Part shown: positions 1-30,235 of the stretch, in pieces
How positions within the stretch are numbered: the first letter of the stretch is position 1
Layout of the letters: each line of letters begins with the position of its first letter
DNA from: Myxococcota bacterium
GTDB taxonomy: Bacteria > Myxococcota_A > SURF-8 > G963663525
Direction: 5' to 3'
DNA length: 30,235 nucleotides
Assembly (NCBI GenBank): GCA_963676915.2
Contig: CAXXVK010000008.1
Location: 1 to 30,235, forward strand
Notes under the pieces: model-generated
Database searches by the model: none
What the model saw: only the letters and a program-made list of their open reading frames with translations
What the model was told of the DNA's origin: nothing
Program-made: the position numbers and the translations under genes

Positions 1-55
1 AGACTTGAATCTCTAGCAAGTCTATGGCCATGATTTCTCATGCCATATTTTTTTT

Positions 56-83
56 TTGACACAATCGCACCGTGGATGATACT
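56..83 (+). promoter_or_regulatory. Putative sigma70 promoter for phaR-like gene
   Basis: TTGACA (56-61), 16-nt spacer, GATACT (78-83), about 55 nt upstream of ATG 137; T-tract immediately upstream. Confidence 0.4.
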
Positions 84-136
84 TCAAAGATATCGGATAT
101 TCGAAAGGTTTCTATTCGTTTTCCGGGAAAAAATCC

Positions 137-738
137 ATGCACGACGAACCACCGCACGAAACTGTTCTAATTAAACGTTACGCGAACCGAAAACTCTACA
201 ACACCAACGAGAGTTGTTATATCACCTTGCATGAAATCGCAAAGATGATCAAAGCCGGGGACGAGGTGAAGATCATCGATTACAAAACGAGCGAAGACAT
301 CACTTCGGTGACTTTGGCTCAAATTGTATTCGAAGAGGAAAAGCTGCACAAAAAGCTGTCAACTTCGACGCTGGTGGAAATCATCGCCTCGGGTGGCGAA
401 GCGATTCAGGACTTCTTTTCCCGGACCATGAAACTTGGGGCCATTCGAGAAGAGGCGGAAAAGACCGTCGAGTCGCTTGAGAAACTCGTCCCGAAAAGAT
501 AGATGATGCAAAACTGTTTGGCGAAATCTACCGCACTTCTCAGCATAATCTGGAAGAGTTGCAGAAAAAGGTGGATGAAGCCGTTCGTTCCGCATTGGGA
601 CCGGTAACGACCTTTTCGATTCTACGCAAGGAGATTTCAGCGCTTAAGGCCGAAATCGACCTTTTGGAAGCGAAAGTCGGGCAATTGGAAGAGTTGCTCG
701 ATGAGAAAGAAGAAAACGTTTCTGCTCTACAGGAATAA
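137..738 (+). CDS. phaR: Polyhydroxyalkanoate synthesis regulator PhaR-like DNA-binding protein with C-terminal coiled coil (one frameshift at ~491-497)
   Basis: N-terminus IKRYANRKLYNTNESCYITLHEIAKMIKAGDEVKIIDYKTSEDITSVTLAQI matches the PhaR DNA-binding domain. The ORF stops at 502, but adding one A to CCGAAAAG continues into KIDDAKLFGEIYRTSQHNLEELQKKVDEAVRSALG...LKAEIDLLEAKVGQLEELL, ending at TAA 738. Confidence 0.8.
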
Positions 739-750
739 CTTCCTAAAATT

Positions 751-2176
751 TCAATCCTCCGGTCCTACAAGACTGATGATTTGCTTGAATTTTCCCGAAC
801 GTTCGTGACGATCGATGTGCTCGACTTCTTCGAGATGTAAGGTTACACGGCCGTCGAGGTGATGCGTCTTTCAGTCCGCGTTCGAGCACGTTGATGATTC
901 TTTTCCGTACATTTTCCTTCGAAATTTCAGGGACATAGCGAAATGTGATGTCTCGGTGCGTGGTTTGAATAAGCTGGTAGGCTCGCACCTCGTCCAACTC
1001 GACGATAGGACCGAGAAACAGGGTAGGGTGCACCGGTTCCGTCCCGCCTTCGGGGCGTGCGATGTAGAAAATATCATCCGTGCGCCCTTCAACACGCTTC
1101 AGGATGGGAAACGGAAGATTGCAGGAGCATTTTTTCAGAGAATAGCCTGTGACATCGGTCAACTCATAGCGGATAAACGGCTGCAACGTATTGAAAAGGT
1201 TGGTAACCAGGACTTTTTCGCCCAATTGCCATCTGGCACCGGACGATAATCGGCGTCCACAACCTCCAGGATACACAGATCAGACATAACGTGCATTCGG
1301 TAAAATTCCCCACACATGCGAGCCATGACAAGGCATTCCGCCGAGCCGTAGGTGTCCTGAATCGGCATTTTCCATGCGCGCATCGCCAGCTCGCGTGTGA
1401 TGTCCGAAAGCGGCTCTCCTCCGGTAGTGATGGCGGACAATTCCTTCGTGAATTTCAGGGTGAAGCCGACCGGCAAGCTGTTCGCGGGCGAGAATGTCGA
1501 GTACGGAAGGGTAGGCGAAAAGGTTTTTCCGGCTGAAGATGGTTTAACTTTTCGACCATACGGTCTACCGGATCGAACAGCGGAATGATTTCCGTTTTGA
1601 TGAACAACCGCCTGAAATACGGCGTGAAAAACGACGCGCTGTAGGCCGGGTAGGGGCCGCCTGTCATGACAAGAATCGCCATGCGTCCTTTCTCGATGAG
1701 AAGGCTGCTCAGCAGATGTTTCAACTGCTCCAACCCGGTCGGTTCTTTGCGCAAGGCATGGCGGGCGACGAATGCCGCATGGACGACATCCATCGCTTCG
1801 GGAGTGTAGAGAATCAGGGCATTCTCACCCGTACTTCACGATGTCTGAAGCGGGATGTACCGATTTTGGTAGAGTTTGCCCATATTTTCTTTTTTTGACA
1901 GCCATTCGGTGATGTCTTTGCGGTCCAATCCCGGAACGGTCAGAAAGCGGTTGAAGTGCTCCATCATCATGGGCTTGGTGACCACGGGAAGGTCTTCGAG
2001 TTTGCAGGTATTTACATCGATTCCATCGTAGATTTCCCGATAAAAAGGCGAATGTTTTTTCGCTTGATTCAGAATGCGTCTAAGCCGCTGTTGTTGCAAG
2101 GTGTTCAGTTCATCGGGGGTCATATGGTGGACAGCCAGCATTTCCGAATCAAATGGAGTATATTTCGAATGCCCAT
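751..2176 (-). pseudogene. Phenylacetate-CoA ligase / CapK / F390-synthetase family adenylate-forming enzyme, split by several indels and one in-frame stop (possibly sequencing errors)
   Basis: Fragments give QQRLRRILNQAKKHSPFYRE, LEDLPVVTK, P-loop TS*STG (TSGSTG), TTGGEPL, DTYGSAEC, LVTNLFNTLQPFIRYELTD, RVEGRTDD and C-terminal SGKFKQII. RBS GAAGGA precedes ATG 2176; stop TGA at 751. Confidence 0.8.
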
Positions 2177-2268
2177 AAGGTTTCCTTCAACATGCTCGAT
2201 GGAATATTTTAAGACCTTTTCCTGTAGCCTATATTATCACTGGATACAAGCTCGGAATGGAAAACCGT

Positions 2269-4598
2269 TTACCTTTCGGAGTTCACCTTGGAAGAGCCTT
2301 CGAAACGGATGAGGTGAATCAGGGAAGGTGTAATGAAGAAATCGGCCAGCAAGGCGAGGAAAACGGTCATTCCGGAAAGCAGGCCAAACCCAGGCTGTCG
2401 GTGTGAAATTGGAAGTGACCAGCACCCAGAATCCACAGACCAGCACCACCGACGTGAACAGAATAGCTCGACCGGTCGTTGTGAAGGTTCGGGCAATGGC
2501 AAGCTTTCGGTCCTGAGTCTGTTCCAGTTCTCGACGAAACCGCAAAATGAAATGGATCGTATCGTCTACGGCGATACCGATGGCTACCGAACCGAATCAT
2601 CGTTGGTGGCGACGTTGAGGGAAATACCTACCCATCCCATGAGTCCGAGGTTGATCAATACGGGCAGCACGTTGGGAAGCATGGCAATCAGTCCCAGCTT
2701 GATGCTGCGTGTCACGAACATCATGGAAATGCAGATCACGAAAAAGGCCAGCAACAGCGAGGCGACCTGTCCGCGAACCAGGGTCACGACCATGTTGGCA
2801 TAAAGGACACTGGTGCCTGTGACGTGGACCTCAACGGGGTATCCTTCGAAGATCTCAGCGATTTTTGCCTTGCTTTGGTGAATGATATCAATGAGTCTCG
2901 ATGTGCTTTCCACTTTCAGACGAGCCGAGATGCGGGCTTCGTCCGTGGTTGGAGCGAGGATTTCCTCCAGTTTCTCCACTCCGCCGGACGATCGGTACAG
3001 CAACAACATTTGGGCGGCGCGCTTGTCGGGAATCGGGAAGGCGATAGTAGTCTTCGTTGTCCTCGTTGAGCGCTCGGTTGATCTCTTTATAGAAATCGGT
3101 CACAGCAAGAGGATTGTCGATTTCCGCGGGAAGGTTTTCAGCCAGTTTTGTAATTTCTCGACACGTTGCAACAGGTCCGGGTCGTACAGACCGCCTCGCT
3201 CTTCTCTTGTTTCTTCATTCACGCGCAGGGTGATGTCAAAGGGGTGACGCTCCCGACAATCGCCCGTTGATGAACGCGGAGGCGATGCGAATTGGCGCGG
3301 ATTCGTGAAAATACTCGATCAGGCGAGTTTCTACACAGAAGTCTTGGAATGCCGCTCACTGAGGCCAGAAGTAAAATGAAGGTGACAAGCAAGATGGTTT
3401 TCGGTCGGGTTTCGCATAATTTCGTCATAAAGACGAGGAAACGGCGAACCGCGCCTTCATCGAGAGACTTACGTTGTCGAGCTTTAGGAGTGGGTAAAAA
3501 AGAAAGGATCTGAGGGACGACGAACAGCCCTACAACAAACATGATGGTAACGCCTACCGTGGCGAACATACCAAACTTTCGTACGGGCAGCACTTCGGCG
3601 ATAGACAATGACATGAATCCGAAAGCGGTGGTGATGGTCGTCATGAGACAGGGAAGCCACAAGTGGGAAATCGTACGTCTCAGGGCTTCGAATTTTGCAT
3701 GTCCCTGGCCCAACATTTCGTAATACGTAATGATTACGTGGATGGTGATAGCCACCCCGATGACCAAAGCAAGGGGTGGTAGAATATTGTTGATCATGCT
3801 CATACGCTCGCCGATAAGGTATATCCAACCCATCAGCCAGACGCCACCTACCTGAACGACGATAAACGGCAGGATCGTCGCGGAAAACGAGCGAAAACTC
3901 AGGTACAAAAGAGATAAAAGAACAAGGATCGTTATCAGCGTGAAGCTGTTTCTATCTTTGTGCTGGTAGCTGGCGAGAGATCGTGTTTCAGTTACAGGTG
4001 GACCGGCGAGGTAGGCCGGAAAGCGGTCGAACGGCGCTTGCGATATTTTTTCGCGAATAGCTTCGACGGTCACGCCATAGACGTCCGGGTGTTCCTCGGA
4101 GGGTTCCGGGACATCCACGATCACGACACCGACCCGGCGGTCTGTGGAAAACAGCGTGCCGACGTAAGGAGGATGGGCGAAACGCTTCCTTCGCCAATTA
4201 CATCGGCTTGTTGCTGTGTTTGCGGAAGTTCCTTCATCATTTCTTCAACCTGAAGCGCATCGTTGGCATAACGGGCGATTTTCAGGTTGGTCAATGCCGT
4301 GGGTTTCCTCGACGAGCGGGGAGAGCTTCCAAGGCTTCGCGCAATCGTTCCAGGTAGGCCAGGTTATCGGGATGAAACACCGTATCTTTGAAATCAACGG
4401 CAACGATGATGATGTCACCGGCTCCGAAAATCTCCTTCATTCGATTGTTGGAGATCAAGTCGGGGTCGTCGGAAAGCACCATGGATTCGACGGAGGTTTC
4501 GTATTCCACACTTGTTGTATGCCCAACCGCCCCAGAATCGTGAGCGCAAGGACGACAAGAAGCATAGGAATACGCAGTTTTAGAACAAGTTCCGACAT
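2269..4598 (-). pseudogene. MMPL/RND-family membrane transporter, fragmented by multiple frameshifts (possibly sequencing errors)
   Basis: Fragments 4291-4509, 3219-4124, 2584-3009 and 2269-2545 give N-terminal TM MSELVLKLRIPMLLVVLALTILGG, LAGPPV, PCLMTTITTAFGFMSL, VHVTGTSVL, GLIAMLPNVLPV and TTTGRAILFTSVVLVCGFWVL. This is the two-repeat MMPL architecture. Confidence 0.8.
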
Positions 4599-4745
4599 AA
4601 TATGTTACAACCCAGAAGCGTGCGATTTCGAAGATGGGTTCTCAATGTATCTCGCCTTTTGAGAATTACCAACGAAATTATTTCTTTTTTGAACAACTGT
4701 TTACTGTAGTGTTTCAAAGCTGAAAAAAGAAGCTGGAACAAACAA

Positions 4746-4773
4746 GAAGAGCAGGTCACAAGACCTGCTCTTC
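4746..4773 (-). terminator. Rho-independent terminator of the hmc-rnf operon
   Basis: Perfect 12-bp stem GAAGAGCAGGTC-ACAA-GACCTGCTCTTC, 35 nt downstream of the rnfB stop, followed on the minus strand by TTGTTTGTT. Confidence 0.75.
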
Positions 4774-4807
4774 GGCTAATAACATACTGAAATTTCATCG
4801 AAAAACA

Positions 4808-6940
4808 TCAGACCTGCGGTCCGTTTTCCTCTCCTTTGCCGAGTACCCATTCGAGGAAGTTAACCTTCTTGGGTTCACGCTGTTCGTCTTTCGAATAGCA
4901 AATGGTTCCGCATTTGAGGCAACGCTCGGCTTCGCTTGCGATTTCTTCCTGTGTCAAGGTGAATTCCACCTCGTCATAGCTGAGAATTCGTTCTGCCGGA
5001 TCGAGTTCCTTCAAGGTTACGCGGTGGTTGTTGGATTCTACACCGTTGAGATCCGCCAGTAGCGAAACGGTCATCCGATCCGTTTGCATGTTTTTCGGAA
5101 GGGTGATTTCTTCCTCGTTCAGGAAAGAGTGAATGGCGCGGGCGGCTTTACGTCCGCTACCGATGGCGGTGACGGCCAGCAAAGGACCGGTCAGGCCATC
5201 GCCCGCCGCAAAAATCTTCGGAATTCCGGTCTGGCAGGTGTCTTCGTTAGCGTCTAAGGTATTCCAACGGGTTACCACCAAGCCACGTTCTTTGAGTTCG
5301 TCCTCTACGAACGAGGCATCTACACGCTGTCCGATGGCGGCGATAATCGCATCCAGCTCGATGAATTTCTCGGAGCCTTCTTTCGGCACAGGGCGACGAC
5401 GACCGGAAGCGTCCGGTTCGCCAAGCTCCATTTCGATGACTTCCAACCCTTTCATTCGACCGTTTTCATCGGGAACGACCTTGGTTGGAGCCGTGAGGAA
5501 CATGAAATTGATGCCTTCTTCCTGCGCGGCGTGAATTTCCACCGGGTTGGCAGGCATTTCCTTCAAGGTACGACGATAAATGATGCTGACTTCTTTGGCA
5601 CCTTCGCGCAGAGCGGAACGGGATGCGTCGATAGCCGTGTTACCACCACCGATAATCGCCACGCGGTCACCGAGATCCACTTTTTCACCTTGCTCACGTT
5701 TGGCGAGGAAGTGAATGCCGCTCCATACGCCGGGAAGATCTTCGCCTTCCACACGCATCGTCGAGTTGACCCACGCACCAACCGCTACCAGCACGGCATC
5801 GTAATCGCGTTCCAGCTCACTAAGTTGGATATCTTTACCCAAACAAACGCCGGTTTTGGCTTCTACGCCCATATCGAGAATGCATTGGATGTCCCAGTCC
5901 AAAATCCGTTTGGGAAGGCGATATTCGGGAATACCGTAACGTAGCATTCCGCCTAGATGATCCTGGTTTTCGAAAATCGTGGGGCTGTGACCTAAACGAC
6001 GGAGGAAATAAGCTGCCGTCAGTCCAGCCGGACCACCACCGACGATAGCAACGCTCTTGCCGGTATCGGGCAGGCGAGGCAGTTCGAGCGGGCCATTCTG
6101 TGTGCGTTCCCAGTCGGCGACGAAACGTTTGATGGTGTTGTGGTACACCGAATCGTCTCCAATGGTGCCACGGCGGCAACCTTCTTCACAGGGAGCCGGA
6201 CAAACACGACCGCAGACGCTCGGTAGAGGGTTACGGTCTTTGATAATGGTCAATGAGGTTTCGTAATCGCCTTTGGCGGCGGCTTCCACGTAACCCTGAA
6301 TGTCGATCTGAGCCGGGCAGAGTTGACGGCAGGGAGCGAGGCATTCATCCACCGTATTGAGGTGGGTCAGGTAGGAGGACAGAGTCTGAATCTGGATAAC
6401 GTTGTGGGGACAGACCCGCACGCAAGCACCGCAACCACGACAGGCGTCTGCGTTGAATTTCGGATAGCCGTCTTCTCCCATACGGATCGCGTCAAAAGAG
6501 CAAGCCTTTACACAAGAGCCTAATCCGAGGCAACCTTGTGTACAGTTCGAATACCCTCCGAACATGTCCGCCACGGCCTGGCAATCCATCGCTCCATCGT
6601 ACAGAAATGTACTTCCAGCTCGGCGATTGCCACCACAATAAGGTTTTGCGAGTTTGGGTTCCTGTACCGTCACGGCCACCCCCATGGCAGCACCAACGGC
6701 CTTGGCCGCATCGGGACCACCGGCCACGCAGCCGTCAACAGGCGCCTCGCCCTTGACGATTGCCTCGGCCATCGATGAACACCCCGGATACCCGCATCCA
6801 CCACAGTTCGCACCGGGCAGCGCTTCCAGAACTTCATCGATCCGGGGATCGCTTTCGACGTAAAAAACCTTCGAAGCGAAGGCCAGACCGACCGCCGCGA
6901 CGAGTCCTAAAACCACCATCAACGTTGCTGCGCCTATCAT
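4808..6940 (-). CDS. rnfB: RnfB fused to a GltD/NfnB-family FAD- and NADP(H)-dependent oxidoreductase (710 aa)
   Basis: RnfB part: N-terminal TM, LPGANCGGCGYPGC, CLGLGSCVKAC, CRGCGACVRVCP. GltD/NfnB part: APCRQLCP, NPLPSVCGRVCPAPCEEGCRR, FAD motif VGGGPAG, YGIPEYRLP, nucleotide motif IGGGNTAID...IYRRT, AAGD, C-terminal EAERCLKCG. Confidence 0.93.
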   Translation of the reverse strand: MIGAATLMVVLGLVAAVGLAFASKVFYVESDPRIDEVLEALPGANCGGCGYPGCSSMAEAIVKGEAPVDGCVAGGPDAAKAVGAAMGVAVTVQEPKLAKPYCGGNRRAGSTFLYDGAMDCQAVADMFGGYSNCTQGCLGLGSCVKACSFDAIRMGEDGYPKFNADACRGCGACVRVCPHNVIQIQTLSSYLTHLNTVDECLAPCRQLCPAQIDIQGYVEAAAKGDYETSLTIIKDRNPLPSVCGRVCPAPCEEGCRRGTIGDDSVYHNTIKRFVADWERTQNGPLELPRLPDTGKSVAIVGGGPAGLTAAYFLRRLGHSPTIFENQDHLGGMLRYGIPEYRLPKRILDWDIQCILDMGVEAKTGVCLGKDIQLSELERDYDAVLVAVGAWVNSTMRVEGEDLPGVWSGIHFLAKREQGEKVDLGDRVAIIGGGNTAIDASRSALREGAKEVSIIYRRTLKEMPANPVEIHAAQEEGINFMFLTAPTKVVPDENGRMKGLEVIEMELGEPDASGRRRPVPKEGSEKFIELDAIIAAIGQRVDASFVEDELKERGLVVTRWNTLDANEDTCQTGIPKIFAAGDGLTGPLLAVTAIGSGRKAARAIHSFLNEEEITLPKNMQTDRMTVSLLADLNGVESNNHRVTLKELDPAERILSYDEVEFTLTQEEIASEAERCLKCGTICYSKDEQREPKKVNFLEWVLGKGEENGPQV

Positions 6941-6998
6941 GTGTACCTCTCGAATGCCACGTCATTTACGACGCCGCCCGAAAAGAAAATCGAACCCG

Positions 6999-7571
6999 TT
7001 AAATCATTCCTTTGAACGCGAAGAAGGTCAATGACATAAATCCTGCCGTAACCAGACCAATCGCCGTTCCCTGCAGAGGAACGGGAATCGGAGCGAACTC
7101 GAAGCGTTCGCGAATACCCGCGAAAAGGATCAACGCCAGACCGAAACCAGCAGCGGAAGACATGGAAAATACAATGTTTTCCAGCGGGCCGTGTTCGGCT
7201 TTGATACTCAGAAGAGCCGCACCAAGCACCGCACAGTTCGTGGTGATAAGCGGCAAAAAGATGCCCAGCGCCTGATACATCGCAGGAACGGCCTTTCGTA
7301 AAAACATCTCGACGAGTTGGACCAATGCTGCGATGACCAGAATAAAGGCCAGTGTCCGCAAATATTCCAACTCGAAGGGAACGAGCAGGTAGTGCTCGAC
7401 CACCCAGGCGATGAACGAGGCCAGCGTCAGAATGAACAGCACAGCTCCCGCCATACCGATCGCCGTGTCCATTTTCTTCGAAACGCCGAGAAACGGACAG
7501 TTGCCGAGGAACTGAGCCAACAGAATGTTGTTGACGAAAATGGCTCCGATGATCATCAGGAAATAATCCAT
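6999..7571 (-). CDS. rnfA: Rnf electron transport complex subunit A
   Basis: NNILLAQFLGNCPFLGVS and GIFLPLITTNCAVLG with both Fe-S-ligand Cys present; hydrophobic 190 aa protein. Confidence 0.96.
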   Translation of the reverse strand: MDYFLMIIGAIFVNNILLAQFLGNCPFLGVSKKMDTAIGMAGAVLFILTLASFIAWVVEHYLLVPFELEYLRTLAFILVIAALVQLVEMFLRKAVPAMYQALGIFLPLITTNCAVLGAALLSIKAEHGPLENIVFSMSSAAGFGLALILFAGIRERFEFAPIPVPLQGTAIGLVTAGFMSLTFFAFKGMI

Positions 7572-7637
7572 CGTTCAATTTCCCTTAATAGTAAGTGTCG
7601 TGAATCGTTGCATTTCGTTCCAATTCGGTGCTTGTTA

Positions 7638-8246
7638 TCAAGCTTTGGCCTTGGCGACTTTCGGACGCCCAAGGACGTTCATGACGCCAAGCATCAGTCC
7701 CAGGCAGACAAACGCGCCGGGGGCCTGTTGCATGAAAGAGAAGGCTTTGAAATCCGGTCCAAATACCGAGATTCCTAAAAACGTGCCGGCTCCAAGTACC
7801 TCACGCAATGCGCCCAATGCCGAAAGAGCAAGGGTGTAACCGATACCGATACCTAAACCATCGGCAGCGGATAACAACACGCCGTTTTTCCCGGCGAAAG
7901 CCTCAGCACGTCCCAGAATGATGCAGTTGACGACAATCAGCGGGATAAAGATGCCCAAGCTTTGAGAAAGCGAGAAGAAAAACGCCTTCATGAGAATTTC
8001 CACCGTCACGACGAAAGTCGCGATCACCACGATGTATGCGGCGATACGGACTTCCTTTGGGATCACCTTTCGCAACGCGCTGATCAGCATGTTGGACAGC
8101 GTAAGCACGAAAATGACCGATGCTCCCATGCCAATGGCGTTCTCGACGGAAGTCGTCACCGCCAGGGTCGGGCACAGTCCGAGAACCAACCGAAACGGCG
8201 GTATTTCTTTCCAGAGTCCCTTGGTAAATTCCTTAGTAAAACCCAT
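7638..8246 (-). CDS. rnfE: Rnf electron transport complex subunit E
   Basis: LGLCPTLAVT, IPKEVRI, GIFIPLIVVNCIILGRAEAFA and PGAF motifs. Confidence 0.96.
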   Translation of the reverse strand: MGFTKEFTKGLWKEIPPFRLVLGLCPTLAVTTSVENAIGMGASVIFVLTLSNMLISALRKVIPKEVRIAAYIVVIATFVVTVEILMKAFFFSLSQSLGIFIPLIVVNCIILGRAEAFAGKNGVLLSAADGLGIGIGYTLALSALGALREVLGAGTFLGISVFGPDFKAFSFMQQAPGAFVCLGLMLGVMNVLGRPKVAKAKA

Positions 8247-8266
8247 CGTTCGCTCCCGATTCCCGG

Positions 8267-8869
8267 TTACTTGCCTTCGGTCTTGGCTTGTTTCGCGGCT
8301 TTTAGGATTTCGTCTTTATGTTCTTTGTAAAACGTCGTACCTTGGCGAAGCGCTTCACAGACGGCGCGTGACGTTACGGTCGCACCTGAAACGGCATCGA
8401 CTTGTCCGCCATCCGCTTTTACTTTGAAAACGGTATCTTTTTTCATGCCTTTGAACTGCTTCAAAAACGAATCGTTCTTGGCACGAGTTCCGACGCCGGG
8501 CGTTTCGGACATCGTCGTGATGCCGATTCCGATCAAATCGTCCGTTTTCGTGTCGAAACCGATCATGACGCCAACATCTCCGCCAAAACCTTTACCGGAG
8601 GATTCCAAAGCGATGCCGTAAATGTCCGAGCCTTTTTTGGCAGGAAACAGCAGATGCTTGTCTTTCGGTCCCAGCTTGAGTTCGCGGCGGTCGTCGAGCA
8701 GGTTGTTATCGGCATCGGCCATAACCTTTTCGACGGCAGGCATTTTCATGTTCTGCAAAATCTGAACGTCGATACGTTCTTTGGTCCCGTTGTACAATCC
8801 ACCCAGCGCAACCCCGCTGATCAGGCAGATCAAGGACAGCGAGAGGACCATGCTGACGGCTTTAGGCAT
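8267..8869 (-). CDS. rnfG: Rnf electron transport complex subunit G (FMN-binding)
   Basis: N-terminal TM, GKGFGG, SETPGVG and intact flavinylation motif DAVSGATVTS. Start moved to ATG 8869, which has an RBS GGAGAAG. Confidence 0.93.
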   Translation of the reverse strand: MPKAVSMVLSLSLICLISGVALGGLYNGTKERIDVQILQNMKMPAVEKVMADADNNLLDDRRELKLGPKDKHLLFPAKKGSDIYGIALESSGKGFGGDVGVMIGFDTKTDDLIGIGITTMSETPGVGTRAKNDSFLKQFKGMKKDTVFKVKADGGQVDAVSGATVTSRAVCEALRQGTTFYKEHKDEILKAAKQAKTEGK

Positions 8870-9719
8870 AATTCTTCTCCATGGCAATCGGCTTGGGCTG
8901 GATGCGATCGAGCAACGGGGACAACAGGTTACCCAGCAAAACGGCGAACGGTACGACTTCCATCCAGATGCCGTAAACCCGGATCATCATTACCAGGATA
9001 CCGATAATCAATCCGTACAAAAGTTGCGGCAGTTTATTGGCCGGAGAGGTGGTGTTGTCGGTGGACAGGAAGAACAGTCCCAACATGACGTGACCGGTCA
9101 GGAGTTGTTCGAAACATGGTCCGACCGTTTCGGGATATATCTGGTGGAAAATCCCACCACTGACCATCACGCCAACGAAAAAGGCCAATGGAATCCGCCA
9201 GTTGATCCAACGGAAGAGCAGCAAAAACAGTCCACCGGCGGCCACGGCATACACGGACCAGGGATGTCCCGTGCCGATGGTTTCTCCACCGATGGGAGCG
9301 AGCATTCGGGGCCAGGACAACAACAGCATCAGATAGCCGATCAACACCGGATGGAAGGCATAACATCCCAAACCGCCGAAGATCTGTTTCGCGACCACCA
9401 CAGCTAGCGCCATTCCAAGAATCACCATAAATAACGGCACGTTGGGCGGCATCAGCAGGGTAAACAGGATACCCATGAGAATCGCGTGGCCATCCAGCGC
9501 ATAAATCGGTTGTTTGAAAACGTATTGCGTCAAGGCTTCCACAAGAACGCCGGTCACTACGGCCAGCAGCAGCACCAGAAAGGCACGCGGTCCATGCTGC
9601 CACAATGCCACCAGCACGGCGGGAGCCAGCGCCAAAGCCATCATATAATGGCTTTGCACCGTTCCTGCACCCGCTCTTAGGTGAGGAGAAGGTCCGACCC
9701 TGAGTATTTTATTCGCCAT
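8862..9719 (-). CDS. rnfD: Rnf electron transport complex subunit D (short form lacking the FMN loop)
   Basis: SPHL, DGHAILMGILFTLLMPP, AKQIFGGLG..FHP, FLSTDNTTSP and FAVLLGNLLSPLLD. Only 285 aa, with no [ST]GAT motif. Confidence 0.92.
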   Translation of the reverse strand: MANKILRVGPSPHLRAGAGTVQSHYMMALALAPAVLVALWQHGPRAFLVLLLAVVTGVLVEALTQYVFKQPIYALDGHAILMGILFTLLMPPNVPLFMVILGMALAVVVAKQIFGGLGCYAFHPVLIGYLMLLLSWPRMLAPIGGETIGTGHPWSVYAVAAGGLFLLLFRWINWRIPLAFFVGVMVSGGIFHQIYPETVGPCFEQLLTGHVMLGLFFLSTDNTTSPANKLPQLLYGLIIGILVMMIRVYGIWMEVVPFAVLLGNLLSPLLDRIQPKPIAMEKNYA

Positions 9720-9780
9720 TTCGAAACTCCCAAAGATCCGGCTTGTGAAAAAAAAGAAAAAAACCGGAGATTACGGAATG

Positions 9781-11016
9781 TTATTCGCTTTTCGCCAAAT
9801 GTTTTTTACCCATCGTGAACCACTGCTTCAACGGTCTGTAACTTGGACAGACATAAGTGCACAGGCCGCACTCGATGCAGTAATCCAGCGTTGCAACTTC
9901 TTCGTAGCGTCCGTACTCGCAATATCGCCCCATCTCCTGCGGCTGCAATCGCGCCGGACAAACGGCAGTACATGCACCGCAATTGACACAGGGTCGCGAC
10001 CGAAACTCGTCATGTTCGGCGGCGGGAATCACCGTGAGGCCGTCCATTCCAGCCAATACGGGGGTGTTGGGATCGAATTGCGCAAGTCCCGACATGGAGC
10101 CACCGAACAGCAGACGATCCCCGGATTCGTAAGCGATTCCGGCTTGCTTCAAGACATCACCGGCACGGGTTCCGACCAGAACGCAAAGGTTCTTTTTGGA
10201 ACCATCACGCCCCACGACCGTCAGATCACAGAAACGCGGCAGGACGCCTTTGGTGATAATCGAATGGAAAGCCAACGCGAGATGTACCGAAATGACGGAG
10301 ATTTCGCCGTTTCCACCTTGATTCGCCATCGCGGTCTTGATCAGGCGATCGAAGGAGGTGGGGTATTTGTCATCCAGTTCCAGAGATCCCGTACCGAGCG
10401 CTTTGAATTCGTCCGATACTGCTTTCGGCAATGCAAAGCGGATCTGGCTGGCACCGAACAGCTTTTTGACGGTTTCGGCGGCAACTTGCAACTCTTCCAG
10501 ACTTTCACGACTGCGTTGCACTCTTGCCGTCAGTCCGATGTCGATATCCGCCCCACTGATCACCAGGATATCCGCCTTCGGATTGCTTCCGTCGGCCCAG
10601 GGGAAACCGGCATCGAAGGAAAATCCGGCCAGTGTAGCCGGAAGTCCCGCCTTGCGGATCTGATCCCATAACGCTTCGGAATCATTGGATTCCACCGGAT
10701 CGATTCCGGGTTCATCCTGTTGCGCGTTTTCGGGAACGATGCGCAGCACGGGAACGGCACGCAATCCCGTGGGATAGGGAGCCACCGTGATTTCTTCGAT
10801 TTTGCCGCTCACCGGACATCGAAGCTCGTGGCCTTCTTCTCCTGCGACGACGACTCCGGCTTTGACGGTTTCGCCTTTATCGACCACTGGAGACAGAATT
10901 TCTCCATCGTTTCCAACCAGCGGGAAAAGAATCTCACCCACCAGATAGGTTTCGAAGGCCGATTTCTCGCACGAAAGGTGTAACGTTCTTTTTTTCTGCT
11001 CGCCGAACCATCCCAT
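9781..11016 (-). CDS. rnfC: Rnf electron transport complex subunit C, divergent
   Basis: Position at head of rnfCDGEAB; N-terminal VDKGETVKAG...CPVSGKI, KYP, VLVGT...GGSMSG, and two ferredoxin motifs CVNCGACTAVCP and CIECGLCTYVCP. Confidence 0.88.
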   Translation of the reverse strand: MGWFGEQKKRTLHLSCEKSAFETYLVGEILFPLVGNDGEILSPVVDKGETVKAGVVVAGEEGHELRCPVSGKIEEITVAPYPTGLRAVPVLRIVPENAQQDEPGIDPVESNDSEALWDQIRKAGLPATLAGFSFDAGFPWADGSNPKADILVISGADIDIGLTARVQRSRESLEELQVAAETVKKLFGASQIRFALPKAVSDEFKALGTGSLELDDKYPTSFDRLIKTAMANQGGNGEISVISVHLALAFHSIITKGVLPRFCDLTVVGRDGSKKNLCVLVGTRAGDVLKQAGIAYESGDRLLFGGSMSGLAQFDPNTPVLAGMDGLTVIPAAEHDEFRSRPCVNCGACTAVCPARLQPQEMGRYCEYGRYEEVATLDYCIECGLCTYVCPSYRPLKQWFTMGKKHLAKSE

Positions 11017-11069
11017 GGCATCTTCCTTGGGGTTGGTGAAAGAAACTACAATCGTTTACGACAAGAGGA

Positions 11070-12926
11070 TTACAGGGGCAACGCCTCGGCATCGTTCATG
11101 TTTTCGTAAACCGGAAGTCCGAATTCCTCGTGACAGCCCGCACACAGCGTCTTACGCACATCCTTGTAGGCCGGAAGTCCCAGACCCTCCCGCATATGGC
11201 AGGCTCCGCAATGGCCGGGATCGACGGAAGACGGACGGCAATCGTCCACGCTGTGGCTTTCGTCGCATTCCATGACTTTGGGAAGCTGACGCAAACGCGA
11301 TTGGACGTTTTCGGGCTGTTTCATATTGTGGTGACAGTCCATGCAGGGGAAGCCCGCCTGATCGACGTGCACCCGGTGGACCGCAGTGGCATCTCTGCCA
11401 AGTGCCGACGCTGTGGGTAACGATTTCTGCACGATGGAAGTCAGAAGTCGCGTTTCCGCCTCGTCTTTCTCGCCGGATTCCAGGGTACGTTTCGCACGTT
11501 CCCTCTGAGCGAGAGCCTCTTTGCGGGCCTGCGGATAGGCATGACATCCACGGCAGGTCTGCGGTCCCTGCTTGCGTTCTGTGTGACAGTCCTGACAGAC
11601 TTTGTGCAAGGCGTTTTCCATCGCCAGCGGATTGTGTTTTTCGAGGAACAGCTTGTTGGTCGATGCGAAATCGCCGCTCACAGGATCGATGTGGCAGGCT
11701 TCGCAGGTTTCGACTTTCAGCTTTTCTTCGTCGATTTGTTCGTGACATTTCGCGCAAAGTTCGTGTGAAACCTGTTTTAATTCCACAGCGCTTTTCACCG
11801 TGTGGTCCAGGTGACATTCACGGCAGCTACGTTTTTGTTCGCGATCAGCGTCTTCATGGTGACAATGCTGGCAATCCACACCAGCGCCGATGGCGTGGGC
11901 ATCGTGTGTCCAGTTAACCATTCCGAAACTTGCAGGATGCGAATGCGCCGCTTCACGGTGACAGTCGTTGCAAGTAACGGGCATGTCAGAATCGAGGTCC
12001 GGGTTGTCGAAATCGTGGCAATCGAAACAGCGCGAATGCAGGGCGGTTTTCCGTGCCGGAACGGCTTTTCCGGACTTGGTGCGTCCTACGGTGGCTTTAT
12101 GACATTCGCCGCAACGTCTATATTCCTGCGGATTCGCTTTGTCGTCTTCCATATGATGGCAAGTTCGGCAAGTGTAGTCCTTGCCGTCGTAATCCATATA
12201 TTCCAGGTGATGTGCACGATGATCCCAGGCGACTTCACCGGAAAAACCTTTGAATAACGGATCGTGATTGAAAGCGGTTTCGTTTTCCGTTTCGCGGTGA
12301 ATCACGCCGTCATGGCATTCGTCGCATCGGTCCCATTCGCCATCGGCGGGCAGTTCCGTAGGTTGACCTTCGATGTGGCAACGAACGCAGGCAATGGTCT
12401 GTTCCCAAGCATAATGACGGTGTTCGAGAGGTGTTGCACCTCCATCGGAGAGCATTTTGGACTGGTGGCAGTCCCGGCACTGGGTCGGACCTTCGCCTAC
12501 GGCTTGGTGACATCCCGCGCATTTTTTATGAAACGCGACGCGACGGTCTGCGGGCAGGTGCGCGCTTTCAACATCCTTGCCGTGTTCCTTGGCCCAGTCG
12601 GCATAGTCGCTTTTCCGCTCGGTTTCTTCCATTTTAGCATTCGGCTTGGCAGGAAACACAGAGTCTCCAAGCACCCGATGCTTGTGGCAATCCGAGCAGG
12701 CTTGCATGTCGCTGTCACCGGTTTTCGAGGTGTGGTGGCAGACTTGGCAGTTGGCGACGGCTTCCCGAGCGTGCAATGTATGACTCCACGGGACATCGCC
12801 GAAACGGTTGGCCAGAGTCTCATCTGAATCATCGGATGCGAGGAGACTGGCTCCCAACGCACTTAGAAACAGAAAGACGCAAATGACGGACAACCAGAAG
12901 AGCTGGTAGGTTTTGATCGGTTTCAA
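11070..12926 (-). CDS. Periplasmic class III (c3-type) multiheme cytochrome c with 19 CxxCH motifs, Rnf-associated
   Basis: Signal peptide MKPIKTYQLFWLSVICVFLFLSALGASLLA; 19 CxxCH counted by hand; repeated c3 motifs GxVxWxHxxH...CxxCHH; TTG start with GGAG RBS. Confidence 0.92.
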   Translation of the reverse strand: MKPIKTYQLFWLSVICVFLFLSALGASLLASDDSDETLANRFGDVPWSHTLHAREAVANCQVCHHTSKTGDSDMQACSDCHKHRVLGDSVFPAKPNAKMEETERKSDYADWAKEHGKDVESAHLPADRRVAFHKKCAGCHQAVGEGPTQCRDCHQSKMLSDGGATPLEHRHYAWEQTIACVRCHIEGQPTELPADGEWDRCDECHDGVIHRETENETAFNHDPLFKGFSGEVAWDHRAHHLEYMDYDGKDYTCRTCHHMEDDKANPQEYRRCGECHKATVGRTKSGKAVPARKTALHSRCFDCHDFDNPDLDSDMPVTCNDCHREAAHSHPASFGMVNWTHDAHAIGAGVDCQHCHHEDADREQKRSCRECHLDHTVKSAVELKQVSHELCAKCHEQIDEEKLKVETCEACHIDPVSGDFASTNKLFLEKHNPLAMENALHKVCQDCHTERKQGPQTCRGCHAYPQARKEALAQRERAKRTLESGEKDEAETRLLTSIVQKSLPTASALGRDATAVHRVHVDQAGFPCMDCHHNMKQPENVQSRLRQLPKVMECDESHSVDDCRPSSVDPGHCGACHMREGLGLPAYKDVRKTLCAGCHEEFGLPVYENMNDAEALPL

Positions 12927-12989
12927 CGTTCAACTCCAACGTTTCGTGTCATTGGAACAAAAAGTCATCCGAATCGCTTCGAATCCTTC

Positions 12990-13121
12990 CTATTCGTCAT
13001 CGTCTTTGCCACCGGCAAGAAATCTCCAGTAGGCAACGAAACCAAACAGGCAAGTGACGACCACAAGGTAAGTCATACCTTTGGCGTGGGTCATGAAATC
13101 CTGAAGCGTGAAGAACTCCAT
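12990..13121 (-). CDS. hmcD: HmcD small membrane subunit (43 aa; missed by the ORF track)
   Basis: Manual translation MEFFTLQDFMTHAKGMTYLVVVTCLFGFVAYWRFLAGGKDDDE; GAGGAG RBS; directly after hmcC; FxTLxDF..xKG..Y...W.FL pattern resembles Hmc operon protein 4. Confidence 0.85.
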   Translation of the reverse strand: MEFFTLQDFMTHAKGMTYLVVVTCLFGFVAYWRFLAGGKDDDE

Positions 13122-13141
13122 GGTATTCTAACTCCTCGATA

Positions 13142-14314
13142 TCAGTGATGATCCGCGTAATCAGGATGATCGTAGAAAATCGGCATGTGTGTCACGATGA
13201 ATTTGAAGGCCAACACGCCCGCCGTTATGAGGAACAGCGTGGTGCAAATCTCCATCCAGTGCGGGACATACCGTTCATCGGCTGGCAGGTTGTAGTTGAA
13301 AGCAATCAACGACACGTTGAGCCGATTGAAAACGATACCCAACACGGTGATCAGCGCGGTAACGCGAATCAGCGTGAGGTTCTTTTCACGTCGTCCGATA
13401 GCATACAAGAACGACGGCAGCGCTACAAAGCCAAGCAGTTCGACCAGGAACAGATGTCCATAAGGTGTATTGAGCAGGTGCCATTCGTTGTCCAGCGCGA
13501 TACCGATGACTTTCAGTGCGAAATATCCGGCCAACACCCAGGACGCCGCCTTGGCAAAGCCCAACGTGACTTCATCGAATTCTTGGTGATGATGGTGATC
13601 GATGCGGTCTTTGTAGAAATGATGCGACAATGCACCCTCGAACATCACCATCGAAAGACCTGCCGCGATACTCGAAATAAAGAAGTACAGTGGCAAATAA
13701 GGCGAATACCAGAGCGGATGTAGTTTCGTTGGAGCGATCAGGTACATGGCCCCTAGTGAAGATTGGTGCAACGTGGAGAGAATCACGCCGAAAATCGTCA
13801 GCACGATGGTCAGTTTCACGATGAGGTTGCGCAGTTTCTTGAATCCGAGCCATTCGAGCGGCGCCGGGCTGAATTCGAGGAACAATACCGTCAGGTACAA
13901 TGCCACGCAGGCAGCTACTTCGAACATAATCGATGTAGGACCGGCCTGAATGATGAAAGGATACGGCAAACGCCAGGGGCGACCGACATCGTACAGCAAA
14001 GCGATCGGCACCAGGGCATAGCCCAAAAAGCCTGTCAGAATCGCAGGACGTACGGCGGAATGGTACTTTTTCATACCGAAAATATAGACACCCGCCGACG
14101 TGGTGTAGCCACCTGCGGCGAGCGCAACGCCGGTAAGCAGGTCGAAGCCGATCCACAATCCCCATGGGTTGTTGCTGTCGAGGTTCGTCACTGCGCTGAG
14201 TCCAAGGCCGAAACGCATAGCGGTCAGCACCAATCCAAGAAGGATGATGAGTCCGGCCACGATGTTGAACGGCGTGAAAATCGTGCTTTTCTGGGTCGGG
14301 TTTACTACGGCCAT
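13142..14314 (-). CDS. hmcC: HmcC, NrfD/HybB-family integral membrane subunit
   Basis: RFGLGLSAVTNL...PWGLWIGFDLLTGVALAAGG, DVGRPWRLPYP, SIMFEV, LSTLHQSSLG, KLHPLW; about 10 TM segments. Confidence 0.93.
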   Translation of the reverse strand: MAVVNPTQKSTIFTPFNIVAGLIILLGLVLTAMRFGLGLSAVTNLDSNNPWGLWIGFDLLTGVALAAGGYTTSAGVYIFGMKKYHSAVRPAILTGFLGYALVPIALLYDVGRPWRLPYPFIIQAGPTSIMFEVAACVALYLTVLFLEFSPAPLEWLGFKKLRNLIVKLTIVLTIFGVILSTLHQSSLGAMYLIAPTKLHPLWYSPYLPLYFFISSIAAGLSMVMFEGALSHHFYKDRIDHHHHQEFDEVTLGFAKAASWVLAGYFALKVIGIALDNEWHLLNTPYGHLFLVELLGFVALPSFLYAIGRREKNLTLIRVTALITVLGIVFNRLNVSLIAFNYNLPADERYVPHWMEICTTLFLITAGVLAFKFIVTHMPIFYDHPDYADHH

Positions 14315-15381
14315 TACACGTTCTCCTTAGCCTGTTCCTTGAACTTGGCTTCAGCTTCCGTTACCGCCTTCTTGACCGCCTTGGCCGTTTCGGATTCGGC
14401 GCGTTTCTTGGCTTTTTCCAGTTCCTGTTTCAGTTTTTCCTCGCCTTTGCCTTGGGTTTCGGCAACAGCTTTGGCAACGGCTTCTCGCTGTTCTTTGGCG
14501 GCGATTTTCTCTTTTCGCTTATTGATGGCATAGACGCCGGTCAGCAGAACCGGCCATGCTCCGACAACCGCCGGAACCACAGCCAAAGCACCACCGGTCA
14601 ATTCGGACGGCGGATGGTGAGGAACGTTCATCGGCAGGTTGATCTGGTCGAAAGGAACGCCCGACAAAAACAGCCAGTTCGTTCCGGACAGTTCGTTTTC
14701 GCCGTAAATATGGTCGATGTAGCGATCCGGGTGCTTTTTGATGCGTTCGCGTGCGATTTTCAACAAGTCTTCACGTGTGCCGAACGTCAGGGCTTCCATC
14801 GGGCAGGCTTCCACACAGCCGGGTTTGAGTCCCTTTTTGATGCGCGGATGACACATCGTACAACGGACCACCACCGGATCGAAAGCACTGTCATAGGCAT
14901 AGGCGGGCATACTCCAGGGGCAGGCCAGCAAGCAATAACGACATCCTACGCAGACGTCAGGGTTGTAAAGGACCGCGCCTTCGGGAGTTTTTGTAAAGGC
15001 GTTGACGAAACAGGCCGAAGCGCAGGCGGGTTCCTGACAATGATGACATTGTTGTTTACGGAACACCGGACCGTAACCGGGAACTTCGTACTGATTCACG
15101 ACGGTAAACACATTCGTTTTCGTTCGTCGTTTCTTTTTCAGCACCGTCAGATCGTCGAATGGTACATCCGGTTTCGGTTGCTTGTTGACTTCGTTGCAAG
15201 CCGCCTCGCAGGATCGGCATCCTACGCAAAGCGTGGTATCGTGCAACACGCCATACGCCCCCGGATAGCCCTCGTAATGCTTGTGTTGGGCCAGGGCTTT
15301 TTTGCTTCCGACGGTCGCGGCGGCGGTTCCGGCACCTGCCGCCGTGAGAAACTTCAGGAATTTCCTGCGCGATACTGACAT
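14314..15381 (-). CDS. hmcB: HmcB, Tat-exported 4x[4Fe-4S] protein with C-terminal TM helix and coiled-coil tail
   Basis: Tat motif SRRKFLK; [43 protein letters not shown]...PGCVEACP; HIYGENE; TM helix then Lys/Ala/Glu-rich tail. Confidence 0.93.
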
Positions 15382-15413
15382 GAGGGAATCCTCCTGGTTC
15401 GTGTCAGGTTCGG

Positions 15414-17006
15414 TTAATGTACCGCGGCTTCCGACTTTTCGTTATGGCACTGCACGCAGTTCATCGGTTGAGCGATGTCCATTTGTTCGTGACAGCCGAT
15501 ACATTGCTGATGATAAGCGCCTTTCAGTCCTGGACCGAAGAGGTTTTCCTCGCTACGGCCATCTTTGTCATGACAATTCACGCACATCGGCGGTTTTTGT
15601 CCGACCGGAGAGTGGTGATGACATCCGGCGCAGAGAGTATCCTCACCGCCATGGAAGAACTTCGCCATACGGCTGCCGTTGATTCCTTTTCGCAGAGCTT
15701 CGATAATTTGCCGATGCGGGAATACCGAAGGTCCGTACTTGTTTTCAAGGATATCGATTGTCACTTCATTGGGAATTTCGTTCGAAGCGAACGTAAACGC
15801 CTGATAAGGAGCCTGTTCGGGATTGTAATCCGCCATGACGGATTTTTAACAGGTTGCTGCTCGCCGTTTTCTTCGGCTGTTTCCGCTGGTGTTTCAGTGG
15901 TAGGCGGTTCGAAGTGGCATTTCGTGCAGGCATTGTCAGGCAACCGGGCAAAACTCATGAACATGTGGGCACCCGGCGCATTCTTTTTCTTTTTTGTATT
16001 TGTTGTGGCATCCGACGCAGCTTTGCTCGGCGGAGAAGGCATGGAAAGCTGTTTCGAGATTGGCCTTTTTGCCTTTGTAATTTCCTTTGATCGTATGGCA
16101 TTCGTTGCAAGCACGCATCGTGTCGTGATGGCAATCCCGGCAACGCCCGGTATAACGCTCATGTCCCTTATGATTGAAAGGTACGGGGAGCATTCTGGTA
16201 TGGTCTTTGTCTTTTTCGGAAGGAGTCAGCCACGCAACGTCCGGTTGCTCGCCGCTCAGACGCAGTCGAGGAGTGCGAGCCAGTTTCTTGATTTTGGAAA
16301 TATTTTCCGCTTTGTGGCACCCGGCGCAATTGATAGGACCGCTGGAAAGGTTCTGTGACGCTCGGTTCATGTGGCAGGTTACACAAGCCCAGTGAGAAGC
16401 GGTTTTCATCGAAGCCGGTTGGCCTTTTCCACCCGCCTCGTGGCAGTCGCGACAGTTGGACTCGGTTCCTTTTTTGTAGGAAATTCCCTGGCTTGCGTCA
16501 TCGTAGCTGTGGTGGCACTTGCCGCAATCGGAATTCATTTCCTTAATGTGTCGAGCGTGCAGAGATAAATCCATAGGCATCAGTACGCGGTTGGACGTGT
16601 ATTCCGGTTGAACGGCATGGCATTCACCACAAACGACAGGTCCGCTTTCCTTGCCTTGGGCTTTGAGTTCCTTATGGCAGCCTTGGCAATTCGAGTGGAA
16701 ATGATCCATCATCGACTCTTTGTCGGGACCGTCTTTGAGACGCAGGAATTTTTGAGAAAGATACTTTTCGCCCTGTTTGTGACAGGTTTGGCAGTTTTTC
16801 CCCAATTTTTCCAGGGCTTCAGTGTGCTGGTCGTGACCGAACTGCACCGTCGGGCGTTCGAGATCGCCGAATTGCTTCAACGTATCGATCGTCAGCAGAT
16901 CCCAACGTTCGTCTCCGTCATCGTCGGCCCAACAAATGCCTACAGATAGACTTAGAAGCATAAGAACCAGTCCCAACCTGCCTGCCATGTAAACCTTTTC
17001 CCGCAT
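15414..17006 (-). CDS. hmcA: HmcA high-molecular-weight 16-heme cytochrome c (two compensating frameshifts, at ~15968 and ~15845)
   Basis: Joining ORFs 15936-17024, 15761-16162 and 15414-15836 gives 16 CxxCH (the 11th, CAGCH, is restored by removing the extra C), with signal peptide, [27 protein letters not shown] and [10 protein letters not shown]. Start ATG 17006 or 16988. Confidence 0.9.
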
Positions 17007-17273
17007 AGTACTTACCCTGCACAAGGTTGATGTCCGTTTTCCGCATAGTTCGCAAAAACGAACCGTTGCATGACTTTCACGTACTCATCGATAGGGTCAT
17101 AAACAATTTTCGCGATAAAATACAGAAAGGCGAAATCCATCAAGAGGTTTCGTTACAATCGAACGAACCTATAGGACAACGGCCCCCCTGTTTACCGCTG
17201 GAATGTCTTTATTCAGTTTATAATCCTCAGAACACAGTTTCGTGACCTATCAACGTCATCGTTTGCCGTGAAA

Positions 17274-17310
17274 AGTCTCTTTGAAATACCACGTCATGTC
17301 AAGGTATTTC
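17274..17310 (-). promoter_or_regulatory. Putative promoter/operator of the hmc-rnf operon
   Basis: Minus-strand TTGACA (17302-17297), 17-nt spacer, weak -10 GAGACT; the -35 is enclosed by the inverted repeat GAAATACC-N12-GGTATTTC (17283-17310). Confidence 0.35.
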
Positions 17311-17717
17311 CGTTTTTTCGCAGTCTATTGAAATTATAAAGGAAAGATACAGTAAAAACCAATAAAAACAAGTGGATAGGTGAAAAAAAGTGTGTGTTTC
17401 TGTGTAAAATTGTCCTGTTTTTTTTCGAAAATCGGCAAAAAAAACGGCAAGTGCAATTTTCTTAAAAAAATAAGACAGGCCGTACAATTAAAGGTCATCC
17501 AAATATAATATTTGCTATCCAACCTCTCTTGTTGTTTTGCAACTTGCCGATCTTTTGGACCCGATTTTTCCATTCGATTTTTCTTAATGTGGTTTATTCC
17601 TTTTTAATAAAACTTACAAACCAGGATGGCGAGATCGTTTTTATTGGAACAAAATTATTTCTCTGTAAACGGATTTACTATGAACTCTCGACTTTTGTGT
17701 TTCCGACATAAAAGGAA

Positions 17718-17746
17718 TTGACTCTAAACGACGCCTGCACTAGTAT
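17718..17746 (+). promoter_or_regulatory. Putative sigma70 promoter of epimerase gene
   Basis: TTGACT-N17-TAGTAT, 34 nt upstream of ATG 17780. Confidence 0.55.
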
Positions 17747-17779
17747 CCCCCGCATGTTGAAACCGATTGATGGAAGGTT

Positions 17780-18718
17780 ATGACCATGAAATGTCTCGTA
17801 ACGGGCGGCGCGGGTTTTATCGGATCGCATTTGATTCGGAAACTTCTGGATGAAGGGGCCGAAGTACGCGTGCTCGATAATCTTTCGACCGGGCATATCG
17901 AAAATATCGAAGCCGTCTTGGATCGCATCGAGTTTATCGAAGATACCATTACCGATATCGACGTCTGCCAGGGGGCTTGCAAGGGTATGGACGCCGTGTT
18001 CCATCAGGCAGCGATTTCCTCGGTTCCTCGTTCTGTGGATGATCCTTTGCCTTCCCACGATGCCAATGCAACCGGTACGTTGAATATGCTGCTGGCTTCA
18101 CGTGATGCGAACGTTGGAACTTTCGTAGCGGCTTGTTCTTCTTCGGCGTACGGTGATACGGATGTTTTGCCCAAAGTCGAAACCATGCCGACACGGCCTT
18201 CCAGCCCCTATGCTTGTCAGAAAATTCTAGGCGAACTATATTGCGACAATTTCGCCAAACTCTACGGTCTGAAAACCGTTGGGCTACGGTATTTCAATAT
18301 TTTCGGACCGCGCCAAGACCCGAATTCCCCTTACGGCGGCGTGATTCCGAAATTCGCCAGCGCTTTGCTGAATAATCAGCAGCCGATCATTTTCGGCGAT
18401 GGTGAGCAAACCCGAGACTTTACCTATGTGGACAACGCCGTTTCGGCGAACCTCTTGGCGGTCAAAGCTCCGAAATCGGTCGCGGGACGAGTATACAATG
18501 TAGCTTGCGGAACCCGTTTTTCTCTGCTGTACCTGCTTGCCGAAATGCAAAAGCGCCTCGGTACGAATATCGAAGCTCACTTCGAAGATACTCGCGCCGG
18601 TGATGTTCGCGATTCGCAGGCCGATATTAACCGCGCTGCCGAAGAGTTGAACTTCAAGGTTGTTGTGGAATTCGAAGAAGGTTTGGACCGCACGGTGGAA
18701 TGGTACAAAAATTCCTGA
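17780..18718 (+). CDS. NAD-dependent epimerase/dehydratase (extended SDR; WbpP/TviC-like UDP-sugar 4-epimerase)
   Basis: TGGAGFIGSHL, HQAAISSVPRS, SSSAYG, catalytic YACQK, LRYFNIFGPRQDPNSPYGGVIPKF, GDGEQTRDFTYV. Confidence 0.93.
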   Translation: MTMKCLVTGGAGFIGSHLIRKLLDEGAEVRVLDNLSTGHIENIEAVLDRIEFIEDTITDIDVCQGACKGMDAVFHQAAISSVPRSVDDPLPSHDANATGTLNMLLASRDANVGTFVAACSSSAYGDTDVLPKVETMPTRPSSPYACQKILGELYCDNFAKLYGLKTVGLRYFNIFGPRQDPNSPYGGVIPKFASALLNNQQPIIFGDGEQTRDFTYVDNAVSANLLAVKAPKSVAGRVYNVACGTRFSLLYLLAEMQKRLGTNIEAHFEDTRAGDVRDSQADINRAAEELNFKVVVEFEEGLDRTVEWYKNS

Positions 18719-18813
18719 TTGGTTGCGGTATCTAACTCTCGACCATTCAAAAAAAACACGAATAGATGTTGCTCCTTACAAACGTCTACAGGTGATAGTT
18801 TCGCCCAATTGAC

Positions 18814-18912
18814 TGTCAAAATTTCGACACATTTACGCTGAAGTGTAAATAAAAGATACATAAGACAATGTGTGTATTAAAACCTTTGTAAAAAAGTGTC
18901 GAAATCTTGACA
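18814..18912. repeat. 99-bp element bounded by 17-bp inverted repeats (MITE-like or paired operator)
   Basis: TGTCAAAATTTCGACAC (18814-18830) and GTGTCGAAATCTTGACA (18896-18912) match 16/17 as inverted repeats. Confidence 0.55.
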
Positions 18913-18935
18913 CCATGTAAAGAATATAGTATGGT
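18907..18935 (+). promoter_or_regulatory. Putative sigma70 promoter of ankyrin gene
   Basis: TTGACA-N17-TATGGT, about 60 nt upstream of GAGG RBS / ATG 18996. Confidence 0.55.
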
Positions 18936-18995
18936 GATAGTAGAGTGACTCGCCCGTCGTTCGACTGCTACAACTGGACCTGAAGAGGTGTTGCC

Positions 18996-19529
18996 ATGGC
19001 CACCGGGAAACGAACAAACTGGGCTGATTTGAACTACGAAGATAACGAAACTCTCGCGTATGCGATTTTACGTTGTGATCTTCCTGAAATTGCACGTCTG
19101 CTGGCTGGCGGAACGGTCAATCCCAACTGGATTTCCGAAAAGCACCGGATGCCTCACCTGAGTCTTGCTGCATATTCCGGGGATTTGTTGGCTGCCCAAA
19201 TGTTGGTCGAGCACGGCGCTTTGGTCAATATGGCGGCGGAAAACGGTTCCACGCCGTTGATGATCGCCGCGCAAAAACGCCATGGCCAGATCGTGAAATA
19301 TCTGCTTTCATGCGGAGCCAACGTCAACGATGTTTCCAAAAATGGCATGACGGCTTTGATGTGCGCCTCGAAAAAGGGCTATCAGGATGTTGTCGATCTA
19401 CTGCTTCATTCAGGGGCCGATTCCCACCTCAAAATGAAAGCCGGTTTCACGGCCAAGGATTTTGCTCGTGTCAACGGGCATTACCACTTGATTCAGCTTT
19501 TCGAGAGAACGCCCGGAAGTCGTAACTAA
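18996..19529 (+). CDS. Ankyrin repeat protein
   Basis: Ankyrin consensus repeats: HLSLAAYSGDLLAAQMLVEHGALVN, GSTPLMIAAQKRHGQIVKYLLSCGANVN, GMTALMCASKKGYQDVVDLLLHSGAD, GFTAKDFA. Confidence 0.92.
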   Translation: MATGKRTNWADLNYEDNETLAYAILRCDLPEIARLLAGGTVNPNWISEKHRMPHLSLAAYSGDLLAAQMLVEHGALVNMAAENGSTPLMIAAQKRHGQIVKYLLSCGANVNDVSKNGMTALMCASKKGYQDVVDLLLHSGADSHLKMKAGFTAKDFARVNGHYHLIQLFERTPGSRN

Positions 19530-19531
19530 CC

Positions 19532-19554
19532 TTAAGCATTAAGCATTAAGCATT
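19532..19554. repeat. Short tandem repeat (TTAAGCA)x3
   Basis: ttaagca ttaagca ttaagca tt directly after the ankyrin stop codon. Confidence 0.8.
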
Positions 19555-19598
19555 GGGGAGTTTCAGGGAAATTCCCTGAGAAAATAAAACTTCGATAT

Positions 19599-19634
19599 AA
19601 AAAACGCTGGAAATTCGTTTCCGGCGTTTTTTTT
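19599..19634 (+). terminator. Rho-independent terminator (potentially bidirectional) after ankyrin gene
   Basis: AAAAAA-CGCTGGAAA-TTCG-TTTCCGGCG-TTTTTTTT: stem with one G.U pair, UUCG loop and long U tract. Confidence 0.85.
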
Positions 19635-19784
19635 ATGGCTCGAACTCCGTTTGGGCTTATTGATTACCCGTAAAGATACGTGCTCTGATATTATTTCGAA
19701 TAAAAACATCCTTTTCGTCCTAAAAGCACACAAATTATATATAATACTTATACATGAAAGCATTTGGACGGTCGAGGAGATCCC

Positions 19785-21284
19785 ATGGCGGCGAATTCCC
19801 TTTTCAAGCAGCGAATCGTAACGAACTACAACCAAGCCACATACGGTTCGGAATCGGGGGAAACCATCGTGGCGCGAGCCTGTTGGTTGAGTTGGGTGTT
19901 TCCTAAGAAAATCATCCGAAGGGCGGTAACTTTGTTATTAGCGGCAGGTCTGGCGCTGAGTACAGGATGCGGCGATAATCAAAAAAATACAAGTAATTAC
20001 GGTAGGATCGGAGGGGTGGACACTGATGGAGTACCGATGAGGGATATTTCTTGTGACATTGAAGGTCAGCTAGCATGTAAAGATCCTATGTTTTATCCAA
20101 GTGAATATGAAAATGAATATGAAATCTGTACAAATGGCTACCTAAGGTACGGAGGAACATGTTCTGAGTATTGTTCAGCTAATTACGGTCCTGATAGTTA
20201 CTCGGAAGGTTGTTGGGGGAAAGATCCTGATAATTTTTGTAACTGTGTTCAAGTTTCTTGCGATACTGACCACTCTTTAAGCTGTGAAAGTAATTGGAAT
20301 TTTCGAAAGTGCGTCGATGGTGAGCTACAATCCGTTTCCTGTGAAGAGGAATGCCCGTTTTTTAAAGATGAGAGCTTTATAATTGGTTTGGCTAGGGCAT
20401 ATTGTGAACCTGGCGACAATTCTTGTACGTGTGATTATGATCATTTAAATTCTTATTCCATGAAATGCAGTACAAAAAGCACTCGTTGTGTAGATGACAC
20501 GATTTGGCTCGATTGTGTGGACGAAGAATACGTCCCGCTGGATTGCGATGATTATTGTTGGGAAACCTACGGCGAGAATTTTTTTGCCACGGGATGCGAT
20601 GACGAAGCCTACGAACATTGTCAGTGTGCTTACGGATCTGCCGATGGTGTTACCAGCGATTGTCAACCGGGAGAGATGTACTGCCCGGACGGAAAGCACC
20701 TAGCTACTTGCGAAAGCGAAGGTACCCAGAAAATCATCGACTGCAACGCTTATTGCCAGCAAGAATTTGGTGGAAGCTGGTTTTCCGAAAGAGGATGCGA
20801 AGCATATAAAGATCTTGAAAATCCATGCAGTTGCGTAGAAAGCGATGTTCGATTGTGCAACGTGGATCAAGGGGCAAGCTGCTACGATGATTCCACGATG
20901 CATTGTTACAATGGAATCCCCAAGGATGGCCTGATGTCATGTGATGCGATTTGTTATCAGGATCATGGACCGGGATATGCTCCACAACGCTGTGTATTAA
21001 CCTGCCAATGCAAGGCGGTGGAAACAACCTGCATCGAGGATCGGCACGCCCCTGGTGATACCTATTGTACGGATACAGGAGAGATCGTAGTTGCTCAAAG
21101 TATTGCCAGGCAAGTCGTATACTCTTGTTCCGAGTATTGCCCAATGAAATATGGGGAGGACTCCGAAGCTTTGGGTGTTTGTGACGCTCTCGCTTCGGAT
21201 AATCCTTGCAAGTGCACCCATACGAATCTTTTCGAGATGGACCCGATTCTCCCTCGTTCTCCCACTCTTTACAATGAAGAATGA
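19785..21284 (+). CDS. Cysteine-rich repeat lipoprotein (six ~60-aa repeats); start uncertain, possibly GTG ~19896
   Basis: KKIIRRAVTLLLAAGLALSTG-C lipoprotein signal, then repeats with C..C..C..CxxxC..C..CxC pattern; no CxxCH. Confidence 0.75.
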   Translation: MAANSLFKQRIVTNYNQATYGSESGETIVARACWLSWVFPKKIIRRAVTLLLAAGLALSTGCGDNQKNTSNYGRIGGVDTDGVPMRDISCDIEGQLACKDPMFYPSEYENEYEICTNGYLRYGGTCSEYCSANYGPDSYSEGCWGKDPDNFCNCVQVSCDTDHSLSCESNWNFRKCVDGELQSVSCEEECPFFKDESFIIGLARAYCEPGDNSCTCDYDHLNSYSMKCSTKSTRCVDDTIWLDCVDEEYVPLDCDDYCWETYGENFFATGCDDEAYEHCQCAYGSADGVTSDCQPGEMYCPDGKHLATCESEGTQKIIDCNAYCQQEFGGSWFSERGCEAYKDLENPCSCVESDVRLCNVDQGASCYDDSTMHCYNGIPKDGLMSCDAICYQDHGPGYAPQRCVLTCQCKAVETTCIEDRHAPGDTYCTDTGEIVVAQSIARQVVYSCSEYCPMKYGEDSEALGVCDALASDNPCKCTHTNLFEMDPILPRSPTLYNEE

Positions 21285-21302
21285 ATCAATAAATACAAGT
21301 GG

Positions 21303-21671
21303 TTAGGGACTCGTAACAGCTGATTTATTGGCGGAAGGGTCGGGGATGTAAACCACTTCGCCATTGGGGAGGCGATAGGCGACTCCCAGCCTTTTTCCAC
21401 TGCCGCCGACTTCCTCTTCCGTCATGCGCAGACGTTCAATTTTGACGCCTTTTTTCATGATGATTTCCATATTGGCTTTTCCCGGATTCTTCACGATGGC
21501 GAAATCGTCGGGAGAAGCGAGCAATTCGGGAACGCTTAACGCGGTGAACATCGCAAGAATCAGCGCTACGGCGAAAACCATGGCGACATCGAACAGATTG
21601 GCCACTGCGCCCAAGGGATCTTCCTCCGGTGCTCCCAGTAGATTTCGGTAGCGGCGCGGCGCATGGTTCAT
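21303..21671 (-). CDS. DUF2149 family membrane protein (HmuV-like)
   Basis: EEDPLGAVANLFDVAMVFAV...KNPG..MEII.KKG...GKRLGVAYRLPNGEVVYIP. Start moved to ATG 21671, which forms an ATGA overlap with the upstream stop. Confidence 0.88.
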   Translation of the reverse strand: MNHAPRRYRNLLGAPEEDPLGAVANLFDVAMVFAVALILAMFTALSVPELLASPDDFAIVKNPGKANMEIIMKKGVKIERLRMTEEEVGGSGKRLGVAYRLPNGEVVYIPDPSANKSAVTSP

Positions 21672-22264
21672 GATTGAGGTTCCTTCAACAGCGTATCGCA
21701 AAGGCTTTCGATATCCGCGATGTCACGTGCATACCAGTGCTGACGAAGCGTCAGCATGACATAGCACAGTAGACCCACGAATAAACCCACTACCGTAGTG
21801 CTGAAGGCAATCACGAGATCGTTGGACATCACCGTCAGATTGCCTTTCGAAATGTTCATCAATGCCGGTCCCATCGGGATCAACGTCCCCATCAGTCCCA
21901 ACACCGGTCCAAGCCGTAACCCGATTCGCACCGGTAAAATTCGGCGGGCTGCACCGAATTCCGCTTCCTGAAGGAGTCGTTGCAATCGTGCTTCCTCAAA
22001 AGGGGGGGCGGTTTTTGCGATATTCGTCACGAATCTCCCCACGAGCGGCATGAGAACGGAGGAAGAGGGCAGGTTGGCTTTTTCCAGACTGAGCGACAAC
22101 GCTTCAGTGTGGCGGGACGCATTCCTTTTGCGTTCAAGCACTTCCCGTAAAAAACCACCGAATTCGTACAACGCCCAGATCAATGCCAGCAACACTCCGA
22201 CAATAACAGGCATTTTGAGCGATACCGTAATCGCGTAAAGAATTTCAACCGCTTGTTCGATCAT
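21668..22264 (-). CDS. MotA/TolQ/ExbB proton channel family protein (HmuU-like)
   Basis: RLGPVLGLMGTLIPMGPAL...LVIAFSTTVVGL...WYARD; translationally coupled to both neighbours. Confidence 0.9.
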   Translation of the reverse strand: MIEQAVEILYAITVSLKMPVIVGVLLALIWALYEFGGFLREVLERKRNASRHTEALSLSLEKANLPSSSVLMPLVGRFVTNIAKTAPPFEEARLQRLLQEAEFGAARRILPVRIGLRLGPVLGLMGTLIPMGPALMNISKGNLTVMSNDLVIAFSTTVVGLFVGLLCYVMLTLRQHWYARDIADIESLCDTLLKEPQS

Positions 22265-25200
22265 CGTTGTTTTCGTCCCGTAATGCGACGGCCACGCAGG
22301 TTGTAACCCGCCAGGATGATCAGCAAAGCCAGTCCGACGAGCAGCGGGGCCAGGTACGACGTTTTTTCGACGGCCTCAGTTTGCTGCTTTGGCTCCTGTT
22401 TGGCAAGTCGTTTTCCTTGTACCGGTTCTTGGGAGCTGTCCTCGGTTTCGGTGGGTGTGTCTTTCAGTTCCGCCGATTTGGCCTGATACGCTTCCAGCAA
22501 GGCTTTTGCTTCGGGGGTGTTTGCATCTTTTAGCGTTTTTTCGACGAACTGTTGCAAACCCTCGTTACCGCCTTCACGCGCTCCGCTTGCACGACCATGG
22601 CGAGCAACAGACTCGGCGTAAGCAGTGGTTACATCCAGTCGCGTGGCGTCGTCGGCGGGCCAGAACCCTTTCCGCATCGTTTCTAGCAGCGTAACGGAAA
22701 GCTTTTGGAAAGCATAGGGGTTGGTGGTGTCGTACCATTTTTTCAGCCCCAGATTTTTCACGTCGCGTACGTAGATATCCGTAACTTCCTGCCAGTTCGA
22801 ATCCGCAATGGCGCGCCGTCGGGTGATTTCCCAGCCCATCAGGTTATCGACGTTCTGAGCCATGATGTTTCCACCGGCATAACCTTCTTTCATCATGGCT
22901 TCGATCCACTTCGGATTGGTTACACGAATACGCATGTCCTGTTGTACGGCGTCTTTGGAATCGATGATCCGGGCCTCATCGGTGTCGCGAACATCCACGA
23001 AAAGGTATTCAGGCTCTTTACCGGTAAGATGTTCGATGGCCATGGACAATGTCCCATCGACCCACCATGTGAACTTATTGGACAGCACGAAATCCCGGTT
23101 GTCGTACCAACTTCGGAAAATGTGATCCGTTCCTATAATTGCCTCATCAAAACTCTCCGGGGAACGCTCGCCCCAGGCGCCTTCGGTATAAATGTATTTG
23201 CTCTGTTCGAGATAAACTTCCAACAGATCTTCACGGGTTTCCCATTCGCCCGAACGTTCGGTCAGGTAAAAGAACCAGTTGTGGCTATCGAGAATTTCCT
23301 CGGGTTTCGCTCCGAACATCCGTCCCATAGATAATGCGCGTGCCTTCTCGGGTGAAAAGCCCTTGTTTTCCAAGCTGTTGCGTGTTTTTTCGCTGTTGCG
23401 GAACACGAAGTTGTTTTTCTCATCGAGTGTCGCCGCGAGTCGTATGGCTTTGTCGAGTAATTTCATCATCGAGGGCAACTCGTCGCGGTAAATGCTGCGA
23501 GCCGACAAGAAGACATCGATACGCGGGCGGTCCAGTTCGTTGGCGGGGATCAACTCCACGTCACGAACGCGGTTTTTTGTGTCCCACACAGGACGAACGC
23601 CCATCAGGTAGAGAATCTGGGACTCGATGATGCCGTAATCGCTATAGGTGGTGAACGGCACCAGACTGAACGCGATTTTCTCGGGATAACGTCCCTTGTT
23701 TTTGTAATGTTCCGCAAGGTAATCGCGCATCAGTTTCGTTCCCAACTCCCAAGAAGAGCGGGATGGTAATTCTTCCGGGTTGAGCAGGAACATGTTGCGT
23801 CCGGTGGGTAGAACCCCAGGGTTGCGCTCCGGGTTTCCCGAAGGTCCGGGTAAAATGTACTTTCCATCCAACGCATCGAAAACTTTCGTGATTTCGTCGG
23901 ATGTGCGCTCCATGCCCCGTTGCATTTCGACCACCATATTCAGGCTTTCGGTCACGGCTTCCGGCAGATTGGCATCGGCTGTTTTTCCTCCGGCTGCCTG
24001 GATCGCTTCCAGCGGAGAAAGATTCTGGAGGAACATCGAGCGCAGGATGTCTTCGCTTTTTTGCTTGAGTTCGCGAAGCTGAACGGGATTTTTCGGGTCC
24101 AGTCCGAGCAGCGGTCCGGCGGATTTGTAAAACCGTTTCCCCATGCAATGCACAAGGTAGGGAATGCGCAAATCGTCGGCGGGTGGCTCTCCCAGGATAT
24201 GCATGCTTGCAGGGACGTATTCGTTGCTAAGGTCATGTAAATATTGAGAAACTTTGTCGATAGCCTCGACTTTCAACATACCGTTCGGAGGGATTTCCAA
24301 GGAAAGATCACGGTCGAGATTGTTGGCTTTGACCTGTTCGGTGATGGAGGTGGCGAACTTGCTTTTCAAGGCACCTTCTTCGAGTGCTTCGTATTTATTG
24401 ATAGCGGATTCCAGGTTCATCAACTCGTCCGACAATCCGGCTTCCATCAAAGGGGGAGGCATGAAGTCGATGGTCACAGCCCGCGCACGTCGCTTACAGG
24501 GCAGAAGTTCGGCTGTGTTGCTGGCCAGCCAAGGATTCACGTTGGGCATATTCCCAAGCAACATGTCGCTCCAGTCTGCTCGGGATAGAACCGCCTGCTT
24601 GCCGGGATACAGCCATTCGGAACCGTGCGATCCGAAATGGACCACCGCGTCGGCATGGAACGATTCCTGTAGCCAAAAATAGGTTGCAAGAAAATGGTGG
24701 GTTGGCGGGAGCAGGCTTTCATCAGGGTCTTGTTCTTTGGTGGAAGAGGTAATCGTTTCACCTTTGGGAGGCTGAGTCATCAGGATCACGTTACCCAAAT
24801 CGATTTTCGGCAGCACCAGGAAACGTTTTCCTTTGTTTTCCCAGACCATCAGTTTTCCGGGTGGTTCTCCCCACTGTTCGATCATTTCGCTTCGCCGCTC
24901 TTGTGGAACTTTTTCCTCGAACCACAACCGGTAGCGATCTTCCGGCACCAACACGGCTTTTCCACTACGAGCCAGTTTGTCCAGCGGTCCCGGTTCCCAG
25001 GTTCCCATCTGGCGTCCGTGGTCCACGATCCAACTCAGCAACTCCTCTGAATTGGTGGGTAATTTGTCGATATTGTAGCCTTTGGCCTTCATTTCATTGA
25101 GAAATCGGACCATGCTTTCCGGCGCGTTGAGGCTGTGGGCCGGACCGCTCATCAGACCGGATTTGTCCACCTGCCGGTCATAAATCATGAGGGCGATTTT

Positions 25201-26286
25201 TTTGTCCTGATTCGCGGTATCTTGAAGGTTGATCCATGCTTTGGCCCGGTTTGCAATACGTCGGATACGATTGGGAATCGGAACGATTTCCTCTCCGCTG
25301 TCACCACCGTGCTCGGTGCCTCCGGCGGTTAGACATTCGGTTGCCCCTTTAAGTTCCGCCGATACCAGCAAATGGAACATACCTGACTTTTTCATGCCGG
25401 GTTGGTTGCTTTTGCGCCATTCCGCGATGGATTCATTCGTGAACCAAATAGCATGGAAGCGCGGGACGCCAAGTTCATCCCAGAACGCAGGAGGTTCCCT
25501 CGTGTGGGAATTCATGATGACGAGATCCGGCTTGAATTCCATCAGGTTTTCTCGGAAGCTGGGATCATCGGCCGTGAAACTGACCGCAGCCATCCCAAGT
25601 TTCTCCAATTCTCGAATCAGCGCTTCAACGACTTTCGGTTGATGGAACAAAAGATGATGCCGCCAGGTTCCCAAGGCGACACGAGGACTTTTCTCTCGAT
25701 TCCAACCGGCTTTTTCCGCTCGTTGCCAGTAAGTGTCCAGGTCGTCCAAGTCGCCGTAATCCGGATGGAAAATCTTGACGAGCTTACCCGTTCCGGGAGG
25801 ATCGACGCTTCCAGGTCGTCCGAAATAATGAATCATGGCGTAGAGCAGCATGTTTTTCATCGATTCTTTGGACAGACCATAGTAGCGGGCGAGGGTTTCA
25901 TCGATGTTTACTTTGTCTTTTCCAACCCATTTCTGCCAATTCCGGCAGATTGGCACCGGTCCGACACAAAAGATTTTTTGTTGCGGATTTTTCGTCAATG
26001 ACGCGGAAAGAACCTTTTTGTATTCTTTTTCCAGATCGCCACTGGCAAAGGAAACGAAGATCAGGTCTTTGTCTGAGAGGTCAAGTGGTGGGGTCTGGCG
26101 GAAGCGCTCACCCCGAAAATGCTCCAGCGAAAGATTCAATTCCTTCTCGTAAGCTTTCAGGGTTTCGAAAGCTCCACCACCCATTCCAACGACACCGAAA
26201 CGCAGAAGTTCGGGGTCCGCTGTTTCAGAATGAGCCGCCACGGGGAAAATCAGCATCAACAAGAACAAAAGAACGTGGAATTTCAT
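22261..26286 (-). CDS. cobN: CobN/magnesium-chelatase H family protein (HmuS/BtuS-like) with signal peptide and C-terminal membrane anchor
   Basis: WGEPPG, PPTHHFLATYFWL, ADAVVHFGSHG...PGK, KRRARAV, VLPTGRN, RPRIDV, NPKWIEAMMKEGYAG, NLMGW, NPYA. N-terminal MKFHVLLFLLMLIFPVAAHS; C-terminal TM followed by a basic tail. Confidence 0.9.
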   Translation of the reverse strand: MKFHVLLFLLMLIFPVAAHSETADPELLRFGVVGMGGGAFETLKAYEKELNLSLEHFRGERFRQTPPLDLSDKDLIFVSFASGDLEKEYKKVLSASLTKNPQQKIFCVGPVPICRNWQKWVGKDKVNIDETLARYYGLSKESMKNMLLYAMIHYFGRPGSVDPPGTGKLVKIFHPDYGDLDDLDTYWQRAEKAGWNREKSPRVALGTWRHHLLFHQPKVVEALIRELEKLGMAAVSFTADDPSFRENLMEFKPDLVIMNSHTREPPAFWDELGVPRFHAIWFTNESIAEWRKSNQPGMKKSGMFHLLVSAELKGATECLTAGGTEHGGDSGEEIVPIPNRIRRIANRAKAWINLQDTANQDKKIALMIYDRQVDKSGLMSGPAHSLNAPESMVRFLNEMKAKGYNIDKLPTNSEELLSWIVDHGRQMGTWEPGPLDKLARSGKAVLVPEDRYRLWFEEKVPQERRSEMIEQWGEPPGKLMVWENKGKRFLVLPKIDLGNVILMTQPPKGETITSSTKEQDPDESLLPPTHHFLATYFWLQESFHADAVVHFGSHGSEWLYPGKQAVLSRADWSDMLLGNMPNVNPWLASNTAELLPCKRRARAVTIDFMPPPLMEAGLSDELMNLESAINKYEALEEGALKSKFATSITEQVKANNLDRDLSLEIPPNGMLKVEAIDKVSQYLHDLSNEYVPASMHILGEPPADDLRIPYLVHCMGKRFYKSAGPLLGLDPKNPVQLRELKQKSEDILRSMFLQNLSPLEAIQAAGGKTADANLPEAVTESLNMVVEMQRGMERTSDEITKVFDALDGKYILPGPSGNPERNPGVLPTGRNMFLLNPEELPSRSSWELGTKLMRDYLAEHYKNKGRYPEKIAFSLVPFTTYSDYGIIESQILYLMGVRPVWDTKNRVRDVELIPANELDRPRIDVFLSARSIYRDELPSMMKLLDKAIRLAATLDEKNNFVFRNSEKTRNSLENKGFSPEKARALSMGRMFGAKPEEILDSHNWFFYLTERSGEWETREDLLEVYLEQSKYIYTEGAWGERSPESFDEAIIGTDHIFRSWYDNRDFVLSNKFTWWVDGTLSMAIEHLTGKEPEYLFVDVRDTDEARIIDSKDAVQQDMRIRVTNPKWIEAMMKEGYAGGNIMAQNVDNLMGWEITRRRAIADSNWQEVTDIYVRDVKNLGLKKWYDTTNPYAFQKLSVTLLETMRKGFWPADDATRLDVTTAYAESVARHGRASGAREGGNEGLQQFVEKTLKDANTPEAKALLEAYQAKSAELKDTPTETEDSSQEPVQGKRLAKQEPKQQTEAVEKTSYLAPLLVGLALLIILAGYNLRGRRITGRKQR

Positions 26287-26364
26287 AAGACCCCGATTTC
26301 GTTGTATTTACCTCACTGCCCGCATAGCGAACAGTGAGGTTTGTATTTGGCTTGGTACCTATTG

Positions 26365-28569
26365 CTAGAATTCCATGGTGACGGAACCGCTAATCAACAG
26401 GCCTGGTGCTTCTGATGTTTCGCTAGGTACACTATACACATCGTATTTTTCGTCAAGCAGGTTTTCGAAGGCCAGAGACCAACGAACCTGTTCGACGATT
26501 TGTCCCGAGAGGGTAAGGTCCAACATAATGTATCCTTTCAGCCGGGAATCTTCCGAGTTGGCGAGGTCCGTATAACGCTCTCCTTCGTAGCGGGTGGAAA
26601 AGTCGGCTGTGATCCATTGCAGATATTGGAAAACCACACCCAGGCGTGCCCGATGCATCGGTTCGAAAGGTATCATCTTTCCTTCGTTGGAATCGTCTAC
26701 ATCATCCTCAAGGATCGTGGAATTATTGAAGGTATATCCTCCGTAAATGGACAACATCGAATTGATGTCGAAATGCAATTCAGCATCGATACCCATAATC
26801 TGGATTTGAGTGATATTGGCCATCTGGGTTTGAGTACCAGCATCGTTGAGCGGTCGAGAGCTGATGAAGTTTTCTCCCAACGTGTAATAGCCTGTAATTC
26901 GGCTATACAGGTTTTTCAGGTACCATTGGTCCCAACCGATCTCGGCAGACCAGGCGCTTTCCGGCTCGAGGTCAGGATTACCGAACAACTGTGTCGGACC
27001 GCGTGTAAAGACCGTGTACAGTTCGAACAAAGTCGGAGCGGCAAACGAACGTCCCGCCGAAGCGCGCAGCGTGGTCCATTTATCGTAACGATAGACGAAG
27101 GCAAGCTTGGGATTGATCGCAACCCAGGAGCGATCCTGATACGTATTGTCTACCGGATCGAAAGCACCGGGGGCGGTATCGACGCTTTTGCCATCGCCGC
27201 TACGGATGTAGTCGAGACGAAAACCGGGTGTCAGCATAAATTTATGCTTGTTGGTTTTGAATGTCATTTCGTCCTGGGCAAAAATCGAACTCAGCAGTTG
27301 ATTGCCTTTGGCATTGGCTTCACGATCGGAATTGAAATACACGTTGTGCTTGTCCATGGTGAAATACGACGAGTCGACACCCACCGTGATTTGGTTGAAG
27401 TCGGCAACTTTGAAGTCCGTCTGGAAAACCTGGCCATATTTCACGGAATCGCTGAACTCGGTGTGATCGAGCGTAGCGTAATCGGGTCGGGCACCTAATA
27501 CGACGTTACGTTCGACTTTTTGAACGAAGGCGGCGGCGCTGAGGCTTGCATCGTCCGCCATTTCTCGCTCATACGACAGCCGAAAAGCTGTGGTGGCGTT
27601 TTTCTGGTCGGTGTTTTTCAGTCCACGGCTGTAATCTTCGTTCACATAGTTCATTCCCAGTGTGACTTGGGATTTGTCATCCGGTTTGACGTACAGTGCG
27701 CCGCTCAGGCTGACGTCCGTCCGTTCGTTTTTTACGTGGTAATCTTGCTTTGGAGTGGCCTGGACGTAGCCGTCGGAGTGGTACAGGTGACCTCCGACGG
27801 AGTATCCAACCTTGTCGAACATGCCCCGCTGCAACAGAGAAGCCGAGTAGGTGTTGAGACTGCCATAGCCACCTTTCAATACGGTTTCACTCGGTTTTTC
27901 CGGTTTCTTGGTCAGGATGTTGATGACACCGCCCATAGCGCCGGAGCCGTACAGCGCCGACATCGGTCCACGTACGATTTCGATACGTTCGACAGCCTCT
28001 TTCGGAATCATCGACCAGTTGACCGCGCCGTTGACTTCGTTCATCGGTATGCCGTCTACGAGAATCAACGTTCGTTTCTGTTCGGAAATGCCGCGCAGGG
28101 TGATTTCACGACCGGGACCACATTCGGCAATGTGCGTCCGTTTGTAGGAAACGCTTGGCACGCGCACCAGAAATTCATCCAGCGTTTTGGCCGGTGCATT
28201 GATGATTTCTTCTTTCTCGATGACGGTCACCATGGCGGCGGCGTCTTTCCAGGAGGAAGCCCGGCGGTTCGCCGTAACAACGATTTCCTCGGCGGGGATT
28301 TCCTCGGAAGCGGCAGGTTCTTCCTGGGAAACGTAAGACATTTCCAAGGGAATGGGTTCCATTTGCTCCACGGATTGGGCAGGTTCTTGATCGGGTTCGC
28401 TGAGAGGTTGCGGGTCTTCCATGACAACTTCAGGTTCCGTTGGGGATTCCAACGGAACGTTGGGTGTTTCGGGTGCTGCTTCTTCCGCCTGTGCAAGGCC
28501 GGAAAACGTTCCAAAACAAAGAATGACAACGGCGAACATCAAAGAGATCCGTGAAACGTGTTTCGACAT
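26365..28569 (-). CDS. TonB-dependent outer membrane receptor (metal/tetrapyrrole class)
   Basis: Signal peptide, acidic/Pro linker, TonB box EIVVTA, plug motifs LILVDGIP and ERIEIVRGPMSALYGSGAMGGVINIL, GNPDLEPE, ENLLD, terminal Phe. Start ATG 28569 with CAGGAG RBS. Confidence 0.94.
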   Translation of the reverse strand: MSKHVSRISLMFAVVILCFGTFSGLAQAEEAAPETPNVPLESPTEPEVVMEDPQPLSEPDQEPAQSVEQMEPIPLEMSYVSQEEPAASEEIPAEEIVVTANRRASSWKDAAAMVTVIEKEEIINAPAKTLDEFLVRVPSVSYKRTHIAECGPGREITLRGISEQKRTLILVDGIPMNEVNGAVNWSMIPKEAVERIEIVRGPMSALYGSGAMGGVINILTKKPEKPSETVLKGGYGSLNTYSASLLQRGMFDKVGYSVGGHLYHSDGYVQATPKQDYHVKNERTDVSLSGALYVKPDDKSQVTLGMNYVNEDYSRGLKNTDQKNATTAFRLSYEREMADDASLSAAAFVQKVERNVVLGARPDYATLDHTEFSDSVKYGQVFQTDFKVADFNQITVGVDSSYFTMDKHNVYFNSDREANAKGNQLLSSIFAQDEMTFKTNKHKFMLTPGFRLDYIRSGDGKSVDTAPGAFDPVDNTYQDRSWVAINPKLAFVYRYDKWTTLRASAGRSFAAPTLFELYTVFTRGPTQLFGNPDLEPESAWSAEIGWDQWYLKNLYSRITGYYTLGENFISSRPLNDAGTQTQMANITQIQIMGIDAELHFDINSMLSIYGGYTFNNSTILEDDVDDSNEGKMIPFEPMHRARLGVVFQYLQWITADFSTRYEGERYTDLANSEDSRLKGYIMLDLTLSGQIVEQVRWSLAFENLLDEKYDVYSVPSETSEAPGLLISGSVTMEF

Positions 28570-28876
28570 AATAACTCCTGTAAAAAATAATTTGGAGCGA
28601 CTGCAATTAGTTCGCCTTTTTCTTAAGGACTGCACGGTGGAATGTCGAATTAATTTTCGTTAATTTAGGATATTGAAAAGATAAAAATAGCCGTGAAAAA
28701 GCAGAGAATAACTAGTGCTTATAATGAGTTAAGAAAAACTTCCACAAAGTCGATTGAAACGGAGCTAAACAAATTTTAACAATTCTTCCATGTGCAAAAC
28801 AGGAGGTGGAAAAAGTCTCTTTGTTGTGGGGAATTTTCTTTCGAAAATTCTTGCATCGATGAGAATAATTTGCGCG

Positions 28877-28913
28877 AAAAAGCCCCCTTTGAACATTCCC
28901 ATTCAAAGGGGGC
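28877..28913 (-). terminator. Rho-independent terminator after the surface-protein gene
   Basis: Minus strand GCCCCCTTTGAA-N8-TTCAAAGGGGGC-TTTTT, perfect 12-bp stem about 55 nt after the stop at 28967. Confidence 0.85.
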
Positions 28914-28966
28914 GAATCATGTTTCGATGGCAGTGTAAAACTGCCACTCCATTTATTGTCGGTCAA

Positions 28967-30235
28967 TTACCGCTCGAAATCTCTCCGACGACGACCAAAG
29001 CTCCATACAAAAAAGGCAACAATCAGCCAGGATGTCATACCGAAAGGAGCTTGCTGGCACGATCCACCGGAATCGCTTGAGGTCTTGCTCTCGTCTTCGT
29101 TAACATCTTCCGATTCATCGTTGGCTGGTCCGGCCTCGCCGATTTCATCCATATCCCCATCGACAGGATCGCTTTCCAGTTCGTCTTCCGTTCCATCGGA
29201 GCTTTCAACCATTGCCTCGTCAGGTTCAGACTCGCCGACTTCGTCCAAATCTCCATCTACGACTTCGGAGATTTCATCGTCACCTTCGATTTCTTCTTCA
29301 GTCAATTCCTCGTCTGCATCGAAGCCTTCCATCTCGGTTTCCGTTTCTGCTTCGATCTCAACTTCAATTTCTGTTTCAATTTCGTCTTCGATTTCATCGA
29401 GGTCGCCGTCCACATTTGGTAAGCAATCCGGGAAACGGGGATCGTCCCAGACGAGGCAGCGTTCGCAATCGCCGCGTGCCCATTCTGATTCGGTGTCATA
29501 GTTGGGAAAATGGCTGAAACCGAACATGTCTTCACTGGCGTATGTATTGCCGTATTCTCTGTTCTCGAAGAACGTCGGTTCGGCGACTTCCTCCCACATT
29601 TCGTTGATCCACTTGCCGTTCTCGCCCTCCGGCGGGAGAACGTTATCCCAGCAGCTTTGCGGAGTACCGGTGTAGAATTCTCCGGTTGCTCCGGCGGTTC
29701 CTACCTGGGCCTCGAACATGGCCACTTCGCCTTGTAGAAAATCGGTTTTCATATAAATGGCGATCGGACCAAAAGCGTTGCCCCCATTTCCCGGAGCGAG
29801 AGGCGTACCGGGACATTCTATGGTGTCATCCGGTGCAGTACCGCTACCACCGCTTCGTCCGGCTGCGCCACCATTGCCACCGTTGCCCGATCCCACGGTG
29901 AGGCTCCCGAGGAACAGGGTTTCGTCCGCGTAAAAGGATGAGGTAAGCGGTCGTCCGGAAGATCCTCCTTCGCCACCGGCTCCACCATAACCTCCGACTC
30001 CTTGTTGATAATGTCCGCAATTGGGAGGTTCGGGAAAGAACGAACTACCGCCGTGACCGCCGTTGCCGCCATCGCCACCTTTACCGCCATCGCCGCTTTT
30101 AATCGTGAAGGTTTGCTCGAAATTGACGTTTTCCATGCTTCGAAATTCGATAATGCCACTGGTGCCACCTTGACCACCGTAGCCACCGGCACCTCCATGT
30201 CCACCGGAAGCGATGATACAGCTTGTCCGGTCGCT
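28967..30235 (-). CDS. Partial (5' end outside window) Gly-rich surface protein with acidic Asp/Glu linker and MYXO-CTERM-like sorting tail
   Basis: Frame is open from the window edge; GGxGGxGG repeats; DGDLDE/DGDMDE acidic linker; C-terminal SGGSC-hydrophobic segment-RRRR. Confidence 0.8.
   Translation of the reverse strand, partial: SDRTSCIIASGGHGGAGGYGGQGGTSGIIEFRSMENVNFEQTFTIKSGDGGKGGDGGNGGHGGSSFFPEPPNCGHYQQGVGGYGGAGGEGGSSGRPLTSSFYADETLFLGSLTVGSGNGGNGGAAGRSGGSGTAPDDTIECPGTPLAPGNGGNAFGPIAIYMKTDFLQGEVAMFEAQVGTAGATGEFYTGTPQSCWDNVLPPEGENGKWINEMWEEVAEPTFFENREYGNTYASEDMFGFSHFPNYDTESEWARGDCERCLVWDDPRFPDCLPNVDGDLDEIEDEIETEIEVEIEAETETEMEGFDADEELTEEEIEGDDEISEVVDGDLDEVGESEPDEAMVESSDGTEDELESDPVDGDMDEIGEAGPANDESEDVNEDESKTSSDSGGSCQQAPFGMTSWLIVAFFVWSFGRRRRDFER

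Follow-up and report, generated by a model that had tools for sequence, protein, structure and literature searches.

A Tol2-type Rnf gene cluster with a 19-heme cytochrome lies beside an HmcABCD module in a Myxococcota bacterium

Introduction

Modified Rnf complexes and Hmc-like complexes have both been described before. According to the excerpt of PMC5109826 on which we draw (citing Woehlbrand et al. 2013), the Rnf of Desulfobacula toluolica Tol2 and Rnf2 of Desulfococcus multivorans represent a type, here called Tol2-type, in which a further, NAD(P)-binding part extends RnfB to about 700 aa, the NADH/FMN domain is missing from RnfC and the genes are ordered rnfCDGEAB. The Desulfovibrio operon dhcA-rnfCDGEABF resembles the locus studied here in being headed by a multiheme cytochrome gene, whereas its RnfB is small, DhcA carries 10 hemes, an Hmc neighbour is absent and apbE/rnfF reportedly lies within the operon (in part after an excerpt of PMC4215793). 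In Desulfovibrio alaskensis, the same excerpt states, rnf was important for fitness where the rnf-linked decaheme dhcA was not, and a cytochrome beside rnf therefore need not be an obligatory Rnf partner. It also describes NhcABCD (Desulfovibrio desulfuricans ATCC 27774, D. piger), an Hmc-like complex of cytochrome, Fe-S, NrfD-type and small membrane subunits that lacks E and F and is known to stand alone; Desulfovibrio vulgaris, in contrast, has HmcABCDEF. Electrons also exit via a multiheme cytochrome, MmcA, towards a membrane quinone-like carrier in Methanosarcina acetivorans, whose Rnf is unlike the present one in being archaeal, in using ferredoxin as donor and in having no known GltD-like fusion or NrfD-type module alongside.

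Results

The window, a 30,235-nt stretch of one contig of this genome (G000, 90.8% complete), carries hmcA-B-C-D, a 19-heme cytochrome gene and rnfC-D-G-E-A-B, the last fused to a GltD-like part, as one co-directional row on the minus strand between 4808 and 17024 (Table 1). The initial annotation had reported this row with a single strong terminator, after rnfB, and we could confirm both. Spacers along the row measure -26 to 66 nt, the exception being 99 nt within the broken hmcA. The hairpin stretch 3' of rnfB (-26.8 kcal/mol over 81 nt) was the strongest terminator-like site in our scan, and the remaining minus-strand sites listed all fall within coding sequence; a weak hairpin (-15 kcal/mol) beside a T run in the 63-nt hmcD-cytochrome spacer was not among the terminators of the scan. 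On the hmcA side, GC is 0.407 across 17001-18000, and the epimerase neighbour is also found in the sister species (G001, 96% complete). The hmc and cytochrome-rnf modules are probably expressed together, presumably by co-transcription. The host is a sulfate-reducing bacterium.

Table 1. Features of the hmc-cytochrome-rnf row, by window position
Feature	Position	Strand	Basis or remark
hmcA, 16-heme periplasmic cytochrome	17024/17006..15414	-	split by two one-base indels in the assembly
hmcB, Tat-exported iron-sulfur subunit	15381..14314	-	NF045715, 482.4 bits (cut-off 420); Fer4_11
hmcC, NrfD-type integral membrane subunit, presumed quinone site	14314..13142	-	NF045714, 653.7 bits (cut-off 550); PF03916
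hmcD, 43-aa single-helix membrane protein	13121..12990	-	NF045712, 61.1 bits (cut-off 34)
cytochrome c, 618 aa, 19 CxxCH, N-terminal hydrophobic segment (signal peptide or anchor)	12926..11070	-	motif count
rnfC variant	11016..9781	-	C-terminal 2x[4Fe-4S] part kept; Complex1_51K and SLBB domains lacking
rnfD, 285 aa	9719..8862	-	lacks the ~45-residue loop with the [S/T]xA[S/T] flavinylation-type motif of canonical RnfD
rnfG	8887..8267	-	FMN_bind domain, DAVSGAT site; NF045876, 222.6 bits (cut-off 205)
rnfE	8246..7638	-	PF02508, 215.8 bits
rnfA	7571..6999	-	TIGR01943, 257.3 bits (cut-off 229.3)
rnfB fused to GltD/NfnB-like iron-sulfur flavoprotein, 710 aa	6940..4808	-	NF009410, 530.3 bits (cut-off 516)
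terminator-like hairpin	4746..4773	-	12-pair stem, 7 G-C, then T-rich tail
A+T-rich spacer, hmcA to divergent epimerase gene	17025..17779	.	presumed promoter region

Judged by its sequence, the Rnf encoded here is the published Tol2-type, which is common in Desulfobacterota; the modified Rnf of the initial annotation is thus not new, even though the modifications themselves, an RnfC lacking the NADH/FMN domain and an RnfB extended by a flavoprotein part of NAD(P)H type, are real. RnfC scores 161.8 bits against TIGR01945, under the cut-off of 245.95, and other sequence stands where solved RnfC has its GGAxFP and ECEP stretches. Residues 1-190 of RnfB form the RnfB part (membrane helix, PF04060, dicluster), with rnfB models matching residues 1-210, and residues 196-684 form the NAD(P)-binding oxidoreductase. 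The locus differs from the Desulfobacterales representatives in its RnfC (25-31% identity), in an RnfD that lacks the whole periplasmic loop and not just the motif, in an upstream cytochrome of 19 hemes instead of 4-8, and in the preceding hmcABCD. The loop with its TTATP-type motif is missing in the window and in the five orthologues whose RnfD is read correctly (G001, G003, G005, G007 and L031), whereas it is present in one Omnitrophota RnfD and in that of a second, canonical rnf on contig C33 of the same genome (RnfC PF01512, 170 bits), the existence of which the initial annotation had raised as a question. RnfG is of the DVU2794 type, as in Desulfovibrio; its GAT columns are invariant in seven orthologues, and ApbE is encoded in the genome. 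A lost RnfD flavinylation loop alongside a kept RnfG site is what we add to the description of the Tol2-type. In a set of 80 loci, which a scan started from this RnfC type had picked out in related genomes and in which motifs were scored by simple patterns, loss of the RnfC motifs was accompanied by loss of the RnfD motif at 62 of the 63 loci with a complete RnfD, and RnfG retained [ST]GA[ST] at 54 of 59 of these loci. Loci with a motif-less RnfC and RnfD occur in Desulfovibrionaceae too.

The adjoining 19-heme gene bears out the proposed link between this Rnf and a large multiheme cytochrome. All 19 CxxCH motifs are invariant across four orthologues, and the family occurs in 6 of the 401 phylum genomes sampled, all within this class; it is also in these six that the RnfC proteins most similar to the present one are found (36-86% identity). 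The gene lies upstream of and co-directional with rnf in G000 and G001, is divergent from it in G005, G007 and L129, and is distant in G003 (1 Mb) and G004 (51 kb); in L031 and L131 a related cytochrome gene follows rnfB. More broadly, a same-strand ORF with 4-10 CxxCH ends just upstream of rnfC at 54 of the 69 loci whose rnfC is motif-less, compared with none of the nine loci that have both RnfC motifs.

Like their D. vulgaris counterparts, HmcB, HmcC and HmcD exceed the equivalog cut-offs, as does the 16-heme HmcA when read through. The TAT signal of HmcB is a weak Pfam match (17.9 bits, cut-off 22.7) and reaches 21.5 bits with TIGR01409 (cut-off 16.7). Unlike in D. vulgaris, HmcE and HmcF do not accompany the module, and neither was found above the family cut-offs in G000 or G001, in agreement with the initial annotation. 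An HmcABCD without E and F has the four-subunit architecture of Nhc, and its most likely role is therefore electron transfer between periplasmic hemes and menaquinone. The cytochrome here differs from that of Nhc in having 16 hemes, and the nine-heme model gives 52.8 and 115.4 bits, far under its cut-off of 640. A search for QrcD in the genome found none, the best match being HmcC itself (102 bits, cut-off 570).

Paralogues of HmcEF, namely TmcCB, are nevertheless encoded in this genome, in an intact tmcDCB on contig C5, away from the hmc-rnf row (TmcD 498 bits, cut-off 440; TmcC 269.5, cut-off 240; TmcB 720.9, cut-off 735). The sister species has a copy that is 82-93% identical, and no multiheme ORF lies beside the tmcDCB of G000. 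In three related genera (G004, G005 and G007), tmcD-tmcC-tmcB-hmcA-hmcB-hmcC are contiguous and co-directional, an arrangement suggesting that the ancestral partner of this Hmc on the cytoplasmic side was TmcCB rather than Rnf. Since tmcDCB precedes hmcABC in relatives and is still present here, the earlier proposal that Rnf replaces HmcEF is not supported: as far as can be read from the DNA, an EF-type partner could be supplied from another locus of the genome.

The synteny that the initial annotation expected for this layout was found in one other species, the sister species (77-99% protein identity along the row), and no further: Hmc-rnf adjacency is confined to this genus, in 2 of the 401 phylum genomes sampled and 2 of the 10 that bear HmcC. 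An independent Logan contig (run X1) covers 10900-16442 of the row, and a second study yielded a contig, of a related population, that joins cytochrome, hmcD and hmcC. No Hmc neighbour accompanies rnf in G003, G004, G005, G007 or L129. In L031, of an unrelated lineage, genes for a 16-heme cytochrome, an Fe-S protein and an NrfD~5-heme fusion directly follow a Tol2-type rnf. The juxtaposition of hmc and rnf is a local rearrangement and, being limited to one genus, it may be a neutral one.

Discussion

We give about even chances to a reading in which two co-located respiratory modules, the Rnf-cytochrome and an Nhc-like Hmc, exchange electrons through periplasmic hemes. Electrons from NAD(P)H and/or ferredoxin would enter the flavin and Fe-S clusters of RnfB, with the NAD(P)H site on its GltD-like part, and pass via RnfA/E to the FMN of RnfG on the periplasmic side, given that the RnfG covalent-FMN site is kept and that the RnfC NADH/FMN site and the RnfD flavinylation loop are lost. 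Transfer from RnfG-FMN to the 19-heme cytochrome would be coupled to ion translocation, and electron flow in the opposite direction is possible too. The second module, in which a 16-heme periplasmic cytochrome is joined by an Fe-S and an NrfD-type membrane subunit, might then connect the periplasmic heme pool to menaquinone, so that both modules together would link the cytoplasmic pyridine-nucleotide/ferredoxin pools to that heme pool and to menaquinone in a genome with no detected Qrc. Na+-NQR, an Rnf relative, offers a functional analogue only: it too takes electrons from pyridine nucleotide through an added flavoprotein subunit to quinone with ion pumping, but reduces quinone within the complex, whereas here a separate NrfD-type module would do so via periplasmic hemes. 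The layout may thus hint at a wiring of cytoplasmic NAD(P)H to periplasmic hemes.

The neighbourhood could instead be without function, a genus-specific rearrangement in which HmcABCD works with TmcB, TmcC and TmcD from a split tmcDCB-hmcABC(D) cluster and the cytochrome-Rnf works alone. The contiguous clusters of the three related genera, the intact tmcDCB left here with no multiheme ORF of its own, the rarity of the adjacency and the rnf loci that lack Hmc all argue for it. Yet the two modules are separated from the cytochrome gene and from rnfC by short gaps of 63 and 53 nt, no strong terminator precedes the end of rnfB, two species and the related population share the gene order, L031 has a comparable set adjoining its rnf and, as no Qrc was found, hemes reduced by Rnf could plausibly discharge through Hmc; we regard this alternative as possible but doubtful. 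Improbable, in our judgement, is a single physical hybrid complex where the modified Rnf stands in for HmcE/HmcF, giving Hmc its cytoplasmic output, and the 19-heme protein is a fixed bridge. It would account for the missing HmcE/HmcF and for the tight, conserved row with its one terminator, and the apparent loss of cofactor sites from RnfC and RnfD would mean that this Rnf needs a periplasmic partner. Against it, the same Rnf type and the 19-heme family occur without Hmc in four other genera, TmcCB are retained and in relatives share an operon with hmcABC, Nhc stands alone without E and F (PMC4215793, in the excerpt used), and any contact between the proteins of the row is conjectural.

The two co-located modules must finally be weighed against an Hmc part that is a decaying remnant, with the cytochrome-Rnf unit alone functional. 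In the sister species hmcA is an intact ORF with 16 CxxCH; here it falls into a 362-aa piece (10 CxxCH), a middle part in another frame (2) and a 140-aa piece (4), again 16 in total, and reading through it gives 504.5 bits with the HmcA model (cut-off 400) across three internal stops. DNA alignment with the intact gene locates one extra C near 15967-15974 and one missing base in or beside the A run at 15843-15847, 124 nt apart. If real, these breaks would mean that the Hmc module is decaying in this organism, and the X1 contig does not remove the second. However, that contig has a depth of only 3.3 and is one base shorter at 15967, where it lacks the extra C; each indel falls within or next to a homopolymer run, and the intact hmcB, hmcC and hmcD share 90-95% identity with those of the sister species. 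An MMPL gene in the left flank of the window is likewise in several frame pieces, which fits an error-prone assembly, and we consider decay very unlikely. The frame break in hmcA had gone unmentioned in the initial annotation.

An hmcABCD-cytochrome-rnf gene row

The gene row described in the initial annotation is real: gene identities, minus-strand order and a terminator after rnfB were all recovered, and with the gene order, the 19 CxxCH motifs, the spacers and the terminator all found, the observation is confirmed. The six Rnf subunits C, D, G, E, A and B are encoded together, the gene for a large multiheme cytochrome ends 53 nt before rnfC, and the subunits HmcB, HmcC and HmcD of the Hmc complex are present, all above their family cut-offs. 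Spacers across the row run from -26 to 66 nt, and the sole strong terminator-like hairpin (4773..4746) lies downstream of rnfB. A promoter scan of the window returned 10 sites where 9.5 were expected and thus carries no information on internal promoters. The window is the entire contig C8 (30,235 bases) of genome G000, which consists of 74 contigs and is 90.8% complete. The open-access papers that we searched described neither hmcABCD joined to rnf nor an rnf-linked 19-heme cytochrome.

Features of the hmc-rnf row and of the remaining genes in the window
Feature	Position	Strand	Basis or remark
hmcA-hmcB-hmcC-hmcD-cytochrome-rnfC-rnfD-rnfG-rnfE-rnfA-rnfB fusion	17,024 to 4,808	minus	ORFs and profile matches
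hmcB		minus	NF045715, 482 bits (cut-off 420)
hmcC		minus	NF045714, 654 bits (cut-off 550)
hmcD, 43 aa		minus	NF045712, 61 bits (cut-off 34)
cytochrome, 618 aa		minus	19 CxxCH; between hmcD and rnfC
rnfB fusion, 710 aa		minus	last gene of row
PHB/PHA accumulation regulator DNA-binding domain protein	137-502	plus	contig start
seven short ORFs in a run	743-4124	minus	three match consecutive stretches of PF03176 (MMPL family)
ankyrin-repeat protein, 177 aa	18996-19529	plus	
506-aa ORF	19764-21284	plus	no Pfam match
MotA/ExbB-family protein, 1341-aa CobN/Mg-chelatase-family protein, TonB-dependent receptor	21668-28635	minus	in a row

An Rnf of the Tol2 type

RnfB joins an RnfB N-terminal part to a GltD/NfnB-like Fe-S flavoprotein (PF04060 plus dicluster, PF14691 and PF07992; NF009410 at 530 bits against a cut-off of 516). 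Such fusions are very common, and for the best 120 among the matches listed identity is 51-76% and query coverage 89-100%. RnfC keeps two [4Fe-4S] motifs and gave no Complex1_51K (PF01512) or SLBB match in the Pfam search; it scores 161.8 bits against the rnfC model, under the cut-off of 245.95, and in the alignment to solved chains its GLGGATFP and NGAECEP stretches are replaced, a replacement common to its seven closest relatives. The RnfC of Desulfobacula (locus L078) likewise has no PF01512 match. Both of these hallmarks, a large RnfB (~700 aa) and an altered RnfC, are those of the 'Desulfobacula toluolica Tol2-type' Rnf, defined by a large NAD(P)-binding RnfB and an altered RnfC and represented also by Rnf2 of Desulfococcus multivorans (PMC5109826). 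The same paper describes this Rnf as abundant and as produced constitutively in marine sulfate reducers that oxidise their substrates completely, and states that its redox partners, including the partner of RnfC, are unknown. The modified Rnf of the initial annotation is a type already in print; the new variants are the 19-heme partner, the loss of the RnfD loop and the juxtaposition with Hmc.

A second rnf, canonical as the initial annotation had in mind, is indeed present in G000 on contig C33, behind apbE, with a normal RnfC (PF01512, 170 bits) and an RnfB of 302 aa. Between its rnfC and rnfD (C33 22941-23507) lies a 188-aa ORF whose N-terminus resembles that of a lipoprotein; it could be spurious or encode an additional subunit.

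The flavin sites of the window's Rnf are partly lost. Compared with solved RnfD and the C33 RnfD, RnfD here (285 aa) has a 141-155 loop shorter by about 45 residues, and it has no [ST]xA[ST]P motif, whereas the canonical RnfD loop carries a TTATP-type flavinylation motif (for RnfD flavinylation and the definition of the ApbE-type motif, see PMC8238504). RnfG matches PF04205 (FMN_bind) at 61.6 bits, and its DAVSGAT is present with site columns invariant in seven orthologues. In a survey of 80 rnf loci, which are mutually related, came from a genome-collection scan seeded with the alignment of the window's RnfC variant and are biased towards that type, so that the counts describe one lineage and not independent events, loss of the RnfC motifs and loss of the RnfD motif go together in 62 of the 63 loci with a complete RnfD, the RnfD motif is kept in seven of nine loci with both RnfC motifs, and the RnfG site is kept in 54 of 59. 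Among the 69 loci whose RnfC is motif-less, 35 encode a large RnfB. The patterns of the scan were RnfC Fe-S motifs, and its output was mostly distant RnfC (24-38% identity), the relatives at 36-43% found by the genome search being absent from it. The protein-database search with RnfC gave 36 matches, four of them close, and since the genome search found more, this word-filtered search probably misses many.

At dhcA-linked rnf loci of Desulfovibrionaceae/Mailhella (L065, L070, L083, L084, L088 and L105), RnfC lacks the GGAxFP/ECEP stretches and RnfD the flavinylation-type motif; the L083 RnfC matches PF01512 at only 26.9 bits. The literature nonetheless regards the Desulfovibrio Rnf as a ferredoxin:NAD+ oxidoreductase, and its NAD site may have to be looked at again.

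A large cytochrome beside rnf

A multiheme cytochrome gene directly beside rnfC, as in the window, is also the arrangement of cytochrome-associated Rnf of the DhcA/MmcA kind. In Desulfovibrio the cytochrome gene before rnfC, dhcA, shares its transcript with rnf and was not important for fitness (PMC4215793). A same-strand ORF with 4-10 CxxCH ends just before rnfC at 54 of 69 loci with motif-less RnfC; before rnfC of the canonical loci, those with both RnfC motifs, such an ORF was found in none of nine. In the window's class, which comprises only ten species genomes in the collection, this small (4-10 CxxCH) cytochrome is missing, its place taken by the 19-heme family. All 19 CxxCH of the window cytochrome are invariant in four orthologues. 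The family occurs in six of 401 phylum genomes, and the same six carry the closest matches to the window RnfC. Its gene lies upstream of rnf and co-directional in G000 and in its sister species G001, adjacent and divergent in two other genomes of the class (G005, G007) and on the metagenome contig L129, and at distances of 51 kb and 1 Mb from rnf in G004 and G003, respectively, also of this class; loci L031 and L131 have related large cytochromes downstream of rnfB. That a large periplasmic cytochrome recurs near rnf, in one arrangement or another, speaks for its functional link to this Rnf.

The Hmc module and its history

hmcA has 16 CxxCH, and an HmcA-model score of 504.5 bits (cut-off 400), only with two frame breaks read through; scored separately, its ORFs reach 345 and 162 bits, both under the cut-off. 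The frames comprise 362 aa (10 hemes), some 40 codons read in another frame (2 hemes) and 140 aa (4 hemes). Such breaks could mean that Hmc is decaying and that the Hmc part is a remnant in this organism. In G001, hmcA is a single intact 16-heme ORF, and the DNA alignment with it shows the window to have exactly one additional C and to lack one base, the two sites being 124 nt apart and both in or beside homopolymer runs. The sequencing run containing 99% of the stretch has a word depth there of only 3.3, and an independently built contig of the same run is without the extra base at 15,967, which bears on the first break only. We consider assembly error more likely than a pseudogene, and the decay of Hmc very unlikely. 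The short ORFs at 743-4124 resemble an MMPL/RND-type transporter gene apparently cut by several frame breaks, either a pseudogene or the product of indel errors in a low-depth assembly.

According to the initial annotation, the modified Rnf would replace HmcEF as the cytoplasmic output of HmcABCD. Profile searches of G000 (90.8% complete) indeed gave no HmcE above the cut-off of 275 and no HmcF above that of 750, the best matches being TmcC (196 bits) and TmcB (381 bits), both on contig C5, and dsrAB, likewise looked for in the rest of the genome, is present; in G001 (96% complete) no HmcF scored above cut-off. TmcC and TmcB are paralogues of HmcE and HmcF. In G004, G005 and G007, hmcA-B-C lies immediately behind tmcD-tmcC-tmcB, and in G000 and G001 tmcDCB is intact and encoded away from hmcABCD. 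The G000 copy has no cytochrome gene alongside; it stands alone at C5 8480-11802, whereas in three related genera (L124, L125, L126) these three genes run straight on into hmcA-hmcB-hmcC. The simplest history would be the break-up of a tmcDCB-hmcABCD cluster in this genus, after which hmcABCD came to lie before the cytochrome-rnf unit. Such a split weakens the case for Rnf as the substitute for HmcEF, and with hmcABC following tmcDCB in the three relatives and tmcDCB retained in G000 and G001 we find the proposal unsupported. A Tmc/Hmc composite cluster without hmcEF or tmcA was not found in the papers searched.

Two options for Hmc are live: a continued partnership with TmcBC encoded in trans, or operation as a cytochrome:quinone module of four subunits, like Nhc. 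Nhc is a four-subunit, Hmc-like complex (PMC4215793); its NhcA is a nine-heme cytochrome, whereas the one found here belongs to the 16-heme type. Identity with nine-heme NhcA was rejected (NF045784 at 52.8 and 115.4 bits against a cut-off of 640). On contig C9 of G000 (15252-19441), an ArsR-like gene precedes the genes for a Tat-signal Fe-S protein (313 aa) and then a 1071-aa ORF, in which an NrfD/HmcC-like membrane domain is joined to a 13-CxxCH cytochrome domain; G001, G004, G005 and G007 also have ORFs with this HmcC-like match, 1074-1086 aa long.

Conservation of the row and a possible electron route

G001 carries the whole row at 77-99% protein identity, and a second study yielded a contig that spans cytochrome-hmcD-hmcC. 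The synteny holds within the genus, and it was not found beyond it among 401 phylum genomes. HmcC is found at E<=1e-120 in ten of these 401; it is far from rnf in G004, G005 and G007, and in five other HmcC genomes rnfA is on a different contig, three of the five HmcC matches lying near contig ends. The hybrid layout is a shallow, genus-level feature and is not yet to be taken for a new complex.

Electrons could pass along the row. NAD(P)H would be oxidised on the GltD-like flavoprotein part of RnfB, and electrons would move through the RnfB clusters to RnfA/E and on to RnfG-FMN at the outer face. From there they would leave to the 19-heme cytochrome, not back through RnfD and RnfC, with a possible onward route through HmcA and HmcB/C to menaquinone. 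By translocating ions, the RnfA/D/E core would conserve energy or, in the opposite direction, drive the reduction of NAD(P)+/ferredoxin.

How tightly the two parts belong together can be read in several ways. That co-located cytochrome-Rnf and Nhc-like Hmc modules share periplasmic hemes has, in our estimate, an even chance of being right. The neighbourhood may instead carry no functional meaning, as its restriction to one genus would allow. In the unrelated MAG L031, however, a Tol2-type rnf is immediately followed by genes for a 16-heme cytochrome, for an Fe-S protein and for an NrfD~5-heme fusion, and a profile search found no Qrc in G000; both favour a working connection of hemes reduced by Rnf to a quinone module of the NrfD type, and we regard meaningless adjacency as rather unlikely, if still a serious competitor. 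A true hybrid complex, with Rnf in the place of HmcEF and the 19-heme cytochrome as bridge, would fit the tight gene row, but the tmcDCB-hmcABC contiguity in relatives and the tmcDCB retained in G000 and G001 speak against it, and we hold it to be improbable. The L031 genes (6964-11371 of PIVT01000013.1, after rnfCDGEAB) encode proteins of 528, 294 and 647 aa, and the Fe-S protein has no obvious Tat signal.

The strongest version of the sharing of hemes would make the row one dedicated co-expressed chain from NAD(P)H through RnfB, RnfA/E, RnfG-FMN, the 19-heme cytochrome, HmcA and HmcB/HmcC to menaquinone, possibly with ferredoxin input by flavin-based bifurcation on the NfnB/GltD-like part. 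We think this unlikely. If true, it would describe an ion-pumping NAD(P)H:menaquinone oxidoreductase made of an Rnf with a vestigial RnfD/RnfC return path, 35 periplasmic hemes and an NrfD module, taking the part of Qrc in this lineage. The role of the Tol2-type Rnf in marine sulfate reducers would thereby be answered too. Sequence-level pointers to the partners of the Tol2-type Rnf are the loss of the RnfC NADH site and the RnfD flavin site with the RnfG flavin kept, the multiheme cytochrome gene that nearly always lies beside rnfC and, in this genus, the quinone-facing Hmc module joined on. These lead to a concrete, testable model in which Rnf electrons would exit periplasmically through hemes to menaquinone; this would account for the large periplasmic cytochrome networks kept by sulfate reducers that have no periplasmic hydrogenases.

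Other genes in the window

The region of the ankyrin-repeat protein and the 506-aa ORF (18996-21284) has a strong positive GC skew (0.21 for 20001-21000), and the MotA/ExbB-family, CobN/Mg-chelatase-family and TonB-dependent receptor genes probably form a cluster for metal or corrinoid uptake and chelation.

What the first reader, a model, noticed from the sequence alone, without database searches (positions are those of the whole stretch)
4808..6940. RnfB fused to a full GltD/NfnB-type flavoprotein with an NADP(H)-type binding motif
Seen: ~190 aa RnfB followed by ~520 aa with an Fe-S domain (CGRVCPAPCE), FAD motif GGGPAG, YGIPEYRLP, GGGNTA and YRRT. The EAxRCLxC segment is at the C-terminus, not at the N-terminus as in GltD/NfnB. 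Established: GxGxxA plus basic RR indicates NADP(H) preference; NfnB carries a bifurcating FAD. Inference: the pyridine-nucleotide site has moved from RnfC to the RnfB end. Bifurcation is possible but unproven, and no nfnA is in the locus. Long RnfB variants are known from some sulfate reducers.
Basis: partly seen in the sequence, partly recalled or inferred. Interest (0 to 1): 0.7.

Follow-up and report, generated by a model that had tools for sequence, protein, structure and literature searches.

The report
Known Rnf2-type RnfB–NADPH flavoprotein fusion
The gene is a real fusion of the membrane redox-pump subunit RnfB with an NADPH-binding flavoprotein; this design is already described in sulfate reducers as "Rnf2", is found here in an uncultured sulfite-reductase-bearing myxobacterial lineage, and has never been tested biochemically.

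Summary
One uninterrupted 710-aa ORF lies on the minus strand at 4808-6940. It joins RnfB (residues 1-190) to a GltD/NfnL-like module with Fe-S clusters, FAD and an NADP(H) site. It is the last gene of a cytochrome-rnfCDGEA-B operon.

The design is already published as the "Desulfobacula toluolica Tol2-type" or "Rnf2" complex: a large RnfB with a nucleotide site, plus an RnfC without its NADH domains. This scan has found it at least a dozen times on other DNA.

- The module falls in one clade with the non-bifurcating NADPH modules of StnC/NfnA. It has their Lys cluster ligand (K271, 120 of 120), not the Glu of NfnB.
- The "EAxRCLxC" tail is the N-terminal segment of GltD/NfnB moved to the C-terminus, a circular permutation shared with StnC/NfnA.
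- The partner RnfC lacks the FMN/NADH motifs in 19 of 19 operons.
- RnfD lacks the FMN-attachment threonine in 18 of 20.
- The RnfA/E [2Fe-2S] ligands and the RnfG flavin site are kept.

The most likely function is a non-bifurcating NADP(H) port feeding the ion-pumping core and periplasmic cytochromes. This is untested. It is a new member of a known kind.

The parts
4808..6940 (-). rnfB fused to a GltD/NfnL-like NADP(H)-FAD-Fe-S module; 710 aa plus stop
6851..6940 (-). N-terminal membrane-anchor helix (residues 1-30)
   Evidence: Hydrophobic stretch in the translation. Helix 2-25 in the AF2 model. Aligns to the TM helix region of the RnfB chains 9eri_B and 7zc6_B.
6725..6820 (-). RnfB FdI-type [4Fe-4S] motif (residues 41-72; C46, C49, C54, C71)
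   Evidence: PF04060, E 3.5e-14. These Cys are kept in 119-120 of 120 family members.
6392..6538 (-). RnfB FdII 2x[4Fe-4S] domain (residues 135-183; with C133, eight Cys: C133, C137, C143, C147, C167, C170, C173, C177)
   Evidence: Fer4 family hits. All eight Cys are kept in 120 of 120. Aligns to 9eri_B and 7zc6_B only up to residue 184-190; their further ferredoxin domains have no counterpart here.
6098..6340 (-). Fe-S domain of the GltD-like module (residues 201-281). Proximal cluster by homology: C208, C247, C251 and K271 (nt 6128-6130). C204 and C255 are assigned to the distal cluster.
   Evidence: PF14691, E 1.1e-22. The alignment to 9bov_A puts C208/C247/C251/K271 on Cys108/Cys147/Cys151/Lys170. 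That ligand set is given in PMC11829005. Lys at this site in 120 of 120.
5153..6055 (-). FAD and NADP(H) Rossmann domains (residues 296-596). GGGPAG at nt 6023-6040, GGGNTA at nt 5633-5650, Y455-R456-R457 at nt 5570-5578, R341 equivalent to StnC R239.
   Evidence: PF07992, E 1.4e-33. Motif positions. YRR and R341 invariant in 120 of 120.
4889..5008 (-). C-terminal tail (residues 645-684) with E670, R673, C674, C677, C681: the permuted N-terminal segment of GltD/NfnB
   Evidence: A profile of this tail hits the N-terminus of 18 of 18 NfnB/GltD proteins at 16.0-28.3 bits; the best of 360 shuffles scores 6.9. The tail is shared with 34 of 34 NuoG-linked and 27 of 27 short-tailed relatives and is absent from 9 of 9 NfnB and 8 of 8 GltD. 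C200 and position 678 covary.
6999..7571 (-). rnfA
   Evidence: PF02508, E 1.5e-57. TIGR01943 257 bits, above its cut-off. C25 and C113, the [2Fe-2S] ligands in A. woodii, are present.
7638..8246 (-). rnfE
   Evidence: PF02508, E 5.6e-64. TIGR01948 234 bits, above its cut-off. C25 and C108 are present.
8267..8887 (-). rnfG with the flavinylation motif SGAT at residues 167-170
   Evidence: NF045876 (RnfG_DVU2794) 222.6 bits against a cut-off of 205. Motif located.
8862..9719 (-). rnfD, short form (285 aa). The linker that carries the covalent-FMN threonine in canonical RnfD is deleted.
   Evidence: PF03116, E 3.7e-69. TIGR01946 197 bits against a cut-off of 207, in two stretches. The PDB alignment breaks between 141 and 155, against 141 and 190 of 9eri_D. 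Alignments.
9781..11016 (-). rnfC variant (411 aa): FMN/NADH motifs lost, C-terminal 2x[4Fe-4S] domain kept
   Evidence: No Complex1_51K or SLBB hit. TIGR01945 161.8 bits against a cut-off of 246. Motif columns. Two CxxCxxCxxxC motifs.
11070..12926 (-). membrane-anchored multihaem cytochrome c with 19 CxxCH motifs, directly upstream of rnfC
   Evidence: PF02085 and related families. Haem-motif count. Homologues lie next to rnfC in 3 relatives.
13142..17024 (-). Upstream on the same strand: hmcC-like (13142-14314), hmcB-like (14314-15381) and a 10-haem HmcA-like cytochrome (15936-17024). Possibly linked to the Rnf2 operon; membership is uncertain.
   Evidence: NF045714 HmcC 653.7 bits against a cut-off of 550. 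NF045715 HmcB 482.4 against 420. NF045713 HmcA 345 against 400, below cut-off. The adjacency is seen only in the same-genus genome.

Best explanation
The ORF encodes the cytoplasmic electron-input/output subunit of an Rnf2-type ('Tol2-type') Rnf complex.

Shown by sequence:
- A membrane-anchored RnfB core (one FdI cluster plus a 2x[4Fe-4S] FdII domain) is fused to a circularly permuted GltD/NfnL-like module.
- That module has FAD and NADP(H) sites and two [4Fe-4S] clusters.
- The cluster next to the FAD has a Lys ligand, as in the non-bifurcating NADPH modules of StnC/NfnA.

Inferred mechanism:
1. NADPH gives a hydride to the FAD.
2. Single electrons run through the two clusters of the module into the RnfB clusters.
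3. They reach the membrane [2Fe-2S] of RnfA/E, where Na+/H+ translocation is coupled.
4. They then pass to the periplasmic FMN of RnfG.
5. From RnfG they most likely leave to multihaem cytochromes c. Here these would be a 19-haem protein, with an HmcABC-like quinone-linked module next door.
6. They do not return through RnfD/RnfC to NAD+, because RnfC has no FMN/NADH site and RnfD has lost its covalent-FMN site.

The reaction would be reversible: NADPH to the cytochrome pool with ion export, or cytochrome to NADP+ driven by the ion gradient. The FAD is not bifurcating. In layout the complex resembles Na+-NQR, with nucleotide input on the RnfB/NqrF side.
For: Architecture and family:
-.
- The nearest solved chains are NfnA 9bov_A (445 bits, residues 198-683), NfnA 9n5u_A (433) and StnC 8oh5_C (402). 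NfnB 4ylf_B scores 333 and GltD 222.
- Foldseek gives the same order on the AF2 model, which has pLDDT 76.

Trees:
- The 21 RnfB-linked modules form one clade. FastTree support is 99 on 111 rows. IQ-TREE SH-aLRT is 99.8 on a 61-row subset.
- This clade is sister (support 97) to 44 NuoG-linked and short-tailed relatives. NfnB (TIGR01316) lies outside, and GltD is the outgroup.

Diagnostic residues:
- Position 271 is Lys in 21 of 21 fused and 34 of 34 NuoG-linked modules, and Glu in 9 of 9 NfnB and 8 of 8 GltD. It is Lys in 120 of 120 family members.
- Passages of PMC10482914 and PMC11829005 state that this FAD is non-bifurcating and feeds a linear cluster chain.
- YRR is kept in 120 of 120. It is the 2'-phosphate site (PMC7596348).

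Rest of the complex:
- RnfC next to a fused RnfB lacks GxGGAxFP and ECEP in 19 of 19 full-length cases. It scores below the Complex1_51K cut-off in 5 of 5 scanned. The genome's second, canonical RnfC scores 170-173 bits.
- RnfD: the threonine-bearing linker is deleted in 8 of 20, has no Thr at the site in 10 of 20, and is ambiguous in 2 of 20. The site is T156 in A. woodii and T153 in C. tetanomorphum.
- Kept: RnfA C25 (20 of 21) and C113 (21 of 21), and RnfE C25 and C108 (21 of 21 each). These are the [2Fe-2S] ligands and the ion-coupling site in A. woodii. The RnfG [ST]GA[ST] motif is kept in 16 of 18.

Cytochromes:
- A multihaem cytochrome gene lies within about 3.7 kb upstream of rnfC in 12 of 16 loci with enough flank.
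- Ferredoxin-type domains beyond FdII, present in 9eri_B and 7zc6_B, have no counterpart here.
Against: - No activity, cofactor or structure has ever been measured for any Rnf2-type complex. The papers I read say this themselves.
- RnfC keeps both CxxCxxCxxxC motifs in 20 of 20 cases. This argues that it still carries electrons to or from some cytoplasmic partner.
- The riboflavin-binding Asp of RnfD (A. woodii D249) is kept as D or E in all 21, so the RnfD path may survive with a non-covalent flavin.
- 3 of 16 loci (L109, L110, L111) show no multihaem gene in 16-19 kb, and one more (L112) is ambiguous. The HmcABC-like neighbour is seen only in the same genus.
- The Desulfobacteraceae literature describes Rnf2 as linking the NADH, ferredoxin and NADP pools (PMC11887813, passage). 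It does not describe a cytochrome reductase.
- The cluster ligand assignments are by homology only. The tools give no model coordinates.
Confidence: 0.5

Rival explanations
1. Full-loop NADPH:X oxidoreductase. NADPH enters at the fused RnfB. Electrons cross via RnfA/E and RnfG, return through RnfD (non-covalent flavin or riboflavin) to the two [4Fe-4S] clusters of RnfC, and reduce an unidentified cytoplasmic acceptor of higher potential, for example a thiol/disulfide carrier of the sulfite-reduction pathway. The cytochrome is then a side branch.
For: - RnfC keeps both cluster motifs in 20 of 20.
- The RnfD riboflavin Asp/Glu is kept in 21 of 21.
- The genome has DsrAB.
- 3 of 16 loci have no nearby cytochrome gene.
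Against: - The threonine that holds FMN in RnfD is missing in 18 of 20. In A. woodii this FMN is the step between RnfG and riboflavin.
- No candidate acceptor gene is conserved next to the operon.
Confidence: 0.22
2. Ferredoxin:NADP+ oxidoreductase with swapped ends. Ferredoxin docks on the ferredoxin-like domain of RnfC, or still on RnfB, and NADP(H) reacts at the fused module. Rnf2 would then simply be an NADP-specific Rnf.
For: - The literature describes Rnf2 as linking the ferredoxin and nicotinamide pools (PMC11887813, passage).
- The RnfC dicluster domain is intact.
- The RnfB FdI and FdII domains are retained.
Against: - In A. woodii, ion export is coupled to electron flow from RnfB to the RnfA/E cluster to RnfG. 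With ferredoxin on the RnfC side, the exergonic direction would run against that polarity. This is inference.
- The genome already has a canonical Rnf with an intact RnfC on contig C33.
- The RnfD FMN site is lost.
- The ferredoxin-type domains of RnfB beyond FdII are replaced.
Confidence: 0.12
3. Flavin-based bifurcation at the fused FAD, as in NfnB. NADPH oxidation sends one electron down the Rnf chain and one to a low-potential acceptor.
For: - The fold and FAD-site residues are shared with NfnB/NfnL, including the Arg equivalent to T. maritima R201 (R341, 120 of 120).
Against: - Lys, not Glu, ligates the cluster next to the FAD.
- The module groups with StnC/NfnA, whose FAD is described as non-bifurcating and terminal.
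- There is no NfnA/NfnS-type partner in the window.
- Only one Fe-S chain leaves the FAD.
Confidence: 0.06

Closest known systems
Rnf2 / 'Desulfobacula toluolica Tol2-type' Rnf complex. Sources: Doerries et al. 2016, PMC5109826, section 23 read; it cites Woehlbrand et al. 2016, Proteomics 16:973, not read. Also PMC11887813, passages.
   Same: - RnfB of about 700 aa with a nucleotide-binding module.
- RnfC without the NADH-oxidoreductase and SLBB domains.
- A cytochrome c gene in the cluster.
- A second, A. woodii-type rnf operon in the same genome.
- Gene order rnfCDGEAB.
   Different: - Only 47-51% identical to the Desulfosarcina, Desulfobacteraceae and Pseudodesulfovibrio proteins.
- The host is an uncultured DsrAB-bearing lineage whose RpoB is closest to records labelled Myxococcales.
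- The cytochrome has 19 haem motifs, against 5-10 in the other operons examined.
- RnfD carries a linker deletion of about 46 columns shared within its order.
- HmcABC-like genes lie directly upstream.
Canonical Rnf: A. woodii 9ERI, C. tetanomorphum 7ZC6, A. vinelandii 8AHX
   Same: - Subunits A, E, G and D.
- The N-terminal 190 residues of RnfB.
- [2Fe-2S] ligands RnfA C25/C113 and RnfE C25/C108.
- The RnfG flavinylation motif.
   Different: - There is no FMN/NADH site in RnfC.
- There is no FMN threonine in RnfD.
- The ferredoxin-type domains of RnfB after FdII are replaced by an NADP(H)-FAD module.
- A cytochrome c gene is attached.
GltD/NfnL-like NADPH module of StnC (8OH5) and of NfnA in Bfu-type NfnABC (9BOV, 9N5U)
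   Same: - About 42% identity over residues 198-683.
- Lys ligand of the cluster next to the FAD.
- YRR motif and the Arg equivalent to StnC R239.
- C-x3-C-x3-C-P first motif.
- Permuted E-x3-C-x2-C tail.
- Sister clades in the trees.
   Different: - There is no N-terminal [2Fe-2S] domain.
- There is no NuoG/Fdh-like C-terminal domain.
- There are no HydB/HydC-like partner genes in the window.
- The tail has C-x2-C-x3-C, with the third Cys (C681) in 20 of the 20 fused rows that reach it, instead of C-x2-C-x-C.
NfnB/NfnL of bifurcating NfnAB (4YLF, 5JCA) and GltD
   Same: - The fold.
- The FAD and NADPH motifs.
- Two [4Fe-4S] clusters.
   Different: - Those proteins have Glu, not Lys, at the position of K271.
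- Their CxxC segment is N-terminal, not C-terminal.
- The ORF's TIGR01316 score is 349 against a cut-off of 472, and its TIGR01317 score is 234 against 448.
- There is no NfnA partner.
Na+-NQR input subunit NqrF (functional analogy only; not homologous to the fused module)
   Same: - A membrane-anchored Fe-S flavoprotein that takes NAD(P)H on the RnfB/NqrF side of the shared A/E-G-D core (position stated in PMC9588780, passage).
- The analogy was also drawn in PMC11434368.
   Different: - A different fold: NqrF is a ferredoxin-NADP-reductase-type protein. This is recalled, not tested here.
- NQR reduces quinone. The acceptor here is unknown.
Cytochrome-linked Rnf of Methanosarcina acetivorans (Rnf plus MmcA)
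   Same: A multihaem cytochrome c is encoded with rnf and is thought to carry electrons away from the complex (PMC12174285, passage; 10.1101/2021.01.07.425746, passage).
   Different: - The donor there is ferredoxin, through an ordinary RnfB.
- There is no NADPH module.

Membership tests
Rnf2 / Tol2-type Rnf complex | RnfB of about 700 aa carrying a nicotinamide-nucleotide-binding domain in addition to the RnfB Fe-S domains | tested here: met
   The protein is 710 aa. It has PF04060 plus a Fer4 dicluster plus PF14691 plus PF07992. The definition is taken from PMC5109826, section 23.
Rnf2 / Tol2-type Rnf complex | RnfC lacking the NADH-ubiquinone oxidoreductase (Complex1_51K) and SLBB domains | tested here: met
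   Neither domain is hit at E<=10. A genome-wide PF01512 search hits contigs C33, C72 and C60 but not the window. The motif columns are degenerate.
Rnf2 / Tol2-type Rnf complex | Cytochrome c gene in the rnf cluster | tested here: met
   A 19-CxxCH cytochrome ends 54 nt upstream of rnfC on the same strand.
RnfB (subunit B of RnfABCDGE) | N-terminal membrane helix, CxxCxxxxC...C FdI motif and 2x[4Fe-4S] domain; last gene of rnfCDGEAB | tested here: met
   TIGR01944 scores 88.7 bits against a cut-off of 68.7. Residues 7-190 align to 9eri_B and 7zc6_B. Synteny holds in all 20 comparison loci as far as each contig reaches; four are cut short.
Bfu-type NfnA / StnC | Lys-ligated cluster next to the FAD, and an NADPH-type YRR site | tested here: met
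   K271 aligns to Lys170 of 9bov_A. Lys and YRR are each present in 120 of 120.
Bfu-type NfnA / StnC | N-terminal [2Fe-2S] domain, NuoG/Fdh-like C-terminal domain, and HydB/HydC-like partner subunits | tested here: not met
   The ORF ends 20 aa after the aligned region, whereas those proteins continue for 340-850 aa. There is no Complex1_51K gene in the window. The protein is therefore related to this family but not a member.
NfnB/NfnL (NfnAB, bifurcating) | Glu ligand of the proximal cluster, N-terminal CxxC pair, family score above cut-off, adjacent NfnA | tested here: not met
   Lys replaces Glu. The CxxC pair is at the C-terminus. TIGR01316 scores 349.3 against a cut-off of 471.75. The NfnA-type domain is found only on C49 and C68.
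GltD (glutamate synthase small subunit) | Family score above cut-off | tested here: not met
   TIGR01317 scores 233.6 against a cut-off of 447.7, and TIGR01318 scores 301.7 against 482.95. GltD is the outgroup in the trees.
DsrL | C-terminal 2x[4Fe-4S] ferredoxin domain and linkage to dsr genes | not tested
   No DsrL reference sequence was available for the tree. The window holds no dsr genes among the ORFs scanned. DsrAB lie on contig C53.

The most novel reading that the evidence does not exclude
Rnf2-type complexes are not ferredoxin:NAD+ pumps at all. They would be an independently evolved analogue of Na+-NQR.
- NADPH enters through a permuted, non-bifurcating StnC-like module fused to RnfB.
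- The ion is pumped at the intact RnfA/E [2Fe-2S] site.
- Electrons leave on the periplasmic side, from the RnfG flavin into multihaem cytochromes. Here these would be a 19-haem wire next to an HmcABC-like quinone module.
- RnfD, which has lost its covalent FMN, and RnfC, which has lost FMN and NADH, have become a vestigial or re-purposed branch.
- The four otherwise unassigned conserved cysteines (C102, C120, C200 or C678, C681) would form an extra bridging cluster between the RnfB core and the fused module.
Probability: 0.3. Interest if true: 0.7.

Novelty: new member of a known kind. Interest (0 to 1): 0.3.

Why it matters
Rnf2 is reported as part of the core genome of Desulfobacteraceae and as abundantly and constitutively produced there (PMC11887813, passages). 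These bacteria are reported to oxidise a large share of seabed organic carbon. Yet its substrates and direction are unknown.

If NADP(H) and periplasmic cytochromes are its partners, energy budgets for complete-oxidising sulfate reducers, and for this Dsr-bearing myxobacterial lineage, need a Na+/H+-coupled NADPH:cytochrome step.

The sequence-level results here turn the open question into specific, testable predictions:
- the Lys ligand of the non-bifurcating type
- the permuted CxxC tail
- loss of the FMN threonine in RnfD
- the intact RnfA/E cluster

The results also flag an annotation trap. The fused gene is named only 'FAD-dependent oxidoreductase' and has been read as 'loss of rnfB' (PMC11434368).

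Tried and rejected
Literature
- A search for 'RnfB' + 'glutamate synthase' + 'fusion' returned one irrelevant paper.
- 'Circular permutation' together with NfnB or glutamate synthase: none of the 10 listed papers holds the phrase. I therefore found no printed description of the permutation in this library. This does not prove there is none.
- The 2025 RNF/NQR review holds none of the words NADPH, fused, fusion, Desulfo or glutamate synthase.
- The supplement of PMC11887813 that treats Rnf2 (Supplementary Text, fig. S18) could not be read because the file was too large. It may already contain some of the RnfB/RnfC comparisons made here.
- Woehlbrand et al. 2016 is not in the library. I know it only through Doerries 2016.
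- The texts of the StnC/NfnA papers that I could search do not state the ligands of the cluster next to the tail (A6/C6 or A3/C5).

Structure
- The AF2 model is given without coordinates, so Cys-Cys distances could not be checked. This covers the tail against the first motif and a possible C102/C120/C200/C681 cluster.
- Residues 90-117, 128-136 and 679-710 have pLDDT below 50.

Expression
- No RNA holder was listed for the stretch. All runs laid were contigs, so nothing can be said about transcripts.

Phylogeny
- No DsrL or SudA reference sequences were at hand.
- Six rows were dropped before tree building because they were shorter than 380 aa or contained a stop: L041, L047, L065, L068, L086 and L127.
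- The IQ-TREE run used 61 of 111 rows.

Ideas considered and rejected
- The cytochrome as an obligatory subunit. Rejected as a firm claim, because L109, L110 and L111 show no multihaem ORF in 16-19 kb.
- An HmcABC link as a general feature. Rejected, because the adjacency is seen only in the same genus.
- A canonical NfnAB in this genome. Not found: no TIGR01316 hit above cut-off. The assembly is 90.8% complete, and the same-genus genome has one.


Full report
THE OBSERVATION

The finding's coordinates delimit one ORF on the minus strand, 4808..6940. It has an ATG start, 710 aa and no internal stop.

Pfam finds the following:
- the RnfB Fe-S motif PF04060 at 41-72
- a 2x[4Fe-4S] domain at 135-183
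- Fer4_20 at 201-281
- Pyr_redox_2 at 296-596

NCBIfam NF009410 passes its cut-off (530 bits against 516) over residues 196-684. The RnfB models match residues 3-210.

The fusion is real:
- The 120 best-scoring protein clusters in the large protein collection, query included, are 650-740 aa long. The 119 others are 51-76% identical to the query. All carry the flavoprotein domains, and 119 of 120 carry the RnfB Cys motif.
- 15 of 400 other genomes sampled from the same phylum encode it in one open frame.
- Contigs of a run from a second study tile the gene at about 95-97% identity without any insertion or deletion. Two contigs cross the domain junction.

THE SURROUNDINGS

On the same strand, upstream to downstream, the window holds:
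- a 10-haem HmcA-like cytochrome (15936-17024)
- hmcB-like (14314-15381) and hmcC-like (13142-14314) genes, both above their NCBIfam cut-offs
- a membrane-anchored cytochrome with 19 CxxCH motifs (11070-12926)
- rnfC (9781-11016), rnfD (8862-9719), rnfG (8267-8887), rnfE (7638-8246) and rnfA (6999-7571)
- the fused rnfB

These assignments rest.

The genome is 5.18 Mb in 74 contigs and 90.8% complete; the window is the whole of contig C8. It also has a second, canonical rnf operon on contig C33. That operon has ApbE, an RnfC with Complex1_51K at 170-173 bits, and an ordinary 302-aa RnfB. The genome encodes DsrA above the family cut-off, with DsrB beside it. Its RpoB is at most 77% identical to any cluster apart from one near-identical one at 98%. 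The closest named records are labelled Myxococcales, Myxococcaceae, Haliangium or Deltaproteobacteria.

IT IS ALREADY KNOWN

Doerries et al. [quoted passage not shown] They cite Woehlbrand et al. 2016 (Proteomics 16:973, not read).
- In D. toluolica Tol2, RnfB has about 700 aa and 'contains NAD+-binding sites'.
- They name the D. multivorans copy Rnf2, note a cytochrome gene in the cluster, and say the mechanism 'awaits experimental verification'.

Other papers, read as passages:
- PMC11887813 lists Rnf2 in the Desulfobacteraceae core genome and reports it as constitutively abundant.
- PMC11434368 saw the same gene in Desulfovibrionaceae but read it as 'loss of the rnfB gene' with 'an FAD-dependent oxidoreductase' in its place.

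Earlier agents of this scan reached the same 'known Rnf2' verdict on at least a dozen other genomes.

WHICH KIND OF FLAVOPROTEIN MODULE

By sequence, the nearest solved chains are:
- NfnA of Caldicellulosiruptor NfnABC, 9bov_A, 445 bits over residues 198-683
- NfnA of Thermococcus, 9n5u_A, 433 bits
- StnC of Sporomusa, 8oh5_C, 402 bits
- well behind them, NfnB 4ylf_B (333), NfnL 5jca_L (318) and GltD (222)

Foldseek on the AF2 model (pLDDT 76.1, pTM 0.71) gives the same order.

I built trees from the module sequences of:
- 20 fused genes, plus one same-order gene (L110) whose match starts only at residue 76 in the tblastn comparison
- 34 relatives with a long NuoG/Fdh-like C-terminal part
- 27 relatives with a short C-terminal extension
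- 12 others
- 9 NfnB (TIGR01316 above cut-off)
- 8 GltD (TIGR01317 above cut-off)

Six short or interrupted rows were dropped first. FastTree on all 111 rows puts the 21 RnfB-linked modules in one clade (support 99). That clade is sister (97) to 44 NuoG-linked and short-tailed relatives, with NfnB outside and GltD as outgroup. IQ-TREE on a 61-row subset gives the same clade with SH-aLRT 99.8. In this sample the fusion therefore arose once, from the StnC/NfnA-like lineage and not from NfnB or GltD.

DIAGNOSTIC RESIDUES

- In Csac NfnA the cluster next to the FAD is ligated by Cys108, Cys147, Cys151 and Lys170. In NfnB the fourth ligand is Glu. Both the StnC and the NfnABC papers treat this as a key difference between the non-bifurcating and the bifurcating FAD.
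- The window protein aligns C208, C247, C251 and K271 to those four positions.
- Position 271 is Lys in 21 of 21 fused and 34 of 34 NuoG-linked modules. It is Glu in 9 of 9 NfnB and 8 of 8 GltD. It is Lys in 120 of 120 family members.
- Y455-R456-R457 is kept in 120 of 120. In T. maritima NfnB, YRR holds the 2'-phosphate, and its presence tracks NADP(H) use in DsrL (PMC7596348).
- The module is therefore best read as an NADP(H)-specific, non-bifurcating electron port. That remains inference from relatives.

THE C-TERMINAL TAIL

A profile built from residues 645-684 of 30 family members hits the N-terminus of all 18 NfnB and GltD proteins, directly in front of their core, at 16.0-28.3 bits. The best of 360 shuffled controls scores 6.9.
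- E670, R673, C674 and C677 are shared with 34 of 34 NuoG-linked and 27 of 27 short-tailed relatives. They are absent from NfnB and GltD, whose ORFs end 1-17 aa after the core.
- The segment that supplies the first CxxC pair of the distal cluster in NfnB (Cys39 and Cys42 in T. maritima) has thus been moved to the C-terminus. This is a circular permutation, and it predates the fusion to RnfB.
- A covariation supports contact between the tail and the first motif. 117 of 120 family members have C200 and G678. The three that lack C200 (A or S) all have Cys at 678, in at least two separate lineages.
- C681 is present in all 20 fused rows that reach that far, but in only 5 of 34 NuoG-linked relatives at the aligned column.
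- C102 and C120 are kept in 120 of 120. They lie in the RnfB segment which, in C. tetanomorphum, supplies two Cys to a fifth cluster.
- Whether C102, C120, C200 and C681 form such a bridging cluster could not be tested, because no coordinates are available.

THE REST OF THE COMPLEX

I compared the window with 20 other operons that carry a fused rnfB: 15 from genomes of the same phylum and 5 named records.
- Gene order rnfC-D-G-E-A-B holds wherever the contig reaches.
- RnfC: 0 of 19 full-length proteins keep GxGGAxFP or ECEP. All 20, including one fragment, keep two CxxCxxCxxxC motifs.
- RnfD: the FMN is bound to T156 in A. woodii and T153 in C. tetanomorphum. That linker is deleted in 8 of 20 (the window, its order, and two more). 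It has no Thr at the aligned site in 10 of 20. It is ambiguous in 2 of 20. The riboflavin-binding Asp is kept as D or E in all. The Asn is His in the window.
- RnfG keeps [ST]GA[ST] at the expected place in 16 of 18.
- RnfA C25 (20 of 21) and C113 (21 of 21), and RnfE C25 and C108 (21 of 21 each), are kept. These are exactly the [2Fe-2S] ligands at which Na+ pumping is coupled in A. woodii, whose authors find RnfD 'only involved in electron transfer'.
- A multihaem cytochrome ORF lies within about 3.7 kb upstream of rnfC in 12 of 16 loci with enough flank. Three loci have none in 16-19 kb, and one is ambiguous.

HOW IT MOST LIKELY WORKS

The best-supported reading runs as follows. NADP(H) reacts at the fused module. 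Electrons pass one at a time through the module's two clusters and the RnfB clusters to the RnfA/E [2Fe-2S], where ion translocation is coupled. They then reach the RnfG flavin in the periplasm, where multihaem cytochromes take them on. Here that would be the 19-haem protein, with an HmcABC-like module as a possible route to menaquinone.

Shown by sequence:
- the domains, motifs and phylogenetic position
- the losses in RnfC and RnfD
- the retention of the RnfA/E and RnfG sites

Inferred:
- the nucleotide specificity
- the absence of bifurcation
- the exit through cytochromes
- the direction of flow

The main rival is that the two intact clusters of RnfC still pass electrons to an unknown cytoplasmic acceptor. 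A ferredoxin:NADP+ enzyme with swapped ends runs against the polarity of ion coupling described for A. woodii. Bifurcation at the FAD runs against the Lys ligand and the single outgoing chain.

VERDICT

What is particular to this window:
- the host lineage: Dsr-bearing, with RpoB closest to Myxococcales-labelled records
- the 19-haem cytochrome
- the hmcABC-like neighbours
- the shortened RnfD

What I did not find in print in the library searched, bearing in mind that the unread supplement of PMC11887813 and Woehlbrand 2016 may bear on this:
- the Lys-type assignment of the module
- the permuted tail and its covariation
- the family-wide loss of the RnfD threonine

Noticed in passing
window 13142-17024 (minus strand): An hmcA-like cytochrome with 10 CxxCH (HmcA model 345 bits, below the cut-off of 400), hmcB (482 against 420) and hmcC (654 against 550) lie directly upstream of the 19-haem cytochrome and the rnf genes. 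No hmcDEF was seen in the window. The adjacency is shared with the same-genus genome only.
   Followed up: partly
window 11070-12926 (minus strand): A 618-aa membrane-anchored cytochrome with 19 CxxCH motifs. Homologues at 41-42% identity, also with 19 motifs, are divergently transcribed next to rnfC in two same-order genomes (L107, L108).
   Followed up: partly
window 8862-9719; loci L106-L111, L119: RnfD is about 35-46 residues shorter than usual, because the periplasmic linker that carries the covalent-FMN threonine is deleted. In other Rnf2-type operons the linker is present but mostly lacks the threonine.
   Followed up: yes
G000 contig C33, about 20200-27400 (loci L005, L006, L009, L144): A second, canonical rnf operon in the same genome: ApbE, RnfC with Complex1_51K and SLBB, RnfD with a TTAT flavinylation motif, and a 302-aa RnfB.
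   Followed up: partly
G000 contigs C19:52476, C64:31865, C73:65999 (L002-L004): Three further paralogues of the permuted GltD-like module. Their frames are open for 645, 596 and 1512 aa. The last runs to the end of the fetched locus and has a long C-terminal part.
   Followed up: no
L110 (G012:C1, about 15690-18032): In one same-order genome the match to the fused RnfB starts only at residue 74-76, about 500 nt after rnfA. This could be a frameshift, a truncated N-terminus or an assembly error.
   Followed up: no
G000 contig C53:41538-43780 (L140, L141): DsrA (568 bits, above cut-off) with DsrB beside it, in a genome whose RpoB is closest to records labelled Myxococcales.
   Followed up: partly
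window 21668-28635 (minus strand): A TonB-dependent receptor (756 aa), a CobN/Mg-chelatase-like protein (1341 aa) and a MotA/ExbB-family protein sit in a row. This is possibly a metal or corrinoid uptake and chelation cluster.
   Followed up: no
window 3219-4124 (minus strand): A 301-aa ORF matches only the middle of MMPL/HAE3 transporter models (profile positions 106-316 of 333). It may be a fragment.
   Followed up: no
public annotation (PMC11434368): The fused gene is named 'FAD-dependent oxidoreductase' or 'formate dehydrogenase beta subunit' in the source records. One paper therefore reports 'loss of rnfB' in Desulfovibrionaceae, where the RnfB part is in fact present in the same ORF.
   Followed up: yes

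Follow-up and report, generated by a model that had tools for sequence, protein, structure and literature searches.

An Rnf2-type operon of a Myxococcota bacterium with replaced FMN/NADH motifs in RnfC and a GltD/NfnB-like module fused to RnfB

The operon and its neighbourhood

The window analysed here is a stretch of 30,235 nucleotides from a Myxococcota bacterium (assembly GCA_963676915.2, contig CAXXVK010000008.1, positions 1 to 30,235 of the forward strand). All six rnf genes lie in one cluster (4808-11016), with the gene for a 19-haem cytochrome ahead of them, and the full operon reads hmcA-like, hmcB, hmcC, 19-haem cytochrome, rnfC, D, G, E, A and rnfB; its genes are co-directional, with gaps of at most 215 nt. 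A canonical rnfCDGEAB is present elsewhere in the same genome, and the operon described here is a paralogue of that classical Rnf. Its features, in the direction of reading, are as follows.

15414..17024, minus strand: hmcA-like multihaem cytochrome, two ORFs split by in-frame stops (362 aa with 10 CXXCH; 140 aa with 4 CXXCH)
14314..15381, minus strand: hmcB, periplasmic Fe-S subunit, 355 aa (NF045715, 482.4 bits, cut-off 420; twin-arginine leader SRRKFLK, C-terminal TM helix)
13142..14314, minus strand: hmcC, NrfD-type integral membrane quinone-interacting subunit, 390 aa (NF045714, 653.7 bits, cut-off 550; PF03916; nine hydrophobic segments)
11070..12926, minus strand: 19-haem c-type cytochrome, 618 aa, with an N-terminal signal or anchor (19 CXXCH; one N-terminal hydrophobic segment; PF02085 and related families)
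9781..11016, minus strand: rnfC, Rnf2 type, 411 aa, a single uninterrupted ORF (Pfam, NCBIfam, PDB alignments, AF2, Foldseek, dN/dS)
8862..9719, minus strand: rnfD, 285 aa, a short form without the covalent-FMN threonine loop (PF03116, 233.8 bits; alignment to 9eri_D)
8267..8887, minus strand: rnfG, 206 aa, one N-terminal TM helix (PF04205, 61.6 bits; TM scan)
7638..8246, minus strand: rnfE, 202 aa, both conserved Cys present (LCPT, NCII; PF02508, 215.8 bits)
6999..7571, minus strand: rnfA, 190 aa, both conserved Cys present (NCPF, NCAV; PF02508, 194.8 bits)
4808..6940, minus strand: rnfB fused to a GltD/NfnB-like module, 710 aa (Pfam, NCBIfam, PDB matches, Cys map)
4746..4773, minus strand: terminator-like hairpin of 12 pairs, 7 of them G-C, with a T-rich tail, 35 nt past the rnfB-gltD stop

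The cytochrome gene directly upstream of rnfC has homologues adjoining 11 of the 21 loci at which we found the RnfB fusion. The two pieces of the hmcA-like gene match NF045713 at 345.1 bits (profile positions 35-370) and 162.1 bits (413-541), each under 400, and the counterpart in a genome of the same genus is one 589-aa ORF with 16 CXXCH. The hairpin after rnfB-gltD likely marks the end of the operon; since terminator-like sites in the region (21, versus 17.6 in shuffles) are not above chance, it is only the position of this hairpin that is suggestive. A search for the Rex operator TTGTGAN6TCACAA with up to two mismatches returned 2 matches, a number within chance expectation, and neither lies near the operon; the promoter scan gave no signal above shuffles.

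This arrangement is already known, and the operon is a further member of a described type. A large RnfB together with an RnfC that lacks its usual domains has been published as the “Desulfobacula toluolica Tol2-type” or Rnf2 complex (PMC5109826, where Doerries et al. 2016 cite Woehlbrand et al. 2016, Proteomics 16:973; PMC11887813). The complex has been described from sulfate-reducer genomes, and the Rnf2 proteins of D. toluolica and D. multivorans share 41-84% identity among themselves. As described there, the Rnf2 type resembles the present operon in a large RnfB (about 700 aa; 710 aa here) that has gained an NAD-binding part, in an RnfC without the Complex1_51K and SLBB domains, in a cytochrome gene within the cluster, and in the presence of an Acetobacterium woodii-type Rnf1 in the same genome. 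It differs in that its cytochrome is a 15-kDa protein rather than a 19-haem one and that hmcA-like, hmcB and hmcC stand directly upstream only here; moreover, the nearest named locus to ours is a “Myxococcota bacterium” and not a member of the Desulfobacteraceae.

Flavin and NADH motifs of RnfC

A preliminary description of this gene held that RnfC has lost its FMN/NADH-binding signatures while keeping both [4Fe-4S] clusters, and proposed an alignment with the RnfC structures of A. woodii, Clostridium tetanomorphum and Azotobacter. We compared the motifs residue by residue in phmmer alignments to these three solved chains (9eri_C of A. woodii, E 1.7e-28; 7zc6_C of C. tetanomorphum, 1.8e-26; 8ahx_C of A. 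vinelandii, 4.7e-25).

10600..10650, minus strand: former Gly-rich FMN/NADH loop, residues 123-139, AGLPATLAGFSFDAGFP (aligned to AGIVGLGGATFPTHVK of 9eri_C; pLDDT <50 at 130-136)
10531..10563, minus strand: former NGAECEPY motif, residues 152-162, VISGADIDIGL (opposite VLNGAECEPYL)
10348..10368, minus strand: former KYPQGxE motif, residues 217-223, KYPTSFD (opposite KYPQGAE)
10087..10104, minus strand: former GGPMMG motif, residues 305-310, GGSMSG (opposite GGPMMG)
9844..9990, minus strand: ferredoxin domain with two CxxCxxCxxxCP motifs, CVNCGACTAVCP (residues 343-354) and CIECGLCTYVCP (380-391) (ORF, Pfam)

In all three alignments, the quoted strings stand opposite the canonical motifs, so the replacement of the four FMN/NADH motifs is borne out, as are the intact state of both cluster motifs and the uninterrupted 411-aa frame on the minus strand. 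The change goes beyond drift, because neither Complex1_51K (PF01512) nor SLBB (PF10531) is found in this RnfC by Pfam at E<=0.01, the canonical RnfC of the same genome, run as a control, matches them at 170.3 and 46.3 bits, and the rnfC model TIGR01945 stays below its cut-off of 245.95 at about 161-162 bits (160.8-161.8). NF003454 likewise reaches 140.6 bits against a cut-off of 345, and the NqrA model NF003761 gives 35 bits against 450.

In the AF2 model (pLDDT 90.2), the RnfC fold is kept: the best Foldseek matches are 9eri_C, 8ahx_C and 7zc6_C (E 2.8e-28 to 1.9e-25; TM 0.79-0.83), and the match to full-length NqrA chains of the NQR complex is weaker (TM 0.65-0.69). Low confidence is confined to residues 1-4 and, as the sole internal stretch, to residues 130-136 of the former Gly loop. 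The gene is under purifying selection, with a dN/dS of 0.075 overall and 0.014 in the ferredoxin domain, its most constrained part, both measured against the same-genus genome.

How far does this hold for the family? The alignment that we used comprises 54 members, seven of them with all three canonical motifs. The eight cluster Cys are invariant in all 54, diverse as the family is, which argues for a working electron relay over a mere scaffold, all the more as NqrA has lost its clusters. In a comparison of canonical with variant RnfC, the ECEP columns read E100 C100 E97 P100 in the former versus D90 R23 D51 P57 in the latter, where the mean frequency of the top residue is 0.42-0.49 in the ECEP, YPQGxE and Gly-loop windows and 0.78 at GGPMMG; the YP of KYPQGxE and the GG..G are retained. 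PF01512 matches 22 of the 54 members (E<=0.001), and in the two relatives tested, a D. piger RnfC and one RnfC linked to an RnfB fusion, the match begins past the Gly-loop part.

Taken together, the motifs and the model support the view that this RnfC would be unable to hold FMN or NAD(H) in a NuoF-type pocket and would still carry two [4Fe-4S] clusters. The further claim of the preliminary description, that the protein no longer reacts with NAD(H) and serves as a structural or Fe-S relay subunit, gains support of the same sequence- and model-based kind from the motifs, the invariant Cys and the constraint on the ferredoxin domain; for the Tol2-type RnfC, the same conclusion is already in print (PMC5109826). 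Where that description spoke of signatures that the gene “has lost,” the absence stands and the loss in this gene does not, the tree placing it as a trait of a large and old clade: in the FastTree cluster that contains the Rnf2-type RnfC, at least 119 of 126 rows, each a representative at 50% identity, are without the motifs.

The fused RnfB, the RnfD anchor site and their co-occurrence

The preliminary description overlooked two features of the neighbouring genes, namely, an NAD(P)H module fused to RnfB and a matching loss of the flavin anchor in RnfD. The RnfB fusion consists of a TM anchor, a PF04060 [4Fe-4S] domain (residues 41-72), a dicluster ferredoxin domain (Fer4, 135-183), Fer4_20 (PF14691, 201-281), a PF07992 part (296-596) and a C-terminal CxxCxxxC, and it contains the nucleotide sites GGGPAG (FAD) and GGGNTAID...YRR (NAD(P)H). 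NF009410 matches at 530.3 bits, above its cut-off of 516, and rnfB models match too. Among solved structures, 9bov_A is matched by residues 198-683 (4.8e-132) and the NfnA chain of NfnABC by residues 178-608 (9n5u_A, 1.5e-128); other matches are StnC (8oh5_C), NfnB (4ylf_B, 4e-98), 5jca_L (7.9e-94) and RnfB itself (9eri_B, 2.9e-47). The domain and structure matches thus place a complete GltD/NfnB-like FAD, NAD(P)H and Fe-S module behind the Fe-S domains of RnfB, in a gene with a dN/dS of 0.025. A complex prediction of RnfC with residues 190-710 of the RnfB fusion (score 0.00, mark 0.32, “no answer”) speaks neither for nor against docking.

The sites that bear on flavin binding in the membrane subunits are these.

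9258..9302, minus strand: RnfD residues 140-154, LAPIGGETIGTGHPW, the sole remnant at the site of the (S/T)xATPL flavin anchor and periplasmic loop (alignment)
8378-8389, minus strand: RnfG SGAT, residues 167-170, with the covalent-FMN threonine kept (alignment, Thr column)

In A. woodii RnfD, T156 carries the covalent FMN, and D249 and N123 are the published riboflavin ligands (PMC11889175). The alignment of our RnfD leaves out residues 142-189 of the 9eri_D chain, resuming at 190 after 141; this stretch contains T156, and the Thr column is a gap; by this alignment, RnfD is without the threonine for covalent FMN. D249 is retained and N123 is His here. By sequence, the Cys pairs for the membrane [2Fe-2S] are still present in RnfA and RnfE, as is the FMN threonine in RnfG.

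These traits travel together, in counts that are not independent trials, since the fusion loci are kin and were found with queries from the same family: all 18 RnfC encoded beside an RnfB fusion (5 loci of one set and 13 of the 14 phylum loci holding rnfC, the 14th being a likely duplicate counted once) are without the Gly-loop, ECEP and GGPMMG patterns, and the flavin threonine of RnfD, scored like that of RnfG by alignment column, is present in 0 of 19 fusion-linked proteins (12 gap, 3 A, 4 D) versus 11 of 11 beside a canonical RnfC. The RnfG threonine is retained in 20 of 20. An ORF with at least three CXXCH occurs in all 5 fusion loci of the first set and in 11 of the 16 phylum loci, versus 0 of 13 loci with a canonical RnfC; the 5 of 16 phylum fusion loci without a cytochrome within the fetched range comprise three short contigs and two full 20-kb stretches. 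Of the 21 fusion loci, 6 contain an HmcB-like and 5 an HmcC-like gene, and the gene order takes two forms. Apart from periplasmic cytochromes and HmcBC, no partner gene was found conserved beside the fusion operons among the loci examined. Fusion relatives at 51-76% identity are plentiful. Among the Rnf subunits, RnfC shows the lowest identity from locus to locus, 30-42% versus 61-86% for RnfA and RnfE.

Possible electron paths and known relatives

The complex shares with canonical Rnf (9eri, 7zc6, 8ahx) its six homologous subunits and the order rnfCDGEAB, the fold and two [4Fe-4S] clusters of RnfC, the first cluster domain of RnfB, the FMN threonine of RnfG and the Cys pairs of RnfA/E. It departs from canonical Rnf in an RnfC without the FMN/NADH pocket, an RnfD without the covalent-FMN site, and an RnfB that carries a GltD-like NAD(P)H flavoprotein in place of the polyferredoxin end. 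A precedent for such a division of labour is Na+-NQR, where NqrA is a cofactor-less homologue of RnfC and NADH enters on another cytoplasmic subunit (PMC12174285, PMC9588780, PMC11889175). In the Vibrio cholerae enzyme, as would be the case here, the RnfC homologue is not NADH-reactive, and an NADH flavoprotein on another cytoplasmic subunit feeds the membrane [2Fe-2S]. However, NqrA is without Fe-S clusters whereas the Rnf2-type RnfC keeps both, NqrB keeps the covalent FMN that the Rnf2-type RnfD does not, and the input module is the FNR-like NqrF there and GltD-like here, so that any likeness between NQR and Rnf2 would be convergent. We considered Rnf2 as an evolutionary intermediate to NQR and rejected the idea, because NqrB keeps the flavin threonine that is missing from the Rnf2-type RnfD.

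Two further systems bear on the fate of the electrons. Methanosarcina acetivorans has an NAD-independent Rnf, whose RnfG has been proposed to feed cytochrome c, and in its published description it makes no use of NAD(P) at RnfC and is co-transcribed with a multihaem cytochrome c, MmcA (PMC4023990), two traits that the complex here would share. Its donor is ferredoxin and its RnfB is ordinary; according to a preprint (10.1101/2022.07.20.500911), RnfB, D, G and C all retain their known cofactor sites. Another parallel is the rnfCDGEAB(F) of the Desulfovibrionaceae with its decahaem DhcA: RnfC is without Gly loop and ECEP in 62 of 62 loci and falls in the same large tree cluster as the Rnf2-type RnfC, the flavin threonine of RnfD is missing as in the Rnf2 type (Asp in its place in 58 of 59 loci), and a multihaem cytochrome stands upstream. 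In contrast to the Rnf2 type, RnfB is ordinary there, with 279-322 aa in 48 of the 50 loci in which RnfB was found and no NAD(P)H module; no homologue of HmcB or HmcC was found in the 62 loci.

Based on the replaced motifs, kept fold and purifying selection of RnfC, the RnfB fusion and its co-occurrence with a flavin-less RnfC, the loss of the RnfD anchor, the cytochrome neighbourhood, the operon layout and the published precedents, we posit that the ORF at 9781..11016 encodes subunit C of a Tol2-type (Rnf2) complex that handles NAD(P)H at RnfB and passes electrons to periplasmic cytochromes and HmcBC, with RnfC as a cap blind to NAD(H); we hold this reading to be fairly probable. In this model, RnfB would be the side on which NAD(P)H is oxidised or produced, a role that falls to NqrF in Na+-NQR, and electrons would run from FAD through the RnfB Fe-S chain to the [2Fe-2S] of RnfA/E, in the ion-coupled step, and on to the FMN of periplasmic RnfG. 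From there, the most likely recipients would be the periplasmic multihaem cytochromes encoded in the operon and the HmcBC quinone module, or else the whole path would run in reverse; a return via RnfD to RnfC would be the less favoured route. RnfC would then cap RnfD on the cytoplasmic side in the manner of NqrA, but with its ferredoxin domain retained, and its clusters would either have a structural role or form a side branch leading to a further partner. Counted against this reading are the invariant Cys of RnfC and the kept riboflavin ligand D249, as well as the interrupted hmcA, the 5 of 16 phylum loci without a cytochrome, and the operon cytochrome dhcA of D. alaskensis, an organism with a related flavin-less RnfC, which is without a fitness phenotype (PMC4215793).

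The published view of the Tol2-type complex (PMC5109826, PMC11887813) keeps the U-shaped path of Rnf: electrons of NAD(P)H at the RnfB fusion would travel via RnfA/E, RnfG and the riboflavin of RnfD, without the covalent FMN, to the clusters of RnfC and a cytoplasmic acceptor or donor, with ferredoxin, a DsrC- or Hdr-type protein or another partner docking on the remodelled RnfC. The Cys that are invariant in 54 of 54 family members and the dN/dS of 0.014 in the ferredoxin domain speak for such a path, and since the riboflavin ligand Asp (D249) is kept in RnfD, a D-to-C step via riboflavin is still conceivable. We nevertheless regard it as rather unlikely: all solved Rnf and Nqr structures have a flavin that bridges RnfG and the riboflavin, and its anchor is present in 0 of 19 fusion-linked RnfD; among the loci examined, the only conserved genes beside the operon that could encode a partner are those for periplasmic cytochromes and HmcBC; and the former pocket of RnfC is variable within the variant family, which speaks against one common new ligand. 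The same pocket might be thought to bind flavin and NAD(H) in a remodelled form invisible to sequence motifs, given the kept fold, the PF01512 matches in 22 of 54 members and the retained YP and GG..G. With the Gly-rich loop replaced or deleted, the acidic/Cys motif ECEP gone, the AF2 model disordered exactly at the former loop, and a dedicated NAD(P)H module added to the complex, this is very improbable.

The module itself invites another reading. The FAD of NfnB in NfnAB bifurcates, and the GltD/NfnB-like FAD here could do likewise, splitting the electrons of NADPH between the RnfB Fe-S chain and the adjoining clusters of RnfC, which would make Rnf2 a membrane-coupled bifurcating enzyme. NfnB of NfnAB is indeed among the close solved relatives of the module (4ylf_B and 5jca_L). 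Its relatives also include the NADP(H) modules of two transhydrogenases, Stn and NfnABC, in both of which, as a point against bifurcation, the GltD-like module is a non-bifurcating NADP(H) site. RnfB and RnfC are adjacent in solved Rnf (PMC9588780), yet their nearest clusters are 25 to >30 Å apart there (PMC9588780, PMC11889175); we consider bifurcation improbable. Least credible of all is that rnfC is a functionless, decaying duplicate of the canonical gene. A canonical copy does exist in the genome, and RnfC is the least conserved subunit, but the uninterrupted ORF, the dN/dS of 0.075 and the large old clade, with its at least 119 motif-less representatives at 50% clustering, stand against decay. 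A pseudogene reading of rnfC was rejected on dN/dS and distribution, as far as such data reach.

What does this window add to the consulted passages of the Rnf2 papers (PMC5109826, PMC11887813), which make no mention of the loss of the RnfD flavin anchor? First, flavin-less RnfC, loss of the RnfD anchor and GltD fusion are strictly linked; second, multihaem cytochromes and quinone modules of the HmcBC type recur in the neighbourhood; third, the type occurs outside the named Desulfobacteraceae. From these three together follows a concrete predicted reaction, the ion-coupled transfer of electrons from NAD(P)H to cytochrome c or menaquinone. We speculate further, and only tentatively, that Rnf2 and the flavin-less “Rnf” of the Desulfovibrionaceae are half-loop pumps and not ferredoxin:NAD+ oxidoreductases, having shed both flavins of the RnfD-RnfC return arm. 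Electrons would then run from a cytoplasmic donor, which here is NAD(P)H via the GltD module and in Desulfovibrio is ferredoxin, by way of RnfA/E and the FMN of RnfG to periplasmic multihaem cytochromes and the menaquinone pool. If true, a sodium- or proton-pumping NAD(P)H dehydrogenase would have been invented anew in cytochrome-rich anaerobes, independently of NQR but along similar lines.

Automatic annotation of such operons as “Rnf electron transport complex” leads metabolic models to insert a ferredoxin:NAD+ pump. Judging by the replaced motifs, a ferredoxin:NAD+ reaction at the RnfC of the Rnf2-type operon is very unlikely, and the same would extend to the motif-less family, that is, to 119 of 126 rows of one tree cluster. 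According to PMC11887813, Rnf2 belongs to the core genome of the Desulfobacteraceae and is abundant in the six strains studied; what this complex actually catalyses therefore matters for models of how carbon and sulfur are turned over in the sea.

The replaced flavin site of RnfC

The ORF at 9781..11016 (minus strand) is single and, as the preliminary description held, uninterrupted; it encodes 411 aa (ORF listing), and RnfC chains are its sole strong matches in a phmmer search of all PDB chains. In phmmer alignments with the RnfC structures of Acetobacterium woodii (9eri_C; 1.7e-28), Clostridium tetanomorphum (7zc6_C; 1.8e-26) and Azotobacter vinelandii (8ahx_C; 4.7e-25), all four strings quoted in that description lie exactly opposite canonical motifs. 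The two CxxCxxCxxxCP motifs that it reported intact are both there, at residues 343-354 and 380-391.

Motif sites of the window RnfC, each with the canonical string that it faces (phmmer alignment)
Gly-rich loop: AGLPATLAGFSFDAGFP facing AGIVGLGGATFPTHVK
NGAECEPY site: VISGADIDIGL facing VLNGAECEPYL
KYPQGxE site: KYPTSFD facing KYPQGAE
GGPMMG site: GGSMSG facing GGPMMG

For the roles of individual residues in these motifs, we presume those in NuoF. Since published work, in the portions used here, divides RnfC into a NuoF-like FMN domain and a ferredoxin domain (PMC9588780, PMC12174285, PMC11889175), the four motifs are read as the builders of the FMN/NADH site. Pfam finds in the window RnfC only 4Fe-4S families and an RnfC_N match below threshold (23.7 versus 25.6 bits), with neither Complex1_51K nor SLBB, and its TIGR01945 score of 161.8 bits falls short of the 245.95 cut-off. 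As a control, the other RnfC of the genome, on contig C33, matches Complex1_51K (170.3 bits, profile positions 1-149 of 150), SLBB (46.3 bits) and RnfC_N (106.8 bits).

Judging by its predicted structure, conservation and selection, the protein is real and folded. An alignment of 54 rows, with all eight cluster cysteines invariant (54/54), served to build the AlphaFold2 model, which has a mean pLDDT of 90.2 and a pTM of 0.90; residues 130-136, the former Gly loop, are the only internal stretch with pLDDT <50. Foldseek ranks five RnfC chains at the top (E 2.8e-28 to 1.9e-25, TM 0.79-0.83), followed by NqrA chains (TM 0.65-0.69, full-length chains of the NQR complex) and then NuoF-like subunits. 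Comparison with the counterpart in G018, a genome from the same genus (86% protein identity), gives dN/dS values of 0.075 over the full gene, 0.014 in the ferredoxin domain and 0.079 in what was the flavin domain, ratios that are rough because dS is about 1.2, near saturation.

The operon and its fused RnfB

The gene rnfC is the sixth of 11 co-directional genes separated by gaps of at most 215 nt. Past the last stop codon lies a hairpin of 12 pairs followed by a T-rich tail, the total count of such sites being not above chance.

Genes of the operon, from its upstream end (minus strand)
15936-17024 and 15414-15836: two ORFs jointly matching HmcA (profile positions 35-370 and 413-541)
HmcB: 482.4 bits, over the cut-off of 420
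HmcC: 653.7 bits, over the cut-off of 550
Cytochrome of 618 aa: 19 CXXCH and a signal/anchor
rnfC, rnfD, rnfG, rnfE and rnfA, then the 710-aa RnfB

The hmcA-like gene is broken at 15836-15965. Its two ORFs share a frame and lie about 100 nt apart with three in-frame stops between them; the shifted frame stays open across the gap and holds one more CXXCH, and a CxxCPH right before the first stop resembles a haem motif with one surplus base in the C run. The G018 counterpart is a single 589-aa ORF with 16 CXXCH (L135:173-1942, minus strand). The interruption reflects either a pair of indels that compensate each other, making this a pseudogene, or a mistake in the assembly.

Residues 1-190 of RnfB are RnfB proper, with a transmembrane helix, the PF04060 cluster domain and a dicluster domain (9eri_B, 2.9e-47). 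Residues ~196-684 form a GltD/NfnB-like module (PF14691, PF07992, GGGPAG, GGGNTAID, YRR), and the fusion scores 530.3 bits on NF009410, over the cut-off of 516. The closest solved relatives of the module include 9bov_A (4.8e-132), the NfnA chain of T. sibiricus NfnABC (1.5e-128), StnC of S. ovata (5.4e-119) and NfnB of T. maritima (4e-98). A C-terminal CxxCxxxC (C674, C677, C681; residues 674-681, window 4898-4921) is invariant in 48/48 fusions and, in the alignment to the longer 9bov_A, falls where the next Fe-S domain of that protein begins; it may be an extra cluster ligand or a docking element.

RnfD is short (285 aa). Because its alignment to the A. woodii chain covers residues 6-141 and then 190-303, it skips the loop with T156, the covalent-FMN site in the portion of PMC11889175 used here. 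As for the published riboflavin ligands of RnfD, D249 is retained (STDN) and N123 is replaced by His. RnfG retains SGAT, and RnfA and RnfE retain their Cys pairs.

Elsewhere, the genome carries a second, canonical rnfCDGEAB cluster (C33:21598-27505, partly covered by locus L001), whose RnfC exceeds the TIGR01945 cut-off (537.3 bits), whose RnfD has TTATPLG and whose RnfB has 302 aa. Immediately upstream of that cluster are two more ORFs, 379 and 153 aa long. Based on dsrA (C53:41538-43780; 567.9 bits, over the cut-off of 392.85) and an adjoining dsrB-like ORF, the organism is predicted to have dissimilatory sulfite reductase and thus to be of the sulfate/sulfite-reducer type. Two further features lie in the window, the first of which looks like a metal or corrinoid uptake/chelation cluster with no relation to the Rnf finding; ankyrin-repeat proteins are uncommon in bacteria.

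21668-28635, minus strand: MotA/ExbB-family protein, 1341-aa CobN/Mg-chelatase homologue (864.5 bits) and TonB-dependent receptor
18996-19529, plus strand: ankyrin-repeat protein of 177 aa

Relatives of the variant RnfC and its partners

A word-based search gave four close relatives of the window RnfC (86, 42, 41 and 34% identity), none of the four with PF01512 on record, and 6073 of 1.84 billion representatives matched at E<=0.001 in a profile search. A set of 183 proteins was used, 182 of which became rows of a FastTree phylogeny (midpoint root; SH-like supports, no bootstrap); 130 of the 182 have none of three motif patterns. One cluster (support 97) holds 126 rows, 119 of them motif-less, and the canonical rows form the other, weakly resolved part of the tree. 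The window RnfC belongs to a clade of 11 rows (support 100) nested in a 45-row clade (support 99), in which every row of known context is fusion-linked, that is, found beside a fused RnfB. Other parts of the 126-row cluster contain another fusion-linked group, of 7 rows, and the Desulfovibrionaceae rows.

Column conservation in RnfC (%); the ECEP and YPQGxE columns are independent of the pattern that defined the groups, and the Gly-loop row is circular because that loop defined them
Canonical (n=43): E100 C100 E97 P100; Y95 P100 Q62 G100 .. E100
Variant (n=107): D90 R23 D51 P57; Y85 P97 N20 G31
Cluster Cys columns: 100 in both groups

RnfB fusions are common: the best 120 matches are 47-76% identical and 651-738 aa long, nearly all with PF04060, PF14691 and PF07992 (one was seen without PF04060), and 17 of 401 sampled genomes of the phylum have a near-full-length match.

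Co-occurrence at fusion-linked loci; the counts are a pattern, not independent trials, because the loci are related to one another and were found through queries taken from this same family
rnfC upstream of the fusion: 14/16 fetched phylum loci; the contigs of the other two end before it
RnfC without motifs: 13/13 aligned phylum loci (an apparent duplicate of locus L009 counted once) and 5/5 titled loci, all fusion-linked
T at the RnfD flavin-anchor column: 0/19 (12 gap, 3 A, 4 D), versus 11/11 with canonical RnfC
RnfG flavin threonine retained: 20/20
ORF with at least 3 CXXCH: 5/5 and 11/16, versus 0/13 with canonical RnfC
HmcB-like gene: 6/21
HmcC-like gene: 5/21

In the genus of the window, the HmcBC-like genes are placed upstream of rnfC; in others, they come downstream of rnfB. 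Two loci (L124:14033-15943, L125:9428-11371) encode, downstream of rnfB, an NrfD/HmcC-like membrane subunit of 636-647 aa carrying 5 CXXCH, an apparent cytochrome-NrfD fusion.

Proposed electron path and kinship with published Rnf types

As read from sequence, each cofactor site of the complex is demonstrably present or absent, and RnfC very probably does not react with NAD(H). We posit that NAD(P)H would react instead at the GltD-like FAD of the RnfB fusion, where we take the YRR motif to suggest NADPH. The Fe-S domains of the same polypeptide would wire this FAD to the RnfA/E [2Fe-2S] center, from which electrons would pass to RnfG-FMN in the periplasm; in the A. woodii work, the [2Fe-2S] step is coupled to Na+ transfer (PMC11889175, in the part used here). 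Because RnfD-FMN and RnfC-FMN are jointly missing, and because the operon is accompanied by periplasmic cytochromes and an NrfD-type quinone module, electrons would exit or enter on the periplasmic side. In this model, the complex would be an ion-coupled NAD(P)H:cytochrome c/menaquinone oxidoreductase, or work in reverse. The redox potentials are about -320 mV for NADPH and about -75 mV for menaquinone, a driving force that would be enough for the proposed reaction.

We regard this reading, taken as a whole, as somewhat favored. A published alternative is that RnfC still passes electrons on to a cytoplasmic partner, and a relay of this kind agrees better with the strictly conserved RnfC clusters, which are the weak point of the periplasmic reading; we consider the cytoplasmic relay rather unlikely. 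The proposed periplasmic path mirrors two known systems: NQR, in which the RnfC homologue NqrA carries no cofactor and NqrF is the entry point of NADH (PMC12174285, PMC9588780 and PMC11889175, as far as used here), and the Rnf of M. acetivorans, in which RnfG is proposed to feed cytochrome c (PMC4023990).

In the sections of the two papers drawn on here, Desulfobacula toluolica Tol2 has a different Rnf type with an RnfB of ~700 aa that contains NAD+-binding sites and an RnfC lacking the Complex1_51K and SLBB domains, the mode of action of this type still awaiting verification; D. multivorans carries Rnf1 and Rnf2, with five Rnf2 subunits detected under all conditions and a small cytochrome encoded within the rnf2 cluster (Doerries et al. 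2016, PMC5109826); and Rnf2 belongs to the Desulfobacteraceae core genome and is abundantly and constitutively formed (Sci Adv 2025, PMC11887813). Thus, the RnfC of the preliminary description is a further case of a described Rnf kind. Those sections do not mention RnfD anchor loss or HmcBC linkage, and we claim no novelty for either.

The Desulfovibrionaceae, Mailhella and Bilophila loci (L014-L058, L060-L074, L076, L085) have an RnfC without Gly loop, ECEP and GGPMMG in 62/62 cases (e.g., Desulfovibrio piger, L053:9530-10873) and Asp at the covalent-FMN threonine column of RnfD in 58/59. RnfB in these loci is of the ordinary kind, and 58/62 of them contain a cytochrome ORF with three or more CXXCH (mostly 10). 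Desulfovibrio Rnf has been treated as a ferredoxin:NADH oxidoreductase (PMC4215793) and, in the part of PMC11887813 used here, as "Rnf1"; in D. alaskensis, vesicle tests for ion gradients driven by Fd-to-NAD+ electron transfer "have been unsuccessful" (PMC4841214). It may be necessary to re-examine the Fd:NAD+ role that textbooks assign to Desulfovibrio Rnf.
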